Positions 1 through 64,000 of a stretch of DNA of 64,000 nt are shown in pieces (within the stretch, counting starts at the first letter, position 1; each line of letters opens with the position of its first letter). The stretch is from Phyllobates terribilis (Eukaryota). A program made the translations under genes and the position numbers. A model generated the notes under the pieces. That model was not told the origin of the DNA. It was given only the letters and a program-made list of their open reading frames with translations, and searched no databases. The stretch covers positions 139,376,001 to 139,440,000 of the forward strand of contig NW_027362770.1 in NCBI RefSeq assembly GCF_046119375.1. The letters are read 5' to 3'.

Positions 1-279
1 CCAATACCCACATGCCTGTATGTCAGTCTACCTGCCTGTTCCTGCATTCCCCAGTGTGGGTCAACAACTGTGACCGGGGTCTGACCTGGAGTCGCACCTG
101 GTCCCTCTGCTCGGTTCCTCCTTGGTTCATGGAGTCGTTAGCCGCTGTGCGACCTTGGTCGGATCGGGTAGATATTTAGTTACGCCCCTCCAGGCACTCC
201 TCGGTTCATGGTACAGTGGGATCACTAATCACGCACACGCCAATCAGTCCGGGCGCGAGCATAACAGTTTGCTCAGGCC

Positions 280-924
280 ATGGTTCCCGTTGAGCCCCAC
301 GGCCCTTCGCCCTCAGAGACTTTTGAATCCGTGTCCGGCAATTATGTGCATCAAGAAAAAAATTTTCCGCAAGCTGAGGTCCAGGCGATTTACGCACCAG
401 CCCCAATGGAGCTATCAGCACCCGTTCCTGCAGATCCACCACGGTACTATGGGGATCCAAAACAAAGCCGTGCATTTGTATGGCAATGCCTGCTGCAGTT
501 CCAGTTCTATGCTCACTATTTTCCTACCGGTCGGGTTAAAGTGGGATTTATGATGTCCTACCTAGAGGGTGATGCCTTGGAATGGATCACCCCCCTATGG
601 GAAGCAAGGGATCCTATCGTGTCTGACCTGCAGGCCTTCCTGGTGGCCTTTCTAATGGTCTTCGATGACCCTAATCCTGAAGCCTCTGCTAAAGCTTCCC
701 TTCCCAATATCCCGGAGCAGCCCCGATGGGTAATGTGTGTGGTTAGCTCACCAGTTCTCCAGCCTGAAGAGACTGCTGCTCACCCAGAATCCACACAGGA
801 TGACTATGCTCCACAGAATACTTCTTTCCCAACCTCAAGAGGCAGTCCAGACGTGCAAGGCGTAGAGGCAAACCATCACGCCAGGTTCTGTCCTTCCAAA
901 GACCTCCTGTTCCCCAGCCTGTAA
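280..924 (+). CDS. Retrotransposon Gag N-terminal/capsid-like region (sushi-type), diverging after about aa 140
   Basis: PPRYYGDPKQSRAFVWQC...KVGFMMSYLEGDALEWITPLWEARDPIVSDLQAFLVAFLMVFDDP aligns by eye with the Gag at 13133 (PPRFGGD...KIAFIMSHLTGEALAWLNPLWERGDPLVSDLPAFLMAFRKAFDEP). Confidence 0.85.
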   Translation: MVPVEPHGPSPSETFESVSGNYVHQEKNFPQAEVQAIYAPAPMELSAPVPADPPRYYGDPKQSRAFVWQCLLQFQFYAHYFPTGRVKVGFMMSYLEGDALEWITPLWEARDPIVSDLQAFLVAFLMVFDDPNPEASAKASLPNIPEQPRWVMCVVSSPVLQPEETAAHPESTQDDYAPQNTSFPTSRGSPDVQGVEANHHARFCPSKDLLFPSL

Positions 925-947
925 AAGAAGCTACCCGCACTGAATCC

Positions 948-2345
948 ATGAAGGTTGACCATGTTCGTCAGGCGAAGCAGAGGCCGGAACTCAGTCACAG
1001 AATCGGATTGCGGTCCCGCTGCGGTTGTTTGAGACCCCCTGACGGTCTTTGTCCAGAGAAGGTTGGAGAAACCAAAGACATTAGGCCTGTAGGAGAGGCT
1101 GCCCTTGGCCTTAGTGTGTCCTCTCCACAGATGACCATGACTGTCTCCGTGGCTAGTAAAAGCCTTGGATTAACCGGAAGTTTCGGGCTTAAAGCCTTGA
1201 AGAGTCAGTGTTTGATTCCCGTCCGAAAACTCCAGAAGCCGGTTTGGGCATTGTCAGCGGAAGGACGAGCCCTACTCAGAAACAGTCAAAATATGTCTGT
1301 ACAAATTAAGCTCCAGATTGGAGCATTTCACATGAAGAAGCTTACATTCCAGGTGCTGACTGGTTTACTAACAAGTCGTCCAGAGCCGAGAGATCTAGTG
1401 CCCGCTCAGGTCTGGAGACCCTGTATGGTGTATCCTGGGGGGCTGCTAAGGTACAAGGGGTGTCCAGTCCCCATATCTTCAGGACAGTCAGCAGTTTCTT
1501 GTTCTTCTTCACCATATCTGCTAGTCGCTGACTCACTGGGCGCTGAAGTCTCCGAACGAAGAGAAGCGGAGGCAATGTCCCCACACAGTCTCGACGATTG
1601 TACCAATGTTCTGGCTTCAGGTACTGTCCCGCCTCACAGACATGTCATCTCTGAAACCAGACTTAAGATGGTCCCAAAGCCAGAACCCTCCATCTCTAAT
1701 AAATCTGGCCATATGTCCATCAAGGCGGTGGATACCTCCAAGTCTCTGCACCCCTCCAACCAGGCGGAGGACCTCCAGTTGTCTCCTGAATTCCCCAGGG
1801 TGCTACCTGATAACAATTGGAGTGAGACTTTCCTACACTCTGTACCTGATACTTCGCCCACTTCATCCAGGGAGCTTGACAAAGTATACTTCGAAGCAGT
1901 AGTTACTCCCGAGTCTCTGCACTCCTCCAACCAGGCGGAGGACCTCCAGTTGTCTCCTGAATCCACCGGAGTGCTATCTGATAACAAATGGAGAGAGACT
2001 TTCCTATGTTCTGTCCCTGGTACTTCACCCACTTCATCTGTTGCTGAGGATGGCTTTATGGGAGGAAGCATCCTAGTTACCAAGATGATGAGACCAGTTT
2101 CATTTCCTCTAGTGGACAGAAGACGTAATCCTCTTGAAGAGAAGGATTGGCCTTCAAATTCTCTGCGGAAGACCCTTGCCGGCTTGAAGAAGAGGGGGCG
2201 TAAAGGGGGGGGTACTGTAACATCCCTGGCGGCATGCTTGCATAGTGCACCATCTCCCACTATGCAAGATCACAATCTTACCTTTCAGTCCAGCTTGCAA
2301 ATCTCCTGTTCATATTGTGTGCATGCCTCTGTTCTGACTGCTTAG
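948..2345 (+). CDS. 465-aa second ORF of S1: Gag C-terminal and protease remnants followed by unassigned sequence, reading through the PPT into the 3' LTR
   Basis: Starts at the (E)PMxVD-like motif MKVD and includes LQKPVWALSAEG...LQIGAFHMKKLTFQVL, similar to the protease C-terminal half at 14200-14350. No RT, RH or IN motifs. Internal duplication 1740-1866 / 1911-2037. Confidence 0.45.
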   Translation: MKVDHVRQAKQRPELSHRIGLRSRCGCLRPPDGLCPEKVGETKDIRPVGEAALGLSVSSPQMTMTVSVASKSLGLTGSFGLKALKSQCLIPVRKLQKPVWALSAEGRALLRNSQNMSVQIKLQIGAFHMKKLTFQVLTGLLTSRPEPRDLVPAQVWRPCMVYPGGLLRYKGCPVPISSGQSAVSCSSSPYLLVADSLGAEVSERREAEAMSPHSLDDCTNVLASGTVPPHRHVISETRLKMVPKPEPSISNKSGHMSIKAVDTSKSLHPSNQAEDLQLSPEFPRVLPDNNWSETFLHSVPDTSPTSSRELDKVYFEAVVTPESLHSSNQAEDLQLSPESTGVLSDNKWRETFLCSVPGTSPTSSVAEDGFMGGSILVTKMMRPVSFPLVDRRRNPLEEKDWPSNSLRKTLAGLKKRGRKGGGTVTSLAACLHSAPSPTMQDHNLTFQSSLQISCSYCVHASVLTA

Positions 2346-2952
2346 GGCGGCAGCCCGGTTACTTCCTGATTCTTGTAGCTGCTGTGGGCACACCCCTAAC
2401 GCGTCTCCAGCCTATTGCTGTGGGTCACTGGATATTTAAACCTCCTTCTCCCAGAAGAAGGTGCCTGAGCAACTCTTACCTTCAGAGGGCTCTTTGCCTC
2501 TGATGTGCCAGGTCCCGTTCTGTTTCTTGCCTGTCCGCCAACCTGGGGGCTGTATTCCCAGGCCTGTCTGAACACTCTCCTAGCCTGTTTGTCCGCCTCT
2601 CTGGGGGCTGTATACCCAGACTCGCTCCTGTATCTTGTTGCAGTGTCAGTTCCTGTCTGAACACTCTCCTAGCCTGTTTGTCCGCCTCTCTGGGGGCCGT
2701 ATACCCAGACTCGCTCCTGTATCTTGTTGCAGTGTCAGTTCCTGTCTGAACACTCTTCTAGCCTGTTTGTCTCTGTGTCCGTACCTTCCCTTTTCCTGCA
2801 GTCTCTGAACCTGCACCTAACTCCTACTCGTTGTCTCTGTACTTCTGTTGTGAGTTTAGAGTCCACTCGCTACTTCACTGTAAGTACCTTGTGTGTATCT
2901 GGTTCTGCTTTTCCCTTCCAGTCTGTTCAGTTTGAACAGAGCCCTGTCCTCT

Positions 2953-3577
2953 CTGTTCTGCCTTGCTCACCGCTCCGGCGGTTCCTTCCTGCTCTGCCTT
3001 GCTCACCGCTCCGGCGGTTCCTTCCTGCTCTGCCTTGCTCACCTCTCCGGCGGTTCCTCTCTGCTCTGCCTTGCTCACCGCTCCGGCGGTTCCGCTCTGC
3101 TCTGCCTTGCTCACCGCTCCGGCGGTTCCTCTCTGCTCTGCCTTGTTCACCACTCCGGCAGTTTCGCTCTGCTCTGCCTTGCTCACCGCTCCAGCAGTTC
3201 CTTCCTGCTCTGCCTTGCCCACCGCTCCGGCGGTTCCTCTCTGCTCTGCCTTGCTCACCGCTCCGACGGTTCCTTCCTGCTCTGCCTTGCTCACTGCTCC
3301 GGCGGTTCCTCTCTGCTCTGCCTTGCTCACCGCTCCGGCGGTTCCTCTCTACTCTGCCTTGCTCACCGCTCCGGCGGTTCCTCTCTGCTCTGCCTTGCTC
3401 ACCGCTCCGGCGGTTCCTCTCTGCTCTGCCTTGCTCACCGCTCCGGCGGTTCCTCTCTGCTCTGCCTTGCTCACCGCTCCGGCGGTTCCTCTCTGCTCTG
3501 CCTTGCTCACCGCTCCGGCGGTTCCTCTCTGCTCTGCCTTGCTCACCACTCCGGCGGTTCCTCTCTGCTCTGCTTGT
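2953..3577. repeat. 36-bp minisatellite, about 17 copies (CTGCTCTGCCTTGCTCACCGCTCCGGCGGTTCCTCT)
   Basis: Directly visible; produces 12-aa periodic ORFs in several frames. Confidence 0.95.
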
Positions 3578-3659
3578 CTACCGCATCTGCGGTTCTTTTC
3601 CTGTATCCCAGTCTGTACTGGACCCTACCCAGCCTGCTCTCCAACCTGGATGCCACAAA

Positions 3660-4653
3660 TGTAATAAAGCTGTGTCTGAGAGCAAGGGGGAGGTTCTCTG
3701 GTCAGGGGAACATTAGCATGCAATACCTCCTGTCTCAGGCCAGTAGGGGGAGCAGGCTGCCCCTATAAAAGCTGGAACTGGGGGCAGGGTTAGGAAGAAC
3801 TGGACGACCTGTCTCTGGATTGAGCAGTGAGGGACAGTTGTATTGCACCCTAAGAGGACGTGTGGCGGTGGGAGAGCCACAAGCCAGGGACAAGAGGTGA
3901 AGTACGCCTGTCCTGGCAGACAAAGAACCCAATTTACCAGACTTTGGTGTCTGAGGCTGTGAGGATTCCACGTCCTACAGCAGATAACCAGTCCACAGGG
4001 GACTGTACATTCCTTGGCCTAAGAAGCCCGGAGGCTCCGCCACAGCAGAAGGGACCAGCAGAGCCGTACCAGGCCGGGAGTAGAAAGGAACCCACGTTGC
4101 AAACCATACGGGCGAGAGGACACGGTGAGCTCGGGACCGTGGGCTGTTACCCTACCAGGAGGAGATAGCCAGAAGGAGCGCAGAGAGCACGGTAGGCCTA
4201 CACCCTCACCCTGACCAGGGCCAATTTCCCAATTGCTCTCAGACATCCAGGTCCCCTCCTAGCCGGGACTGTTTGTGGGTCAGTTCACCTGTTCTAGTAA
4301 AGACCCTGGACTGCAACCTGTTGTCTGTGTGCTCCTTGCTCCTCCAGCACTATCGGTACTGGGACGCCCTACACCATCACCCCCATCTTCCCTTATACTG
4401 CCCTGGGGCCGCACTCTTCCCGTGGGGAGTCACACTATCCCAGCTGCATACATCATCAGCCCCAGCGGTCTACCTGGCAGCGGCGGTCCACACTGACCGC
4501 AATCCACGGGTGGCGTAGTCGGACACACCAACAGCGCGTCGCAGACTACCACTGGTCTGACCACCCTGAGCCACGGAACCGGGTTGCCACTACTACCCCC
4601 ATCGTTTCCCGATTGCCCGGCTCCGAGTGCCCCACGGCCCAGGGGGTGAGTCA
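3660..4653 (+). mobile_element. Solo-LTR fragment of the tRNA-Ser-primed Gypsy lineage nested in the S1 3' LTR (5' end uncertain)
   Basis: TATAAAA at about 3764; AGTAAAGACCC at about 4297; TGGCGTAGTCGG at 4511; ends CCACGGCCCAGGGGGTGAGTCA, like the LTR ending at 24861. No matching TSD found. Confidence 0.6.
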
Positions 4654-5023
4654 CTAGTACCCCCCTGTCTGCATACCAGCTGTGCTTGCCAATATCCTCC
4701 TGTCTGCACTCCTGCCGTGCTTCCAGTACCCACCTGTCTGCATACCAGCCGTGCCTGCCAATACCCACCTGCCTGTATGTCAGTCTACCTGACTGTTCCT
4801 TCATTTCCCGGTGTGGGTCAACAACTGTGACCGGGGTCTGACCTGGAGTCGCACCTGGTCCCTCTGCTCGGTTCCTCCTTGGTTCACGGAGTAGTTAGCC
4901 GCCGTGCGACCTTGGTCGGATCGGGTAGATACTTAGTTACGCCCCTCCAGGCACTCCTCGGTTCATGGTACAGTGGGATCACTAATTACGCACACGCCAG
5001 GCAGTCCGGGCGCGAGCGTAACA

Positions 5024-5092
5024 CAGTGCTGCAGTGCTGTCAGCTTGTGACGGATGTGGTCATTTCGGAGATGAAGGAGGAGGTGAAGGAGC
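5024..5092 (-). pseudogene. Short hAT transposase fragment (second copy), the insertion site of S1
   Basis: CAGTGCTGCAGTGCTGTCAGCTTGTGACGGATGTGGTCATTTCGGAGATG closely matches 8531-8581 in the same orientation. Confidence 0.7.
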
Positions 5093-5599
5093 TGAACAAT
5101 GTGATTACATTGAGGTTAAATTGGTGACGCTGTTTTTTATGCTAAAGAAAGATCCTATTGTTTTGGTTTTTTTACGTTATTTTTTAAGACAAATGCATTC
5201 ACCGGGAAATGTCATTTTAACATTTTACAACCTTATCTGGCAATGTGGTGTGTGACACATCATCAGACACATCCTGTTTTACTTATGATGGAGGGACTCT
5301 GAAAGTCATAAAGCCTATTTTTATAGGGACATCAGACGGCCTTTACTATTCTTAAAAGGCCAGCAGTCGGCCCTCGCTATTGTTAGAGAGCCATCAGCCG
5401 GCTATGCTTTGTTGTTCCCATTATTAACTAGTGGGTCTCCTATACTGTTATTGCGTATCCAGTGACTGCAAGGGCTGCCAAAAATTTGAACGCAACCCAA
5501 TATCCCTTTGAAGAGACATAGAGGAGGGTCTCAGTGGAAAAAAATGTTCCCATTATAAAGGAGTGGGTCTCCTATAGTGGTAATGCCCATGCTGTAACT

Positions 5600-6490
5600 G
5601 CAAGGGCTGCCAAAATTTGGGAAAACCCCACTAAGAATTTAAAGACACATAGAGCAGGGCCACAGTAACGACAAATTCCATTTAGAAATGAGAGAGTCTG
5701 CTATACAATTATAGGGTATACAGTGAGTCCAACGATTGACCAAATTTAGGAAAAACCCCACTAAGAATTTAAAGACACACAGAGCAGGGCCACAGTAACG
5801 ACAAATTCCCATTAGAAAGGAGAGAGTCTGCTATACAGTTATAGGGTATGCACTGAGTCCAATGGCAGACCAATTTTCGGAAAAGCCCCACTAAGAATTT
5901 AAAGACACATAGAGCAAGGCAACAGTAACGGCAAATTCCATTTAGAAAGGAAAGAGTCTGCTATACAGTTATAGGGTATGCAGTGAGTCCAACGGCTGGC
6001 CAATTTTAGGAAAAACCCCACTAAGAATTTAAAGACACGCAGAGCAGGGCCACAGTAACAAGTACGACATGTTCCCATTAGAAAGGAGAGAGTCTGCTAT
6101 ACAGTTATAGGGTATGCAGTGAGTCCAACGGCTGACCAATTTTAGGAAAAACCCCACTAAGAATTTAAAAACACATAGAGCAGGGCCACAGTAACAAGGT
6201 ACGACATGTTCCCATTAGAAAGGAGAGGGTCTGCTATACAGTTATAGGGTATGCAGTGAGTCCAACGGCTGACCAATTTTAGGAAAAACCCCACTAAGAA
6301 TTTAAAGACACATAGAACAGGGCCACAGTAACAACGTACGACATGTTCCCATTAGAAAGGAGAGGGTCTGCTATACAGTTATAGGGTATGCAGTGAGTCC
6401 AACGGCTGACCAATTTTAGGAAAAACCCCACTAAGAATTTAAAGACACATGGAGCAGGGCCACAGTAACGACAAATTCCCATTAGAAAGG
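5600..6490. repeat. 130-137-bp tandem repeat, about 7 copies, in the hAT 3' non-coding region
   Basis: CCCCACTAAGAATTTAAAGACAC recurs with CTAAG at 5631, 5761, 5891, 6021, 6157, 6294 and 6431. Confidence 0.9.
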
Positions 6491-6922
6491 AGAGAGTCTC
6501 CCATAGTGTTGGCCTATGCAGTGAATGCAAGGGCTGCCAAAAATTTGAAGGCACTTCAATGCCCCTTGGAAGAGACGTGGAGGAGGACCTCATAAAACAA
6601 TGTTCCCATTAGAAAGGAGCGGGCCTCCTATACTTGTAATGTCCACGCACTAAGTGTATGGACTAACAAACATTTACCCCTGGGGGGTATGCATGAACAT
6701 ACTGTATCAAAAAATTTTTTTACGGGCATCATAAACACCCTTTAAAAAAATTAGGTGGGTGTTGCATCACGGACCACGGTCACCCTGGTGATATGGTGGT
6801 GGAGGATGAGGAGAAGGAGGAGGACAAGAGCAAATAGCCAGTATCAGGAAGAGTATACCCATGAGTGGGTGTGAAAAGGTGCATGGGAATACACCTCTAA
6901 AGAAAAGAAACTGGATTGGAGT

Positions 6923-9900
6923 TTATGTTACACTGCTATCATTCGGTGGTGTTGAGAAGTCTGGCCCAATCCAGCCCTTGTTCATTTTTATAAGAGTCAG
7001 CCTGTCAGCATTTTTAGTTGACAGGCGCATGCTCTTATCAGATATAATTCCACCAGCGGCACTGAAAACCCGCTCTGATAAAACGCTGGCGGCAGGCCAG
7101 GCCAGGACCTCCAAGGCAAAGAGAGCCAGTTCATTCCACGTATCCTGCTTGGATTCCCAATAATTATAAGGCACAGCGGAATCACGGAGGATGTTGGTAA
7201 GGTTGACAAGGTACTCCCTCAGCATTTTCCCAAACTTTGCACTCCTTGTAAGAGTACCCCGCGCCTCAGGGCCTGTGTGATGGGAGGATCTGAGAAAACT
7301 CTCCCAGAACTTTGCCAGTGCTCCCCTGCCTCTGCTGGATTGAAGTTGTGTCTCTCTCACCTGTACTCCTTGGTTGTCCAACAAAGTGTGCCCTCTGCCG
7401 CCAGCATTTTCAGATGGGAATTTTTTTAATAGTTACGCAACAAGGACCTTCTGGTACAGCCCCATTTTTGTAGACCTGTCTGCCTCAGGAATAAGAGATA
7501 TAAAGTTCTCCTTGTAGCGTGGGTCTAGAAGTGTTACAAACCAGTAATGACTGTCACCCAAAAATTTTGAGAACGCGAGGGTCATGGGAAAGGCAGCGTA
7601 ACATAAACTCAGCCATGCGTGCCAGACTTCCGTGTCCTCGCCAAGAGGATGACTGACCATGCTCTCCTCCTTCTCCTCCTCCTCCTCTCTGTCCTCTGGC
7701 CATCCATGCTGAACAGACGGTATGACAGCTGTGCAGGTAGTACCGTCTATAGTGCATGAAACTAGCTCCTGTCCTTCCTCTTCCTCTTCTTCCTCATTGT
7801 CACCCAATCCACGTTGGGATGAGATGAGGCTTGGCTGTGTGTAATCACCCTGTATGGTTCCTTGTTCCATCTCATCGTGCTCCGCCTGCAATGCATCCTC
7901 TTTGATTGTGAGCAGAGAGCTTTTCAGAAGACAGAGAAGCGGGATGGTGACACTAATTATGGAGTCATCGCCGCTCACCATCTTGGTGGAGTCTTCAAAG
8001 TTTTGAAGGATGCTACATATGTCTGACATCCATGTCCACTCCTGAGGTCTAATGTGTGGAGTCTGAACTGAATACCGATAGCCTTGTTGATGCTGGTACT
8101 CAACAACTGCCCTCTTGTGCTCACAAATCCTTCCCAACATCTGCAGTGTAGAGTTCTAACGCGTGGGGACATCACACACCAGTCTGTGAGCCGGCAGCTG
8201 CAAACGCTGCTGAAACACAGCAAGGGCGGCGGAAGCTGTAGCTGACTTTATAAAATGGGCACACAGGCAGCTCTGAGTAGGATATGAGAAACCGCTGAAC
8301 CACAAGGTTAAGCACATGGGCCAGGCATGGTACGTGTGGGAGCTCGCCTCGCCTCAGAGCCGCCACCAGGTTCCGGCCATTGTCATACACGACCATGCCT
8401 GCCTGTAGGTTCAGCGGTGTGAGCCACAGATCTGCCTGCTCTTTCAGAGCTGTGCACAACTTTTCAAGATTGTGCGGTTTGTCACCTAAGCATATTCGCT
8501 TCAGCACAGCCTGTTGCCGCTTGGCCGAGGCAGTGCTGCAGTGCTTCCAGCTTGTGACTGATGTGGTCATTTCGGAGATGGAGGCTGAAGAGGAGGAGGA
8601 GGCTGAGGAGGATGAGGTGCAAGAGCTGTAGACCGCAGGTGCAACCCTGATTGATCTAGGGCCCACAATCCTTGGCGTCGGGAGGACGTGTTCCGTCCCA
8701 AGGTCCAACTGGGTCCCGGCTTCCACTATGTTAACCCAGTATTTCGTCAGCGAGAAGTACCGTCCCTGCCCACAAGCACTTTTCCATGGGACCGTGGTTA
8801 GGTAAACTTTCCCGGTAACTGCGTTGTTGAGGGCATGGCTAATGTTTTGGGACACATGCTTGTGTAATGCGGGGATGGCACACCGGGAGAAATAGTGGCG
8901 GCTGGGGACCGAGTACCAAGGGACGGCTGCCGCCATCAGGTTGCGGAATGCTTCCGTCTCCACGAGCTTAAAAGGCAACATTTCGAGCGCAAGCAGTCGT
9001 GAAATGTGAGAATTTAGTAGTGTGGCCTGTGGGGCGTTGGCTGCATATTTGCGCTTGCATTCCATGGACTGGGGTATGGACAACTGAACACTGCGCTGGG
9101 ACAAGGACATGGACGTGCTTCCTGATGCTGCTACTTGAGAGTGAGCAATGACAGGTGCAGGGCAGGAGGCATCTGCGCATGCACCATGGCTTGCATGCAC
9201 AACAGCGGAAGAAGCAATGGTGCCACCTGCAGACACTGTTCCTTGATCCTGGGGTTCAGCCCACAAAGTCGGGTGCTTTGCTTCCATGTGCCTGATCATG
9301 CTGGTGGTGGTCAGGCTGGTCGTCTTGCCACCCCTGCTGATGCTGGCCTGACAAGTGGTGCAAATGGCCTTTTTGGGGTTATTGGCAGAGTCTTTAAAAA
9401 ACAACCAGACTCGGGAAGACCTAACAGTTGTACTGGCAACTTCCTTCGTATTGGTGTTACGGGGAACGGTTGCCTGCCTTCTGTCTGCGGCCACAGCACT
9501 GCTTCTTCCTGCCTGTTGGGGTGCTCTGCCTCCCCCCCCCCTGTGTGCTGCTGTCCTCGCTCTGCATGTCCTCCTGCCAGGTTGGGTCAGTTACTATATC
9601 ATCCACCACCTCGTCTTCCACTTCCGCACCCTGGTCCTCCTCCTGACTTTTCTGGCAATTGTGTCTCATCATTGTCCACCTCTTGTGACACTTTCCCACA
9701 ATCGCCTTCGTGTGACCGTGGCTGCTCAAATATTTGGGCATCGCTACACGCGATCTCCTCTTGCCCCGCTTCAAGTGGAGCGGGCGAGAGGCCGAATCTA
9801 TAAATGGAAAAGTGAACAGCTCTTCAGAGTGTCCAAGTGTGGGATCAGTTGTCTCCGGGCACTCGGCATGGGGGGAGGAACGAGGATCAGGGTGAGGAAT

Positions 9901-10335
9901 ATGCGGTCCAGACTCACGGCTACTGAGACTTGACCGTGTGGAAGACATTGTGGTGGTGGTGGCTAAGTGACTGGTAGCATTATCCGCTATCCAACCAACA
10001 ACCTTTTGACACTGCTGTTGGTTCAATAGTGGTGTGCTGCAGTCCCATAGGAATTGGGACAGGAAGGTCAGGCGAGAAGATGTGGGTGTTTGTTGTGGTA
10101 TAATTTCAGCTTGCCCACAGCCTTGTCCTTGGCCTCTGCATGCACCATCACGTCCAGTTCCCCGTCCCTTGCCACGTGCCCATTTTAAATGGAGGACAGT
10201 ATCTTCCACGCTCACTACAAATGACTGAGTTTGGAGCGAACTTATATGTGATCCGTGTGACGGAGAAAACAGAGTTTTAAATACCTGGCCTGTAGGTAAG
10301 TAGTTTGAACAGCAAACTGGTGTGAATTGCTTCAC
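6923..10335 (-). pseudogene. hAT transposase pseudogene (BED zinc finger, DDE core, hATC dimerisation domain)
   Basis: BED finger VWLFF...AICTTC...MIRHMEAKHP; VYLTTVPW (first catalytic D apparently lost); VVYDNGRN; C-terminal LALFALEVLAWPAASVLSERVFSAAG...LSTKNADRLTLIKMN. Split across four ORFs. Confidence 0.9.
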
Positions 10336-10580
10336 TGATACACTAAAGGAAATTTTTAATGGAGGCCAGAAATGCCAGTATTTTCTGGCAACGTATATGT
10401 GATCCGTGTGACGGAGAAAACCGAGTTTTAAATACCTGGCCTGTAGGTAAGTAGCTTCAACAGAAAACTGCTGTGAATTGTTTCACTGACACACTAAAGG
10501 AAATTTTTAATGGAGGCCAGAAATGGCAGTATTTTCTGACAACGTATATGTGATCTGTTTGACGGAAAAAACACAGTTTT
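10244..10580. repeat. About 151-bp tandem duplication (2.3 copies) in the hAT 5' region
   Basis: ATATGTGATCCGTGTGACGGAGAAAA recurs at 10244, 10395 and (degenerate) 10546. Confidence 0.8.
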
Positions 10581-12261
10581 AAATAGCTGGATTTCTAGCG
10601 CTGTAATATGGAAAAGCCCTGGCTGTATTCTGCAGTGCCAACAAGCAAATGGCGCAGAAAAACTGTGTTCTCTGAATTGCTTTTTAAGCAAATAATGAGG
10701 ATTAAGATCCAAAAAAAAGTATTCCTGGCCCCTGAGACCTGGGCCTTTGTATAGAAATATCTAACAGCAGCAGAAGACAGAATTGGAATGGAGCCTCTTG
10801 TGCTATATGCACTGCAGTCTGCTATATACACTGGCTGCCTGATATCTCTGCAGATGGATTAGTTAGTCCTCAAAAGGACTGTTTGTTAAGATGGATATGT
10901 GTAATGTACGGTTTTTCTCCCTACACTACCTACTACACAAGCAAATCTCTCCCTGACACAGCAGCAGTTCTCCCTACACTGTCTGATTCCAGAGTGAGTG
11001 TGACGAGCATGGCGGCGCCAGGTCTGATATAGACCTGATGACACTGTGCGGCCAGCCAATCACTGTAATGCCACAACCAACATGGCTACGGCATTACAGT
11101 GAGTGGCAGGCAATCCCTGCATGTTCATTGGCTCTCTAAAGAGTGCCAAACATGCAGGGAGGGGACACGAGCTCCCGCCGAGCAACCCCGGAAATACTTG
11201 GCGGGCGCCAAGCATCTCGAGCAGTGAGATGCTCGGGCAAGCACCGAGCAGTAGCGAGCATGCTCGCTCATCACTAATAATAACTCAGGACCCTTGTTCT
11301 CAGGGTCCCAGCAATGAGTAATTTTTTTTTATTGAGGATGATTACTTTAAAAGAAGCCTGTATGTTTCCTCATATGCTAGAAAAGAATTTCTTAAAGAAT
11401 TGCATTGCATAATTTTTCTGTCTTGGCATAAATATAAAATTTACCTGGTGTAAATGCTTTTGTTCTCCTGAATTCGGTGTTGTTTTTCTTTTGTACCTGC
11501 TCGTCTCCGTTCCTGAGATATCGCGTTTTCTTCTTTGTGTAAGGGGCACAGGGCGGTAGTCATGGGCAAGGGGCCGTTGTTCTCTCACACCCTGGCCCCT
11601 CACAAATAAAAGATAAAGTCCTGTCTGTTGTGTGGTTTGCGTGTAAAGAACAACATTCACTTTTGTTTGTTGAGACTCCATCTGTTTGATGGACCCGGGA
11701 CCAGGCTCGATCACATAGTTCACACCAGACTGTTGGCTTGTTTTCAACGGTTTAACTTGACTCCATAGGCTAGTTCAGAATCAATCACTGGTACAGCACA
11801 TTGTAACACAGCATGGACATACCTTGCTCTAATGGCACTTCCTACCCCAGGGATGTCTCGCCCGGCACCGCAGCTTCCCGGGAAACCTGCCCCGACTCAT
11901 CCCTGTGTGTAGCGCTGGCGTCCCTGCCCTCTGCTAGGCAGGGACGCTGCTCCCCTCACCGCTCTGCTGTCAGCGCGCGCTCCGTCCCGGCGTCCTCTCC
12001 TCGCTCTGCTGGCAGCGCGCGCTCCGTCCCGGCGTCCTCCTCCTGCTCTGCTCCGTGCCCGGCGTCCTCTCCCCGCTCTGCTCCGTGCCCGGCGTCCTCC
12101 TCCTGCTCTGCTCCGTGCCCGGCGTCCTCTCCCCGCTCTGCTGTCAGCGCGCGCTCCTTCCCGGCCCCTGTGCTTAGGGCGCGCGCGCGCTCCCCTCCTC
12201 TTAAAGGGGCCGCGCGCGCCGTCCTAAGGAGTCCCCGGCCAATGGCCGGAGGACTTCATCA

Positions 12262-12301
12262 TATATAAGGCACCTCCTCCAAAATGGAGGTGCCCGAGCA
12301 A
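12262..12301 (+). promoter_or_regulatory. S2 LTR TATA box, hairpin and predicted transcript 5' end used for self-priming
   Basis: TATATAA at 12262; GCACCTCC/GGAGGTGC inverted repeat; GCCCGAGCAA at 12292-12301 is complementary to PBS TTGCTCGGGC at 13122-13131. Confidence 0.75.
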
Positions 12302-13132
12302 TGTTGTTTGCACCTGTGTCTCACCTGTGCTTCAGCCCTCAGGTCCCGTTGCCAGTTACCTGCCAGTTACCTGCCTGATTCCTGCCTGAATACTTGTTAC
12401 CTGTCTGCCAGTCTGAGGTCCGACGGTCTGCCTTACTACTCCTGTCAGTCTGTCTAAGGACCAGCCTGCCCGCTCACCTGGGAGCGCATATCAGCTACCT
12501 GCCTGCTTGCCTGAGGTCCGACGGTCTGCCTTACTACTCCGGTCAGTCTGTCTATGGACCAGCTTGCCCGCTCACCTGGGAGCGCTTCTCCGTTACCTGC
12601 CTGCTTGCCAGCCCGGAGGCTCCGTTGTCACGTGCTGTGACCACCAGCTATCTCAGAGACTCTTGCCCGCTCACCTGGGAGCGCATCTCCGTTACCTGCC
12701 TGCTTGCCAGCCCGGAGGTCCCGTTGTCACTTGCGGTGACCACCAGCTATTCCAGAGACTCTTGCCCGCTCACCTGGGAGCGCTTCTCCGTTACCTGCCT
12801 GCCTGCCAGCCCGGAGGCTCCGCCGTCACGTGCCGTGACCACCTGCTATTCCAGAGACTCTCGCCTGCTCACCTGGGAGCACCCATCTACCATCTGCCTG
12901 CTAGCCTACCCGGAGGCTCTGCCATCACAGGTCGTACCTACCCCTTACCCAGAGACTGCCCTGATCACTTGCCGTATCTCCCTGTCCGTTCACCCAGAGA
13001 CTGCCCTGATCACTTGCCGTATCTCCCTGTCCGTTCATCCAGAGACTGCCACCCGCTCCCTTACAAGGGCCGCCCCCTTGTATAGTAGCTCAGAGGTTCC
13101 GCCTCCCGGACCCGTTACAGTTTGCTCGGGCC

Positions 13133-16100
13133 ATGGAACCCGGTGGCACCCAAGCTCCCTCGCTCTCGGACCTCTGTCTTGAACTGTCCCGTCTGAAGTC
13201 CCAACAGGAGGCCATCCTGGGTCATCTGCGGAATGTTAATACTCGCCTGAACACCCTGTCTGATCCTGCAACTACGGCCAGTACCATGGTATCCTTTTCC
13301 GGACCCCGGCTCTCTGCACCTCCTCGCTTCGGAGGCGACTCCGTCCTGGCTCGGGGCTTCATAAATCAGTGCACCCTGCATTTTGAACTATTGTCCCACC
13401 AGTTTAACTCCGACCGAGCCAAAATTGCATTCATCATGTCCCATCTCACCGGGGAGGCTCTGGCCTGGCTAAATCCTCTGTGGGAGAGAGGAGACCCCCT
13501 GGTGTCCGACTTGCCTGCCTTTCTCATGGCTTTCCGGAAAGCCTTCGACGAACCCGGACGGAGGACCTCATCCGCATCATCTCTGCTACGCCTCCGTCAG
13601 GGAAGCCTCACCGTGGGTCAATATGCCATACGGTTCCGCACCCTTGCCTCGGAGCTGGCCTGGGATAACGAAGCTCTGGTATCCGTCTTCTGGGAGGGTC
13701 TGTCCGGCCGTATTAAAGATGAACTTGCTGGTCGGGACATTCCTACCACTCTCGATGACCTAATAACTCTTGCCACCCGGATTGACCTACGGTTCCAGGA
13801 ACGTGCCAAAGAGGTCACCCGTGAAAAGGGGCTTCCACGTCTGGGTCCTACTTTTCTGAAACCCGTCACTCCTTCCGTTTCTCCCCAGGTACACTCTCCT
13901 GAGCCTATGCAGGTCGACCAGACCAAGATGGTCAAATCCCGTCAGGACTTTCGCCGTGCCGAGGGGAGCTGCTTCTACTGTGGCAGTAAGGAGCATCGGA
14001 TCCGTGCCTGCCCGGAGAGGTCGGGAGAACGCCTGTGTCTAGGTTCGCTCAGAGGACTTGATCTAGACAAAAATAAATCCTCTCCATCCCTGCTGCTGTC
14101 TGTCTCAATCATCTGCGGGGAGAATCGTTATTCCGAACTAGCCCAACTTGACTCTGGAGCAGCCGGAAATCTTATTTCACTGTCCCTGGTGGAGAAATAC
14201 CGCATCCCCACCAAACCTCTGGCTGTACCCTTGTCTGTTGTTGCCGTGGATGGGGGCCTCTTATCTCGCCCCATCCAATTCATCACCGAATCCATTACTC
14301 TGCAAGTGGGTATGCTGCATTCAGAGAGTATCTCCCTTCACGTTCTGCCTGGACTCTCTCACGCCCTCTTGCTAGGTCTGCCTTGGCTCCAGAGACATGC
14401 ACCCGTGCTTGACTGGCAAACCGGAGAAGTCCTTCGCTGGGGACAAGACTGTCATAAAACCTGTCTGGTTCCCGTCCATTCCGTCCGTCCCTCTCCTATC
14501 CCAGCTAATCTACCTGGACTTCCGATTCCTTATTGGTCTTGTGCTGATGTCTTTGATATGGAGGAGGCAGAGACATTACCACCTCGTAGACCATGTGACT
14601 GCCCCATCGATCCCGCCAGAGTAATGCAGGTGGCCCCCGTGAGTCTAAATTGTCTCCCTCCTGGTAAGACGTTCGTATCGGTACCTGATCGGGAGAGGAT
14701 CCTACACTGGGGTCATTCGTCTAAACTAGCTGGCCACGCCGGTCAGAAAAAGACCCTCCAGCTTATTACCCGGCACTACTGGTGGCCTAACCTGCACAAG
14801 GATGTTATGGACTTTGTTTCTGCCTGTGTGTCCTGCGCCCGCAACAAGGTTCCGAGACACCTGTCGGCCGGCCGCCTTCTTCCTCTGCCTGCACCTGCTG
14901 CCCCCTGGCAGCATATAGCGATGGACTTCGTAACTGATCTGCCCGTCTCTGCCGGTTGTACGGTCATTTGGGTGGTCGCTGACCGCTTTTCCAAGATGGC
15001 TCACTTCATTCCCCTGCCAGGTCTTCCGTCTGCACCCGAGCTGGCCAGAGTCTTTATCCGCCACATCTTCCGTCTTCATGGCCTGCCCCGTCACATCGTG
15101 TCGGATCGAGGAGTACAGTTCACTTCTCGTTTCTGGAGAGCCACTTGTAAATTGCTAGACGTCACTCTGGACTTCTCCTCCGCTTACCACCCACAGTCTA
15201 ATGGTCAAGTGGAGCGGATCAATCAGAACCTGACCAGTTACCTCCGGCACTTCGTTAATGCTCACCATTCTGACTGGGTGGATCTCCTGCCAAGGGCCGA
15301 ATTCTCGTACAACAATCACAAGAACGAGTCTTCCTCCATATGGGAGAGTACCCGGTCCGCACTCCTTCTGTCATCCGAGCGTATGAAAAGGCACGCTGAC
15401 AAAGGACGTCTGGATCCTCCTCAATTCCGTCCTGGGGATAAAGTCTGGCTCTCGTCCAAATATGTCCGGCTCAAGAACCCTTCCTATAAGTTGGGGCCTC
15501 GGTTCATCGGCCCACTGGAGGTTATCAGTCAGATCAACCCGGTGGCCTATAAATTGAAACTCCCGGCCAACTTACGGATCCCTAACTCCTTCCATGTATC
15601 TCTCCTCAAACCTGTGGTACTTAACTCTTTTTCTAAGTCTACAGGTACGCCTCTTGCTCCGGTTTCTGCTGAGGACGAGTTTGAGGTAGAGAACATTCTT
15701 GCCACCAAAAGGGTAAGAGGAAAGACCTTTTTCTTGGTAGATTGGAGGGGGTTTGGTCCTGAGGAGAGAACGTGGGAGCCCCGGGAGAATATCCATGCCC
15801 CTCTCATCCTAGCTAAATTTCTGTCTGGCCTAAAAAAGGGGGGGCCTAAAGGGGGGGGTACTGTAGCGCTGGCGTCCCTGCCCTCTGCTAGGCAGGGACG
15901 CTGCTCCCCTCACCGCTCTGCTGTCAGCGCGCGCTCCGTCCCGGCGTCCTCTCCTCGCTCTGCTGGCAGCGCGCGCTCCGTCCCGGCGTCCTCCTCCTGC
16001 TCTGCTCCGTGCCCGGCGTCCTCTCCCCGCTCTGCTCCGTGCCCGGCGTCCTCCTCCTGCTCTGCTCCGTGCCCGGCGTCCTCTCCCCGCTCTGCTGTCA

Positions 16101-16222
16101 GCGCGCGCTCCTTCCCGGCCCCTGTGCTTAGGGCGCGCGCGCGCTCCCCTCCTCTTAAAGGGGCCGCGCGCGCCGTCCTAAGGAGTCCCCGGCCAATGGC
16201 CGGAGGACTTCATCATATATAA
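13133..16222 (+). CDS. Gag-protease-integrase-chromodomain polyprotein lacking RT and RNase H (1029 aa; last about 120 aa from the 3' LTR)
   Basis: CCHC knuckle CFYCGSKEHRIRAC; protease LDSGA; IN HHCC (HSSKLAGH...CVSC); D (AMDF), D (SDRG), E (QVER); GPRFIGP; chromodomain EFEVENIL...FLVDWRGFGPEERTWEP. No YxDD; PPRRPCDCPID joins directly to pre-integrase sequence near 14612. Confidence 0.93.
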   Translation: MEPGGTQAPSLSDLCLELSRLKSQQEAILGHLRNVNTRLNTLSDPATTASTMVSFSGPRLSAPPRFGGDSVLARGFINQCTLHFELLSHQFNSDRAKIAFIMSHLTGEALAWLNPLWERGDPLVSDLPAFLMAFRKAFDEPGRRTSSASSLLRLRQGSLTVGQYAIRFRTLASELAWDNEALVSVFWEGLSGRIKDELAGRDIPTTLDDLITLATRIDLRFQERAKEVTREKGLPRLGPTFLKPVTPSVSPQVHSPEPMQVDQTKMVKSRQDFRRAEGSCFYCGSKEHRIRACPERSGERLCLGSLRGLDLDKNKSSPSLLLSVSIICGENRYSELAQLDSGAAGNLISLSLVEKYRIPTKPLAVPLSVVAVDGGLLSRPIQFITESITLQVGMLHSESISLHVLPGLSHALLLGLPWLQRHAPVLDWQTGEVLRWGQDCHKTCLVPVHSVRPSPIPANLPGLPIPYWSCADVFDMEEAETLPPRRPCDCPIDPARVMQVAPVSLNCLPPGKTFVSVPDRERILHWGHSSKLAGHAGQKKTLQLITRHYWWPNLHKDVMDFVSACVSCARNKVPRHLSAGRLLPLPAPAAPWQHIAMDFVTDLPVSAGCTVIWVVADRFSKMAHFIPLPGLPSAPELARVFIRHIFRLHGLPRHIVSDRGVQFTSRFWRATCKLLDVTLDFSSAYHPQSNGQVERINQNLTSYLRHFVNAHHSDWVDLLPRAEFSYNNHKNESSSIWESTRSALLLSSERMKRHADKGRLDPPQFRPGDKVWLSSKYVRLKNPSYKLGPRFIGPLEVISQINPVAYKLKLPANLRIPNSFHVSLLKPVVLNSFSKSTGTPLAPVSAEDEFEVENILATKRVRGKTFFLVDWRGFGPEERTWEPRENIHAPLILAKFLSGLKKGGPKGGGTVALASLPSARQGRCSPHRSAVSARSVPASSPRSAGSARSVPASSSCSAPCPASSPRSAPCPASSSCSAPCPASSPRSAVSARSFPAPVLRARARSPPLKGAARAVLRSPRPMAGGLHHI

Positions 16223-18342
16223 GGCACCTCCTCCAAAATGGAGGTGCCCGAGCAATGTTGTTTGCACCTGTGTCTCACCTGTGCTTCAGCCCTCAGGTCC
16301 CGTTGCCAGTTACCTGCCAGTTACCTGCCAGTTACCTGCCTGATTCCTGCCTGAATACTTGTTACCTGTCTGCCAGTCTGAGGTCCGACGGTCTGCCTTA
16401 CTACTCCTGTCAGTCTGTCTAAGGACCAGCCTGCCCGCTCACCTGGGAGCGCATATCAGCTACCTGCCTGCTTGCCTGAGGTCCGACGGTCTGCCTTACT
16501 ACTCCGGTCAGTCTGTCTATGGACCAGCTTGCCCGCTCACCTGGGAGCGCTTCTCCGTTACCTGCCTGCTTGCCAGCCCGGAGGCTCCGTTGTCACGTGC
16601 TGTGACCACCAGCTATCTCAGAGACTCTTGCCCGCTCACCTGGGAGCGCATCTCCGTTACCTGCCTGCTTGCCAGCCCGGAGGTCCCGTTGTCACTTGCG
16701 GTGACCACCAGCTATTCCAGAGACTCTTGCCCGCTCACCTGGGAGCGCTTCTCCGTTACCTGCCTGCCTGCCAGCCCGGAGGCTCCGCCGTCATGTGCCG
16801 TGACCACCTGCTATTCCAGAGACTCTCGCCTGCTCACCTGGGAGCACCCATCTACCATCTGCCTGCTAGCCTACCCGGAGGCTCTGCCATCACAGGTCGT
16901 ACCTACCCCTTACCCAGAGACTGCCCTGATCACTTGCCGTATCTCCCTGTCCGTTCACCCAGAGACTGCCCTGATCACTTGCCGTATCTCCCTGTCCGTT
17001 CATCCAGAGACTGCCACCCGCTCCCTTACAAGGGCCGCCCCCTTGTATAGTAGCTCAGAGGTTCCGCCTCCCGGACCCGTTACACTGTGGATCCCAGTCC
17101 GTTTTCCCCTCCGGAGATGAAAGCAAGATAGGCTCCTCCATACCCTGGTCCGGCTGTAGGCTGCAGACATTAATGGATGTCCCACTGACTTTTGTCCATG
17201 CCATTCTCATACTGCTTTCGGTTACTGCTACTTGTTTCTTCAGATTGTTCTGTTCCCTGAAGGATCCTTGGTTCCCTGACCCAATGCTGGCCCTTACTTT
17301 CTTTATGATTCCCCTCATTCTTCTCTCTCACCAGGAAATGCCCCCCCACCTATATAGTGTGGCATCCCCTCCCTAACTGGGAGTGCCCCTATAACTGTTA
17401 ACCCCTACCTCACTCTAACTTACTTCTTTCTGAACTAAAGTGCAATACTAAACACATCAATATCAATAAGGTATACTTGATTAATTCACAACATTAATAG
17501 TCATAATACCTTATAAAATATATCCACATTAAACAACAGAAGCATACCTATTCCATGAGGAAGGGATGAAGGGCATGAATTGCCCCGAGCACACCCTTAC
17601 ACCTGCATGAAAAGCTAGTTTTGTTAGCCAAGTGGGTGTGGTCCTCATAAAGGACACCCACAGAGAAGAGTTGAGGACCACACCCACTTGTAACAACACT
17701 TAATTTATATACAGGGAAGAGGAGGCCATATCTCGGGAAAGGAGAGGCGCAGAAACAAAACAAAAACATCGCCGGATTCAGGAGAACAGAGGCATTTACA
17801 CAAGATAATTAAATAATATAGTTAAGGCAAGTGACAGGTCTCATTTAAAATCCCATAATTTCACGATGTTTCTAGTGACAAATGTTAGAAATATTCTTTT
17901 CCTACATGGTATTGTTATTTATTTATTTTTTTAAATAATGTACATAAATAAAAAAATAAAATCAGTCCCACATAGAGAGGATTAATAAATATTTAATTTT
18001 TCACAAATGAGTGAGCGTAGAACAGAAAAGGTTAAGCAAACCCTGTCTAAAATCTATTATATTACACTAATTAAATGTGTTCCAGCAGCACATCAAGCAC
18101 GCGAGAAAGTGTGGGTGTGGGTTCAAAAGGGTTAAATTTAGTAAAATAAATGCATTCATAATGTTAAAGCTGCAGGGGGTCCAGCGGATGGAGAAACAAC
18201 ATAGGAAAACTAAAACTTGGAACAATAACAAACGAACAGGACATTTCTAATAATCTGGCATCTGCTATTACGGACAGGTTGTGGCTCTTTGGATTTTCTG
18301 TGTATTTGAAAAAAACATCAAAGAGCTGAAAACCTTTTATTA

Positions 18343-18484
18343 GGGTATGTGCACATGGTAAGTATTTACTGCAGACATTTCGGAATCAAAAACGTGTGTC
18401 TTGGCAGGAAAAACACTGCATAAAAAGTATTTTTGATGCATTTTTTATAAAACACTGGAAAAAGCGCGACATGTAAACATACCC
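18343..18484. mobile_element. 142-bp PIF/Harbinger-type MITE
   Basis: TIRs GGGTATGTGCACA / TGTAAACATACCC; TTA on both sides. Confidence 0.65.
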
Positions 18485-20559
18485 TTAACCCCTTTGCGAC
18501 CTATGACATATAGGTATGTAGCGCCCCTGAGGGTTCGGTCGCCACAGAGGTATTGCATCTCATCCAGAGGTGTGGTATCTCACTCTCAGGTAAGGAAGGA
18601 GTATGGCTCAGGACCCTAACACTACATCCACTACACCACATTTCCGGGGGACAGGGCGACAATGCTCCTACAGGAGAGCACAACTGTCCCTGATCCCTGG
18701 CTGGAGTGGGGAGGAACCACCTAGAGAGGGGGAACCAGGTAGCGGATGGGTGGAGGACATAGATCCTGGGAGCACTGGAGTAGGAGGTATAAAAGCAAGG
18801 AACCATTTTGGTTAGGGGTTGTTAGCTAGTGAGTAGTGGTGAGGAGAAGTGACAGGAGCAGAGGCTCTGTACGAGCTCTGCTCCACAGGCAGGCCTAGTT
18901 AAGAGGCTTGAGCCTGAAAGGAGAAGAGAGGAAAGGGGAGCAGAACGGCTCCAGGACAGGAACCGAAGGGACCCTAGGGGTACGGGCCGTGCAGCCGCCA
19001 CCCGTACGCCCGCCGCTGCCAGGAGGTAGGGGGGGGTCAGGCCAAGAAGGGGAACTGGATCCCTCAACCAGCAGAGACTACAGGGCTCAACTGGGAACCG
19101 GAGGCTGCAGCACTTTAAGTACAGCAGGCCGCCCACACCAGCCACCAGGAAGGTAGCCACATAGGGCCAGGGGACGGAACACACGTCACCCGCCAAGGCC
19201 CGAGGACACTGGACAGAGGTGCCGCTAGGTGTGAGGTACAAGGAGAGAGGCCAGAGAAAGCTACACAGAACGGGGTCCTGAAAAGTGCTCTGGAGCTACC
19301 TGAGGGTGGACTGAGCCCCTCACTGAGTACGTGTAGCACCCTGAGGATTCGGCTGCTACAGGAGTATTGCACCTCAACCCAGAGGTGTGATATTCCACTC
19401 CCGGGTAAGGAAGGAGTGTGGAACTGAGCTCAGATAGACTGCATGCACTACATACATCCCATTCCAGAGGAGCAGGCCGACGGCACTCCCACTTAGAAAT
19501 GTGCAGGTGCGACCGAGCCTGTTCCTGGCTGGAGTGGGAGGGGGGAGGAACATCCCATGTAGTGTAGGGGCAGATAGGGGGAGCAGTCTGGGTAGTGTTA
19601 GGAGCTCATTGGGTGCTGGTCACCTGAGCTCACACATAGAGGGTGTATATAAGGTGGGCACCATCAAAGATCAGGGTCAGACGCAGAGGACAAGTCAGAT
19701 GCAGAGAGTCAGAAGGAGAGAACAAGTCTTCTGCAGAGGAAGTCAGCCTGCAGCAAGGGAGCAGAGCAGACCTGAGCCTGAAGAGTGAGAGAGTGGAGTG
19801 CAGAAAGACCCAGAGGGGGACAAAGAAGGGACCCAAGAACCCAAATCAGATCACCGGGTGAGGAGTCAGCAGAAGGGTACCGGAACCCAAGCTGGTGGGG
19901 GCAAAGACATTCCCCAGCCAGAGACCGGAGACCGTGGGCAGTGTCTGTCACGGTCACCCACTACATTCACCCTGAAGGCACACCACATGGAGGGTCAGGG
20001 AACCTTAGGCCAAAGGTTGCCCAACAGAAGGCCCGAGGGAGCTGGATTTAGGTGAATCACTGGTGGGGACGGCTGAAGTAAGGACAGAGGGAGAGCTCAG
20101 GGCCACGCTCCGGACTTGTTTGGGGGTTGGCCGGATCCAGGACCTGGTGGACGCAGCACGGCTCGGGAGGTCACTTGGAGCTAGAGTGACCAGGAACATC
20201 TGCAGTAAGTAAAGACCCTTAACTGCACAACCCGAGTCTGTCATCATTACCGGCTGCACCGCACCACCACAACCCCCATCCTCTGCGCCTGTCCCCTCTG
20301 AGGCTATACCCCTCCCGTTGGGGGTTATCCCACCAAGCTGCGCACCTACCATCAGCCTCAGCGGACCCTGCAGCAGCGGCGGCCACAGTGACCGCATCAC
20401 AACGGGTGGCGTAGTCGACAAAACGAACTTTAATAACATCAGTAAAGACTGCCACATAACACTGAGCTTGACGCCCTGGGCACGGGACCGGGTCACAGCC
20501 GCTCGGAGACTACAACCCCCCATCTGATCCGGTGCCGGGTATTCCCCTCAAAAAGGAAT

Positions 20560-22695
20560 ATGTCCCAGGGGGCGCGTCAACTTTGGCGTAGTCGGCAGGA
20601 TTACGTGCCCGCAACACCCGGGTACTGCGTGCCTGAAGAAAAGTGCAAGTTTACCTCAGAAAGAAGTCTCCCGCCGGTTCCGGAGGGTCCACGCCATCGG
20701 ACTCCATCACCAGTCGTTTCCCGCCGATTGTCCGCCATTTCCAGCTTGTTCCCGCCATCTGCCGAGTTTCCCGCCACTGGGAAGCGATTCCCGCCAAAAC
20801 CGCAGATTTCCCGCCTTGGAAGAGCAGCGGACGCCATTATGGGCGTGCCAAAGGAGAGCAAGAGGCAACCTCCCATCGTGGGCCAGGACAGAAAATGGCG
20901 CCAAAAGTGGAAACCGCCCCCACCAACAGAGACTGTGATGCTGGAGGTGTCTGTCAGCGTGAAAGAACTCCCCCTGGAGCTGACAGTCACCGAGTTGCCC
21001 CGGGACCGCCCTCGAAGTGGGAGGAGACGAAAGAAAGGAGAGAAGATGGGTGTCGCCTGGAGCAGTGTAGAACGAGCGCACCCGGAGGCAAGAGGTCTAA
21101 TGAGGAGTAGCGGAGAAGCTCACCCGGAGTTGAGGAGAGAAAGAGTGGACCCGGGAATGGAGCGGCAGCAGAGCAGCACCGGCCCGCTGGCCAGGAGCCT
21201 GCTGGAGGAAGAAGGAGGAGAGCAGAGCAGCACCGGCCCGCTGGCCAGGAGCCTGCCGGAAGCAGAGCAGAGCAGCACCGACCCGATGGTCAGGAGCCTG
21301 CTGGAGTCAACAACCCCGCTAGGCTTAGCGGAGATCCTGGCGCAGCTTCCCCGAGATCGGGAGTGCGCGCGGAGTGCCCTGGAGGGCCTCGCGGGAAGGA
21401 TGGCCCGAGTGCAGAGGGAGATCCTGGCGGAGTGGGGCCGGGAGATGGCCCAGCAAGCTGGAACCTGTCCACCTAACCCGCTCCCTTGGAAGAAGACATC
21501 GACTGCCTCTGCGGATGACGCGGGAGGACCCAAGGCCGGAGACGGCGCAGAAGAGGGAGCGAGACGCATGGCAGCAGGTAAGGGGGATGCCTATACCCCA
21601 TACCGGAAGACCGCTTACCTGCCCCAGCTCCCCGTCGCAGAGCCCGAAGGTCCCCCGGCCGTACCCGAGACCGCCATGACACCGCCACCGACTAGGCCCC
21701 GACCGGAAGCCGCCGTCGCGACCCCGATGACGTCACGCATCGTGACCCGGAGCGTGGCGCCGGAAGAGGAGCCTCCGGCCTGGTCACAGGGCCTAGCATT
21801 TCCGGGCGCCGCATCCAAAGCAGAGCCATCTACCTCCGCGGAGCCTCCGGCCTGGTCGCAAGGCCAGGTAACCCAGGGCGCCGCCGTCCTAACGGTGCCC
21901 TTCACCTTCCAGGTGCCCCAGGCCTGGCCGCAAGGCCTGGGCAACCCGGGCGCCACCACCACCGCGCCCGCGCCCGTAATACCTAGGGTGCCACATCTGG
22001 GAGAGGACCCCTTCAGCCAGCTAACGTGGCCGGACGGTCGGCCTTTCATCTGGCCCGAAGGATTCTTGGAGCTGGAGCGGCAGAAGCAACTAGGTCCCCT
22101 GTGTGAGCCCCTAATCCCGGCTCCGAAGCCCGTGACTCGGGTCTCGCCTCCACTCGAGGAAGCCCAGTTCGTGTGGGACCCCACGGGAGAAGATTTGATG
22201 GGGTTCACCGGAGAGACTCGGGCAGCTGCAGCAGCGCGCACAGAGTGTTGCCGTCAACAGCTGGCAGAGTTCAAGAGAGAGCGGGAGGAGAGGCAGGCCA
22301 AAGAGCAATGGGCCCAGACCCGCAGCGCGGAGCAAAAGAGTCGGACCAGAAGGGACCCCCGTGCAGCAGATCGTCCCCGTACCATCGGGACGGTAATAAA
22401 GTTTAATGCGCAGCATGGGTGGGGCTTCATAAGGGACCGGAACACCATGGGTGACGTCTTCGTTACACGACGGGACGTCGAGTCCCACCTGCCAGAGGGT
22501 CACAAAGGCCGTGACCTCTACGTCGGTGACGAGGTAACGTTCACCCGGCACAAGTGTGCCAAGGGACCTTACGCCCTCCACGTGCATCGCTTGACGGAGG
22601 AGGAGTTGCGGTGCGAGGAGGAGGAGCAAGAGGACCCGGACGGGTCTGAAGAAACCACCAGCCGTAAGATAAGAGCAGGAGGCAGACGCCGTTGA
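20560..22695 (+). CDS. Uncharacterised protein: low-complexity N-terminus, coiled coil and C-terminal cold-shock domain (711 aa from the LTR ATG; 618 aa from the Kozak ATG at 20839)
   Basis: 22381-22593 encodes TIGTVIKFNAQHGWGFIRDRNTMGDVFVTRRDVE...LYVGDEVTFTRHKCAKGPYALHVHRL, which fits the CSD pattern (G-x-V-K-x-F, RNP1 xGxGFI, RNP2 DVFV, GD-x-V-x-F, KGP-x-A-x-x-V). The ORF is uninterrupted. Confidence 0.88.
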   Translation: MSQGARQLWRSRQDYVPATPGYCVPEEKCKFTSERSLPPVPEGPRHRTPSPVVSRRLSAISSLFPPSAEFPATGKRFPPKPQISRLGRAADAIMGVPKESKRQPPIVGQDRKWRQKWKPPPPTETVMLEVSVSVKELPLELTVTELPRDRPRSGRRRKKGEKMGVAWSSVERAHPEARGLMRSSGEAHPELRRERVDPGMERQQSSTGPLARSLLEEEGGEQSSTGPLARSLPEAEQSSTDPMVRSLLESTTPLGLAEILAQLPRDRECARSALEGLAGRMARVQREILAEWGREMAQQAGTCPPNPLPWKKTSTASADDAGGPKAGDGAEEGARRMAAGKGDAYTPYRKTAYLPQLPVAEPEGPPAVPETAMTPPPTRPRPEAAVATPMTSRIVTRSVAPEEEPPAWSQGLAFPGAASKAEPSTSAEPPAWSQGQVTQGAAVLTVPFTFQVPQAWPQGLGNPGATTTAPAPVIPRVPHLGEDPFSQLTWPDGRPFIWPEGFLELERQKQLGPLCEPLIPAPKPVTRVSPPLEEAQFVWDPTGEDLMGFTGETRAAAAARTECCRQQLAEFKREREERQAKEQWAQTRSAEQKSRTRRDPRAADRPRTIGTVIKFNAQHGWGFIRDRNTMGDVFVTRRDVESHLPEGHKGRDLYVGDEVTFTRHKCAKGPYALHVHRLTEEELRCEEEEQEDPDGSEETTSRKIRAGGRRR
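20584..20602 (+). promoter_or_regulatory. Primer-binding site for tRNA-Ser (AGA/TGA type)
   Basis: TGGCGTAGTCGGCAGGATT is the reverse complement of the vertebrate tRNA-Ser 3' end AATCCTGCCGACTACG-CCA (from memory); 4 nt after the LTR. Confidence 0.88.
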
Positions 22696-25600
22696 GTGCG
22701 GCAGAGCAGGAGACTGTATATAGTTGCCTGTCGGGGCACAGTGAATCGAAACTGAAACTGGAACTGTTGTTGCTGCTAAAATAGTCCCCGTTGGGACCAG
22801 CGAACTGTTACCTGTAACCCTTTCCATACCAGGCTGAGGACTGTGAGCAGCCATCCCTTTCCCTTTACCTGGCCGGGGACTGAGAACGGCCAAAGTTTCC
22901 CTGTACATAGTTGCGCTTGCTAAAGCGCCCCCTACCGGTTTTATTTGGGAAACTGTTTTACAAAAGACTGTCGCACTCTACCTGGTCACGAGTTGCACGG
23001 TGACCAGAGGAACAGAAGAGAGAAAGAGACGACGAGAATGTTGTTTACCTGAAAAAGTTTATATATATATTTATATAGTATTTCGTATAATATTTAATAT
23101 GTTTTACATGTTTATAAAAATGTTGTATGTTTTGGTGTTTTTTGTCTTTGCAGCCCGAGGACGTGCTGTGATTTACCAGGGGGGAATGTAGCACCCTGAG
23201 GATTCGGCTGCTACAGGAGTATTGCACCTCAACCCAGAGGTGTGATATTCCACTCCCGGGTAAGGAAGGAGTGTGGAACTGAGCTCAGATAGACTGCATG
23301 CACTACATACATCCCATTCCAGAGGAGCAGGCCGACGGCACTCCCACTTAGAAATGTGCAGGTGCGACCGAGCCTGTTCCTGGCTGGAGTGGGAGGGGGG
23401 AGGAACATCCCATGTAGTGTAGGGGCAGATAGGGGGAGCAGTCTGGGTAGTGTTAGGAGCTCATTGGGTGCTGGTCACCTGAGCTCACACATAGAGGGTG
23501 TATATAAGGTGGGCACCATCAAAGATCAGGGTCAGACGCAGAGGACAAGTCAGATGCAGAGAGTCAGAAGGAGAGAACAAGTCTTCTGCAGAGGAAGTCA
23601 GCCTGCAGCAAGGGAGCAGAGCAGACCTGAGCCTGAAGAGTGAGAGAGTGGAGTGCAGAAAGACCCAGAGGGGGACAAAGAAGGGACCCAAGAACCCAAA
23701 TCAGATCACCGGGTGAGGAGTCAGCAGAAGGGTACCGGAACCCAAGCTGGTGGGGGCAAAGACATTCCCCAGCCAGAGACCGGAGACCGTGGGCAGTGTC
23801 TGTCACGGTCACCCACTACATTCACCCTGAAGGCACACCACATGGAGGGTCAGGGAACCTTAGGCCAAAGGTTGCCCAACAGAAGGCCCGAGGGAGCTGG
23901 ATTTAGGTGAATCACTGGTGGGGACGGCTGAAGTAAGGACAGAGGGAGAGCTCAGGGCCACGCTCCGGACTTGTTTGGGGGTTGGCCGGATCCAGGACCT
24001 GGTGGACGCAGCACGGCTCGGGAGGTCACTTGGAGCTAGAGTGACCAGGAACATCTGCAGTAAGTAAAGACCCTTAACTGCACAACCCGAGTCTGTCATC
24101 ATTACCGGCTGCACCGCACCACCACAACCCCCATCCTCTGCGCCTGTCCCCTCTGAGGCTATACCCCTCCCGTTGGGGGTTATCCCACCAAGCTGCGCAC
24201 CTACCATCAGCCTCAGCGGACCCTGCAGCAGCGGCGGCCACAGTGACCGCATCACAACGGGTGGCGTAGTCGACAAAACGAACTTTAATAACATCAGTAA
24301 AGACTGCCACATAACACTGAGCTTGACGCCCTGGGCACGGGACCGGGTCACAGCCGCTCGGAGACTACAACCCCCCATCTGATCCGGTGCCGGGTATTCC
24401 CCTCAAAAAGGAATATGTCCCAGGGGGCGCGTCATACGCACAGCACGACGAGGGAAGTTATGATCTGCAGTGTAACTTGGAAACTGATAACCGTGAGTAA
24501 AGACCCTGGGACTGCATCACCTTGTCTCCGTGTTTCTTACCGCGCCAACACTCACTGTACTGGGACGCCCCGCACAACCACCATCATTCACCTGCGCTGC
24601 CCTGAAGCTACACTCTTCCTGTGGGGAGTTATACTACACTTGCTGCACATACCACCAGCTTCAGTGGACTGCTCCGCAGCGGCGGTTCTCCATAACCGCA
24701 ATCCACAGGTGGCGTAGTCGGACTATATAACCTATACACATAGACTGCCACTGGTTTGACCGCCCTGGGTCACGGACCTGGTCGCCGCCACGGTGACTAC
24801 TACCCCCAGCATCTACAAGGCCCCGCTCCAGGTGCCCCCCCACGGCCCAGGGGGCGCGTCAGGTACGTCATAGGTCGGTTGCTTCCCCCTGTTTGGTGCG
24901 GGCTCTGGCGATGAGCCTGCATCTTTTCCGGCACATGATCTGATCAACTGTCATGAGCCCCTAACAGCCGCGGATGGAATCACGATCCACCCGTCACTGT
25001 TAGCATGTTAAATGCCGCTGTCAATCTCTGACAGTGGTATTTAACATAGATAAATGTAACCTTCAGCACTCATAAAAGTACAAAAGTTGATGCATGAAGT
25101 GAAAATTTTATTCACAGCCGACACAAAAGTAAACAGATCAAATCCAACGTTTTGGCATATTATTGCCTTTATCAATGTTATCTGTGTCAATATAAGACAT
25201 AACAAAAGATATAATGACAAAATTTTAAAAGACAGATCAAAATAACAAAACAAAAAATCTATATATATAATCGTCTTATCCTGTCTGTCTGTCTGTCTGT
25301 CTGTCCAGGAAATCCCGCGTCGCTCATTGGTCCGGCCGCGGCCAATCAGCGACGCGGGATTTGAGAAAAAGATGGCGGCCGTTAGCGGCTCATCTGCAGG
25401 ACGGAGGTCAGCGGCGATACAACAGGGAGATGACCGGCGCGAGGCGCTCATCTCCCGGCCGCTAGCAGCAGAAGGACCCTGACCGGAGGCGCCACTGACC
25501 TCCATGCGGCTAGGGTGTCAAGGGAGGACCGGGGAGTTGCGTTGCCGGTCGGGATACTTCTGCTGCAAGCAGCCGCTCATCTCCCAGCTTCTCGCAGCGG

Positions 25601-26749
25601 AAGTAGCCGCACAGGCAGTGCCGCTCCCTAGTCCTCACCAATACGATTCGCTGATTGGCGCAAAATTTAAACACCGCTGTGCTGATTGGTCGCGGGCAGC
25701 GGCCGCGACCAATCAGCGATTTTGGTGCCACATTTAAACAGCGGCCACGACCAATCAGCGATCTTGGCGCCACATTTAAACACTGCTGTGCTGATTGGTC
25801 GCGGTCGCCGGCCGCGACCAATCAGCATTATTGGCGCCAAATTTAAACAACGCTCTGCTGATTGGTCCCGGTCGCTGGCCGCGACCAATCAGCATTATTG
25901 GCGCCAAATTTAAACACCCCTCTGCTGATTGGTCGCGACCACCGGCCGCGAACAATCTGCATTATTGGCGCCAAATTTAACCCTTTAACCCCCGAGGGTG
26001 GTTTGCACGTTAATGACCAGGCCAATTTTTACAATTCTGACCACTGTCATTTTATGAGGTAATTACTCTGGAACTCTTCAATGGATCCCCCTGATTCTGA
26101 GAATGTTTTTTCGTGACATATTGTACTTCATGATTGTGGTAAAATTTCTTCGATATCTCTTGCGTTTATTTGTCAAAAAAATGGAAATTTGGCGAAAATT
26201 TTGAAAATTTTGCAATTTTCAAACTTTGAATTTTTATGCCCTTAAATCAGAGAGATATGTCACACAAAATAGTTAATAAATAACATTTCCCACATGTCTA
26301 CTTTACATCAGCATAATTTTGGAACCAAAATTTTTTTTTGTTAGAGAGCTAAAAGGGTTAAAAGTTGACCAGCGATTTCTCATTTTTCCAACAAAATTTA
26401 CAAAACCATTTTTTTAGGGACCACATCACATTTGAAGTCACTTTGAGAGGTCTTTATGACAGAAAATACCCAAAAGTGACACCATTCTAAAAACTTCACC
26501 CCTCAAGGTGCTCAAAACCACATTCAAGAACTTTATTAACCCTTCAGGTGCTTCACAGGAATTTTTGGAATGTGGAAGAAAAAAATGAACATTTAACTTT
26601 TTTCACAAAAATGTTACTTTAGACCCAATTTTTTTTATTTTCACAGGGGTTACAAGAAAAAATGGACCACAAAATTTGTTGTGCAATTTCCCCTGGGCAC
26701 GCAGATGCCCCATATGTGGGTAAAAAACACTGTTTGGGCACACGGCAGG

Positions 26750-28060
26750 GCTCGGAAGGGAAGGAGCGCCATTTGACTTTTTGATTGTAAAATTTGCTTG
26801 AATAATTAGCGGACGCCATGTTGCGTTTGGAGAGCCCCTGATGTGCCTAAACATTGGAGCTCCCCCACAAGTGACCCCATTTTGGAAACTAGACCCCCCA
26901 AGGCACCTATCTAGATGCATAGTGAGCACTTGGAACCCCCAGGTGCTTCACAAATTGATTCGTAAAAATGAAAAAGTGTTTTTTTTTTCACTTTTTCATT
27001 TTTACAAATCAATTTGTGAAGCACCTAGGGGTTCCAAGTGATCAACTATGCATCTAGATAGGTGCCTTGGGGGGTATAGTTTCCAAAATGGGGTCACTTG
27101 TGGGGGAGCTCCAATGTTTGGGCACACAGGGACTCTCCAAATGCAACATGGTGTCCGTTAACAAATTGAATGGAAAATCGGCTCAAATTGTTAGCGGACA
27201 CCATGTTGCGTTTGGAGAGCCCCTGTGTGCCCAAACATTGGAGCTCCCCCACAAGTGACCCCATTTTGGAAACTAGACCCCCCAAGGCACCTATCTAGAT
27301 GCATAGTGAGCACTTGGAACCCCCAGGTGCTTCACAAATTGATTTGTAAAAATGAAAAAGTGAAAAGAAAAACACTTTTTCATTTTTACGAATCAATTTG
27401 TGAAGCACATGGGGGTTCCAAGTGCTCACTATGCATCTAGATAGGTGCCTTGGGGGGTCTAGTTTCCAAAATGGGGTCACTTGTGGAGGAGCTCCAATGT
27501 TTGGGCACACATCGACTCTCCAAATGCAACATGGTGTCCGCTAACAAATTGAACGGCTCAAATTGTTAGCGGACACCATGTTGCGTTTGGAGAGCCCCTG
27601 TGTGCCCAAACATTGGAGCTCCCCCACAAGTGACCCCATTTTGGAAACTAGACCCCCCAAGGCACCTATCTAGATGCATAATGAGCACTTGGAACCCCCA
27701 GGTGCTTCACAAATTGATTCATAAAAATGAAAAAGTGTTTTTTTTTTCACTTTTTCATTTTTACGAATCAATTTGTGAAGCACCTGGGGGTTCCAAGTGC
27801 TCACTATGCATCTAGATAGGTGCCTTGGGGGAGTCTAGTTTCCAAAATGGGGTCACTTGTGGGGGAGCTCCAATGTTTGGGCACACAGGGGCTCTCCAAA
27901 CGCAACATGGTGTCCGCTAACAATTTGAGCCGATTTTCCATTCAATTTGTTAGCGGACACCATGTTGCATTTGGAGAGTCCCTGTGTGCCCAAACATTGG
28001 AGCTCCCCCACAAGTGACCCCATTTTGGAAACTATACCCATCAAGGATTTTATTAAGATG
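26750..28060. repeat. About 185-bp units in alternating inverted orientation (about 7 units)
   Basis: CAAGTGACCCCATTTTGGAAACTAGACCCC alternates with its reverse complement; near-identical peptides appear on opposite strands of the ORF track (e.g. 27225+, 27295-, 27600+). Confidence 0.9.
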
Positions 28061-28137
28061 TATAGTGAACATTTTGAACCCAGAGGTACGACACAGAATT
28101 TGATAACATTAGGTCATCATATTGAATAAGTTGTCAT

Positions 28138-28438
28138 TAGTCTTGAGCGCAAGTGCTCGCCACTTGAGTTTGCATCGGGTACTCAGGTATGCACCATGTA
28201 CTGCGTGTGCTCGAGTGACATGCTCGAGTCCCTGCCCCGCATGTTTCACGGTTATTAGACACCCAAAAAAAAACATGCGGGGATCGCTCGTGCATGGCAG
28301 GCAATCCCCGCAAAGTTTTTTTGGCCGCGAAGCATATGGGGCGGAGACTCGAGCATGTCACTCAAATACCCACGATACTCAATGCATACCAGAGCACTCG
28401 ATGCAAACTCAAGTAGCGAGCACTTGCGCTCAACACTA
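28138..28438. mobile_element. 301-bp hAT-type MITE
   Basis: TIRs TAGTCTTGAGCG / CGCTCAACACTA; 8-bp TSD GTTGTCAT / GTCGCCAT (6/8); largely palindromic body. Confidence 0.85.
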
Positions 28439-30581
28439 GTCGCCATATCGTCATCTTTTTTTCTTACTTTTGAAAAAAATCCCAACCCCATCACAACCCT
28501 AACCCCAAACCCAGCCCTGACCCTAGCCCTAACCCTAGCCCAACCCTAACCCGAGAGTTTATTTTTTACGCCGTTCCTCGTGCGGCATAAGTGATTAGAC
28601 GACTTTATTCTTTGGGTCTGTGCGATTACAGTGATACCAGAATCATATGGAGTTTTTATGATTGACAGCTGTCACACACTAAAAGACGCATTTTTTGCAA
28701 AATCTAGTTTTTGCATCGCCATATTTTGAGAGCTATAAATTTTCCAGATTTTGGCAGACTGTCATGTGATGGGTTGTTTTTTGCAGGATGAGTTGACGTT
28801 GTTATTGGTGCCATTTTCAGGCACGTGACATTTTTTGATCGCTTTCTATTCCGATTTTTGGGAGGCAGAATAAACAAAAACCAACAATTCAGGAATAGTT
28901 TTTTTTGTTTTTTTTTATTCTGTTCTGCGTGTGGTAAAATTGATAAGGCAGCTTTATTCTTCAGGTCAGTATGTTTACAGCGGTACCACATTTATATCGT
29001 TTTTCTATGTTTTGCACTTTTACATAATTAAAGCAATTTTATAGAAAAAAATATTTTTTTGCATTGCTTTATTCTGAGAGCTATAACTTTTTTATTTTTC
29101 GGCTGATGGAGCTGTATGGCGGCTTGTTTTTTGTGGGACGAGATGACATTTTCAGCGGTACCATTTTTATTTATATTCGTCTTTTTGATCGCGTGTTATT
29201 CCATTTTTTGTTTGGCAGTATGATGATAAAGTATTGTTTTTTGCTTCGTTTTTTATTTTATTTTTTTACCGTGTTCACTGAAGGGGTTAACTAGTGGGAC
29301 AGTTTTATAGGTCAGGTTGTTTCGGACGCGGCGATACCAAATATGTGTACTTTTATTGTTTTTTTTGTTTGTTTTTTTATAATAATATTTATTGATGGGT
29401 ACATTATATTTTTATTTTTGGTGGATTATTTTTTTTATTTATTTTTTATATTTTTACAATTTTTTTTTTTTTTTTTCACTTTCTGACAGTTTTTACACTT
29501 TTTTACTCTGTCCCACTCTGGGACTTTCACTTTTTTTATTCTGATCGCCTGCACAGCATAGGGTAGGGAGCACCATCCCTGTGCTGTGCAGGCTGTCAGC
29601 GCTGGACAGGGAGAAGATAGTTTGGAGATGCACTGCGCATGGCCAAACAATCTTCCTGTTGTCTGGTGACCCGGATGTTGTCATGACGACATGGGGTCGT
29701 CATGGCAACATTCTGGAAGCCACGGCAGACAGCGCTGGAGGCCGGAAGAGGAGGTGAGTATCTGAGATCACCTCCCCTTGCCACCGCAATGCTGCGATCG
29801 ACTTCGATCGCAGCATTGCGGGGGTTAATGTGCTGGGAGCGGTGCATGACCGCTCCCTGCACATAGTACCGGGTGTCAGCTGTGACAATCAGCTGACACC
29901 CGGCGGCGATCGCGCCCGCACAGCCTGTGTGCGCGCTCGATCGCGATGACGTACTAATACGGGTCTGGCTCTTAAGTCCCAGGGCACAGACGCGTATTAG
30001 TACGTCTAATGTTGTTAAGGGGTTAAACACCGCTCTGCTGATTGGTCGCGACCGCCAGCCGGGATCAATCAGCTATATTGTCGCCAAATTTAAACACCGC
30101 TCTGCTGATCGGTCGTGACCGCCAGCCGCGACCAATCAGCGATATTGGGGCCACATTTTAACACCGTTTTGCTGAGTGGTCCCGGTCGCGACTAATCAGC
30201 GATTTTATCGCCAAATTTAAACAAGCTCTTCGGTCCTCACTAACACAGTTCGCTGATTGGTCACGGCCGCCACCCGCGACCAATCACCGGTATTGCCGCC
30301 AAATTTAAACACCATTTTGCTGATTGGTCGCAGTTACCGGCCGCGGCCAATCAGCGATTTTGGCGCCAAATTTAAACAACGTTCTGCTGATTGCGCCCGG
30401 TCGGCCACATACATATTCTAGAATACCCGATGCGTTAGAATCGGGCCACCATCTAGTACATGTATATAATGGTATACATATACTGTACATATAAACATAT
30501 ATGCATATACAGACTTTCATAGGTAGTCATAAAATATATCTATTAGTCAAATGGAAAAATAGAAACATTTGCGCGTGTGAA

Positions 30582-33050
30582 TCTATAATATAACCGGGGA
30601 TGCGGGTCTCTGTCCGAAGCCTCGAGACCGCATCCAGCCGTTACAGGTAAGAGGAGGTGTATGGCGTCGGAGATCGCGGGATGCGTAGGCACTGAACGCA
30701 CACTGCGATCTCCGGCGCCATACTTACATACTTACCTGACCGGAAAGAGCGTTGCCGCGGCGCCTCTCTTCAGCGGAGACAGGGGGCAGAGTGAGACGTC
30801 GGATCGGCGCGTGCGCATAGCGGTATGCGGTGCCATTTTACTGAAGACACATTTACAGTGTGTCTTCAGCAAAATGGCGCCGGACAGCGCGGTGCTCTGT
30901 CGCTGGACAGCACGGTGCTCTGTCGCCGCTCTCCTCCCCCAGCCTCCGGCAGAACAGGACGCTGCAGCGCTGGAGTACAGAGAAGAAAGGTGAGTATAAC
31001 TGTTTATAACTGTGTATAGTGGGGGGGTGAGGGGTGCCACGCATACCGGGATTAGGGGAGTCATGCAAACCAGAATAGGGATGAGGGGTGCCATTCATAC
31101 CGGGATTGGGGATGAGGGGTGACACGCATATCAGGATTGGGGATGAGGGGTGCCATGCATACCAGGATTGGGGATGAGGGGTGCGATGCATACCAGAATA
31201 GGGATGAGGGGTGCGATGCATACCAGGATTGGGGATGAGGGGTGCCACGCATACCAGGATTGGGGATGAGGGGTGCCACGCATACCAGGATTGGGGATGA
31301 GGGGTGCCACGCATACCCGAATTGGGGATGACAAAATAGGGATGAGGGGTGCCACGCATACCGGGATTGGGGATGAGGGGTGACACGCATACCGGGATTG
31401 GGGATGAGGGGTGCCATGCATACCGGGATTGGGGATGAGGGGTGCCACGCATACCGGGATTGGGGATGAGGGGTGCCACGCATACCGGGATTGGGGATGA
31501 GGGGTGCCATGCATACCGGGATTGGGGATGAGGGGTGCCACGCATAATGGGATTGGGAACGAGGGGAGCCACGCATACCGGGATTGGGGATGAGGGGTGC
31601 CACGCATAGCAGAATAGGGATGAGGGGTGCCACGCATACCAGGATAGGGAATGAGGGGTGACACGCATACCAGGATTGGGGGTGAGGGGTGCCACGCATA
31701 CCAGAATAGGGATGAGAGGTGCCATGCATACCAGGATTGGGGATGAGGGGAGCCACGCATACCAGGATTGGGGATGAGGGGAGTCACGCATACTGGGATT
31801 GGGGATGAGGGGTGCCACGCATACCAGGATTGGGGATGAAAGGTGCCACGCACACCAGAATAGGGATGAGGGGTGCCACGCATACCGGGATTGGGGATGA
31901 GGGTTGCTATGCATACCAGGATTGGGGATGAAAGGTTCCACACATACCAGAATAGGTATGAGGGGAGCCACGCATACCAGAATAGGGATGAGGGATGCCA
32001 CGCATACCAGAATAGGGATGAGGGGTGCCACGCATACCGGGATTGGGGATGAGGGGTGACACGCATACCAGGATTGGGGATGAGGGGTGCCACGCATACC
32101 AGGATTGGGGATGAAAGGTGCCACGCATACCAGAATAGGGATGAGGGGTGCCACGCATACCGGGATTGGGATGAGGTGTGCCACGCATACAGGGATTGGG
32201 GGTGAGGGGTGCGCCGCATACCGGGATTGGAGGTGAGGGGTGCCACGCATACTGAGATTGGGGATGAGGGGTGCCACGCATACAGGGATTGGGGATGAGG
32301 GGTGCCACGCATACCGGGATTGGGTATGAGGGGTGCCACGCATACCGGGATTGGGGATGAGGGGTGCCACGCATACCAAGTTTGGGGATGAGGATTGCCA
32401 CGCATACCAGGTTTGGGGATGAGGGGTGCCACGCATACCGGGATTGGGGATGAGGGGTGCTGCGCATACTAGAATAGGGATGAGGGGTGCCACACATACC
32501 GGGATTGGGGATGAGGGGTGCCACGCATACCGGGATTGGGGATTAGGGGTGCCACGCATATCAGAATAGGGATGAGGGGTGCCATGCATACCAGGATTGG
32601 GGATGAAGGGAGCCATGCATACCGGGATTGGGAATGAGGGGTGCCACGTATACCAGAATAGGGATGAGTGGTGCCACGCATACCGGGATTGGGGATGAGG
32701 GGTGCCTCGCATACAGGGATTGGGGATGAGGGGTGCCACGCATACCGGGATTGGGGATGAGGGGTGCCACGCATACCAGGATTGGGGATGAGGGGTGCCA
32801 CGCATACCGGGAATGGGGATGAGGGGAGCCACGCATACCGGGATTGGGGATGAGGGGTGCCACGCATACCGGGATTGGGGATGAGGGGTGCCACGCATAC
32901 CGGGATTGGGGATGAGGGGTGCTACGCATGCTGGGATAGGATGGTGGGGGCAGCACAAAAACCAGGAGGGGGGCAGCACATACCAACATGGGAGACCATG
33001 TACCAATTAAAATGCTCGCCACCCGGGCATAGAACGGGTTCAATAGCTAG
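30582..33050 (+). mobile_element. Non-autonomous Helitron H2 carrying a minisatellite
   Basis: A|TC start; CTAG|T end; hairpin ACCCG...CGGGT at 33021-33039. Removal restores GTGTGAATATATGTATAATCTAG of the PLE arm. Confidence 0.88.
31027..32935. repeat. 30/31-bp G-rich minisatellite, about 60 copies (GGGATTGGGGATGAGGGGTGCCACGCATACC)
   Basis: Directly visible. Confidence 0.97.
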
Positions 33051-33699
33051 TATATGTATAATCTAGAACAGCCATAGAGTAATGTACCAAAGATAAGACT
33101 GTAGCAAAAGGAGAAAGTGTCATAATACATACCTGGAGTTGAGGGGGTCGGCACAAAGATATGAAAGGTGCGTCCATATAGGGAGGATGTGCAGGAGTGA
33201 CTGACCGCGGTCTTTAAATATGCCCGCCGTGCGTACCTCACTTCCGGGAACGCGCGACAGTGAAAGGTGGCAGTGCGCATGCGCAAAGAACCCATACGTG
33301 CCGGAAACATCCGAAAAAAGCCGATGCCTGGAAAGCGTACAGAGCAGAGGAACAAAATAGGTGCCGAAGACAACAGGTCGTTGCTAGGTAATCAAAGAGA
33401 TTATAAGAGAAAGCAGGAAAATGGATAAAAGAATGGAATGGGAACGGGAAAGTTGATAAAGAGAAAGGGAAAAAAGGAAGAAAAAGGGAAAATAAGCAGG
33501 AAGAAAAAACAGGAAAGAAAGAAGTGAAAAGGAACATAAGAAAGGAAAAGGAAAAGGAATTGATCCCAAACAGATCACATTGGTGTCTAGAAGACAAAAG
33601 AGAAAGGGGAACCAATTATTACAATACCATAGGACACATTTATTAAAAAAATATATATATATACTGTATATAAAAAAAAAATTTAATCACTAAATAAAA

Positions 33700-34105
33700 T
33701 TAATAGTGGACTTCGTATTCCCTATTCATACCCCAGGGTTCAAGGGTCTGCAATGTATAGATCCAGAAGGCCTCCCTCATTTTAAGTATACCAATTCTAT
33801 CTCCCCCACGTTTAGGCATGGGGACATTCTCAAGAACCTGGAACTTTAATTGGGCTCCATTGTGCCCCGCAGAATAAAAATGGAAGGGGATGGGAAGCAT
33901 AAGTCGTTTACACCGAACTGTAGATTTATGTTGAGAAATGCGGTCTCAGATATGTTGGGTGGTCTCACCAACATATCTGAGACCACACGGACATTTGATC
34001 AAATAAACGACATACGAGGAATCACACTTAAAGTACCCCTTAATGGGGAATCGTTTACCTGAGCGGGGTTGGAGAAAGAGTCTCCTTTAGTAATATTATG
34101 GCACT
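33700..34105 (-). pseudogene. GIY-YIG endonuclease C-terminus of a Penelope-like retroelement
   Basis: Hand translation: CHNITKGDSFSNP/RSGKRFPIKGYFKCDSSYVVYLIKCPCGLRYVGETTQHI*DRISQHKS...HFYSAGH...RGGDRIGILKMREAFWIYTLQTLEPWGMNRE. One frameshift and one stop. Confidence 0.9.
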
Positions 34106-35688
34106 GTACTGTTTAAAGACTGCGGTCAGTCACTCCTGCACATCCTCCCTATACGGATGCACCTTTCATATCTTTGTGCAGACCCCCTCAACTCCAGGTA
34201 TGTAAACACCTTCTTGGCTACTCACATTACTGTTGCTGCTTTCTTCTCTTGGTGCTGTCTTGGTTGTTCTTGGTCTTGCATTGGTTCCTCTTCCATACAT
34301 ACATATATATACCATCTCTGGTTTATATCAACCTATGTTAGAGTTTCAGATGAATCCCGTTACTACCTATATGGGTATCCCAGCCTTATATTCATTATGA
34401 CACTTTCTCCTTTTGCTACAGTCTTATCTTTTGTACTTACTCTATGGCTGTTCTAGATTATACATATATTCACACCCGCAAATGTTTCTATTTTTCCATT
34501 TGACTAATAGATATATTTTATGACTACCTATGAAAGTCTGTATATGCATATACGTTTATATGTATATGTATATGTGGCGCCCTGCTGTGCATTGGTGCCA
34601 CAGATCCTAGAGGGGTGCATGGATGGATTCCTCCACAAGAGGCCCCCATAGCATACACACACCTCCACCTTCCTCCTCAGATCACCAGAGGGTGCCCGGA
34701 TAGGGATATAAAAAGGGAAGGTGGAGCTAGGCAGTTCAGTCTAGTCTGTGAGGAGGTCAGTCTGCTGCAGCCAGAGAAGTTGCCAGTCCAGCCTAGACTC
34801 AGGGAGCTCAGGTTATTGAGCCAACAGCGTGCCGACGCCATAAGAGCGGTGAAGAGTAGCGAGGCCTACTGCCAGTGTGAAGCCTAGTTAGGGCCCCGAG
34901 CACGGCCGAAGGCAAGTGGAGTAAGCGAGCTGCATAGGGGGCGGAGGAGCTTAGCCAGCTCACCCCAAGACCATATACCGGACACCGGGTCCGTGCCTGC
35001 TGGGATCTCTACGACCAGCAGAAACTACCGGAACCCCTGGCGAACTACATGTCCCAGGAACACCACAAGCTGACCATTATACCAGGGTCAGGAATCACTG
35101 AGGCCCAAGAGACCAGGGAGTGTGATCTCCAACAGAAGGCCCTACCACCAGGTCAGCAGGTGCAAGACAGAGACTAAGTTAGGCCTAGCTCCAGGCGGGT
35201 CACAAACTTATCAGGAAAAGGCAAGAAACAGGAGGCCCCACACCCCCTCACTGGGGAGAGTCCTGAAATGCACCCTTCACCCTACAGTGCCCTGGATCGT
35301 GCCTGAAACACCACTAGTAAAGGTACTGAAGTGAACTGTCGTGTGTGTGCCTATTCTTCTTCTGACCCGGGTGGGTCCCCTCTGTCCTGCATCCCTTCTC
35401 CTACACTGCCCTGAGGCCCCGCTCCACCTGTGGGGAGCCGCAACAACTAAGCTGCCTGATCACCGGCCTCAGAGGGCTGTAGCAGCGCTGGTGATCCTCA
35501 CCAGATACCACGGGTGGCGTCACCAACTTTTACTATCCCATACACCTTTCCCCCATTATCCATTCCTTGCTTTTTAAGAGTGACCCCAGGGTACGGCCCC
35601 AGGATCCGGCCACAGCGGCATCCCCCAAAACCAACAACAAGGCCCGGGCGCCTAGTCGTCCCCATTCCCTGGGCGCGTCATCTCTTCC

Positions 35689-35707
35689 TGGTGTCACAAA
35701 CAGGATT
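35689..35707 (+). promoter_or_regulatory. Primer-binding site, tRNA-Ser(CGA) type
   Basis: TGGTGTCACAAACAGGATT vs the complement of vertebrate tRNA-Ser(CGA), TGGCGTCACGAACAGGATT (17/19; tRNA sequence from memory). Confidence 0.65.
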
Positions 35708-36068
35708 CCGTGCCCGCTGCAACGATGGAGTGTTCTGCCCGTTGCCACCGGGTACTGTGCGCCTTTAATCAAAAGCTGTGTATTTAACTGTGGCAAAGAT
35801 TGCCGCCATTGTTGTGCCGCCGAGCGGGAAGAAGGGCGTAACTGCGGGAAACTGAGAGGCGTACCTGCTGAAGCGCGCAAAGCCCCAGACACGCCCCACG
35901 CCTCGACGTCAAACCAGGAAGCGCCAGGTCCTGGAAGGAGCGCCGGTGAGTGCTCTGACGTAGGACGCAAGCGACGCAAGGTCCTGAAGAAGACCGTCAC
36001 CTGCAGAGCTGCGGCCTACCGGAAGACAAGAAAAGAAGGTAGGCCACGGTTCGCTAGGGGGCGCCAGA

Positions 36069-37127
36069 ATGTGCGAGGAACAGCACAACGCCGGAGTACT
36101 GGTTAACCGCTCTGATAATCAACCCGCACTCGGTGCCGAGCAGGCCGAAGCAGCCGCTTCACCAGCAGGGCCTGTAACCCCTGTCATACCCATGGCCCTA
36201 CCGTACATCCCTGGAGTGAAGTGGCTCCCCCAGTACAGCGGCAAACCAGATACCATGTCTGGATTTAAATGGAAAATATGCGGTATACTGGACATGTACT
36301 CTATGACAGGCAAGCAAAGAGCCACTGTTGTATTGAGACAAATGACTGGTGCTGCGGAGCGGGAAGTAGAAACTTGGTCGGCCGCAGACCAGGAGTCAGT
36401 GTCCGCCATCTTTAAAAAGTTACAGACTGTCTTTGAGAATCGTACTGAGACAAAATTTCCGGATGAGGTTCTACAACTGCTCTCAGCAAGCGGAGGACAG
36501 TGTTCGGGACTATGCCTGGCGTTTACAAGGGGCCCTGGAGCTCTGAAACAGGTTAGTCCAACCAGCATCAATGATGAAAATAAAATGCTGAAGGAACAGT
36601 TTATCCGGGGACTGAGGTCCCAAGAGGAGAGCAGGACTGTGCGTTGGTGGTCCCTGGATCATCCAGATACCACCTTTGACACCCTTAAGGACATGGCTAT
36701 AAAAGGACTGCAGCCCCAGGAAACAACTGCTATCCAATGTTACCAGGGTGGGGCCACCCCAGTGCCTGTTGCGTCCACCTTTTCCCCGGTGGCTGCTGAA
36801 GCCAAGGTTCCAGCAACGTCCCCTAGTGAGCTGGACAGCCTGCGCTCTGAAGTGCGTCAGCTGAGCAAAACCCTAACCACTGTACTGAGTGCCCTGCAGC
36901 TGCGGACGGAGCCCGAGGAGGAAAGAAGGATCCTGCTAGCCGACAGCCCTGAGGATGTCCCCTGGATGAGAAGGAGGAGGACAACGCCACCCCCTGGGAG
37001 GACCAGCGACCAACGCCGCCCGCCGAGGGACCCTGTCTGCCACCACTGCCACAAGACAGGTCACGCCATCCAGAGCTGTCCTTTAAACGAGAAAACCCTG
37101 GGGCCGAGGGCCGACACCCAGGAGTAG
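36069..37127 (+). pseudogene. Gag of element E (probably frameshifted internally)
   Basis: LPQYSG capsid-like start; LKEQFIRGL; CCHC knuckle CHHCHKTGHAIQSC. Confidence 0.8.
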
Positions 37128-40100
37128 ACCCCCCAGGCCCATCAAACTGGTACCGCAGGTTCGTGGGAGGAAGACCTTACCTGTCCATTGTACTGTACGG
37201 CATCGCAACACCCGCTCTGCTGGACACAGAATCTCAGGTAACCATCATGTCTGATGTCCTCTACAAAAGGTTCTGGTCCATAGACAAACTTCACCCACCA
37301 GATCCAAATCTTTCCGTCTATGCCTCAAACGGCCTTCCCCTTAACCTAGTCGGGGTTAAGGATGTGGCAGTAAAGGTGGGAAGAGTGGAACTGAAGGACC
37401 AGGAACTAATTGTAGTAGAGACTAATCCTGATGATACCAGCTTGTATATGGTACTTGGCACTAATGTTGTTAGTAACTGTTTGGGAGAAGTGTTGTTCTT
37501 GCTCCAACAGATAGCTGACACTGCCAGACCAGGGCAGAGAAGAGCGCTGCAGAAAGAGATCCGAGCCCTTATGTACCAGCAACACGTAAAGCTAACCGGC
37601 GGTGAAATTGATAATGTACGGGTGACAGACCCGGTACCCATTGTGATTCCCTCGATGAGTAAAATGCTGATTTGGTGTAGAGCAGCAATAGGTCTCAAAG
37701 GACGGAGCTACCAGGCGGTAGTAGAGCCCCTTAGCTCGGAACATAGGCCTACACTCTTGACTGCTAGAGGGGTAGTGGATGTACGCAATGGGAGGGTGCC
37801 CGTACGCCTCCTAAACTATGGGGAAGACGAGGTTAGATTACCACGCTACGCCACTGTTGCCAAACTGTACACAGTAAATAACAACTCCATACAAACGGCG
37901 GAGTCCTTAACCTCACCAGACGAAGTGGAGGATAATGACCCGGCCACCCAGGTGGAGGATTGGTGTCAACAGCTCCATGTTGGGACAGACACCAATCCTG
38001 CCCATCAGAAGCAGGGTGTACACCAGGTGGTTCAGGAATATGAGCAGGTATTCAGTAAGCACCCACTTGACTTTGGGAGGATTAAGGGGGTTCAACACCA
38101 TATCCCCACAGGTGACCATCCACCCATCAAAGAACGTTACAGGCCTATACCACCAGCACACTACCAGAAGGCAAAGGAGATGTTGCACGACATGAAGAAG
38201 GCAGGGGTAGTAAGGGATAGTTGTAGTCCCTGGGCAGCTCCCCTAGTTCTAGTCAGGAAAAAGGATGGAAGCATGAGAATGTGTGTAGATTACAGACAAG
38301 TAATTCGCATTACACATAAAGATGCATACCGTTTACCACGTATAGAGGAATCCCTGGCTGCCTTAAAGTCTGCAAATTACTTCTCCACCCTTGACCTCAC
38401 TAGTGGGTACTGGCAAGTAGCCGATGGGACTCTGCGAGTTCAATAGTATGCCGTTTGGACTCTGCAACGCCCCCGGAACGTTCCAGAGATTGATGGAGTG
38501 CTGCCTGGGACACCGCAACTTCGAGACTGTACTACTATACCTGAATAACGTGATAGTGTACTCCAAAACGTATGATGACCACTTGAAGCACCTGGCGGAG
38601 GTATTTGAGTCACTGTCCCGGTATGGGATGAAGCTGAAGCCCTCAAAGTGCCACCTGCTCAAGAGAAAGGTACAGTACCTGGGGCACATCGTTAGTCCAG
38701 AGGGAGTAGCACCAGACCCGGAGAAGGTCACTGCCATCCAGAAATGGCCGGAGCCGAAGAGCCTCAAGGAGGTACGTCAGTTCCTGGTACTAGTCGGGTA
38801 TTACCGGAGGTTTGTGAAGGACTATACCAAGAAAGCGGCACCTCTGCAAGACCTCCTGGTAGGACAGTCCCCCAGAGGCAGAAATCCCCCATTCCAGTGG
38901 GGTAAGGAGCAGGCTGAATCCTTTAATGTGATGAAGGAGATCCTGACCGGCGAAGAGATCCTAGCCTACCCTGACTACAGCCAACCGTTCCTGCTGTACA
39001 CTGATGCCAGCAATGAAGGATTAGGAGCTGTACTGAGTCAGAAGCAGAATGGCAAAGAGAAGGTGATCACCTATGCTAGCAGGAAGCTCCACCCGACCGA
39101 GAGGAACCCAGAGAACTATAGCAGCTTCAAGCTGGAGTTCCTAGCCCTGGTCTGGGCCATCACCGAGCGGTTCAAGCACTATCTAGCCTCCAGTAAATTC
39201 ACTGCCTTCACTGATAACAACTCCTTGACTCATCTGGAGACAGCTAAGCTAGGAGCCATGGAACAACGATGGATGGCTAGGCTGTCAAACTACCAATTCA
39301 CTATTAAGTACCGGGCGGGCCGCAAGAACGCCAACGCCGATGCCCTGTCCAGGATGTCAGACACTGAAGAAGAAGTGGATGACCTGGAGGAGATTGAACT
39401 ACCTGCCTTTCATCAGAATGGGATAGTCCACGAGCAACGAGCCTCCAGGAGGCAACGTGGTAAGACGTTAAACCCCCTGCCTCACCACAGCTGGAAGGAG
39501 ACCCAGGACAGCGAACCGGTTGTCAGCCGTATCAAAGAACTGATAACCCAGGAAGGTTCCTCCCTGGAGAAGGAAGCGTCTCTCCAAGCCAAGCAGCTGT
39601 AGAATGAGAAGAGCCGGTTGTTCATCTATAGAGAGAAACTGTGCCGGAGGTACGTCAACACCAAAACCCAAGAGATGGTATGGCAGATAGTGGTGCCCAA
39701 AACAGACATCCAGATGGTGTTGGAAGCCTACCACGATCAGGCGGGGCACTTTGGCTGGAAGAAGCTAGAAACCCTGCTGAAGTGTCGGTTTTATTGGGTA
39801 GGAATGCGCAGTTCCATTGAGAGGTGGTGCCGGAATTGTGGACCCTGTAGCCTCAGAAGAAAAGACTACAGCAGCCAGAAGGCACCCCTGCAACCCATCA
39901 AGACAACTCGACCTTTGGAGATCGTGGCCCTGGACCATGTCAAGCTGTCACCCAGCAGGTCAGGATATTCCTATGCCCTGACCATGGTGGATCACTACTC
40001 CCGGTTCCTGGTGATCGCCCCCGTCAAGGACCTGATGGCATAAACTGCGGCGAAGACGTTTCAGGCGTACTTCTGCAGGCCCCATGGATACCCGGAGCAG

Positions 40101-41174
40101 GTGCTGACGGATCAAGGCTCAGCCTTTGAAGCCGAATTGTTCAAGGAGTTCTGCCATCTGTACGGGTGTAAAAAGATCCGGACCACACCGTACCACCCCC
40201 AAACCAACGGTCTCTGTGAAAAGATGAATAACATCGTCATCAACCTGCTGAAGACCTTACCACTAGAGGAGAGAAATCAGTGGCCAGACCTACTACCTGA
40301 CCTGGTAGATCTGTACAACCACATACCTGTGAGTTCCACCAATTGTACTCCAGCATATCTCATGCGAGCCAGACCCGGGAAGTTGCCCATGGACCTGGAG
40401 CTTGGTGTAGTAGAACCAGAAGCAGATATGTCCACTGAGGACTGGGACACGACCAGACAGGAGCAGTACAGAAGAGTACAGGCCTGTGTCGAAGACAGTC
40501 TCACTCGGGTGAGGGACAAGCCGGAAGCCCACTACAATAAAAGTGCGCCCGCAGAACCCTTCACACCAGGAGAAGTGGTGTTAAAGAGGAAGAGGAGAAA
40601 TCACAAACTTGATGACCAGTGGGAGAGAGAACCCTACACTGTGTTAAACTCAAGATTTGATAACAAGAAGACCTGTTTGATTAGCAAAGACGGAGGAATA
40701 ACGACTGCAACGGTATCTAGAGACCATGTGAAGTTGTGTCCAGACCTGCTAAAGCCCCAAGAAGAAGTGCCTCTCACCGTACCGGAGGAGCCTAAAGAAG
40801 CAGTACTCCATACTGACTTAGGAGATTTCCCGGCAGATTGGCCTCAACTAGGAGGAGCAGTAATAATCCCTGTGATCCACTTCTTTCAACAGCCAGAAGA
40901 CCCTCCACAGCAAGAAGAGCCTGTAAGTGCTTCAGAAGAGCCTGTTCAAGAAGAATCCCCGGAAGAAGGATCCCCGGTTGGAGCAGAGCAAGAAGGCCCA
41001 GCCAATGGTACACTTGCCAGTCCAATAGAGAGGTTAAGGCAGTTTTACAACCTACCCACACGTAAAACTGACAGGGTAGCAGACAGTGCAGACACAGATA
41101 CCATCCACACTGCCGTACTACGCAGATCGACACGTAGCACACGAGGTCAGACCCCTGTCAGATACAGAGAATAA
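37082..41174 (+). pseudogene. Pol of element E (protease, RT, RNase H, integrase), broken by a deletion/frameshift and stops
   Basis: LLDTES (DTG-like); SPWAAPLVLVRKKDG...VDYR; FSTLDLTSGYWQV; YLNNV (YxDD lost); RH YTDAS...NYSSFKLEFLAL; IN H...H...CRNC, ALDHV, TDQG, LCEKMN. Confidence 0.93.
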
Positions 41175-44100
41175 AGAAAGAAACTCTGACAGTGTAGATA
41201 GTTGCCCTTGGGGTATTATATTGTGTGTTTTCATATATGTATTTATTAACTTGTGTTTTGCTTTATAATGGACAATCTAAGTGAAATGGACACTTTTCTT
41301 GTTTGCCTCTAACTACCCGTCAGGGTACATATAGAACTTTGTGGCTAAGGATGGTGTGCAGCCCAAAAACTGCTTCTTGTAAATAATTGCACTCCCTGGA
41401 GTGCCCCTTTAGGTGACCTCAGAAGAAAAACCTGTCTGGTGTGGCACTAACAGAGGTCCAACTCAGGATCGCCATGCCCTACAGCCACCCCAGGGCCTAC
41501 GTGGAGGGTTTGGGACAGGTCCCTCAAGCTACTAAGTACTCTAACCTGTGAGATGGACATCCTGTTGGAAACCTCACCGAAAGAGACTTGAATTCTGAGG
41601 TTGTTTATCAAATTGTACATATCTGTTTATTATTTATAATGTTTTATATGTAACATTCAAGCAAGTGCCTCCCATAAAGGGAAGAGTTATTATTATTGTT
41701 GTTATAAAAAGTACTTCAGTCCGGGAGTACTGAGCTTTGCTAGGGGGGAATGTGGCACCCTACTGTGCATTGGTGCCACAGATCCTAGAGGGGTGCATGG
41801 ATGGTTTCCTCCACAAGAGGCCCTCATAGCATACACACACCTCCACCTTCCACCTCAGATCACCAGAGGGAGCCCGGATAGGGATATAAAAAGGGAAGGT
41901 GGAGCTAGGCAGTTCAGTCTAGTCTGTGAGGAGGTCAGTCTGCTGCAGCCAGAGAAGTTGCCAGTCCAGCCTAGACTCAGGGAGCTCAGGTTATTGAGCC
42001 AACGGCGTGTCGACGCCATAAGATCGGTGAAGAGTAGCGAGGCCTACTGCCAGTGTGAAGCCTAGTTAGGGCCCCGAGCGTGGCCGAATACAAGTGGAGT
42101 AAACTAGCTGCATAGGGGGCAGAGGAGCTTAGCCAGCTCACCCCAAGACCATATACCGGACACCGGGTCCGTGTCTGCAGGGATCTCTACGACCAGCAGA
42201 AACTACCGGAACCCCTGGCGAACTACATGTCCCAGGAACACCACAAGCTGACCGTTATACCAGGGTCAGGAATCGCTGAGGCCCAAGAGACCAGGGAGTG
42301 TGATCTCCAACAGAAGGCCCTACCACCAGGTCAGCAGGTGCAAGACAGAGACTAAGTTAGGCCTAGCTCCAGGCGGGTCACAAACTTATCAGGAAAAGGC
42401 AAGAAACAGGAGGCCCCACACCCGCTCAATGGGGAGAGTCCTGAAATGCACCCTTCACCCTACAGTGCCCTGGATCGTGCCTGAAACACCACCAGTAAAG
42501 GTACTGAAGTGAACTGTCGTGTCTGTGCCTATTCTTCTTCTGACCCGGCTGGGTCCCCTCTGTCCTGCATCCCTTCTCCTACACTGCCCTGAGGCCCCGC
42601 TCCACCTGTGGGGAGCCGCACCAACTAAGCTGCCGGACCACCAGCCTCAGAGGACTGTAGCAGCGCTGGTGATCCTCACCAGACACCACGGGTGGCGTCA
42701 CAAACTTTTCTTATCCCATACACCTTTCCCCCATTATCCATTCCTTGCTTTTTAAGAGTGACCCCAGGGTACGGCCCCGGGAGCCGGCCACCGCGGCATC
42801 CCCCAAAACCAACAACAAGGCCCGGGCGCCGAGTCGTCCCCATCCCCTGGGCGTGTCATATACAATTATATACATGTATTTTTTATTTTGTTATTTTGAT
42901 CTGTCTTTTCAGATTTTGTCATTATATCTTTTGTTATGTCTTATATTGACACAGATAACATTGATAAAGGCAATATGCTGAAACGTTGGATTTGATCTGT
43001 TTACTTTTATGTCGGCTGTGAATAAAATTTTCACTTTATGCATCAACTTTTGTACTTTTATGAGTGCTGAAGGTTACATTTATCTAAGTATTATCTGCTC
43101 CTTCATAGCACCTTCTTCGTTTTTTGAGTGCTGACACTCTTGACCCTTGATATATAGTGGTATTTAACATACACGCAGCGGAAGGGCGTCATTAGTTCCG
43201 CCCATCGGTGCCCGTCACATGATCGCGGGGTGCCGATGGGTTAACATGACAACTCATGGTCTGCTGAATACCCCAGTGCTTGTGATTGCTGATCTACTAT
43301 GAGCTCCGCCCTGTGGCCGGCTACTGGACAGATGATCATTTCTGCTACACATAGCAGGGCTAAAGACTTGCTATGTGTAGCACAAGCAATTGGATGATCG
43401 CAGCTTCCAGTCTCCTATGCAGACTATTGAAGCATGTAAAAAGTAAAAAAAAAAGTTTTTAAAAACATTAAAAAAATGAAAACATATAAAAGTTCAAACA
43501 ACCGCCCCTTTGCCCCATTCAAAATGAAACAATAAAAAAAATCAAAAATACACATATTTGATATTGCAGCGTTCAGAATCGCCCGTTTTATCAATATATA
43601 AAAATCCTGCACCTACAGTACTTCCTATTCATGTACTTTACCCGTATCCTGCTTTCTCTGCTCTCCATGGCACTGTTTATGCTTTCTCTCTTCTGCTATC
43701 ACTAAGAGACGAGAATAGGAGAGCAGAAAGAGCTGTCAGAACCGGGATTAGGAGCTCTGACAATGTGTAACATTTTGCAGAGCACTCTTGGTACTCATAA
43801 CTTTTAAACTAACTGCATACAATCATACTTGTCAACTTTTCACAACTGAGTCTGGGAGAGGGAAGGATAAAAGATTGAAAAAAGTAAAAGCCAAATTAAA
43901 CCAACAAAGGTCGCACACTTTTGAGAATAGTGGCGCAAGCAGGTGAAAAAGGGACACAAAGCCTCAAATTTTTGCACAAGTATGGACTTAAGTAAAAATG
44001 CGCAACTCGCATATTCTACAGTGGAGAGGGTTACATGCATGATGTTTAACTTTTTGTGGTGCGAATCAGGGAGTAGGTGATCTTACGTGCAACTGATTAT

Positions 44101-45989
44101 GCCCAACTGTTCACCGAATCAAGTTCCAGCTTCTGGGTGTGAACAAGGTCCCATTCATAGATAAGACACGGATCTGTTGGAGGATTTAAAATGCAAAGTT
44201 CATTATACAATATATTTGCCATTTTTAAGGTTTTCTTTCTAAACTTCAATTTTTTTTTCCTATTATGTCATTCTCGTTGAGATAGATATTCTGTATTGAT
44301 CATTGCCCCGGGGGTCATAACATTTTATCATAGCAGTAATTAATCCCGATGGAAAATTCGGTTCATGCAGATCAGCCTTACTAAATCACAAAAAAAGCCA
44401 ATTTTGTGTTTCATGTTATTTGACCTAGTTGCCATTTCCATCTTGGCGTCATCGCTACCCCCACCCACCCCGGCCCTTAGGGCTCATTTACCGCTTACAG
44501 ATTAAAATATGGGTCAAATACAGATGTACAATATTTTAAAAAGTAATGAATCGTGAAAATACTGTAGATAGCAGGGGAACGCAACCTGCAGCCTGGGGGC
44601 CGCATGCAGCAAGTGATGCCCACCTATGCTGTCCCCAATTATCTGGCTGCAGTTTACTTGTCCGGTGACTGCATCCATGCATTTTCCAAGTCCTTAAGAA
44701 GAGAAATAGAGGCTAGGTGGGAGCAGGGATGGGTAGGTACTAAAGATGTACTGTGTGGGCATCTTTAGGATCCTTATATACTGTAGGATGGGGGTCTTCT
44801 GACCCTGACGTGGGACTTTAGCATGGAGTAGAGGTGGAGCAGTGGCCAATCATGTGTCCAGCTGTCATCATTGTAGTTTATGGGCGCAGTAAAACACTTG
44901 GCCATCGTAACATCTCACATATTCTACAATGAAGAGGGCCACATGAATGATGTCTTCCTTTCCGGAGTATAAATGGGGAAGAAGGGGACTCTCATCAGAT
45001 GAGGGTCCTGGATATGCAATAGAAACTTATCACACATTTATTGCATATTTTTTCAACATGAATAATAATGATTCTTCAGTTCAGGACAGGGCCATTTTCT
45101 TCCCAGGTAAATTTTCAGGTTTTATCACTTTCAAAGACTCTAAAAAAATGTTCTCGTTTGGATGTTCAATTACTTTTTGCCTTTTTTTGCGATATTTGGG
45201 GCTAAATTTTTATGTTATTTTTATATTCCTTTTTTTTCTGATATCAAGGGGGAAATGTAAAGAAAAGTAGGAAATGTGTGTCTCTTTTTAATTTTTTGTT
45301 TATTTTTAGGAGTTTTTTTTTACAACGACAAAGAACTGCTAACAACATTTAAATTGTGCTCCCCTTTGAATAGAAAATATTTTTATATATTGGACACTTT
45401 TTTATGGGGGTGGGGTTAGAAACAGCGATTCAGATTTGCAGTATCTCTTTTGCTTTTTTATTTATACTTTTTATTCTATTTTATTTTTGGAATTGTTTTA
45501 TTATTTATTTATTTCACATATTGGGCCACCCATAAGGTCTTAAAAGACCAAAGTGGGGCATTTTAACATATTAATACATTATTTTTATTGCTGATTTCTC
45601 TTGTAACTGGGGCTGGTATATTAGACCCAGTTACAGGAGAAATTCAGCTTCCTGGCTGCATAGAAGAGCTTTCTAGGACCCAGCAGCTCCTGCTCCCTCC
45701 CTACACCCAGCGATCACATGACCACTGGGTCTGGAGGAGAAAGCACTGTCAGTGTTTCCTAATCTGTATACACAGTGCTGTATATACAGTGATCAAGAAG
45801 GTAAATTTAATAATAAATCATGTTTACCTGCTCTGTGGGGAGTTTGGCTATGTTTGACAGCCAGCTTTCCACCCCAGAGCTACAAGATTTCTTGCAAGCT
45901 GCTTACTCTGCATTGACATTATGGAACATCAGTGCAGAGTAAAGTGTGGACTGCCAGGACAGTTATAATCAGTAGTCCAGAATTGGTTC

Positions 45990-46800
45990 AGCCCCTTCCT
46001 CAAAAGGTGGTTTTTCATTTTAGCAGTTTTGTTGTCTTCTATCATTCTTCCAAAAGCAATATGATTTTTCTTTTTCTTTTGATATAGCCATATGAGGGCT
46101 TTTTTTTATTATGGGACGATGTGCCACATACCAGAGATGTCACATTCCACCATTCACTTAAGCATGTAAGCATGTTATGTAATAAAATATGAGAAAAATT
46201 AGAAGTGGGGGGAAATGGTAAAAAATCATGCACTTCTGCCATTGTTTAGTGTTTTTAGTTTTTATGGTTCACTTTCTGAATCAAAAATTACTTGACATAG
46301 TAATTCTTCAGGTCAGTATAATTACAGTGTTACCAAACTAAGTAGGTTTCTTTTTATATTTTAAATTCAGAACTTTAAAAAAACAAAATTGGTTTGTGTC
46401 GCCATTTTGTGTGACCTTTAACTTATTAATTTTTGGGTCGATGGACCATAATGAGGATTTGATTTTTTTGCGTAGTGAACTGTAGGTTTCATTAATACTA
46501 TTTTGGGGTACTTGCAACTTTTTATTAGATATTTTGGGGGTAGCGCAACGACCATAAAAAGGCAATTTATGATGTTTTGAATGATTTTTTTGTTTTATGG
46601 CTTTTACCATATGGGTTAAATAATTTTATATTTTAATAGATCAGAATTTTACTGACACATCAATACGAAATATGTTTTATTTTTATTTTTTTATTACTTT
46701 ATGGGAAAAGGGGGATTTAATTTTTTTATGTTTTGTTATTTATATTTATTTTTATAAAATTTTACTGTATTTTTTAGCCCCCCTAAGAGACTTAAAAGGA
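45990..46800. mobile_element. Fragment of the TTAA non-autonomous transposon family
   Basis: Shares blocks such as GGTCAGTAT...ATTACAG and AT-rich tracts with 28560-29480; ends not defined. Confidence 0.4.
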
Positions 46801-47429
46801 TTCTGAAAGCCCAAACTGACTGTTCAATCCAAGTACAAACGCTTGGTGGGGAATATCATTTAAGTGCACCTTCCCACCTACTTGTTTTCCTTCTATATCT
46901 GACCTTTCCTATTTTGATTGATAGCTCTTGCTTTATAGCACCAGAGAAGAGCAGAAATAGATGGAAAATAAGTAGGTGGGAAGGAGCACTGAACTGTTTG
47001 GCCATGTCAAGGGGGCACCAAGCACCTGCGCTTGGCTTGAACATGCGTTCTGTGCTAAGAGATTCCCTTTAAATCTGCATTTGTTTGATTGCTTGTACTA
47101 TGTTATATATTAAAATTAATGAACTCCTATAAAGCCCAAGGGTGGTCTTTATAGGGCACCAAGATGGCAATTACCATTTCTTTTGGTATGATGACAATAT
47201 GTTCTGGTCTTCAGTTGCATGCTATGTTAAAGGACACAGATCTGACACCTGTTGATACCTGTACTATCTGTGACCAGTCCAAGATAGTTTTATTATCTTC
47301 TCGAAGGTAACAATGAAAGCTCTTAATGAATGCCAGCAAGCAGATTTCTTGAAAACTGTGAAAATTGATTTAGAAAAAAAATGTAAAACTTTTAATTTCA
47401 CCTTTACTAAAACCGTAATATCTCTTTAA

Positions 47430-48516
47430 CAAGTTAACAAGATATGACATACAAGGTACGCCATATGCAGTCTCCCTGTCTTTGATGCGGGTTCGTAAGC
47501 TGAGACAACATCTTTGCTGGCAGATGATGGCTGTAATAATCAGCCATCATGTGCTTTTAACAGCAGTGCGTGGAGTGGACGTGATCGCGGGGCACCAATT
47601 TGTTGCCATGATGGCCAGTGGTCTGCTGAAGACCATTTTGCCTGTCATGACAGAACTCCTGTGAAAGCCAGCCTGTGGCTGGCGCTCATAGGAGACCATG
47701 ATTTTTGCTATACATAGCAATACTATGGCACTGCTGTGTATAGTACAAGTGATCAGATGATTGCAGGTTCAAGTCCCCTAAGGGGACTAACAAATGAAGT
47801 GAAAAGTGGAAAAAATGTTTTAAAAAAATATGAAAAAAAAAAAGTATAAAGTTTAAATCACCCCCTTTCCCCATTAAAAATTAAGAAATAAAAAAATACA
47901 CATAGTTAATATCGCTGTGTTTGTAAAAGTCTGATCTTTCAAAATATTAAATAAATTCATCCAATCAGTAAACGACGTAACGAGAAAAAAATCAAACCGT
48001 CGGATTTGCGTTTTTTTGTCTGCTGCAACAACACAAAAAAATGTTATGAGGTGATCAAAATATTGTTATCCACCCCCAAATTCTATAAATAAAAATATAG
48101 GCTCTGTATCCCAAAAATTGAAAATGTTACGGCTCTGAAAAAATGGCATCACAAGCAAATATATATATTTTTTTACAAATCTTTAAATTTGTTTTCACTA
48201 CTGAAGTAAAACCAAACTATACATGTTTGGTATCTGCCTAATCATATAGACCTGGAGAATCATATTGCTCGATCATTTTTACCATAAAATTAATGTTGTG
48301 GATGAAAAAAAAAAACAATTGCGGAATTGCACTTTTTTGGCTTGGATTTTATTTCTTGCTATACAGTACATCACATGTTAAAATGCATGGTGCCATTCAA
48401 AAGCACAAGTCGCCCCGACAAGTCCTCATATTGCTATGTAGATGAAAAATTAAAAAAGTTAGGGCTCTTGGATTAAAGAGAAGAAAAAAAGGAAAAAATG
48501 CCAAGTCCTTGAGGGA
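47430..48516. mobile_element. About 1.1-kb TTAA-flanked non-autonomous DNA transposon
   Basis: TTAA at 47426-47429 and 48517-48520; degenerate terminal TGACATAC...GTACGCCA palindrome; body similar to 43172-43610. Confidence 0.55.
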
Positions 48517-51500
48517 TTAAAAGTTGAATGGGGTTTTCGACATTGTATACAAAATACATAAATAAAACAAAAAGAGTTACTATTTACTAATATATTGAGA
48601 ATGCTTATCACATCATCAGGGCAGAGATTTTTTTCAATTCATTGTGCATGACATATAAGGAGTTGGATATACTGCCCACAATCCCCCTTAAAGACACTAG
48701 TACTGTTATGATGTGTAATGTGATTTGTGATATGAATTAATAGTGTTGGTTTTGTGTTCTGCTTGATAGTAGGGAGAGTTAAAGTTAATGTTTGGGACTA
48801 GCCCAGAGTGGGAGGTGTAATGTGAAGGAACAGAGACAGTTTCCCGTCAGGACGTCAGACAGGGTCTAGTTTGCAGCTAGAGCACACCTTTGGTCTGAGT
48901 ACTCAGCAGGGCTGCATGAGTTTGGTGTCCCCAAAGTGAGTGGAGACCAGGGCAGTGGATAGAGTGATCCTGAGCACAGAGAGAGAGAGAGAGAGAGAGA
49001 GAAGTGACCGAAGGATAGGAGTAATTGATTTACCGGAGATGGGTCCTGGGACAGGACGTCCGAGTTTACAACTCAGAGAGGTAACGGGCCTGGAAAGAAC
49101 AGGGAACATGAGATGTAGAGAGTGCCACGAGCTGGAGTTCCAAGGCATCAGTCAGCAGAGAAGCTAAGTAAAGGCCATAGAGGCAAACTAACTCCCCTTG
49201 GGAAAAAGACACAGAACTGTGGGTTGAAGCACAGGACTCTCACTTACTGGACTGTAGTACTGAGCTGGGTTGTGGTGAAGACAGAGGAACTTGAGGAAAA
49301 ACAAGTAAGCCTGAAAGAAGTAGTGAGATCGTGTGTAAATATGCTCCGTATTGTAAAAAAAAGTTTGGGAAGTTATTGTCACGGGTGTGTCAGAAGTGAA
49401 AGTCGCCCTGCAGTGGGTTGCATGCGATCTCTACATTTGGCATTGGTGACACCTTCTCAGAGGCTGTCTCTAGGACCCAGCGGCTACCTTCCTCTGGCTA
49501 ATTAACACCCTGGCATGGGTGTATAAATACTTGCTGTGTTCCAGAGGGAGGTTCCGGCGATATTTATTACTCCTTGCGAAGGCTTTAGCAAGAGTAGTAC
49601 TTCTTCCTCTCTGGTGCCTGAGGACGTGTGCGGATTTGTCTGGAATCATCTAAAGCAAAGCTATTTCCCCCTGTTTGTCCTCCCTTGTTGTCTTTAGTGT
49701 TCAGTGGGGATTGACTAATGCTCATCTACTCCCTTCCCTAGTCTTAGCCAACGCCAGGGAAAGACAGGGCAAGGACTACGTGCGGCGATTGGTGAAGAGC
49801 CAATATAGGGACGTTAGGGGAGACAGGGTGATATTCTATCAGACAGGAAGGCTCCACTCCCCCCTTTTCCTAAACGCTGGGCTTCCTTTCCCTCTTCCCC
49901 TCTTCCCTTTGTGTTGCACTGTCTATCCCATCTATCTATCTATCTTGCATGACATTATCGCCGGCCGAGCACATTTTGAAAAGGCAAAACAAAAACACTG
50001 ACACTTTGGGTTTTTTTTTCTCTGTGTGTGTTTTTTGGCCTTCAACCTTTTTTTTTTTCCTTTCTCCTTGGTATGGGTTCAGTTGCAGAGCTCCGCTGTC
50101 TGGTTCTGGAGGTGAAGGACCTCCGCTGAGAGGTTCAGCAGCAGCAGCGGCTACAGGTCGCCAATGTGGGGGTCTCTGCAGGTAGGCCTGTCGAACCTGA
50201 ACCTCTCGGACAGGTTTTCAGGAGGTAGGAACAAGTTTTTTGTTTTCAAGGAGCCCTAAAAACTGTATTTTAAACTTTGTCCTTACTCCTCCGGAAATGA
50301 GGACCAACGGGTTGGAATTGTGATCTCTCTACTGCATGGAGATCCTAAGTCATGGGAGTTTTCTTTACCACAGGACTCGGTTTGTCTCCAATCTGTGGAA
50401 GGGTTTTTCGGGGCTCTGACCCTCATCTATGATGACCCTGACCGAGTATCCTTGGCTGAGTCTAGGCTACGTCGCCTCAAGCAGGGGAATCGGTCACTGG
50501 AGATGTACAGTTCGGAAATCCGTAGATGGGCAACAGATTCCAAATGGAATGACTTAGCCCTTAGTAGTCAATTTTGTGAGGGGCTTACTGAAAGGTTGAA
50601 AGATGACTTGGCAGTGTATAAAACCCCTCAGTCCTTGGAGGCTGCCATGTTGTTGGCCATACATCTTGATAGACACCTTCAGGATAGACCGGTGAGACCA
50701 CCTTCTCCGGGGCCTTCTTGTCGAGGTTGTCTACCTCTGCTGGGGGAGCGGTCTGCGGATGAACCAGTACGGGGGAAGGTGGAGGAACCCATGCAGTTAC
50801 GGGGTGTCTCTGCATCATACATCTCCCTGGAGATTCGCAAGAAAAAAGGCGTATGGTTTTTTTGTGGAAAAAAGGGACATTTTGTTGGGACTTGTCCTTC
50901 AATTCCTAAACAAAAGGAGATTCGATTAACTCTTGGTAGTCTGGAGTTGGATAAACAAGGGGTGCATTTGTTGCCAAACTGCAGTTCCTTCTTTGTCCTG
51001 ACAGCAGAGGTGGTGCTAGAGAGCAAAGCCGAGAAAATGTCTGTGTTTGTTGACAGTGGAGCCGGAGTCAGCATGGTTGATGTTAAGTTTGTGAAAACTC
51101 ATGGTCTTGCTTGCTGTACTTTAGATAAACCTATTTCCATCTTCGCCATTGTCTCTGCACCACTTGCACAGAAAGCATTTACTCAGATTGTATATAATAT
51201 AAAACTGAGGTTGGGGTCAATTCATTGTGAAATAATCCCTTGCTATGTCCTGGACAATCTTCCCACACTGATTGTTTTGGGTATTTCCTGGTTTGTGAAA
51301 CATAATACGTTGGTGGATTGGCAGGCCGGGGAGATTATTGAATGGGGAGATTACTGCCATGAGAACTGTTTAGATATTTCCCTTGCTACTGTCTCTACGG
51401 AAATATTACCTGATTTTCTGTCTGGCTTTGAGGATGTTTTTTCTGAGAGGGGGTGTCAGGATTTGCCTCCTCTTCGTGCTTATGACTGTCCTAATAACCT

Positions 51501-54134
51501 GACCCCAGGAGCTAAACTACCGAAGTCCAGACTATATAATCTTTCTGGCCCTGAGAGACAAGCCATGAAGGATTTCATTGCGGAAAGTCTGGAGAAGGGA
51601 CATATCAGACCCTTATCTTCGCCCGTTGCGGCAGGGTTCTTCTTTGTGAAGAAAAAAGATGGCGGTCTACATCCCTGTTTAGATTTCCGGGAATTAAATC
51701 AAATTACCATCCGTGATCCATAATCTCTTCCTCTGAATCCTGATTTTTTCTGCTAGGTTGTGGGAGCTAAGGTATTCTCCAAGTTGGATTTAAGGGGAGC
51801 CTACAATCTGGTTAGAATTAGAGAAAGGGAAGAATGGAAAACAGCGTTCAATACCCCGGAAGGACATTTTGAGAGTCTGGTTATGCCTTTTGGTTTGACC
51901 AATGCACCTGCGGTATTCCAGCTTTTCATAAATTATATTTCCCGTCATTTGATGAGGAGGTTTGTGGTGGTTTATCTGGACGATGTTATGGTTTATTCAC
52001 CTGATTTTGAGACACATCGGGGGCATGTTAAGCAGGTGCTCCAGATATTAAGGGATAACAAACTTTATGCCAAACTGGAAAAATGTGTTTTCGTTGTTCA
52101 GGAGGTGCAGTTTTTGGGGTACTTGTTGTCATCTTCGGGTTCTCGGATTGATCCGAAGAAGATCTGTGCAGTCCTTGATTGGGAACTTCCCGAGAACCTG
52201 AAGGCTCTACAACGCTTTCTGGGCTTTACTAATTTTTACCGGAAATTCATCCAAAATTACTCAGTAATTGTGAGACCCCTTACTGACATGACTTAGAAGG
52301 GGTCTCATTTTTCCAAATGGTCAGAAGCCTCCCTCCAGGCTTTTTCTTCCTTAAAGAATCATTTTGCCACTGTTGTACTTATACTCAATCAACCCGATGT
52401 TTCCCAACCCTTTATTGTGGAGGTTGATGCGTCGGATGTCGGGGTTGGGACTGTGTTGTCTCAGGTAAATGGCATCCATGCTCCTTCTTTTCTAAAAAAT
52501 TGTCTTTGGCTGAGAGAAATTATGACGTGGGTAATAGGGAACTTTTGGTGATCAAATTGGCTTTCGAAGAATGGCGACATTGGTTGGAGGAGGCTGTCCA
52601 TCCTATTACTGTTATTACTGACCATAAGAACCTGTTATTTCACAAGTCAGCTAAACGTCTCAACCGTAGGCAAGCCAGATGGTCCCTGTTTTTACTAGGT
52701 TCAATTTTGTTGTCACTTTTCGTCCAGGGGTCAAAAATGTCAAGGCTGATGCTTTTTCCCGGAGCTTCCCTGGGGGTGGTAACCATGAGAACCCAGCCCC
52801 GCTATTACAGAAAGGGGTAATCATTTCGGCACTGTATCTTGAACTGGAGGGTGAGGTGTTGGAGGCTTAGGGGGACGCCCCTGCCTCCTGCCCTTCAGGA
52901 AGGTTACTTGTACCATCTGATCTGTGCCGCAACGTAATTAAGGAACATCATAACTCTGTGCTTGCTTGGCATCCAGGTGATAAGGCAACCGCGGACCTCC
53001 TCTCCCGTCGTTTGTGGTGGTCGGGGTTGAATCGGGATGTGATTGAAAATGTAGCTGCTTGTAGTATTTGTGCGTGTTCTAAGGTTTCGCATACCCGTCC
53101 GTTTGGTACTTTTCTTCCGCTACTTATCCCTAGTAGGCCATGAACACACTTGTCCATGGATTTTATTACTTACCTACTGGTTTCTGCAGGCAAAATGGTG
53201 GTTTTGGTGGTAGTAGATAGGTTCAGTAAAATGGTTCACTTCGTCACATTGCCTGCACTTCCAAATGCTAAGACACTTGATCAGGTGTTTGTAAATGAGA
53301 CTGTGAAGCTTCACGGGGTTCCCTCTGATGTGGCGTCAGACCTAGTTTGTTTCTAAGTTCTGGAAGGCATTCTGTTCTTAACTAGAGATGCAGCTGTCCT
53401 TTTTCTCTGCCTTGCGCCCTCAGTCGAATGGACCGACTGAGTGTGTCAATCAGAATTTGAAGACCTACCTCAGGTGTTTCCGAAAATCAGGAGGATTGGG
53501 CATCCAACTTACCGCTGCCAGAATTTGACATTAATAATCATCATCTAGAATCCACTGGCAGGTCACCGTTCTTCGGTGCATGCGGTTATCACCCACAGTT
53601 TGGTACCTTTAGTGGGGGAGGAGCTTCAGGAGTTCCTGAGGAGGAACGGTTTGCTTCGTCACGCTCCTCGGTATGGCTCTGAGTAATTTAAAGAACAAGG
53701 GAGACAGGTATAAACTTATGGCTGACAGAAAACGCTTGTCATGTCCAGACCTGAATGTGAATGACTTTGTGTGCTTGTCTACCAGAAATATAAAATTGAA
53801 AGTTCCTTCTTGGAAGCTGGGACCTAGGTTTATTTGTCCCTATAAAATAACCGCCGTCATTAACCCAGCAGCGTTTCATTTTGAATTTCCTCAGACCCTT
53901 AAGGTCCAAGTGTTCCATAGGTCCTTACTCAAGAAGTATGTGGAACCTCTTGAGCCCTCACCTCTACCACCACCTCCAGTAATGGTTGACCAATAATGGT
54001 TAATGGTAATCTGAAGTTCCAGATTTTGAGGATTGTAGATTCTCGTCTCCAATGTTGTTCTGTACAATACTTGGTGCACTGGAAAGGCTATGTTCCAGAG
54101 GAGAGGATGTGGGTTTCAGCATCAGAGGTGAATG

Positions 54135-57100
54135 TGTGGTGCCCCTGAGGGTTCGACCGCCACAGGGATGCTGCACTTCTTTAATGGAGTGTAGTTTTCC
54201 TCCTCTGAGGTAAGAACAGTGTGATGGTCAGGACCCAACCTCCACATCCAACACCACACTTCTCCCACCAGAGGGGGCTATTACGCACCAGCTGCTGCCC
54301 CTACTGGAGTTGGGAGAGAGGGGAACCAAGATTTAGGGGAACCAATTAGTGGGTGAGGGTGGAGGATTCACATTTTAGTGACACTTAATAATTCATGTTT
54401 AATCCACAGCCATTTTGGTTCTTGGTTCTTTGACTGTTCTTTATTGTGACTTTCCTCCCTGAGCGTGGATCCTGTGTGGACCTGCAGAGGATGGAGGCAC
54501 GGCCCTCGTACCCTGGCCTTGGGTCGAGGGGCAGGTTGCAGATAATGAATGTCTCAGCCCGGTCAAGGACCATGACCAAGAAGGCCCGGAGTTTAGGAGT
54601 GTAGCTCCACCCAAATGGATCCCAGGGAGGATGCAGACGGAGCGGTATATGCCACCTGTCCTCGCCAACCTGATCTATTCAGAGGGATTCCGGCTGCAAG
54701 AGGGGTACCGACCCCCGACACCTGACCTTGCTACTCCACGTCCTGGTCAGGGAAGTTCGGTAGGCCCTGAGGATCCCACCGGGTATCGGAAGGAGCGGAG
54801 CTGCCACCCGTAGCCTTTTTCTGAGTGAAGTTCAGAGGGAGACCCGGCCTATCTACACACACACAGAAAGGAAAGGACCCGGTCTGAAGTCTAGGAACAC
54901 TCTGGTGCGGGGTCCTGATTGAACACTGGACTTAGTCTGAGGTTGTCGGACCCCCCCGTCTCTGGTGACTGCAGAACTCAGCGAGGAGCAGGGAGATGCC
55001 TTCCTACTGCCATCTCCATCATGAGTAAACAAACCCTGGAAATTAACCCCTATGGCCTCCGGACTCTTTATTCTGCATTACACCACATTACACAGCACCA
55101 GACCTCCTAGACTACTACTTCCTCCATCCTGTCCCTCTGCCCTGAGGCCCTGCTCCGCCTGTGGGGAGTAGTAACAACTATGTCTGCAATAACACCATGC
55201 CTCCGCGGACTGCAGCAGCGCTGGTGGCCTTCACCAGGTGCCACAGGTGGCGTAGTCGAGATCAGCCAATCAGCCACTCAACCCGGACAAGCCCATACCA
55301 TCCTTTTTTTAGTGTGACCACCCTGGGCACGGAGCGGGTCCGGGCCACGGCTGCACCCCATCTACCACACTCGGGTCCCGTCTCCGAGTCCCCCATCTCC
55401 CAGGGTAGGGCTTTCGTGCGCCGCACAAACTGGCGTAGTCGGCAGGATCGCGTGCCTGCAGCAAAGGAAGGAATTACCCATTGCTACCGGGTACTGTGTG
55501 CCTTACACCTTGGACTGTCGTTTTCCACTTAAAATGGCGCCCGCCCTAGAAGAACAGGCGCCATAGTGCATCAGAAACACGGTCTTCTAACACCTCCTAT
55601 CGTGGACCAGGCTCCCACATGGCGCCAAAAGTGCGGACCGCCCCTTCCATCAGAAACTGTCCGCGGGGTAATGCCTGTCAAAATGGATGGGCTGAACGAA
55701 GGCGTGCCTGTCAGCAAACCGCCCTGGAGCCGCCCCGAAAGAGGAGGAAAAAGAAAAACAACAAGGTGCGGCCATTGCAGTTGGAGTTTGGCAACCTTCA
55801 GGAGCGGACATGGACGCTGCTGGAGCGCAACAAACGGAGCCTTCCGAACCCGGCCCAGGTCCTTCCCCCGGCAGGGAGCGAAGCGGCACCAGACTTACAG
55901 CGGGAGATATTGAATTTCTCCCCCAGGAAGCCCCGGGTCTTGCACGGAGACTGGATGAGGCCCAGAAGGCGGCGTCTGCTGCGTGGTGGGAATAAATGCT
56001 GCTGCGCCTCCGGACCCGCCGCCGAGGAGCTGAAGCTCAGGGAGAAGCGGTGACAGAGGTTGTGAGCTGCTCAGAGGCGGGTGAGTGTGTTACCCCTGCC
56101 CCGGCTGCTGAACCTACCGTACCCATACTGAACCTCATGGCCAAGTATCTCCTGCCCGGCGCGGTCACCTGGGAGCAGGTCTTTGCCCCGGAGCTGCAAG
56201 CCTCTGCTATTGGCGGGGACCTGCACTGCCGCCCAACTCCTGAATCGGAAGTACCTGAGGCTGTGGGGGTATCCACCGACCCCAACCCGGACTGGTCCGC
56301 ACTTACAGAGGACCCGCAGCAACCCCTGCTGACACCGCTGCCCACACTAACAGTCACCTGGCCGGCGGCTGAGGAGTGGGCCTGGGACAACCAGGGGGGG
56401 ACCTGATGGGCTTCCCCCGGGAGACTCGGGCTGAAGTGCAGAGGAGGAGCGAGCGGTGCCGTGAGCAGATTCTCCAACTCAGCCGGGAGCAACGCCAGAG
56501 GGAAATCCGCTGCGAACGCCTCGAGGTGCGGGTCAAGGCTGCAAAATCCCGGGCCCGACAGGAGGAAGCTACCCGTCCAAGCCCCCGTGTGGAAGGGCAA
56601 GTTGTCCGCTTCCACCATGAGGTGGGGTGGGGGTTCATAAGGAGTTCCCAGTATCAGGACGACATCTTTGTCAGCAGGCGGGACGTCGAGCCGCGGCTGA
56701 AAAAGGGACACCCTGGCCGGAACCTCTTCCCGGGTGACGTAGTTACTTACACCCGCCACCATGGGGTGCGGGGGTGGTACGCCCTGGATGTCCACAAGGT
56801 GTCCGGTAGCGACGCCCCACACGCTCAGCCTCAGAGGACAGGTCAGCCTCTGTCGGGAGGAATGAGCCTTTTCCCAGGAGGGAACCCGAGAGTTAAGCAG
56901 CCCCGGAGGCTGTAACTTGTTTAAAGTTGTTTAGTTCATGTTTATGGTTTAAATTACATTCCCGGTTTCTAGAGACATTGGTCCCTGCGGACTTTCAGCA
57001 GACAGACTCCTTACTTGTAAATAATTTGCATCTCTTTAGGTGCTCCTTATTGGTTTTATGTGAAACCGCGGATATTTCTACCTCAGACCTCGGAAGAAAA

Positions 57101-58728
57101 ACCTGTCTGGAGTGGCTCTCCTGGAGGTCCAACTCGGGATCTTCATGACCTGCAGCCACCCCAGGGCCCACGTAGGGGGTTTGGGACAGGTCCCTCGCGC
57201 TTCTGAACTGAATCTTCGTCCTTACACTTTAATCAGTCTGTCTGTGCATAAATGTCTAATGATAATTCTAGCACTTTTATATTTTTATACCTTTGTACTT
57301 TTAAATTATTATATTCTGTTTGAAACGTTTAAGAAGAAGTGCCTCCCAAAAAGGGAAGATCGTTTACTGTTTATATAAAAAGAAAAACTGTACCAGGTAT
57401 TGCTCTTTTGCAGCCCGCGGACGTGCTGTGTTTCACCAGGGGGGAATGTGGCGCCCCTGAGGGTTCGGCCGTCACAGGGATGCTGCACTTCTTTAATGGA
57501 GTGTAGTGTTCCTCCTCTAAGGTAAGAACAGTGTGATGGTCAGGACCCAACCTCCACATCCAACACCACACTTCTCCTACCAGAGGGGGCTATTACGCAC
57601 CAGCTGCTGCCCCTACTGGAGTTGGGAGAGAGGGGAACCAAGAGATAGGGGAACCAATTAGTGGGTGAGGGTGGAGGATTCACATTTAGTGACACTTAAT
57701 AATTCATATTTAATCCACAGCCATTTTGGTTCTTGGTTCTTTGACTGTTCTTTATCATGACCTTCCTCCCTGAGCATGGATCCTGTGTGGACCTGCAGAG
57801 GATGGAGGCACGGCCCTCGTACCCTGGCCTTGGGTCAAGGGGCAGGTTGCAGATAATGAATGTCTCAGCCCGGTCAAGGACCATGACCAAGAACGGCCGG
57901 AGCTTAGTAGTGTAGCTCCACCGCAAATGGATCCCAGGGAGGATGCAGACGGAGCGGTATACGCCACCTGTCCTTGCCAACCTGATCTATTCAGAAGGAT
58001 TCCGGCTGCAAGAGGGGTACCAGCCCCCGACACCTGACCTTGCTACTCCACATCCTGGTCAGGGAAATCCGGTAGGCCCTGAGGATCCCACCGGGTATCG
58101 GAAGGAGCGGAGCTGCCACCCGTACCCTTTTTCTGAGTGAAGTTCAGAGGGAGACCCGGCCTATCTACACATACACAGACAGGAAAGGACCCGGTCTGAA
58201 GTCCAGGAACACTCTGGTGTGGGGTCCTGATTGAACACTGGACTTACTAGGAGGTCTCGGACCCCCCCGTCTCTGGTGACCACAGAACTCAGCGAGGAGC
58301 AGGGAGACGCCTTCCTACTGCCATCTCCATCATGAGTAAACAAACCCTGGAAGTTAACCCTTATGGCCTCCGGACTCTTTATTCTGCATTACACCACATT
58401 ACGCAGCACCAGACCTCCTAGATTACTACTCCCTCCATCCTGTCCCTCTGCCCTGAGGCCCTGCTCCGCCTGTGGGGAGTAGTAACAACTATGGCTGCAA
58501 TAACACCATGCCTCAGCGGACTGCAGCAGCACTGGTGGCCTTCACCAGGTGCCACAGGTGGCGTAGTTGAGATCAGCCACTCAACCCGGACAAGCCCATA
58601 CCATCCTTTTTTTAGTGCGACGACCCTGGGCACGGAGCGGGTCCAGGCCACGGCTGCACTCCATCTACCACACAGGACCCGTCTCCGAGTCCCCCATCTC
58701 CCAGGGTGGGGCTGTCATGCGCCGCACA
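54135..58728 (+). mobile_element. Non-autonomous LTR element 'C' encoding a (now frameshifted) cold-shock-domain protein
   Basis: LTRs 54135-55427 and 57447-58728; TSD AATG; PBS TGGCGTAGTCGGCAGGAT at 55431-55448; PPT AGGGGGGAA; no gag or pol. Confidence 0.93.
55566..56915 (+). pseudogene. CSD-protein gene of element C (homologue of 20560-22695)
   Basis: PPIVDQAPTWRQKCGPPLPSETV matches B PPIVGQDRKWRQKWKPPPPTETV; WD..G/DLMGF..ETRA block with a frameshift at the G7 run 56394-56400; CSD at 56589-56801 is 36/71 identical to B. Confidence 0.88.
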
Positions 58729-59438
58729 AATGCTCCCAGGTTGGTTCGTTAATTCCACACCCCTTATCCTGAGAAACCCGGTCCTGAATGTCTGGAGGCC
58801 ACTCGTAGAGGGGGGGCACTGTCACGGGTGTTTCAGAAGTGACAGACAGTCGTCCTGCAGTGGATTGCATGAGATCTCTACATTTGGCATTGGAGGCACC
58901 TTCTTAGAGGCTGTCTCTAGGACCCAGTGGCTACCTTCCTCTGGCTAATTAACACCTTGGCCTGGGTGTATAAATACCTGCTGTGTTCCAGAGGGAGGTG
59001 CCGGTGATATTCATTCCTCCGTTTCAAGGCTTTAGCAAGAGCAGTACTTCTTCCTCTCTGGTGCCTGAGGACATGTGCGCATTTGTCTGGCGTCATCTAA
59101 AGCTAAGCTATTTCCCCCTGTTTGTCCTCCCTTGTTGTCTAGCCTTAGGCGCCAGGGAAAGACAGGACGAGGAACGCGTGCGGTGATTTGTGAAGAGCCA
59201 ATATAGGGACGTTAGGGGAGACAGGGTGATATTCTATCAGCCAGGAGGTCTCCACTCCCCCCTTTCCCTAGAGTCTGGGCTTCCTTTCCCTCTTCCCTTT
59301 GTGTGGCACTAAGTCTTTCCCACACCTTGCTTAACAGTTATGCACCCATTATTTAATGTATATGGTCCTCCTCACCAAGTTAATGTTTAGTTAAAGACTG
59401 TTTATATTTGACTGGTGGTCTCCATCATTGATCTTCTT

Positions 59439-61262
59439 CAGGCCCGATGTCAGCACCCGGCACACCTGGGCAAGTGCCGGGGCCCTGAGCAGACAGGGGA
59501 ACCCATTCGCTGTCAGGCATCCCGGCGCGCTATGGAGCCTGTGAGCGAAGGAGTTCGGTTACCCCCCCCGCTTTCTCAGGGACAATACTTACCTCTCCCC
59601 GTACCTCCGCAGCTCTGGCCTCTTCCGTCTCTTGACTGTGACGACTCAGGTCAGAGGGCATGCCCTCTGCTGATCAGTCACAGTGCAGAGAGTGGGAAGA
59701 CGCCGGCGACGCTGAGGAGTCCGGAGCAGCGGTAGCAGGAGAGGTGAGGAGAGTATTTGATTTTTTTATTTTTTTTATGTATGGAGGCATGGGGCATTAT
59801 ATGGGGCCCATACAGGATGGAGCAATTTATGGGGCCCATACAGGATGGAGCCCATACAGGATGGAGCTATCTATGGGGCCCATACAGGATGGAGCAATCT
59901 ATGCGGCCCATGCAGGATGGAGCAACCTATGGGGCCCATACAGGATGGAGCATTATATGGGGCCCATACAGGATGGAGCATTATATGGGGCTCATACAGG
60001 ATGGAGCATTATATGGGGTCCATACAGGATGGGGCCCATACAGGATTGAGCAATCTATGGGGCCCATACAGGATGGAGCCCATACAGGATGTAGCTATCT
60101 ATGGGGCCCATACAGGATGGAGCAATCTATGGGGCCCATACAGGATGGAGCCCATACAGCATGGAGCAATCTATGGGGCCCATACAGGATGGAGCTTTAT
60201 ATGGAACTCATACAGGATGGAGCATTATATGGGGCCTATACATGATGGAGCATTATATGAGGTCCATACAGGATGGGGCGCATACAGGATTGAGCAATAT
60301 ATGGGGCCCAGCCTGCATGGAGCATTATATGGGGGCCAGTATTCCGTATGGAGCATTATATGGGAGCCAGTATTCTGTATGGAGCATTTTATGGGGACCA
60401 GTATACTATATGGAGCATTATATGGGGGCCAGTATACTGTATGGAGCATTATATGGGGGACAGTATATTGTAAGGAGCATTATATGGGGCCCAGTATCCT
60501 GTATGGAGGACTTAGTGGGGCCCATTATACTGTATGAAGGACTATGTGGGGCCCAGTATCCTGTATGGAGGACTTAGTGGGGCCCATTATACTGTATGGA
60601 GGACTATGTGGGGCCCAGTATCCTATATGGAGGACTTAGTGGGGCCCATTAAACTGTATGGAGCACTATGTGGGGCCCATTATTCTGTATGGAGGACTAT
60701 GTGGGGCCTATTATACTGTATGGAGGACTATCTGGGCCCATTATACTGTATGGAGGACTATGTGGGGCCATTATACTGTATGAAGGACTATGTGGGGCCC
60801 AGTATCCTGTATGGAGGACTTAGTGGGGCCCATTATACTGTATGGAGGACTATGTGAGCCCATGATATTGTATGGAGGACTATGTGGGGCCCATTATACC
60901 GTATGGAGGACTATCTGGGCCCTTTATACTGTATGGAGGACTACGTGGGGCCATTATACTGTATGGAGGACTATGTGGGGCCCGTAATACTGTATGGAGG
61001 ACTATGTGGGGCACATAAAACTGTATGGAGGACTATACTGTCCGGTCTGCACTGTGCGCTGCGAGGATTCACCGGTTTCTGAGCTATTGTAGAATTTTCA
61101 ATAGATATCACTAATGTAATGTAAGAAGTGAGTGAAATCTTTGGCACTGTACTATATCTATATTCCGCTACCTTATCTTTGCATCATGAATCGAGGTATG
61201 TGTTAAAGGGGCCCACTAAGACCCTTTCGCCCGGGGCCCACGAAAACCTGGAGCCGGCCCTG
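59439..61262. mobile_element. hAT-type MITE carrying minisatellites
   Basis: Perfect 8-bp TSD ATCTTCTT at 59431-59438 / 61263-61270; termini CAGGCCCG... / ...CCGGCCCTG. Confidence 0.85.
59790..61030. repeat. Compound minisatellite: 28/17-bp units grading into 30/31-bp units
   Basis: ATACAGGATGGAGCATTATATGGGGCCC changes progressively to CTGTATGGAGGACTATGTGGGGCCCATTATA. Confidence 0.95.
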
Positions 61263-62164
61263 ATCTTCTTAACAACTGGTCCAACTCCTGGCCAACCAAA
61301 GCCATCGGTAGCATGCAGCTTGCAAGGGCATAGCGGACCCATAGACGAAGTCCACACACCCAGCCAGGACCTCCACCTTCAAGTAGCGTGCCGGGGAATG
61401 GAAGAAGAGTACTTTGCCAATGGCTACCACCCCGCGCCACGTTACCCAAGCAAGCACAGATCTTACAAACCATATGGATTTTTTTTCACAAGTGTATACA
61501 ATACAAATCAGATATGAGACATCCCTTAATAACATAACAGTGGGGAAAAAAAATAGAAAGGGAAATAATGCATTCATTAAAATAAAAGGAGAGAGAAATC
61601 AATGCTTGTTCCTTTGGGAATTGCATCAAGAAAAATAAAATAACGAGACGACTCATGTATATTGGTAAGAATCTCTTCTAAATAACGGGGGATGAATGGC
61701 TGGCACAGAACCAGGCAGACCTCTAACTGTATAGTCAATGAGCCCTTTAATACGATGAGCAGCGGTACTTGTCAACATATCCGTGTGCACTTAATAAAGC
61801 AGACATAGCGGTACACACGTTCAGCACAGTCATCCACACACTGCCGGTGTACAGAAAATGGGATGAATACGGCCATCTATCACACACACATCCCCACTGC
61901 CAAATGTAATGTACTCTATACCCAGCAGCGAATCAATAGACGCATACTGTACGTATAGGACGGACACGCTCGATACTAATATGCCTTGTAACAAAGCGAT
62001 TCACCTTACTTTATATTTATATATACATATATACACATATATCCACCCAATGTTCAGCCTAAATGAGTACAGCCCCTTTGAAAAGCAAGATTTTAATTAA
62101 CACAAGAACAATTTCCAAAATTTTGAAAAGACTGAGTTTCGTAGTGCATTTTTTTAACCCATAA

Positions 62165-64000
62165 TGTAGCACCCTGAGGATTCGGCTGCTACAGGGGTAT
62201 TACACCTCAAGCCAGAGGTGTGGTATTCCACTCCCGGGTAAGGATGGAGTGTGGAACTGAGCTCAGTTAGCTGCATGCACTACACACATCCCATTTCCGG
62301 GGAACAGACCGACGGTACTCCCACCAGTTTATGTGCAGGTACGATAGTGTCTGTTCCTGGCTGGAGTGGGAGGGGGGTGGAACATCCCAGTAGTGTAGGG
62401 GCAGATAGGGGGAGCAGTCTGGGTAGTGCTAGGAGCTCATTGGGTGCTGGTCACCTGAGCTCACACATAGAGGGAGTATATAAGGTGGGCACCAACTTAG
62501 GACAGGGTCTTTTGCAGAGTGAGGTCAGTCTGTCAGAGCAGAGGAGAAGAGCAGCTCCAAGGCCAAGAGAGAGAGAGGAGAAAGAAAGACCCAGAGGGGG
62601 AGAAAGAAGGAACTCCAAGAGCCCAAATTAGACCAGAGGGTGAAGAGTTGGCAACAGGGTACCGGATCCCAAGCTGGCAGAGGCTACAGCACACCTTAGC
62701 CAGGAACCGGAGGTCGTGGGCAGGATCGATCTGCCACGATCACCCACTAAATGCACCCGGAAGGCAGACCAGGAATAGGGTCAGGGAACCCAGAGACAAG
62801 GGTTTACCACCAAGAGGCCCGAGGGAGCCGGACATAGGTGGATCCCTGGTGGGGAAGGCCAGAGAAGAGGACAGGACAGAAAGGGAGCTCAGGACCACGC
62901 TCCAGAATCACCTGGGGGTTGGCTGAGTCCAGGACCTGGTGGACGCAGCACGGCTCGGGTGGTCACTTAAGGCCGGAGTGACCAGAACAACTGCAGTAAG
63001 TAAACAAACCCTGAACTGCACAGCCCGACTCTGAGTCTCATTTCCACCCTCGCTGCACCACCACAACCCCCATCCTCTGCAACTGACCCCCTGAGGCTAT
63101 ACCCCTCCCGTTGGGGGTTATACTACCTGAGCTGCACATACATCACCAGCCTCAGCGGACCCTGCTGCAGCGGCGGCCGTACTGACCGCAATTCAACGGG
63201 TGGCGTAGTCGACACAAAAGAACATCTAGTAACATCATAAGGACTGCCACACACTGAGCTTGACACCCTGGGCACGGACCGGGTCACAGCCACTCGGAGA
63301 CTACAACCCCCATCTGATCCGGCTCCGGGTATCCCTAACAGCACTGGCCCAGGGGGCGCGTCAACTTTGGCGTAGTCGGCAGGATAACGTGCCCGCAACA
63401 ACCGGGTACTGCGTGCCTGAAGAAAAGTACACCGTTACCTCAAAAAGAAGTCTCCTGCCGGTTCCGGAGGGTCCCCGCCATCGGGCCCCATCACAGGTCG
63501 TTTCCCGCCGGTTGTCCGCCATTTACAGCTTTTTCCCACCATCCATGGAGTTTCCCGCCACTGGGAGACGATTCCCGCCATTTCCGAAGATTTCCCGCCT
63601 TGGAAGAGTGGACGCCATTATGGGCGTGCCAGAGGGTGGCAAGAGGTCACCTCCCATCGTGGGCCAGGTCGAAGAATGGCGCCAAAAGCGGAAACCGCGC
63701 CCACCAACAGAGACTGTGATGCTGGAAGTGTCCATCAGCGTGAGGGAACTGCCCCTGGAACTGAAGTTGCCCCGGGACCACCCTCAATGTGGGCGGAGAC
63801 AGAACAAGAGAACAAAGATGGGTGTCGCCTGGAGCAGTCTGGAGAGAGCGCACCCGGAGACAAGACGTCTGGAAGAGAGTCCAGAGAGAGAGCACCCGGA
63901 GACAAGACGTCTGGAGGGAGAGTCAGGCAGCACCGACCCAGTGGTCAGGAGCCTGTTGCAGGTCGCCACTCCAGAAGGCCTGCTGGAGATCCTAGCACAG
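62165..64000 (+). mobile_element. Element 'D', a relative of B, truncated by the window end
   Basis: 5' LTR 62165-63363 homologous to the B LTR; PBS TGGCGTAGTCGGCAGGAT at 63368-63385; leader collinear with B. Confidence 0.92.
63620..64000 (+). CDS. N-terminal 127 codons of the B-like protein (open to the window edge; CSD predicted downstream)
   Basis: Hand translation MGVPEGGKRSPPIVGQVEEWRQKRKPRPPTETVMLEVSISVRELPLELKLPRD...KMGVAWSSLERAHPE...STDPVVRSLL...LEILAQ is collinear with B. Confidence 0.85.
   Translation, partial: MGVPEGGKRSPPIVGQVEEWRQKRKPRPPTETVMLEVSISVRELPLELKLPRDHPQCGRRQNKRTKMGVAWSSLERAHPETRRLEESPEREHPETRRLEGESGSTDPVVRSLLQVATPEGLLEILAQ

Follow-up and report, generated by a model that had tools for sequence, protein, structure and literature searches.

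A non-autonomous LTR retrotransposon family of dendrobatoid frogs whose single gene encodes a cold-shock-domain protein

Structure of the element

A complete LTR element of 5103 bp without replication enzymes occupies positions 19332..24434 of the window, that is, of the whole stretch of 64,000 nucleotides of Phyllobates terribilis DNA that was analysed. Its features are listed below, with dN/dS values relative to a sister subfamily.

19328..19331, no strand: left target-site duplication (TSD), TACG
19332..20579, + strand: 5' LTR, 1248 bp, TGT...TCA
19646, + strand: putative TATA motif (TATATAA) in the 5' LTR, recognised by its sequence
20208, + strand: putative poly(A) signal (AGTAAA) in the 5' LTR, recognised in the same way
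20407..20417 and again 24262-24272, + strand: second primer-site-like motif, 11 nt, within U5, of the same type as the element's own PBS
20584..20602, + strand: PBS TGGCGTAGTCGGCAGGATT, 4 nt past the LTR, complementary to the tRNA-Ser 3' end including CCA
20603..20838, + strand: leader with tandem TTCCCGCC and CGCCAT motifs, its 5' part homologous to the family C leader
20839..22695, + strand: the only ORF, 618 aa when read from the ATG that the subfamilies have in common, predicted mostly disordered
21283..21462, + strand: N-terminal helical segment that is conserved, covering aa 149-208 of the 618, dN/dS 0.17
21991..22215, + strand: conserved Trp/Pro-rich segment with the C-terminal end WDPTGEDLMGF, dN/dS 0.12
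22210..22353, + strand: long charged helix, either a coiled coil or a single alpha-helix, dN/dS 0.15
22381..22593, + strand: cold-shock domain (CSD, PF00313), dN/dS roughly 0.05
22594..22692, + strand: short tail, acidic then basic
23178..23186, + strand: polypurine tract (PPT) AGGGGGGAA, identical in family C
23187..24434, + strand: 3' LTR, 1248 bp, same sequence as the 5' LTR
24435..24438, no strand: right TSD, TACG

The two LTRs showed 0 differences over 1248 bp. The first-pass annotation had described an intact element with identical LTRs, TACG on both sides, a PBS and a PPT, and all of these were confirmed. It had also called the element brand-new, which is true of this copy, young by its identical LTRs, but not of the family, which is old and huge. 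A Pfam scan of the ORF bore out the reported absence of gag, PR, RT and IN, and RH was absent as well. The ORF listing contained no further long ORF inside 19332..24434, and an Rfam scan gave no match near any gathering score. Four sequencing runs, of guessed or unknown type, cover 30 of 30 bins, which is no measure of transcription.

The reading frame is open from 20446 to 22695 (749 codons from stop to stop). A protein of 618 to 711 aa had been proposed; the intact single ORF of 618 aa stood, and the 711-aa start at ATG 20560 was rejected. The real protein is likely to be of 618 aa or shorter, as ATG 20560 is missing from the sister subfamily and codons 46-131 have a dN/dS of 0.80. The Pfam scan returned PF00313, one coiled-coil match at chance level and nothing else. 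The protein consists of a CSD and a long region predicted to be disordered. An AlphaFold2 model (mean pLDDT 78) placed a long helix before a five-stranded barrel.

The cold-shock domain

The domain at 22381..22593 was confirmed as a CSD with a predicted five-stranded OB barrel. It scored 35.8 (E 7e-9) and 40.1 bits with PF00313 against a curated cut-off of 27, and the best Foldseek matches of the model were the CSDs of CspA and YBX1 (rmsd about 2 A, E about 1e-6). The original call thus passed the profile, the AlphaFold2 model and the structure search, and the non-canonical motifs noted with it (RNP1 GWGFI; RNP2 FVTRR instead of FVH) were upheld. The GHxGR insert is an insert relative to bacterial Csp, but relative to YBX1 it is the long loop, one residue longer.

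According to the cited part of PMC7498358, the YBX1 CSD has four stacking residues, W65 and H87 among them. In the alignment to YBX1, the equivalents of F74 and F85 are kept, W replaces Y72, K replaces W65 and T replaces H87, and invariant basic residues stand in place of the RNP2 histidine region. RNA binding by the element CSD is likely but not assured, since two of the four stacking residues (W65 and H87) are replaced.

With a profile of the family, YBX1/YBX2 scored 30.0-28.7 bits, CspA 28.2, CARHSP1 15.3 and LIN28B 14.2; the lead of YBX over CspA was only about 2 bits. The CSD tree, which carried long-branch warnings and contained no intact YBX row, joined the element rows from four species in one open group (90/95). 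A search of the ESM Atlas returned generic CSD clusters only, under 0.9. YBX1/YBX2 are the best-scoring solved relatives and share the long loop and the two phenylalanines with the element, but identity is only about 32%. Unlike in YBX1/YBX2, the CSD of the element is C-terminal, behind the long helix. The C-terminal tail of Y-box proteins is long and alternates between basic and acidic blocks; that of the element has only 33 aa.

Selection on the reading frame

In comparison with the sister subfamily, dN/dS was 0.05 in the CSD, a rough value because synonymous divergence there is near saturation (pS 0.69), and 0.12-0.17 in the three other conserved blocks. The Pro-rich linker, the N-terminus, the leader and U5 gave 0.58-0.89. 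Among 12 copies, pN was lower than pS in 16 of 16 CSD pairs (Fisher p 7e-5 to 1e-18; the pairs are not independent). In 17 sister copies picked by their leader DNA, CSD pN/pS was 0.13 for shared and 0.37 for private variants. Indels shared among these copies all had lengths divisible by three; there were also four frameshifts and two large deletions, each confined to a single copy. A CSD dN/dS value from another 20 copies was discarded because these had been picked by identity in the CSD region. Selection on the replicating lineages conserves the protein, and most of all its CSD.

Judged by the pattern of selection, the protein would act largely in cis, and a factor that diffuses freely to counter silencing is accordingly less likely. 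CSD-deleted derivatives were also found, one junction at 29 places on several chromosomes and a second at 30 places, mostly on small contigs; these copies may reflect transposition or segmental duplication. As such derivatives exist and have multiplied, a strict cis requirement for the protein is unlikely.

Copy number and distribution

A 10-codon pattern of the CSD core had 27,903 exact matches in the 10.6-Gb genome, in many subfamilies, and junctions of LTR end and PBS numbered 42,177; the control gave 0 in both cases. The first 30 of these junctions led into the CSD ORF (17), gag (11) or other sequence (2). Of 17 copies that had both LTRs in full, 14 carried a perfect 4-bp TSD and 15 had identical LTRs, these copies being the best matches and hence biased to the youngest. 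In the sister subfamily 16 of 18 copies had a 4-bp TSD. Relatives measure 4.6-5.1 kb.

Annotated relatives of the protein occur in Phyllobates, Ranitomeya and Anomaloglossus. In profile searches, single-CSD relatives were found only in dendrobatoid annotations, which is no evidence of absence from other frogs, as transposon ORFs are usually masked before annotation; the other top matches were multi-CSD proteins, for example from a dinoflagellate. Fragments of the element were also seen fused into host gene models, such as an 'R3H and coiled-coil' protein. Given the number of CSD core matches, the many subfamilies and the three genera, capture at a single locus does not apply. The family is a multi-copy non-autonomous LTR retrotransposon of dendrobatoid frogs that inserted repeatedly with its own TSDs.

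Primer and candidate helper

The PBS is one that we take to be of the tRNA-Ser type. In some copies it extends into the T-loop and a long variable arm, which fits a serine tRNA, and in copy L205 it reaches the UGA anticodon loop. The serine identity of the primer is taken from the PBS type and from these copies. The host tRNA gene was not recovered; each of three loci examined proved to be an element copy with an extended PBS.

Family C, of about 7.9 kb, encodes a PNMA-like gag with a CCHC knuckle and pol in the order PR-RT-RH-IN, and its LTR pairs are 98.3-99.8% identical where cleanly found. It has the same LTR ends, PBS and PPT as the CSD element and 72-77% identity in U5 and leader, but the 3' UTRs have almost nothing in common beyond the PPT. 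Two chimeras, L074 and L147, have the 5' end of a helper and the 3' end of a CSD element, which is what co-packaging of the two RNAs would produce. Family C, a Ty3/Gypsy gag-pol element, is therefore a likely helper by these sequence matches; given the identity in U5 and leader and the nearly unshared 3' UTR, it may be only a relative of the true one. The CSD element lacks its own pol and can be tied to Ty3/Gypsy solely through the cis sequences shared with family C. In mini-Ty1 donor-helper work, LTR elements were mobile with proteins given in trans (cited part of PMC4974528).

No CSD was found in 10 of 10 family C copies, in two family A copies or in the autonomous element at 34573-42858 of the window. 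The latter was rejected as a helper, as its LTRs do not match those of the CSD element; it shares sequence with an older CSD subfamily.

A Gag origin of the ORF was rejected as well, the N-terminal helix resembling the Gag C-terminal helix only by eye. Pfam gave no Gag match for the ORF. Profile comparison of the whole alignment with helper Gag gave a probability of 0.1% (the Gag alignment contained one junk one-residue row), and sub-regions against a clean Gag alignment gave 0.05-0.2%, inside the range of the shuffles (score 8.2, shuffle median 8.05). A predicted complex between ORF aa 145-600 and family C Gag scored 0.00, a value that carries no weight either way, as it was modelled without alignments and with an uncertain fold of the partner. 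The earlier idea that the CSD replaces the nucleocapsid knuckle found no support: Gag homology was not detectable in the ORF, and a CCHC knuckle is still present in the helper Gag.

Possible role of the protein

That the family depends on a helper and that its CSD protein is functional has a probability of about 0.9. The mechanism preferred here, packaging or routing by the CSD protein in cis, has somewhat less than an even chance. The protein would be translated from full-length element RNA and would bind that same RNA through the CSD, with a preference for cis. The CSD with the helical and Trp-rich segments would stabilise the RNA and route it to helper assembly sites, and helper particles would reverse-transcribe and integrate it. 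Element RNA would thus out-compete helper RNA and gene-less derivatives for packaging, and the protein would be an advantage rather than a strict requirement.

The protein could instead mimic Y-box proteins and coat element RNA in oocytes and early embryos, against decay or small-RNA silencing, until helper proteins appear; contact with Gag would then be needless. FRGY2 packages maternal mRNA in frog oocytes, as host Y-box proteins coat maternal mRNA, and both the profile scores of YBX1/YBX2 and the make-up of the protein, a CSD plus a long disordered region, suit such a role. This is unlikely, however, with no long alternating tail and with the W65 and H87 equivalents changed; a diffusible protector would also free ORF-less copies to spread, whereas the frame-breaking changes in the 17 copies are private. 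A nucleocapsid-like chaperone that melts the element's own U5 and leader, which are long and structured, inside the particle, for tRNA annealing or strand transfer, is quite improbable. Helper Gag already has a knuckle and a basic region, and no Gag homology explains entry into the particle. Chaperone activity of Csp-type proteins is established and the invariant basic residues in the RNP2 region would be in keeping with it, as would the second tRNA-complementary site in U5, but that site also occurs in helpers without a CSD.

The least probable role is on DNA, where the protein would bind single-stranded DNA or the element promoter and protect cDNA or raise transcription: a trans-acting factor would not by itself purge broken copies, even though the YB-1 CSD binds single-stranded DNA (cited part of PMC7498358) and basic stretches at the N-terminus are possible nuclear signals, judged from sequence only. 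It is also very improbable that a captured or domesticated gene is merely carried along or selected by the host, or that the frame stays open just to escape nonsense-mediated decay. On C4, three diverged CSD ORFs whose RNP2 is more canonical stand in tandem, and no LTR was seen beside them; gene-less derivatives exist as well, but thousands of dispersed copies carry the ORF. Conserved amino acids against near-saturated synonymous sites between transposing subfamilies are unexpected for a passenger or a merely open frame, and the passenger form is already largely refuted.

Relation to known elements and significance

Among mammalian LTR elements, MaLR and VL30 are non-autonomous, reach high copy numbers and are mobilised by a family of autonomous relatives; the single ORF that MaLRs retain is Gag-derived, and their helper is retroviral. 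Plant TR-GAG elements are likewise non-autonomous, with one ORF, and apparently active, but the ORF is Gag and the length below 4 kb (Chaparro et al. 2015, cited part of PMC4350172), whereas the frog element has no Gag homology and a length of 4.6-5.1 kb. The Xenopus LTR elements 1a11 and Xretpos have one long ORF but lack pol, and are expressed in embryos. The product of 1a11 is described as a Gag-like protein of 71 kDa, and the element as low-copy, with 20-30 ORF copies. The cited part of PMC4585706 does not mention a CSD, and it is by this description that they differ from the present family.

Similar in content are 46 bird ERVs with a captured CSD, for which repeated capture and an adaptive value were suggested (He et al. 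2025, PMC12287698). Both groups carry PF00313 inside LTR-bounded vertebrate elements. As described in the cited part of that report, the bird elements are retroviruses identified by RT, in which the CSD is an addition whose position varies, and no selection test is described there. The frog family has no RT, probably depends on Ty3/Gypsy, numbers about 28,000 copies and has the CSD protein as its sole gene, under purifying selection. Bird retroviruses that captured a CSD are known, as are non-autonomous elements with Gag only, but a literature search that was incomplete (it missed the bird ERV paper, and Repbase and Dfam lay outside it) found no CSD-encoding non-autonomous LTR family and no report of the combination seen here. 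The remark in the first-pass annotation that it knew of no described family of this kind holds as far as that literature goes, and the family is apparently undescribed so far.

Tentatively, the family may represent a class of satellite retroelements, in which a Ty3/Gypsy parasite wins packaging with a host-derived, re-specialised RNA-binding adaptor. Such a class would pre-date the Aromobatidae/Dendrobatidae split, outnumber its helpers and make up at least about 1% of the genome (about 130 Mb if most matches are full-length). In poison frogs 62.6% of reads are unclassified (cited part of PMC12208295), and the family names a sizeable part of this largely unclassified repeat content. Together with the bird ERVs it suggests repeated recruitment of CSDs by retroelements.

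Non-autonomous LTR elements are usually thought to keep cis signals only, or at most Gag. The strong selection on the CSD gene suggests that the protein aids the copying of its own RNA. Long-term purifying selection on an RNA-binding protein other than Gag would point to a step of the cycle that the parasite controls, namely RNA survival, routing or competition for packaging, and the family offers a direct way to learn how dependent elements prevail over their helpers.

Structure of the element and its protein

The first-pass annotation had described a complete LTR element with identical 1248-bp LTRs, a TACG target-site duplication (TSD), a primer binding site (PBS), a polypurine tract (PPT) and one open reading frame (ORF), and this structure was recovered. 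The element is nested within a related solo LTR (18517-24861, TSD GGTA), and the window contains two further family members, a copy at 54135-58728 and a copy from 62165.

Features of the element and of related elements in the window
19332-20579: 5' LTR, 1248 bp, no difference from 3' LTR
20446-22695: ORF, single long frame; 618 aa counted from ATG 20839
20584-20602: PBS
23178-23186: PPT
23187-24434: 3' LTR, 1248 bp, no difference from 5' LTR
Either side of the element: TSD TACG
34573-42858: family A gag-pol Ty3/Gypsy element, decayed; LTRs 96% identical, second serine-type PBS
54135-58728: older element of another subfamily with a cold-shock domain (CSD); LTRs 94% identical, TSD AATG, ORF broken
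62165-64000, continuing in locus L086: sister-subfamily copy, 4784 bp; LTRs 99.8% identical, TSD ATAA, ORF open

Tandem TTCCCGCC and CGCCAT/AAAATGGCG motifs occur in the leader (motifs at 20668-20900) and are common to the gag-pol family C. The former are E2F-like and the latter YY1-like; they may serve in the promoter or as repeats for RNA packaging. A splice-donor-like GTAAGT in the LTR (20205-20213) overlaps a putative poly(A) signal, and an acceptor-like TTTGCAG (23147-23153) lies directly before the PPT, as in the element at 54135-58728.

The ORF scored 35.8 bits to the CSD family PF00313 (Pfam; cut-off 27), and no retroelement domain was found in it by the Pfam scan, as had been stated. 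A sequence search against solved structures matched the CSD to bacterial Csp and YBX1/2. The last 146 residues were predicted to form a five-stranded barrel preceded by a long helix, a model matched by Foldseek to CspA and YBX1 (E about 1e-6), so that profile and predicted structure both support the proposed CSD/OB fold. Order in the full-length model was confined to the CSD, helical structure at aa 149-208 and a long helix spanning 458-505; the remainder was disordered.

PMC7498358 assigns W65, F74, F85 and H87 to the RNA-binding face of YBX1. In the alignment with YBX1, the element CSD retained the equivalents of F74 and F85, and those of W65 and H87 were substituted; the R-R-D following RNP2 was invariant in 8/8 aligned element copies. 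Judged from these alignments, the RNA-binding face is remodelled. The family profile ranked YBX1/2 top, CspA 2 bits below, and LIN28 and CARHSP1 far below, with host CSDE1 copies near zero, and the CSD loop length agreed with YBX. A Y-box origin appears likely, and is left at that strength because the CSD phylogeny was computed without an intact YBX row. A Gag origin of the ORF was rejected, Gag derivation being undetectable by profile comparison.

Three diverged CSD ORFs lie in tandem elsewhere in the genome (L195-L197, G000:C4:791.48-791.52 Mb), with a near-canonical RNP2 (VHYS), at most about 40% identity to the element CSD and no flanking LTRs seen; they may be a relic of great age, a copy that was domesticated, or a gene of the donor kind. 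A multi-CSD gene, which we take from its sequence to resemble CSDE1, is present in intronless copies at L156-L161 (G000:C1:734.44 Mb), with intron-split matches on C2.

Family size and relatives

A first-look search of the Phyllobates terribilis genome (10.57 Gb) gave 41,330 candidates, and all 150 that were scored (150/150) were 99-100% identical across 159 aa. A degenerate exact pattern of ten CSD-core codons occurred 27,903 times (control 0); the ORF is thus not a single-locus capture. Two full LTRs were called in 17 of 20 fetched best matches. In these best-match copies the LTR pairs were identical in 15/17 and a perfect 4-bp TSD was present in 14/17, the remainder being one 5-bp TSD, one tandem array and one mismatch; LTRs diverged by 2-6% between copies.

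The copy from 62165 is about 80% identical to the element studied, and 16 of 18 sister-subfamily copies had a 4-bp TSD. The CSD of the 54135-58728 copy has 52% identity to the element CSD, and this copy has U5 and 3' UTR pieces in common with the gag-pol element at 34573-42858. Additional CSD subfamilies employ a second serine primer. Annotated relatives occur in P. terribilis (one 99% identical), Ranitomeya variabilis, R. imitator and Anomaloglossus baeobatrachus; the family therefore spans both poison-frog lineages. In the public gene models P0002, P0005 and P0007, pieces of the element CSD are joined to genes of the host or of other transposons (an R3H, a PF13843 and a PF02854 protein), and these fusions are probably annotation artefacts.

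Selection on the ORF

Between the element and the sister subfamily, dN/dS was 0.05 in the CSD (pS 0.69, pN 0.08), 0.12 in the Trp-rich block, 0.15 in the long helix, 0.16 in the tail and 0.17 in the N-terminal helix; it was 0.58 in the Pro-rich linker, 0.71 at aa 132-200 and 0.80-0.89 5' of ATG 20839. pN was below pS in 16/16 CSD pairs tested. Leader DNA was used to select 17 sister copies; in these, variants present in at least two copies gave a pN/pS of 0.30 for the whole ORF and 0.13 for the CSD, and private variants 0.66 and 0.37. Every shared indel was in frame, while four frameshifts and two large deletions were all private. By a script test the frame ran uninterrupted from the ATG to within the CSD in 13/18 sister copies, one of which has a truncated CSD.

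Candidate helper elements

The LTR-end/PBS junction occurred 42,177 times in the genome. On contig C1, the first 30 junctions were followed by an ORF of this element's type in 17 cases, by a gag gene in 11 and by other sequence in 2. When positions were matched by hand, the CSD-core pattern was found 1.6-1.9 kb downstream of 14/17 ORF-type junctions and near 0/11 gag-type junctions. Ten gag-type copies taken in full were mostly about 7.9 kb, with gag, pol and 4-bp TSDs; LTR pairs were 98.3-99.8% identical where cleanly found, the pol frame was uninterrupted in four, and none of the ten had a CSD match. By Pfam their Gag is PNMA-like and has a CCHC knuckle, and their pol reads PR-RT-RH-IN. Identity to the CSD element was 72-77% across U5 and the leader start; the TTCCCGCC and CGCCAT repeats and the PPT were common to both, with little other 3' UTR. 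From these similarities, family C is the likely helper. Two chimeras of a helper 5' end and a CSD-element 3' end (L147, family C; L074, family A) would fit template switching between RNAs in the same particle, and may also have arisen by DNA-level recombination. The family A element at 34573-42858 has the terminal motifs of the CSD element, and no CSD was found in it. A different LTR element at 11908-17084 (LTRs 99% identical) contains a 1070-aa frame in which gag, protease, integrase and a chromodomain-like end were recognised by eye, and RT and RNase H seem to be missing.

Gag-pol and CSD elements alike have a second tRNA-complementary site in U5 (here 20407-20417 and 24262-24272), 145-177 nt upstream of the LTR end. 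In the loci sampled (L056-L085 and L106-L135), those with one serine PBS had the matching U5 motif in 23/30, the other type in 0 and none in 7; with the other PBS the counts were 29/30, 0 and 1. The site could offer the primer a second place to anneal or act as a decoy that draws tRNA fragments, and the agreement may stem from U5 and PBS having descended together within each lineage. Element copies L205, L206 and L207 have a PBS extended by 15-35 bases of tRNA sequence, covering the T-arm, the variable arm and, in one, the anticodon loop, a trace left where reverse transcriptase had copied on into the primer.

Possible role of the protein

A non-autonomous element that shares its protein freely would have difficulty keeping that protein under selection, because broken copies gain equally. 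Few frame-breaking changes were propagated, which points to a protein acting mostly in cis. The CSD occupies one end of the protein, and the conserved blocks (helical and Trp-rich) lie in other parts of it. An adaptor is the simplest model, and we give it a probability of roughly 45%: the CSD would bind the element's own RNA, and the bound RNA would survive better or reach helper particles more readily. Y-box-like storage or shielding of that RNA is somewhat unlikely, and a nucleocapsid-like chaperone within the particle is a poorer candidate still. The earlier proposal that the CSD may replace the nucleocapsid knuckle was not supported, as the likely helper's Gag retains its CCHC knuckle and the ORF is not detectably Gag-derived.

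As read from the sequences, the selection pattern is that of a gene needed by transposing lineages. Two CSD-deleting junctions recur at 29 and 30 places (counted by junction sequence), which speaks against a strict requirement for the protein. A host-level or passenger explanation for the conserved ORF is given little credence, and a DNA-level or transcription role of the protein marginally less.

Relation to known elements

Capture of a CSD by LTR elements has been published for bird ERVs (PMC12287698). TR-GAG (PMC4350172) and Xenopus 1a11 and Xretpos (PMC4585706) are likewise single-ORF and non-autonomous, but their ORFs are described as Gag-like. Frog genome size has been linked to recent Ty3 activity (PMC12822217). 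Our incomplete literature search, which missed the bird ERV paper, returned no description of this CSD-encoding family; table S6 and figure S10 of the bird paper and poison-frog repeat libraries may bear on its novelty. The initial observation was real and has widened to a large family under selection with a likely helper. On the sequence evidence, it is a non-autonomous LTR retrotransposon of an unusual kind, whose strongly conserved gene encodes a putative RNA-binding protein other than Gag.

Follow-up and report, generated by a model that had tools for sequence, protein, structure and literature searches.

How are LTR elements that encode a cold-shock domain (CSD) protein and no pol mobilised, and what is the function of a 111-nt block that one of them has in common with a decayed Gypsy element? 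These questions are raised by a 64-kb stretch of repeat-rich frog DNA (the window), which, together with sequencing-run contigs aligned to it, was the basis of the DNA comparisons reported here. Self-comparison of the window resolved the elements B (19332-24434), E (34573-42858), C (54135-58728) and D (62165 to 64000, the end of the window), all read on the + strand, plus further LTR elements. The C-terminal 431 residues of the B protein are 97-98% identical to a Phyllobates terribilis RefSeq protein, which makes this species, or one closely allied to it, the probable host. In total, the 64 kb contain two solo LTRs and four elements related to one another, and ARAGORN reported zero tRNA genes in the window. 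Element A represents another Gypsy lineage, which carries a chromodomain, has a TSD of 5 bp, and is unrelated to B, C, D and E.

Neither pol nor any similarity to gag was found in B, C or D. B is located within a related solo LTR and is bounded by identical 1248-bp LTRs, and C is bounded by LTRs at 54135-55427 and 57447-58728; both present a complete cis frame without pol, as a non-autonomous LTR satellite would. D, related to B at 81% identity over 1.8 kb, is truncated by the end of the window, with its CSD region and 3′ UTR falling beyond it. The open frame of B (20446-22695, with the first internal ATG at 20839) ends in a long helix and a CSD (22168-22605), supported by Pfam, by the predicted structure and by comparison with C, in which the ORF is broken and the helix-CSD piece lies at 56373-56915. 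Pfam PF00313 was above cutoff in both B and C, the two proteins are 45% identical over 137 residues, and the GWGFI and VFV motifs are present in each. The dN/dS ratio of B versus C was 0.33 for the helix and CSD together and 0.24 for the CSD alone, at a dS of ~1.7-1.9 that is near saturation, and by these estimates the helix-CSD protein of B and C is under purifying selection. For B versus D, dN/dS was 0.46 downstream of the first internal ATG. A coding role for the B frame 5′ of this ATG was considered and is unsupported, dN/dS there being 0.8 (B versus D) with an interval that includes 1.

The predicted model of the B protein consists of a 45-residue helix and then a five-stranded barrel, with a mean pLDDT of 82.6. 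The predicted barrel superposes on the CSDs of CspA and YBX with an rmsd of 1.7-2.6 Å, and the model matches the CSDs of CspA, YBX1/2, CARHSP1, Unr and Lin28. Both the Pfam score and the five-stranded topology, the latter as predicted, thus identify the domain as a CSD, and its identity to the listed solved CSDs, only 21-37%, is too low to single out a donor. Homolog searches returned 1 hit from 2424 candidates, 3 from 8000, and 513 proteins at E ≤0.001. Ten proteins were looked up from the homolog lists, which for the last search covered 150 of the 513: six of the ten were from Phyllobates, Ranitomeya and Anomaloglossus, and the ten also included one dinoflagellate multi-CSD protein and one bacterial protein. 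All six frog homologs align with B across the CSD, and the alignments also take in the helix before it, wholly or in part. Among the homologs looked up, close relatives of the CSD protein thus appear only in dendrobatoid frogs, and a protein atlas gave just generic bacterial CSD clusters, below 0.9. In PF00313 and in the fit of the predicted barrel the domain is like that of the known cold-shock proteins (CspA, YBX1/2, Lin28, Unr/CSDE1, CARHSP1); unlike theirs, the CSD of B and C is preceded by the 45-residue helix and a long low-complexity arm, and it resides inside an LTR element. By analogy with its domain family, the protein would most simply be an RNA chaperone or protector serving its own element.

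Element E, in contrast to these pol-less elements, has the order gag (CCHC)-protease-RT-RNaseH-integrase, here split into five coding pieces by stops and frame changes between LTRs at 34573-35680 and 41751-42858. Its TG..CA LTR ends, PBS, PPT, TSD and gag-to-integrase order are those of Ty3/Gypsy elements, and its relatives are Gypsy-type polyproteins from frogs and fish, some of them with a PNMA-type domain. For the RT/RNaseH region the best named relatives from the same species are 78% identical, and further relatives are spread across frogs and fish. An autonomous helper would have intact gag and pol frames, and this copy of E does not. A CSD profile matched none of the pol relatives of E (120/120 without a match, best E-value 0.31), and no fusion of a CSD to an autonomous element was seen among them. 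The unrelatedness of the E and C ORFs, asserted in a first-pass annotation of this DNA, was borne out: the five E protein pieces compared with the interiors of B, C and D gave a best tblastn E-value of 0.24.

We further compared the cis frames of the elements. The TSDs are of 4 bp in B (TACG), C (AATG) and E (TATA), versus 5 bp in A. The LTRs of C and E are 78% alike across a 138-nt stretch of U5, and the LTRs of B and D as well as the two solo LTRs group with them; the LTRs of A, F and 1-266 had no match to those of B, C, D and E. A post-PBS motif reported earlier was confirmed at 20618 (B), 35748 (E), 55487 (C) and 63402 (D), and in 4/4 elements it makes up the 3′ half of a stem of 7 bp. In E (35710-35755) and C (55452-55494) this stem closes off 32 and 29 nt, respectively, each time around an inner helix; in B (20605-20625) and D (63389-63409) its loop is of 7 nt. 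A long stem in U5 reads CCCAGGG...CCCTGGG in E (35585-35673) and CCCTGGG...CCCAGGG in B, C and D, i.e., its central pair is swapped in E relative to the others, a compensatory change. The pre-PPT hairpin and PPT occupy 41717-41750 in E, 23151-23186 in B and 57411-57446 in C; here too a compensatory pair, in the outer stem of the hairpin, separates E from B and C. The PPT AGGGGGGAA recurs, as had been stated together with the 4-bp TSDs, at 23178 (B), 41742 (E) and 57438 (C), and the pre-PPT regions of B and C are 93% identical over 43 nt.

The PBS of E (35689-35706), which we take to resemble that for another tRNA-Ser isoacceptor, differs in sequence from the PBS of B, C and D, so that these elements do not have the primer site of the proposed helper. 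Their own PBS, at 55431-55448 in C and unchanged in B (20584) and D (63368), matches at 18/18 bases a human tRNA-Ser template, the sequence of which is printed in PMC3299991 and also in PMC7449687. Each LTR furthermore echoes its own PBS type 167-183 nt 5′ of the PBS, with echoes of the E type at 35515-35523 and also 42693 in E, and of the B/C/D type at 20407 in B, 55248 in C and 63201 in D. The co-variation of echo and PBS amounts to one switch between two types, and we take it as a lead rather than proof. In sharing these cis signals with a coding relative, the CSD elements support common ancestry of their cis frame (U5, leader, 3′ UTR islands, PPT and 4-bp TSD) with an E-type lineage.

The content of B, C and D supports non-autonomy, RT and integrase being needed in trans. 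B in particular, because it has no pol, identical LTRs and an intact TSD, must have been inserted recently and by enzymes of another source, and we consider trans-mobilisation of the CSD elements very probable. The K2P distance between LTRs is 0.037 in E (3.7% diverged), 0.045 in C and 0 in B (identical over 1248 bp); the expected match in age is therefore seen between C and E, which are similar, and is not seen for B, which is younger. E is not supported as the helper, because it is decayed, because its LTRs are 3.7% diverged when those of B are identical, and because its primer site is a different one; it is likely a relative of the helper rather than a demonstrated helper. A sister family of E with the B/C/D primer site would be a plausible helper, since E-type RT/RNaseH relatives occur in the same species (78% identical), in other frogs and in fish; an intact helper was not seen in the DNA compared. 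The first-pass annotation had the CSD elements arise from this lineage by replacement of gag-pol and move by means of it. On the sequences compared, descent from and mobilisation by an E-type lineage are likely: descent agrees with the shared cis frame, and B, C and D need the enzymes in trans. Replacement as such is a reasonable reading, though on these data indistinguishable from an older modular exchange, and E itself is not supported as the mobilising element.

The block is located in the 3′ UTRs of E (41415-41525) and C (57086-57196), and the 96/111 identity recorded for it was reproduced as an ungapped alignment with a blastn E-value of 6e-34 within the window. A third copy was absent from the 64-kb window by blastn. 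Downstream of the block, the shared sequence AAGTGCCTCCCA.AAAGGGAAG was confirmed as a 22-nt motif at 41663-41684 in E and 57337-57358 in C, and both the block and this motif are absent from B. Along the 3′ UTRs of E and C, identity islands of 72%, 86% and 95% stand against a background of 52-54%, which itself beats 200/200 shuffles in 2/3 spacers. In the spacer from the motif to the pre-PPT hairpin and in U3, the similarity of E and C was no better than that of shuffles. This pattern fits homologous UTRs with selected islands. Hits of a pattern scan in viral contigs (10 loci) and metagenome contigs (71) were rejected as chance matches: in blastn of the three UTRs against these 81 loci, the best hits spanned 20-25 nt at the pattern itself, and nothing aligned over >50 nt.

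The distribution of the block beyond the window was assessed with contigs of four sequencing runs aligned to C 56300-57500. Contig depth, which is not a copy number, in DNA run X1 was 49,000-115,000 over the block versus 600-8,300 over the adjacent C-type UTR, 1,600-20,000 at the end of the C ORF and 263,000-436,000 over the pre-PPT region and LTR start; the profiles of X2 and X3 had the same shape. Coverage by run X16, putatively of RNA, was not counted towards expression. Among the loose ends listed, two at exactly 57086 have the upstream hairpin of the E type, one at 57196 is mixed and follows neither E nor C letter for letter (agreement 0.56), and among the rows listed the majority letter at 57092, 57148 and 57176 is that of E. 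With a depth over the block that greatly exceeds the depth over its C flanks, E-type upstream loose ends among those listed, and E's letters in the majority at the three positions, these alignments suggest that the block is shared well outside the C-type copies.

Inspection of the 3′ UTRs revealed a further feature, TGTAnATA followed by a hairpin, so that the statistics given for it are post hoc. TGTAnATA with a 6-bp hairpin is present in E (41378-41404, with a 4-nt loop), C (57016-57043) and B (22902-22928), a second one with a 5-bp hairpin in B (22715-22740) and E (41193-41216), and a third TGTAnATA, without a hairpin, at 41614 in E. The counts of 3, 1 and 2 in the UTRs of E, C and B compare with 0.04-0.08 expected (5000 shuffles each). 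TTGC within two bases of TGTAnATA occurs at 5/24 sites of the window, both strands included, and all five are on the sense strand in the B, C and E 3′ UTRs; a hairpin stem of at least 5 bp (5-6 bp) is found at 5/5 of these linked TTGC sites versus 31/429 of all TTGC sites, counts that include the five. Across the three copies with a 6-bp stem, 18/18 cells pair and there are three two-sided changes, a covariation reached by 24/500 shuffles for these three related sequences and never by slid controls; with all five copies forced to one register, 11-72/500 shuffles were as high, i.e., the support was weaker. The predicted probability of the hairpin in its UTR context was 0.6 in E and 0.8-1.0 in C and B. 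Among the loose ends listed, two more contexts, each with TTGTAAATAG as its end, run into C at 57026, and other copies therefore carry the site too. A Smaug-type loop was considered for the hairpins and dropped, since the loops differ between copies. All six UTR sites are exact matches, on the sense strand, to UGUANAUA (TGTAnATA), described in PMC5758885 as the consensus of the Pumilio response element, so that by sequence they would be Pumilio sites; 5/6 sites are followed by a hairpin at fixed spacing, a combination not met with in that description. A topic search found no literature linking the Pumilio motif with LTR retrotransposons.

Taken as a whole, the CSD elements are best explained as satellites of the E lineage with a sister family as helper and the block as a post-transcriptional module, an account that we hold to be reasonably probable. 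B, C and D would belong by descent to the Ty3/Gypsy lineage of E and would have retained the signals that the Gag, RT and integrase of this lineage read, i.e., the LTR ends, the U5 and post-PBS stems, the PBS, the pre-PPT hairpin and the PPT, while carrying a single helix-CSD ORF in place of gag-pol. Packaging and copying in trans would fall to an intact family of the lineage, probably one that is sister to E and has the primer site of B, C and D, and the enzymes of that family would reverse transcribe and integrate the satellite RNA. The block would be a lineage-wide, selectively conserved module of the 3′ UTR, retained by C and lost by B, and would most likely act post-transcriptionally, in nuclear export, localisation or translation control of the full-length RNA.

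That the block is functional we judge quite probable, and its job can be graded more finely. To judge from B, at least one satellite can do without it. Export or translation (or localisation) of the full-length RNA has somewhat less than an even chance of being its role, and is favoured because the block is dispensable in B, sits at the position of the MusD/ETn export signal and is near the Pumilio-type sites; MusD and ETn keep a structured export signal at a position comparable to that of the block (PMC7289599). Accessory packaging or dimerisation is doubtful, and some other job is to be rated equally doubtful. Homology to a 3′ RNA transport element of the CTE/RTE/MusD type was not found, the best Rfam E-value being 1.9 in the E UTR: no Rfam model reached its gathering score anywhere in the window, and five matches in the E UTR with E-values of 1.9-7.4 were rejected. 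For self-cleaving ribozymes there was no model match, and the hammerhead and HDV core motifs are absent.

The first-pass annotation had instead read the block as a packaging or dimerisation element, and on this reading E's own family would be the helper of the CSD elements. The block is indeed common to the autonomous-type E and the pol-less C, which are of similar age, and a terminal hairpin is predicted in both copies with a probability of 0.75-0.86 in isolation; the hairpin loops have a 4-nt palindromic ACGT core, and the two loop hexamers are mutual reverse complements. In the context of the E UTR, however, the probability of this hairpin is just 0.17. The predicted fold of the block as a whole is no more stable than those of shuffled sequences (z -0.65 and -0.37). 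The consensus fold of the two copies has one two-sided change among its 32 predicted pairs, and the C letter at 57176, which takes part in that pair, is a minority letter in the runs. The substitutions spare the structure marginally, with controls in which they were re-placed folding as well as the block in 56/1000 and 91/1000 cases, and column shuffles, a lax control, in 6/1000. The long-range stem proposed for the block, ACCTGTC/GGACAGGT, can form, but it is context-dependent, with a probability of ~0.2 in isolation, 0.77 in the C UTR and 0.02 in the E UTR, and the consensus prefers an outer GACCT/AGGTC stem at the block borders that excludes it. A packaging or dimerisation signal would be present in every mobilised member, whereas B, the latest to have transposed, is without the block; the position of the block is 3′, and E differs from B, C and D in its PBS. 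The block is thus not supported as the packaging or dimerisation element, and we consider the reading that joins this role to E's own family as helper unlikely. The post-PBS stem would be a better packaging candidate, because of its position and its presence in all four elements. Literature on packaging signals of non-autonomous and autonomous partners was not found by topic search.

Alternatively, C may have gained the block from an E-type RNA via template switching or gene conversion, the block then being a passenger with little bearing on dependence. Such an origin would accord with C being a mosaic, B-like in its ORF, PBS and pre-PPT region and E-like in the mid-UTR and leader loop, and with a block that is 86% identical between E and C when the B-C dS is near saturation. 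The conservation is, however, in islands split by spacers of 52-54% and does not form a single continuous tract; C-like contig pieces span both block borders in other samples, and template switching itself implies co-packaging. We regard this origin as quite improbable, in favour of the lineage-wide module set out above. An independent small repeat inserted into both UTRs would suit the excess depth of the block over its C flanks and the mixed downstream context at 57196, but is hardly credible given the same position and orientation in E and C, between the Pumilio-element hairpin and the 22-nt motif, the E-type upstream loose ends among those listed, and the lack of a third copy in the window and of an Rfam match.

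Helper-satellite LTR pairs are already known, and a satellite with a selected CSD would be the new aspect. Dasheng/RIRE2, LARDs, TRIMs and zebrafish bhikhari have LTRs, PBS, PPT and internal conserved blocks in common with an autonomous partner. These pol-less LTR elements of plants and fish are non-coding or Gag-only, usually with the partner's PBS, and none of them is known to have a cold-shock domain. By analogy, the mode of working would be that of mouse ETn/MusD (ETnERV). These belong to a mammalian ERV class and the present elements are Gypsy in a frog; ETn is non-coding, whereas the B and C satellites keep a selected CSD ORF; and trans-mobilisation is shown for ETn and inferred for B, C and D. 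Among frog LTR elements, Xenopus 1a11, xretpos(L) and lambda-olt 2-1 have an ORF without pol homology, as here (PMC4585706). Compared by description only, the 1a11 ORF is Gag-like and that of B and C a CSD, and the main text of PMC4585706 has 0 occurrences of ‘cold shock’. No LTR satellite with a CSD protein under purifying selection was found in literature judged mostly by titles and abstract openings and mostly from open journals, and a repeat-library entry may exist.

A more far-reaching view, to which we give little credence, is that dendrobatoid frogs harbour an old and still active class of satellites that gave up gag-pol in exchange for an RNA-binding protein of their own. The helix-CSD protein would act on the 3′ UTR signals shared with the helper, namely the Pumilio-element hairpins and, where there is one, the block, so that the satellite RNA stays stable or translatable in the germline and gains entry to helper particles; the echo would switch along with the PBS as a second tRNA-pairing site. 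If true, such an animal LTR satellite would be an active manipulator of its helper, comparable to satellite phages, and not a passive deletion derivative. Because satellite and helper would share non-coding sequence only, their comparison may map the RNA signals of a vertebrate Gypsy lineage free of coding constraint, i.e., the post-PBS stem, the U5 stem, the primer-site echo, the Pumilio-element hairpins, the dispensable 111-nt module and the pre-PPT hairpin. The Pumilio-type sites suggest that retrotransposon RNA may be under germline translational control by Pumilio, and the relationship of the CSD elements to the E lineage bears on how LTR elements fill the very large genomes of poison frogs.

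The LTRs of the pol-less elements (B and C, which encode a helix and a cold-shock domain (CSD), and D, cut by the window end) and of the decayed Ty3/Gypsy element E each carry an echo of 9-11 nt of the start of the primer-binding site (PBS), which sits 167-183 nt upstream of the PBS itself. The type of echo matching the PBS of B, C and D was located in these three elements and in two solo LTRs (window positions 20407, 24262, 55248, 63201, 4511 and 24710), and E carries its own type (35515 and 42693). The echo type differs between E and C despite 78% likeness of the surrounding sequence. In the 3' LTR copy of C, the echo pattern found no match. This echo may serve as a second tRNA-pairing site or as a tRNA-fragment decoy, or it may stem from an old duplication.

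The LTRs of B, D and E also begin with a hairpin of 7-9 bp (19332, 34573, 41751 and 62165), and the differences between their stems are compensatory changes; at the LTR start of C, other folds are preferred over a hairpin of this type. The insertion of B split a solo LTR (18517-19331 and 24435-24861) that belongs to a related family and, over part of its length in separate stretches, is 69-75% alike to B and D. The end of a further related LTR maps to about 4296-4653.

Element A (11908-17084), a chromodomain Gypsy, has LTRs that are 99% identical and a 5-bp TSD. Its 1070-aa frame has Pfam matches to gag, protease, integrase and chromodomain, with none to RT or RNase H, and A is possibly another non-autonomous derivative. 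Two further LTR pairs enclose gag or gag-pol remains, i.e., 1-266/4758-5023 (spanning 1-5023) and 49377-49930/58820-59322 (spanning 49377-59322); C appears to be nested within the latter.

Nested inverted-repeat pairs (25044-25274/42862-43089, 30476-30586/34464-34575 and 33051-33218/34112-34468) point to DNA transposons or MITEs that surround E or lie next to it. A long palindromic array occupies 26600-28500, and minisatellite arrays were found at 2800-3700 (36-nt unit), 5400-6700 (unit of about 130-137 nt), 30853-33050 (31-nt unit) and 59642-61100 (28-nt unit). On the minus strand, broken transposase-like frames at 6923-9590, in which BED finger and dimerisation motifs were spotted by eye, presumably resemble a hAT element.

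Between the protease and RT of E, 36953-38446 gave a weak dUTPase Pfam match (E-value 0.005, below the cutoff). In a Phyllobates gene model (P0004), the helix and CSD region is joined to Harbinger-like DDE sequence (PF13359/PF04827), and this protein is probably a gene-model chimera spanning adjacent repeats.

Follow-up and report, generated by a model that had tools for sequence, protein, structure and literature searches.

Positions 54135 to 58728 of a 64,000-nucleotide window from the genome of the poison frog Phyllobates terribilis carry a cold-shock domain (CSD) of host type within a repeat, which raises the question of what kind of element this is and why such a domain persists in it. 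A preliminary description of the locus had proposed a second, deeply diverged family of CSD-bearing elements whose domain is under long-term selection. By every tested feature, the segment is a non-autonomous LTR element of Ty3/Gypsy type (hereafter C), with LTRs of the TG...CA form, a short target site duplication (TSD), a primer binding site (PBS) and a polypurine tract (PPT). Its 5' LTR (TGT...ACA; 54135..55427) and 3' LTR (57447..58728) are 95.6% identical (1224/1280 positions; K2P 0.045), and the 4-bp TSD AATG abuts them on both sides (54131..54134 and 58729-58732). Between the LTRs, all on the plus strand, lie a PBS that we take to be of the tRNA-Ser type (55431..55448; common to families B, E and H and the autonomous family D2), a 5' leader (55449..55809) containing a block conserved at the nucleotide level (55593-55637), a single open reading frame from its likely start ATG (55810..56915; broken in this copy), a 119-nt block of 3' UTR that is also found in families K and F (57086..57204) and the PPT (57438..57446). 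The frame includes a DLMGF motif followed by a charged, helix-like block, together of a fixed length of 63 aa (56400..56588; dN/dS 0.15-0.18), and then the 71-aa CSD, a predicted five-strand barrel (56589..56801; dN/dS 0.07-0.11). Pfam searches detected neither gag nor pol between the two LTRs. The insertion interrupts an older Gypsy element of the chromovirus type (about 49377-59322), in its chromodomain region.

The frame of C was followed across 39 family members that were picked by a search with the non-coding 3' UTR, thereby avoiding a choice by protein similarity. The start ATG is present in 28 of 32 covering copies. The copy in the window is damaged by a stop at 55993, the loss of a G at 56394-56400 and a frameshift in the tail; the stop is private to it (TAA in 1/33 covering copies), and its G run is the modal state minus one base. 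Of 36 covering copies, 20 have a corresponding segment of 21 nt, ten have one of 20 nt, five a longer and one a shorter one, so that the single-G loss singled out earlier is indeed a one-base deficit but shared or recurrent rather than unique. A search for intact members of the family found a frame that runs uninterrupted from the ATG to the end of the CSD in 4/32 covering copies, with the rest broken, and the LTR pairs recovered for 26 of the 39 copies differ by a K2P of 0.020-0.091. From the few open frames and the LTR divergence it follows that C is an older, decaying family, whereas family B is young: the B copy of the window (19332..24434, plus strand; TSD TACG) has identical LTRs (1248/1248) and a 749-codon open frame ending in the helix-CSD block, in which 150/150 scored hits are 100% identical. 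The greater age of the C copy had thus been judged correctly. Element B is covered by four contig runs whose type is not recorded, which says nothing for or against its expression.

The CSDs of C and B are identical at exactly the 36 of 71 positions counted previously, and the DLMGF-helix block is kept between them as well (BLASTP 61/137 including the CSD, E 5e-31). Both domains are recognised by Pfam PF00313 (28.8 bits for C and 35.8 bits, with a cut-off of 27). Structure prediction gives the element domain the fold of a CSD, with a confident five-strand barrel (pLDDT 93.6) that Foldseek matches to Csp and YBX structures (E 8.6e-7), bacterial Csp ranking as high as YBX. Using the contact residues of YB-1 as defined in the available portion of PMC7498358, we found that F74 (23/25 element domains), an aromatic at 85 (25/25), an aromatic at 72 (21/25) and a basic residue at 118 (17/25) are kept, that W65 (0/25) and H87 (2/25) are lost and that aromatics (W/Y) at 120/121 and arginines at 88/89 are newly conserved. 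This pattern suggests a predicted nucleic-acid surface that was rebuilt rather than decayed, and the loss of W65 and H87 means that its ligand may differ from that of YBX. Large hydrophobic residues are sparse in the DLMGF-helix block, and oppositely charged pairs outnumber like-charged ones (159 vs 116), so that a coiled coil is not evident in it. Family F has lost this module and encodes little more than a CSD behind an ATG.

C and B are members of a far larger group. A degenerate CSD motif matches the P. terribilis genome 26,992 times (reversed control: 0), a count that leaves out solo LTRs and the groups H, I and J, so that the group comprises about 27,000 copies or more; at about 4.9 kb a copy, these matches would amount to roughly 130 Mb or about 1% of the 10.57-Gb assembly. 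Of 40 loci sampled by their position on a single chromosome, 35 lie between paired direct repeats, a few of which may belong to outer elements, and gag or pol was found between these repeats at none of the 35. The repeats are at least 99% alike at 23 of these 35 loci, 21 of which have frames of at least 500 codons; the group is old yet still spreading. Besides B and the B-like subfamily B7, of which a copy (62165..64000, plus strand) runs past the end of the window with its CSD beyond it, Pfam and distant-member searches brought up E, K and the mini family F as well as a second large branch of H, I, J, G and M. To speak of a second CSD family was therefore right as to its existence and divergence but an understatement, with about ten element groups found. 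The layout with a single CSD-bearing frame recurs wherever the LTR pair was recovered, in the B-like copies, E, F, K and H and partly in J. Some copies are annotated as genes, and a protein labelled Phyllobates terribilis matches the family B block at 99% identity. At the protein level, annotated relatives are known from Ranitomeya variabilis, R. imitator and Anomaloglossus baeobatrachus. A search of protein representatives gave 144 matches, and of the eight looked up, five come from dendrobatoid frogs and three are unnamed multi-CSD proteins. Protein word-index searches returned 1, 1 and 0 proteins, a weak kind of absence given that the libraries hold few transposon proteins, and the ESM Atlas, similarly poor in them, returned bacterial CSD clusters only (at 0.87-0.91).

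Is the domain maintained or merely decaying? Of 19 copies tried, 16 from B, E, K and C gave a stop-free block of fitting length (the search tolerating a few residues of slack). Across these, the block of 134 aa is colinear and gap-free, and omega is 0.110 for the CSD (lnL -1864.8 vs -2020.9 at omega 1) and 0.182 for the helix, again far better than omega 1; C vs B alone gives a dN of 0.48 at a dS of 1.85, near saturation. In the positional sample, with 30 of the 40 loci usable and the codons of the search motif removed, omega falls from 0.304 in the linker over 0.147 in the helix to 0.073 in the CSD. The CSD of family F has a dN of 0.11-0.17 vs a dS of 0.68-2.4, and pairs of H and of J likewise have a dN well below dS. 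Among 37 C copies (three near-duplicates removed), CSD variants present in at least three copies have a dN/dS of 0.20 (N13/S21), or 0.11 without CpG sites (N5/S15; p 3e-6), as opposed to 0.70 and, without CpG, 0.66 for private variants, which is somewhat below neutral (0.81 with kappa 4); shared and private variants differ with Fisher p 0.002 and 0.0008. The same test gives 0.59/0.43 for the linker and 0.62/0.71 for a UTR control (not significant), and this control value for shared variants means that the signal within the family may stem in part from a bias of the method. The codon comparisons thus point to strong purifying selection on the CSD with a gradient along the frame, and the pattern within C is that expected if lineages are under selection while they replicate and copies decay once inserted. 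A dN/dS near 1 in the CSD, as for a captured gene drifting neutrally, did not appear in these comparisons, and the long-term selection proposed for this domain stands.

Elements lacking gag and pol would need helpers, and the window contains a candidate. The autonomous-type Gypsy element D (34572..42859, plus strand) encodes gag, protease, RT, RNase H and integrase but no CSD; its 3' UTR (41415-41533) is 85% identical to the 119-nt block of C, and its LTR is 78% identical to the 3' part of the 5' LTR of C (55120-55253). C, K and F have U5 and 3' UTR blocks in common with D, and C also part of the leader, which makes D a candidate helper family for these three. B, B5 and E instead have U5, PBS and leader in common with the autonomous family D2 (about 70% over 400-500 nt); a young copy of D2 has long frames for gag and pol but no CSD, and its gag is PNMA-like (E 4e-5 against Pfam PNMA, below the cut-off). 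J has LTR sequence in common with a third autonomous family, and H and J have no detectable nucleotide similarity to B, C, E, F or K. One locus joins pol of the third family to a J-type CSD, a chimera as expected from template switching between co-packaged RNAs, though it could alternatively reflect an insertion followed by a deletion. A CSD lies within 1.5 kb of that pol family in 1/30 copies and within about 4 kb in 0/13, and J loci near pol are equally rare (1/30); since the chimera is a one-off, the CSD is not part of the autonomous elements here, and we rejected the idea of a C-terminal integrase extension. An origin of the C frame from gag was likewise discarded, its best match to helper-type Gag having an E of 2.1 with no gag family detected by Pfam.

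On balance, we lean towards the reading that these elements form an old, spreading, non-autonomous Gypsy group whose CSD was captured once from YBX mRNA and whose protein binds its own RNA in cis, favouring copying by the Gag-Pol of helpers. The architecture, the lack of gag and pol, the single clade of element domains, the selection with its gradient and the cis blocks in common with autonomous families are shown, whereas we infer that helpers move the elements, that the donor was YBX, that the ligand is RNA and not DNA, and that the protein acts in cis. The protein would bind its RNA during translation and protect, mask or chaperone it or perhaps deliver it to Gag, and the coated RNA would gain a larger share of helper particles and hence of copying, with the DLMGF-helix serving as an optional spacer or adaptor. 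The focus of selection is the predicted nucleic-acid-binding CSD, which in F suffices nearly alone. Action in cis is suggested by the tens of thousands of copies, because a protein acting freely in trans would let defective RNAs be copied equally well and could not sustain a dN/dS near 0.1 on many separate lineages. A bolder version, which we put forward tentatively and at a little short of even confidence, is a satellite-like LTR lineage without Gag or Pol that supplies itself with a cis-acting RNA-coat protein derived from YBX, so that its RNA outcompetes that of the helper for packaging or escapes germline silencing. Beginning before Phyllobates, Ranitomeya and Anomaloglossus diverged, such a lineage might have kept pace with three or more autonomous Gypsy families or changed from one to another, and it might have helped to build the giant genomes of poison frogs.

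The most serious competitor, if still an unlikely one, is a factor acting in trans for counter-defence or at promoters, which would block silencing or RNA decay, compete with YBX or bind LTR DNA and thus aid element and helper alike. The altered binding face would suit such a role, as would the fixed-length DLMGF-helix module, a selected part of the protein to which a partner might be recruited; family F, however, has dropped this module. The available text of PMC7498358 reports that the CSD of YB-1 binds single-stranded DNA, and that of PMC6278860 that Gypsy RNA is abundant in Oophaga ova. A good shared among about 27,000 copies nevertheless invites cheaters, yet 21 of the 23 young copies keep long frames and omega is low in many subfamilies.

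It is improbable that a few master loci domesticated by the frog and kept by host selection produce the dispersed copies as passive products. Such masters might be sought in the G trio (C4:791.48-791.52 Mb), a low-copy set without an LTR pair that nests in the element clade, and the gene annotation on some copies would fit them, but the trio is a local duplication decayed by stops and shifts, near-identical LTRs are found simultaneously in many divergent subfamilies and the cis blocks track two different autonomous families.

Part of the constraint in these elements does act on nucleotides and not on protein. The leader block at 55593-55637 translates as PPIV..WRQK and had been listed as a kept N-terminal protein motif, yet it lies outside the reading frame of C, and in 30/39 rows of the family its frame differs from that of the linker; in the window it seems to be in frame with the CSD only because the frame offset and the G loss cancel. 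Its dN about equals dS (0.146/0.151 for B vs B7, whose CSDs give 0.083/1.84), conservation does not differ among its three codon positions, the ATG found upstream of it in B, E and K is absent or off-frame in C, and in the mini family F a related block sits in the non-coding leader, outside any frame. We thus abandoned the protein motif; judged by these substitution patterns, the block is a leader element conserved as nucleotides and probably serves as a cis signal for packaging or priming. Such constraint on nucleotides, together with a linker omega that is also below 1, could be taken to mean that selection acts throughout on an open frame or RNA structure alone (for example, escape from decay) around an inert protein, but this is very improbable and largely refuted by CSD synonymous sites that diverge freely (dS 0.6-1.9) while the residues stay and by the drop of omega from 0.30 to 0.07 towards the CSD; the predicted fold is kept as well.

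As to the source of the domain, a tree of 37 domains (25 element rows, host YBX, host CSDE1 and unnamed outgroups) places all 25 element CSDs on one side of a branch (95/91; 98% of bootstrap trees), in a clade that takes in about ten element groups and the Ranitomeya and Anomaloglossus proteins. YBX is not sister to the elements in the free tree, though constraining the two together is not rejected (lnL +2.6, p 0.61). A profile of 18 element domains matches YBX1/2 best and without gaps (51 bits), followed by bacterial Csp (42), Lin28 (20) and CSDE1 (17). Introns split the host YBX domain and are lacking in the element CSD, which fits a capture through mRNA. The CSD was thus likely captured from a host Y-box gene, and likely once; the elements would be derived from YBX without being members of that family, given the loss of W65 and H87. 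The G trio, considered as the host donor, was rejected because it nests inside the element clade as a decayed local duplication. That B and C, or the B-like and the H- and J-like groups, captured different host genes independently, as might be read from the lack of nucleotide similarity of H and J to the others and from the apparent tie of J to a third autonomous family, is hardly plausible in view of the single clade, of derived residues common to the elements and absent from host domains and of a C+YBX clade that is disfavoured (AU p 0.035). By sequence comparison, the CSDs of B and C have one origin, as the colinear 134-aa block with its non-host helix, the common leader, PBS and PPT and the one clade indicate.

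Non-autonomous elements are usually regarded as protein-free parasites or as gag remnants. Here, tens of thousands of them keep a host-type RNA-binding domain at a dN/dS near 0.1 in many lineages, which opens to test how a retrotransposon parasite wins access to the machinery of its helper and what form cis preference takes in an LTR element. Thousands of apparent CSD genes in dendrobatoid genomes would, as a warning to annotators, be mobile elements. According to the accessible part of PMC12208295, 62.6% of P. terribilis reads were left as unclassified repeats, of which the CSD elements are now a named piece. Our literature search turned up no account of an LTR element with a CSD, though Repbase, Dfam and article supplements may already contain such families; the words "cold shock" do not occur in the available portions of PMC6278860, PMC12822217, PMC12208295 and PMC4585706.

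Several known systems resemble the CSD elements in part. The YBX1/2/3 proteins are the best sequence match, gap-free over 68 residues and with the same fold as predicted here, and F74, F85 and the basic residue at 118 are mostly kept in the elements; these differ in lacking W65 and H87, in the new W/Y at 120/121, in having no introns, in being mobile and in having the CSD as their C-terminal part, preceded by a Pro/Ala-rich linker and the helix. The PNMA-gag Ty3/Gypsy families D and D2 have the PBS type, U5 and leader or 3' UTR blocks in common with the CSD elements but encode gag-pol and no CSD. Mammalian MaLR and plant LARD and TRIM elements likewise have LTRs, PBS and PPT without pol and are moved by an autonomous partner, the MaLR frames being gag-derived and the LARD and TRIM interiors non-coding. 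To our knowledge, none of them encodes an RNA-binding domain of host type that purifying selection maintains, and this sets the CSD elements apart. A parallel in the way of working might be ORF1p of LINE-1, in which a helical part and an RNA-binding domain coat the element's own RNA with cis preference, much as is proposed here; LINE-1, however, is an autonomous non-LTR element whose ORF1p has an RRM instead of a CSD, and a coiled coil is not evident in the helix of the elements described here. Among frogs, the nearest counterparts are 1a11 and xretpos of Xenopus, which the available part of PMC4585706 describes as single-ORF LTR retrotransposon-like elements active in early embryos, 1a11 coding for a 71-kDa protein that resembles Gag and having 20-30 ORF copies, xretpos having about 15. 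As far as that account goes, they are alike in being frog LTR elements with one ORF, whereas the ORF of the elements described here has no similarity to helper Gag, ends in a CSD and is present in about 27,000 copies or more.

The shift in the G run that precedes the DLMGF-helix of the family C copy (window 56394-56400) recurs in a copy of family K at L092, and this run is probably a slippage hot spot across the families of these non-autonomous Gypsy elements with a cold-shock domain (CSD). Copies of groups H, C and J recur within large tandem or segmental arrays (G000:C1:1075-1078 Mb, C37, C84 and other contigs), and copy counts are therefore inflated. Among the subfamilies of B, synonymous divergence is 1.1-1.9 near the helix and the start of the CSD versus 0.3-0.8 in the linker (window 20719-22695 compared with L255, L101 and L100), a contrast that would reflect either an exchange of modules among subfamilies or hidden constraint on the linker. 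Further LTR pieces related to CSD elements lie at window 18516-19331, 4296-4653 and 24496-24861, and the B copy appears to sit inside one of them. The PBS begins with ten bases that are found again within the LTRs, ca. 180 nt before the LTR end (window 55248, 20407, 24262, 63201, 4511 and 24710).

A young autonomous Gypsy copy at L379 (G000:C1:16207023-16214900) has LTRs of 99.2% identity, a PNMA-like gag and a long pol frame, and its U5, PBS and leader are common to families B and E. The mini family F (L083, L070, L085, L093 and L095) carries a different PBS variant similar to that of D-type elements; it lacks the DLMGF-helix, with an ATG immediately preceding a CSD that remains under selection. 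We note that element D itself shows a weak dUTPase-like Pfam match between protease and RT (window 37640-37910; E 0.005, below the cut-off). The chromovirus-type element at window 13010-16222, with LTRs 99% identical, has a 1070-codon frame comprising gag, protease, integrase and chromodomain in which Pfam finds no RT match, and represents an internally deleted form.

At L155 (G000:C3:193026665-193033000), an autonomous Gypsy gag-pol continues in frame from its integrase into a J-type CSD region. This fusion is the sole instance (1 of 30 copies) and possibly arose by a template switch between co-packaged RNAs.

A rearranged and partly duplicated processed copy of CSDE1 lies at L061-L066 (G000:C1:734.44 Mb), and a decayed processed Y-box copy at L081. 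The three decayed, tandem CSD frames of group G (L071, L112 and L113; G000:C4:791.48-791.52 Mb) have no LTR pair and nest within the element clade, and their RNP2 position is His, as in host domains.
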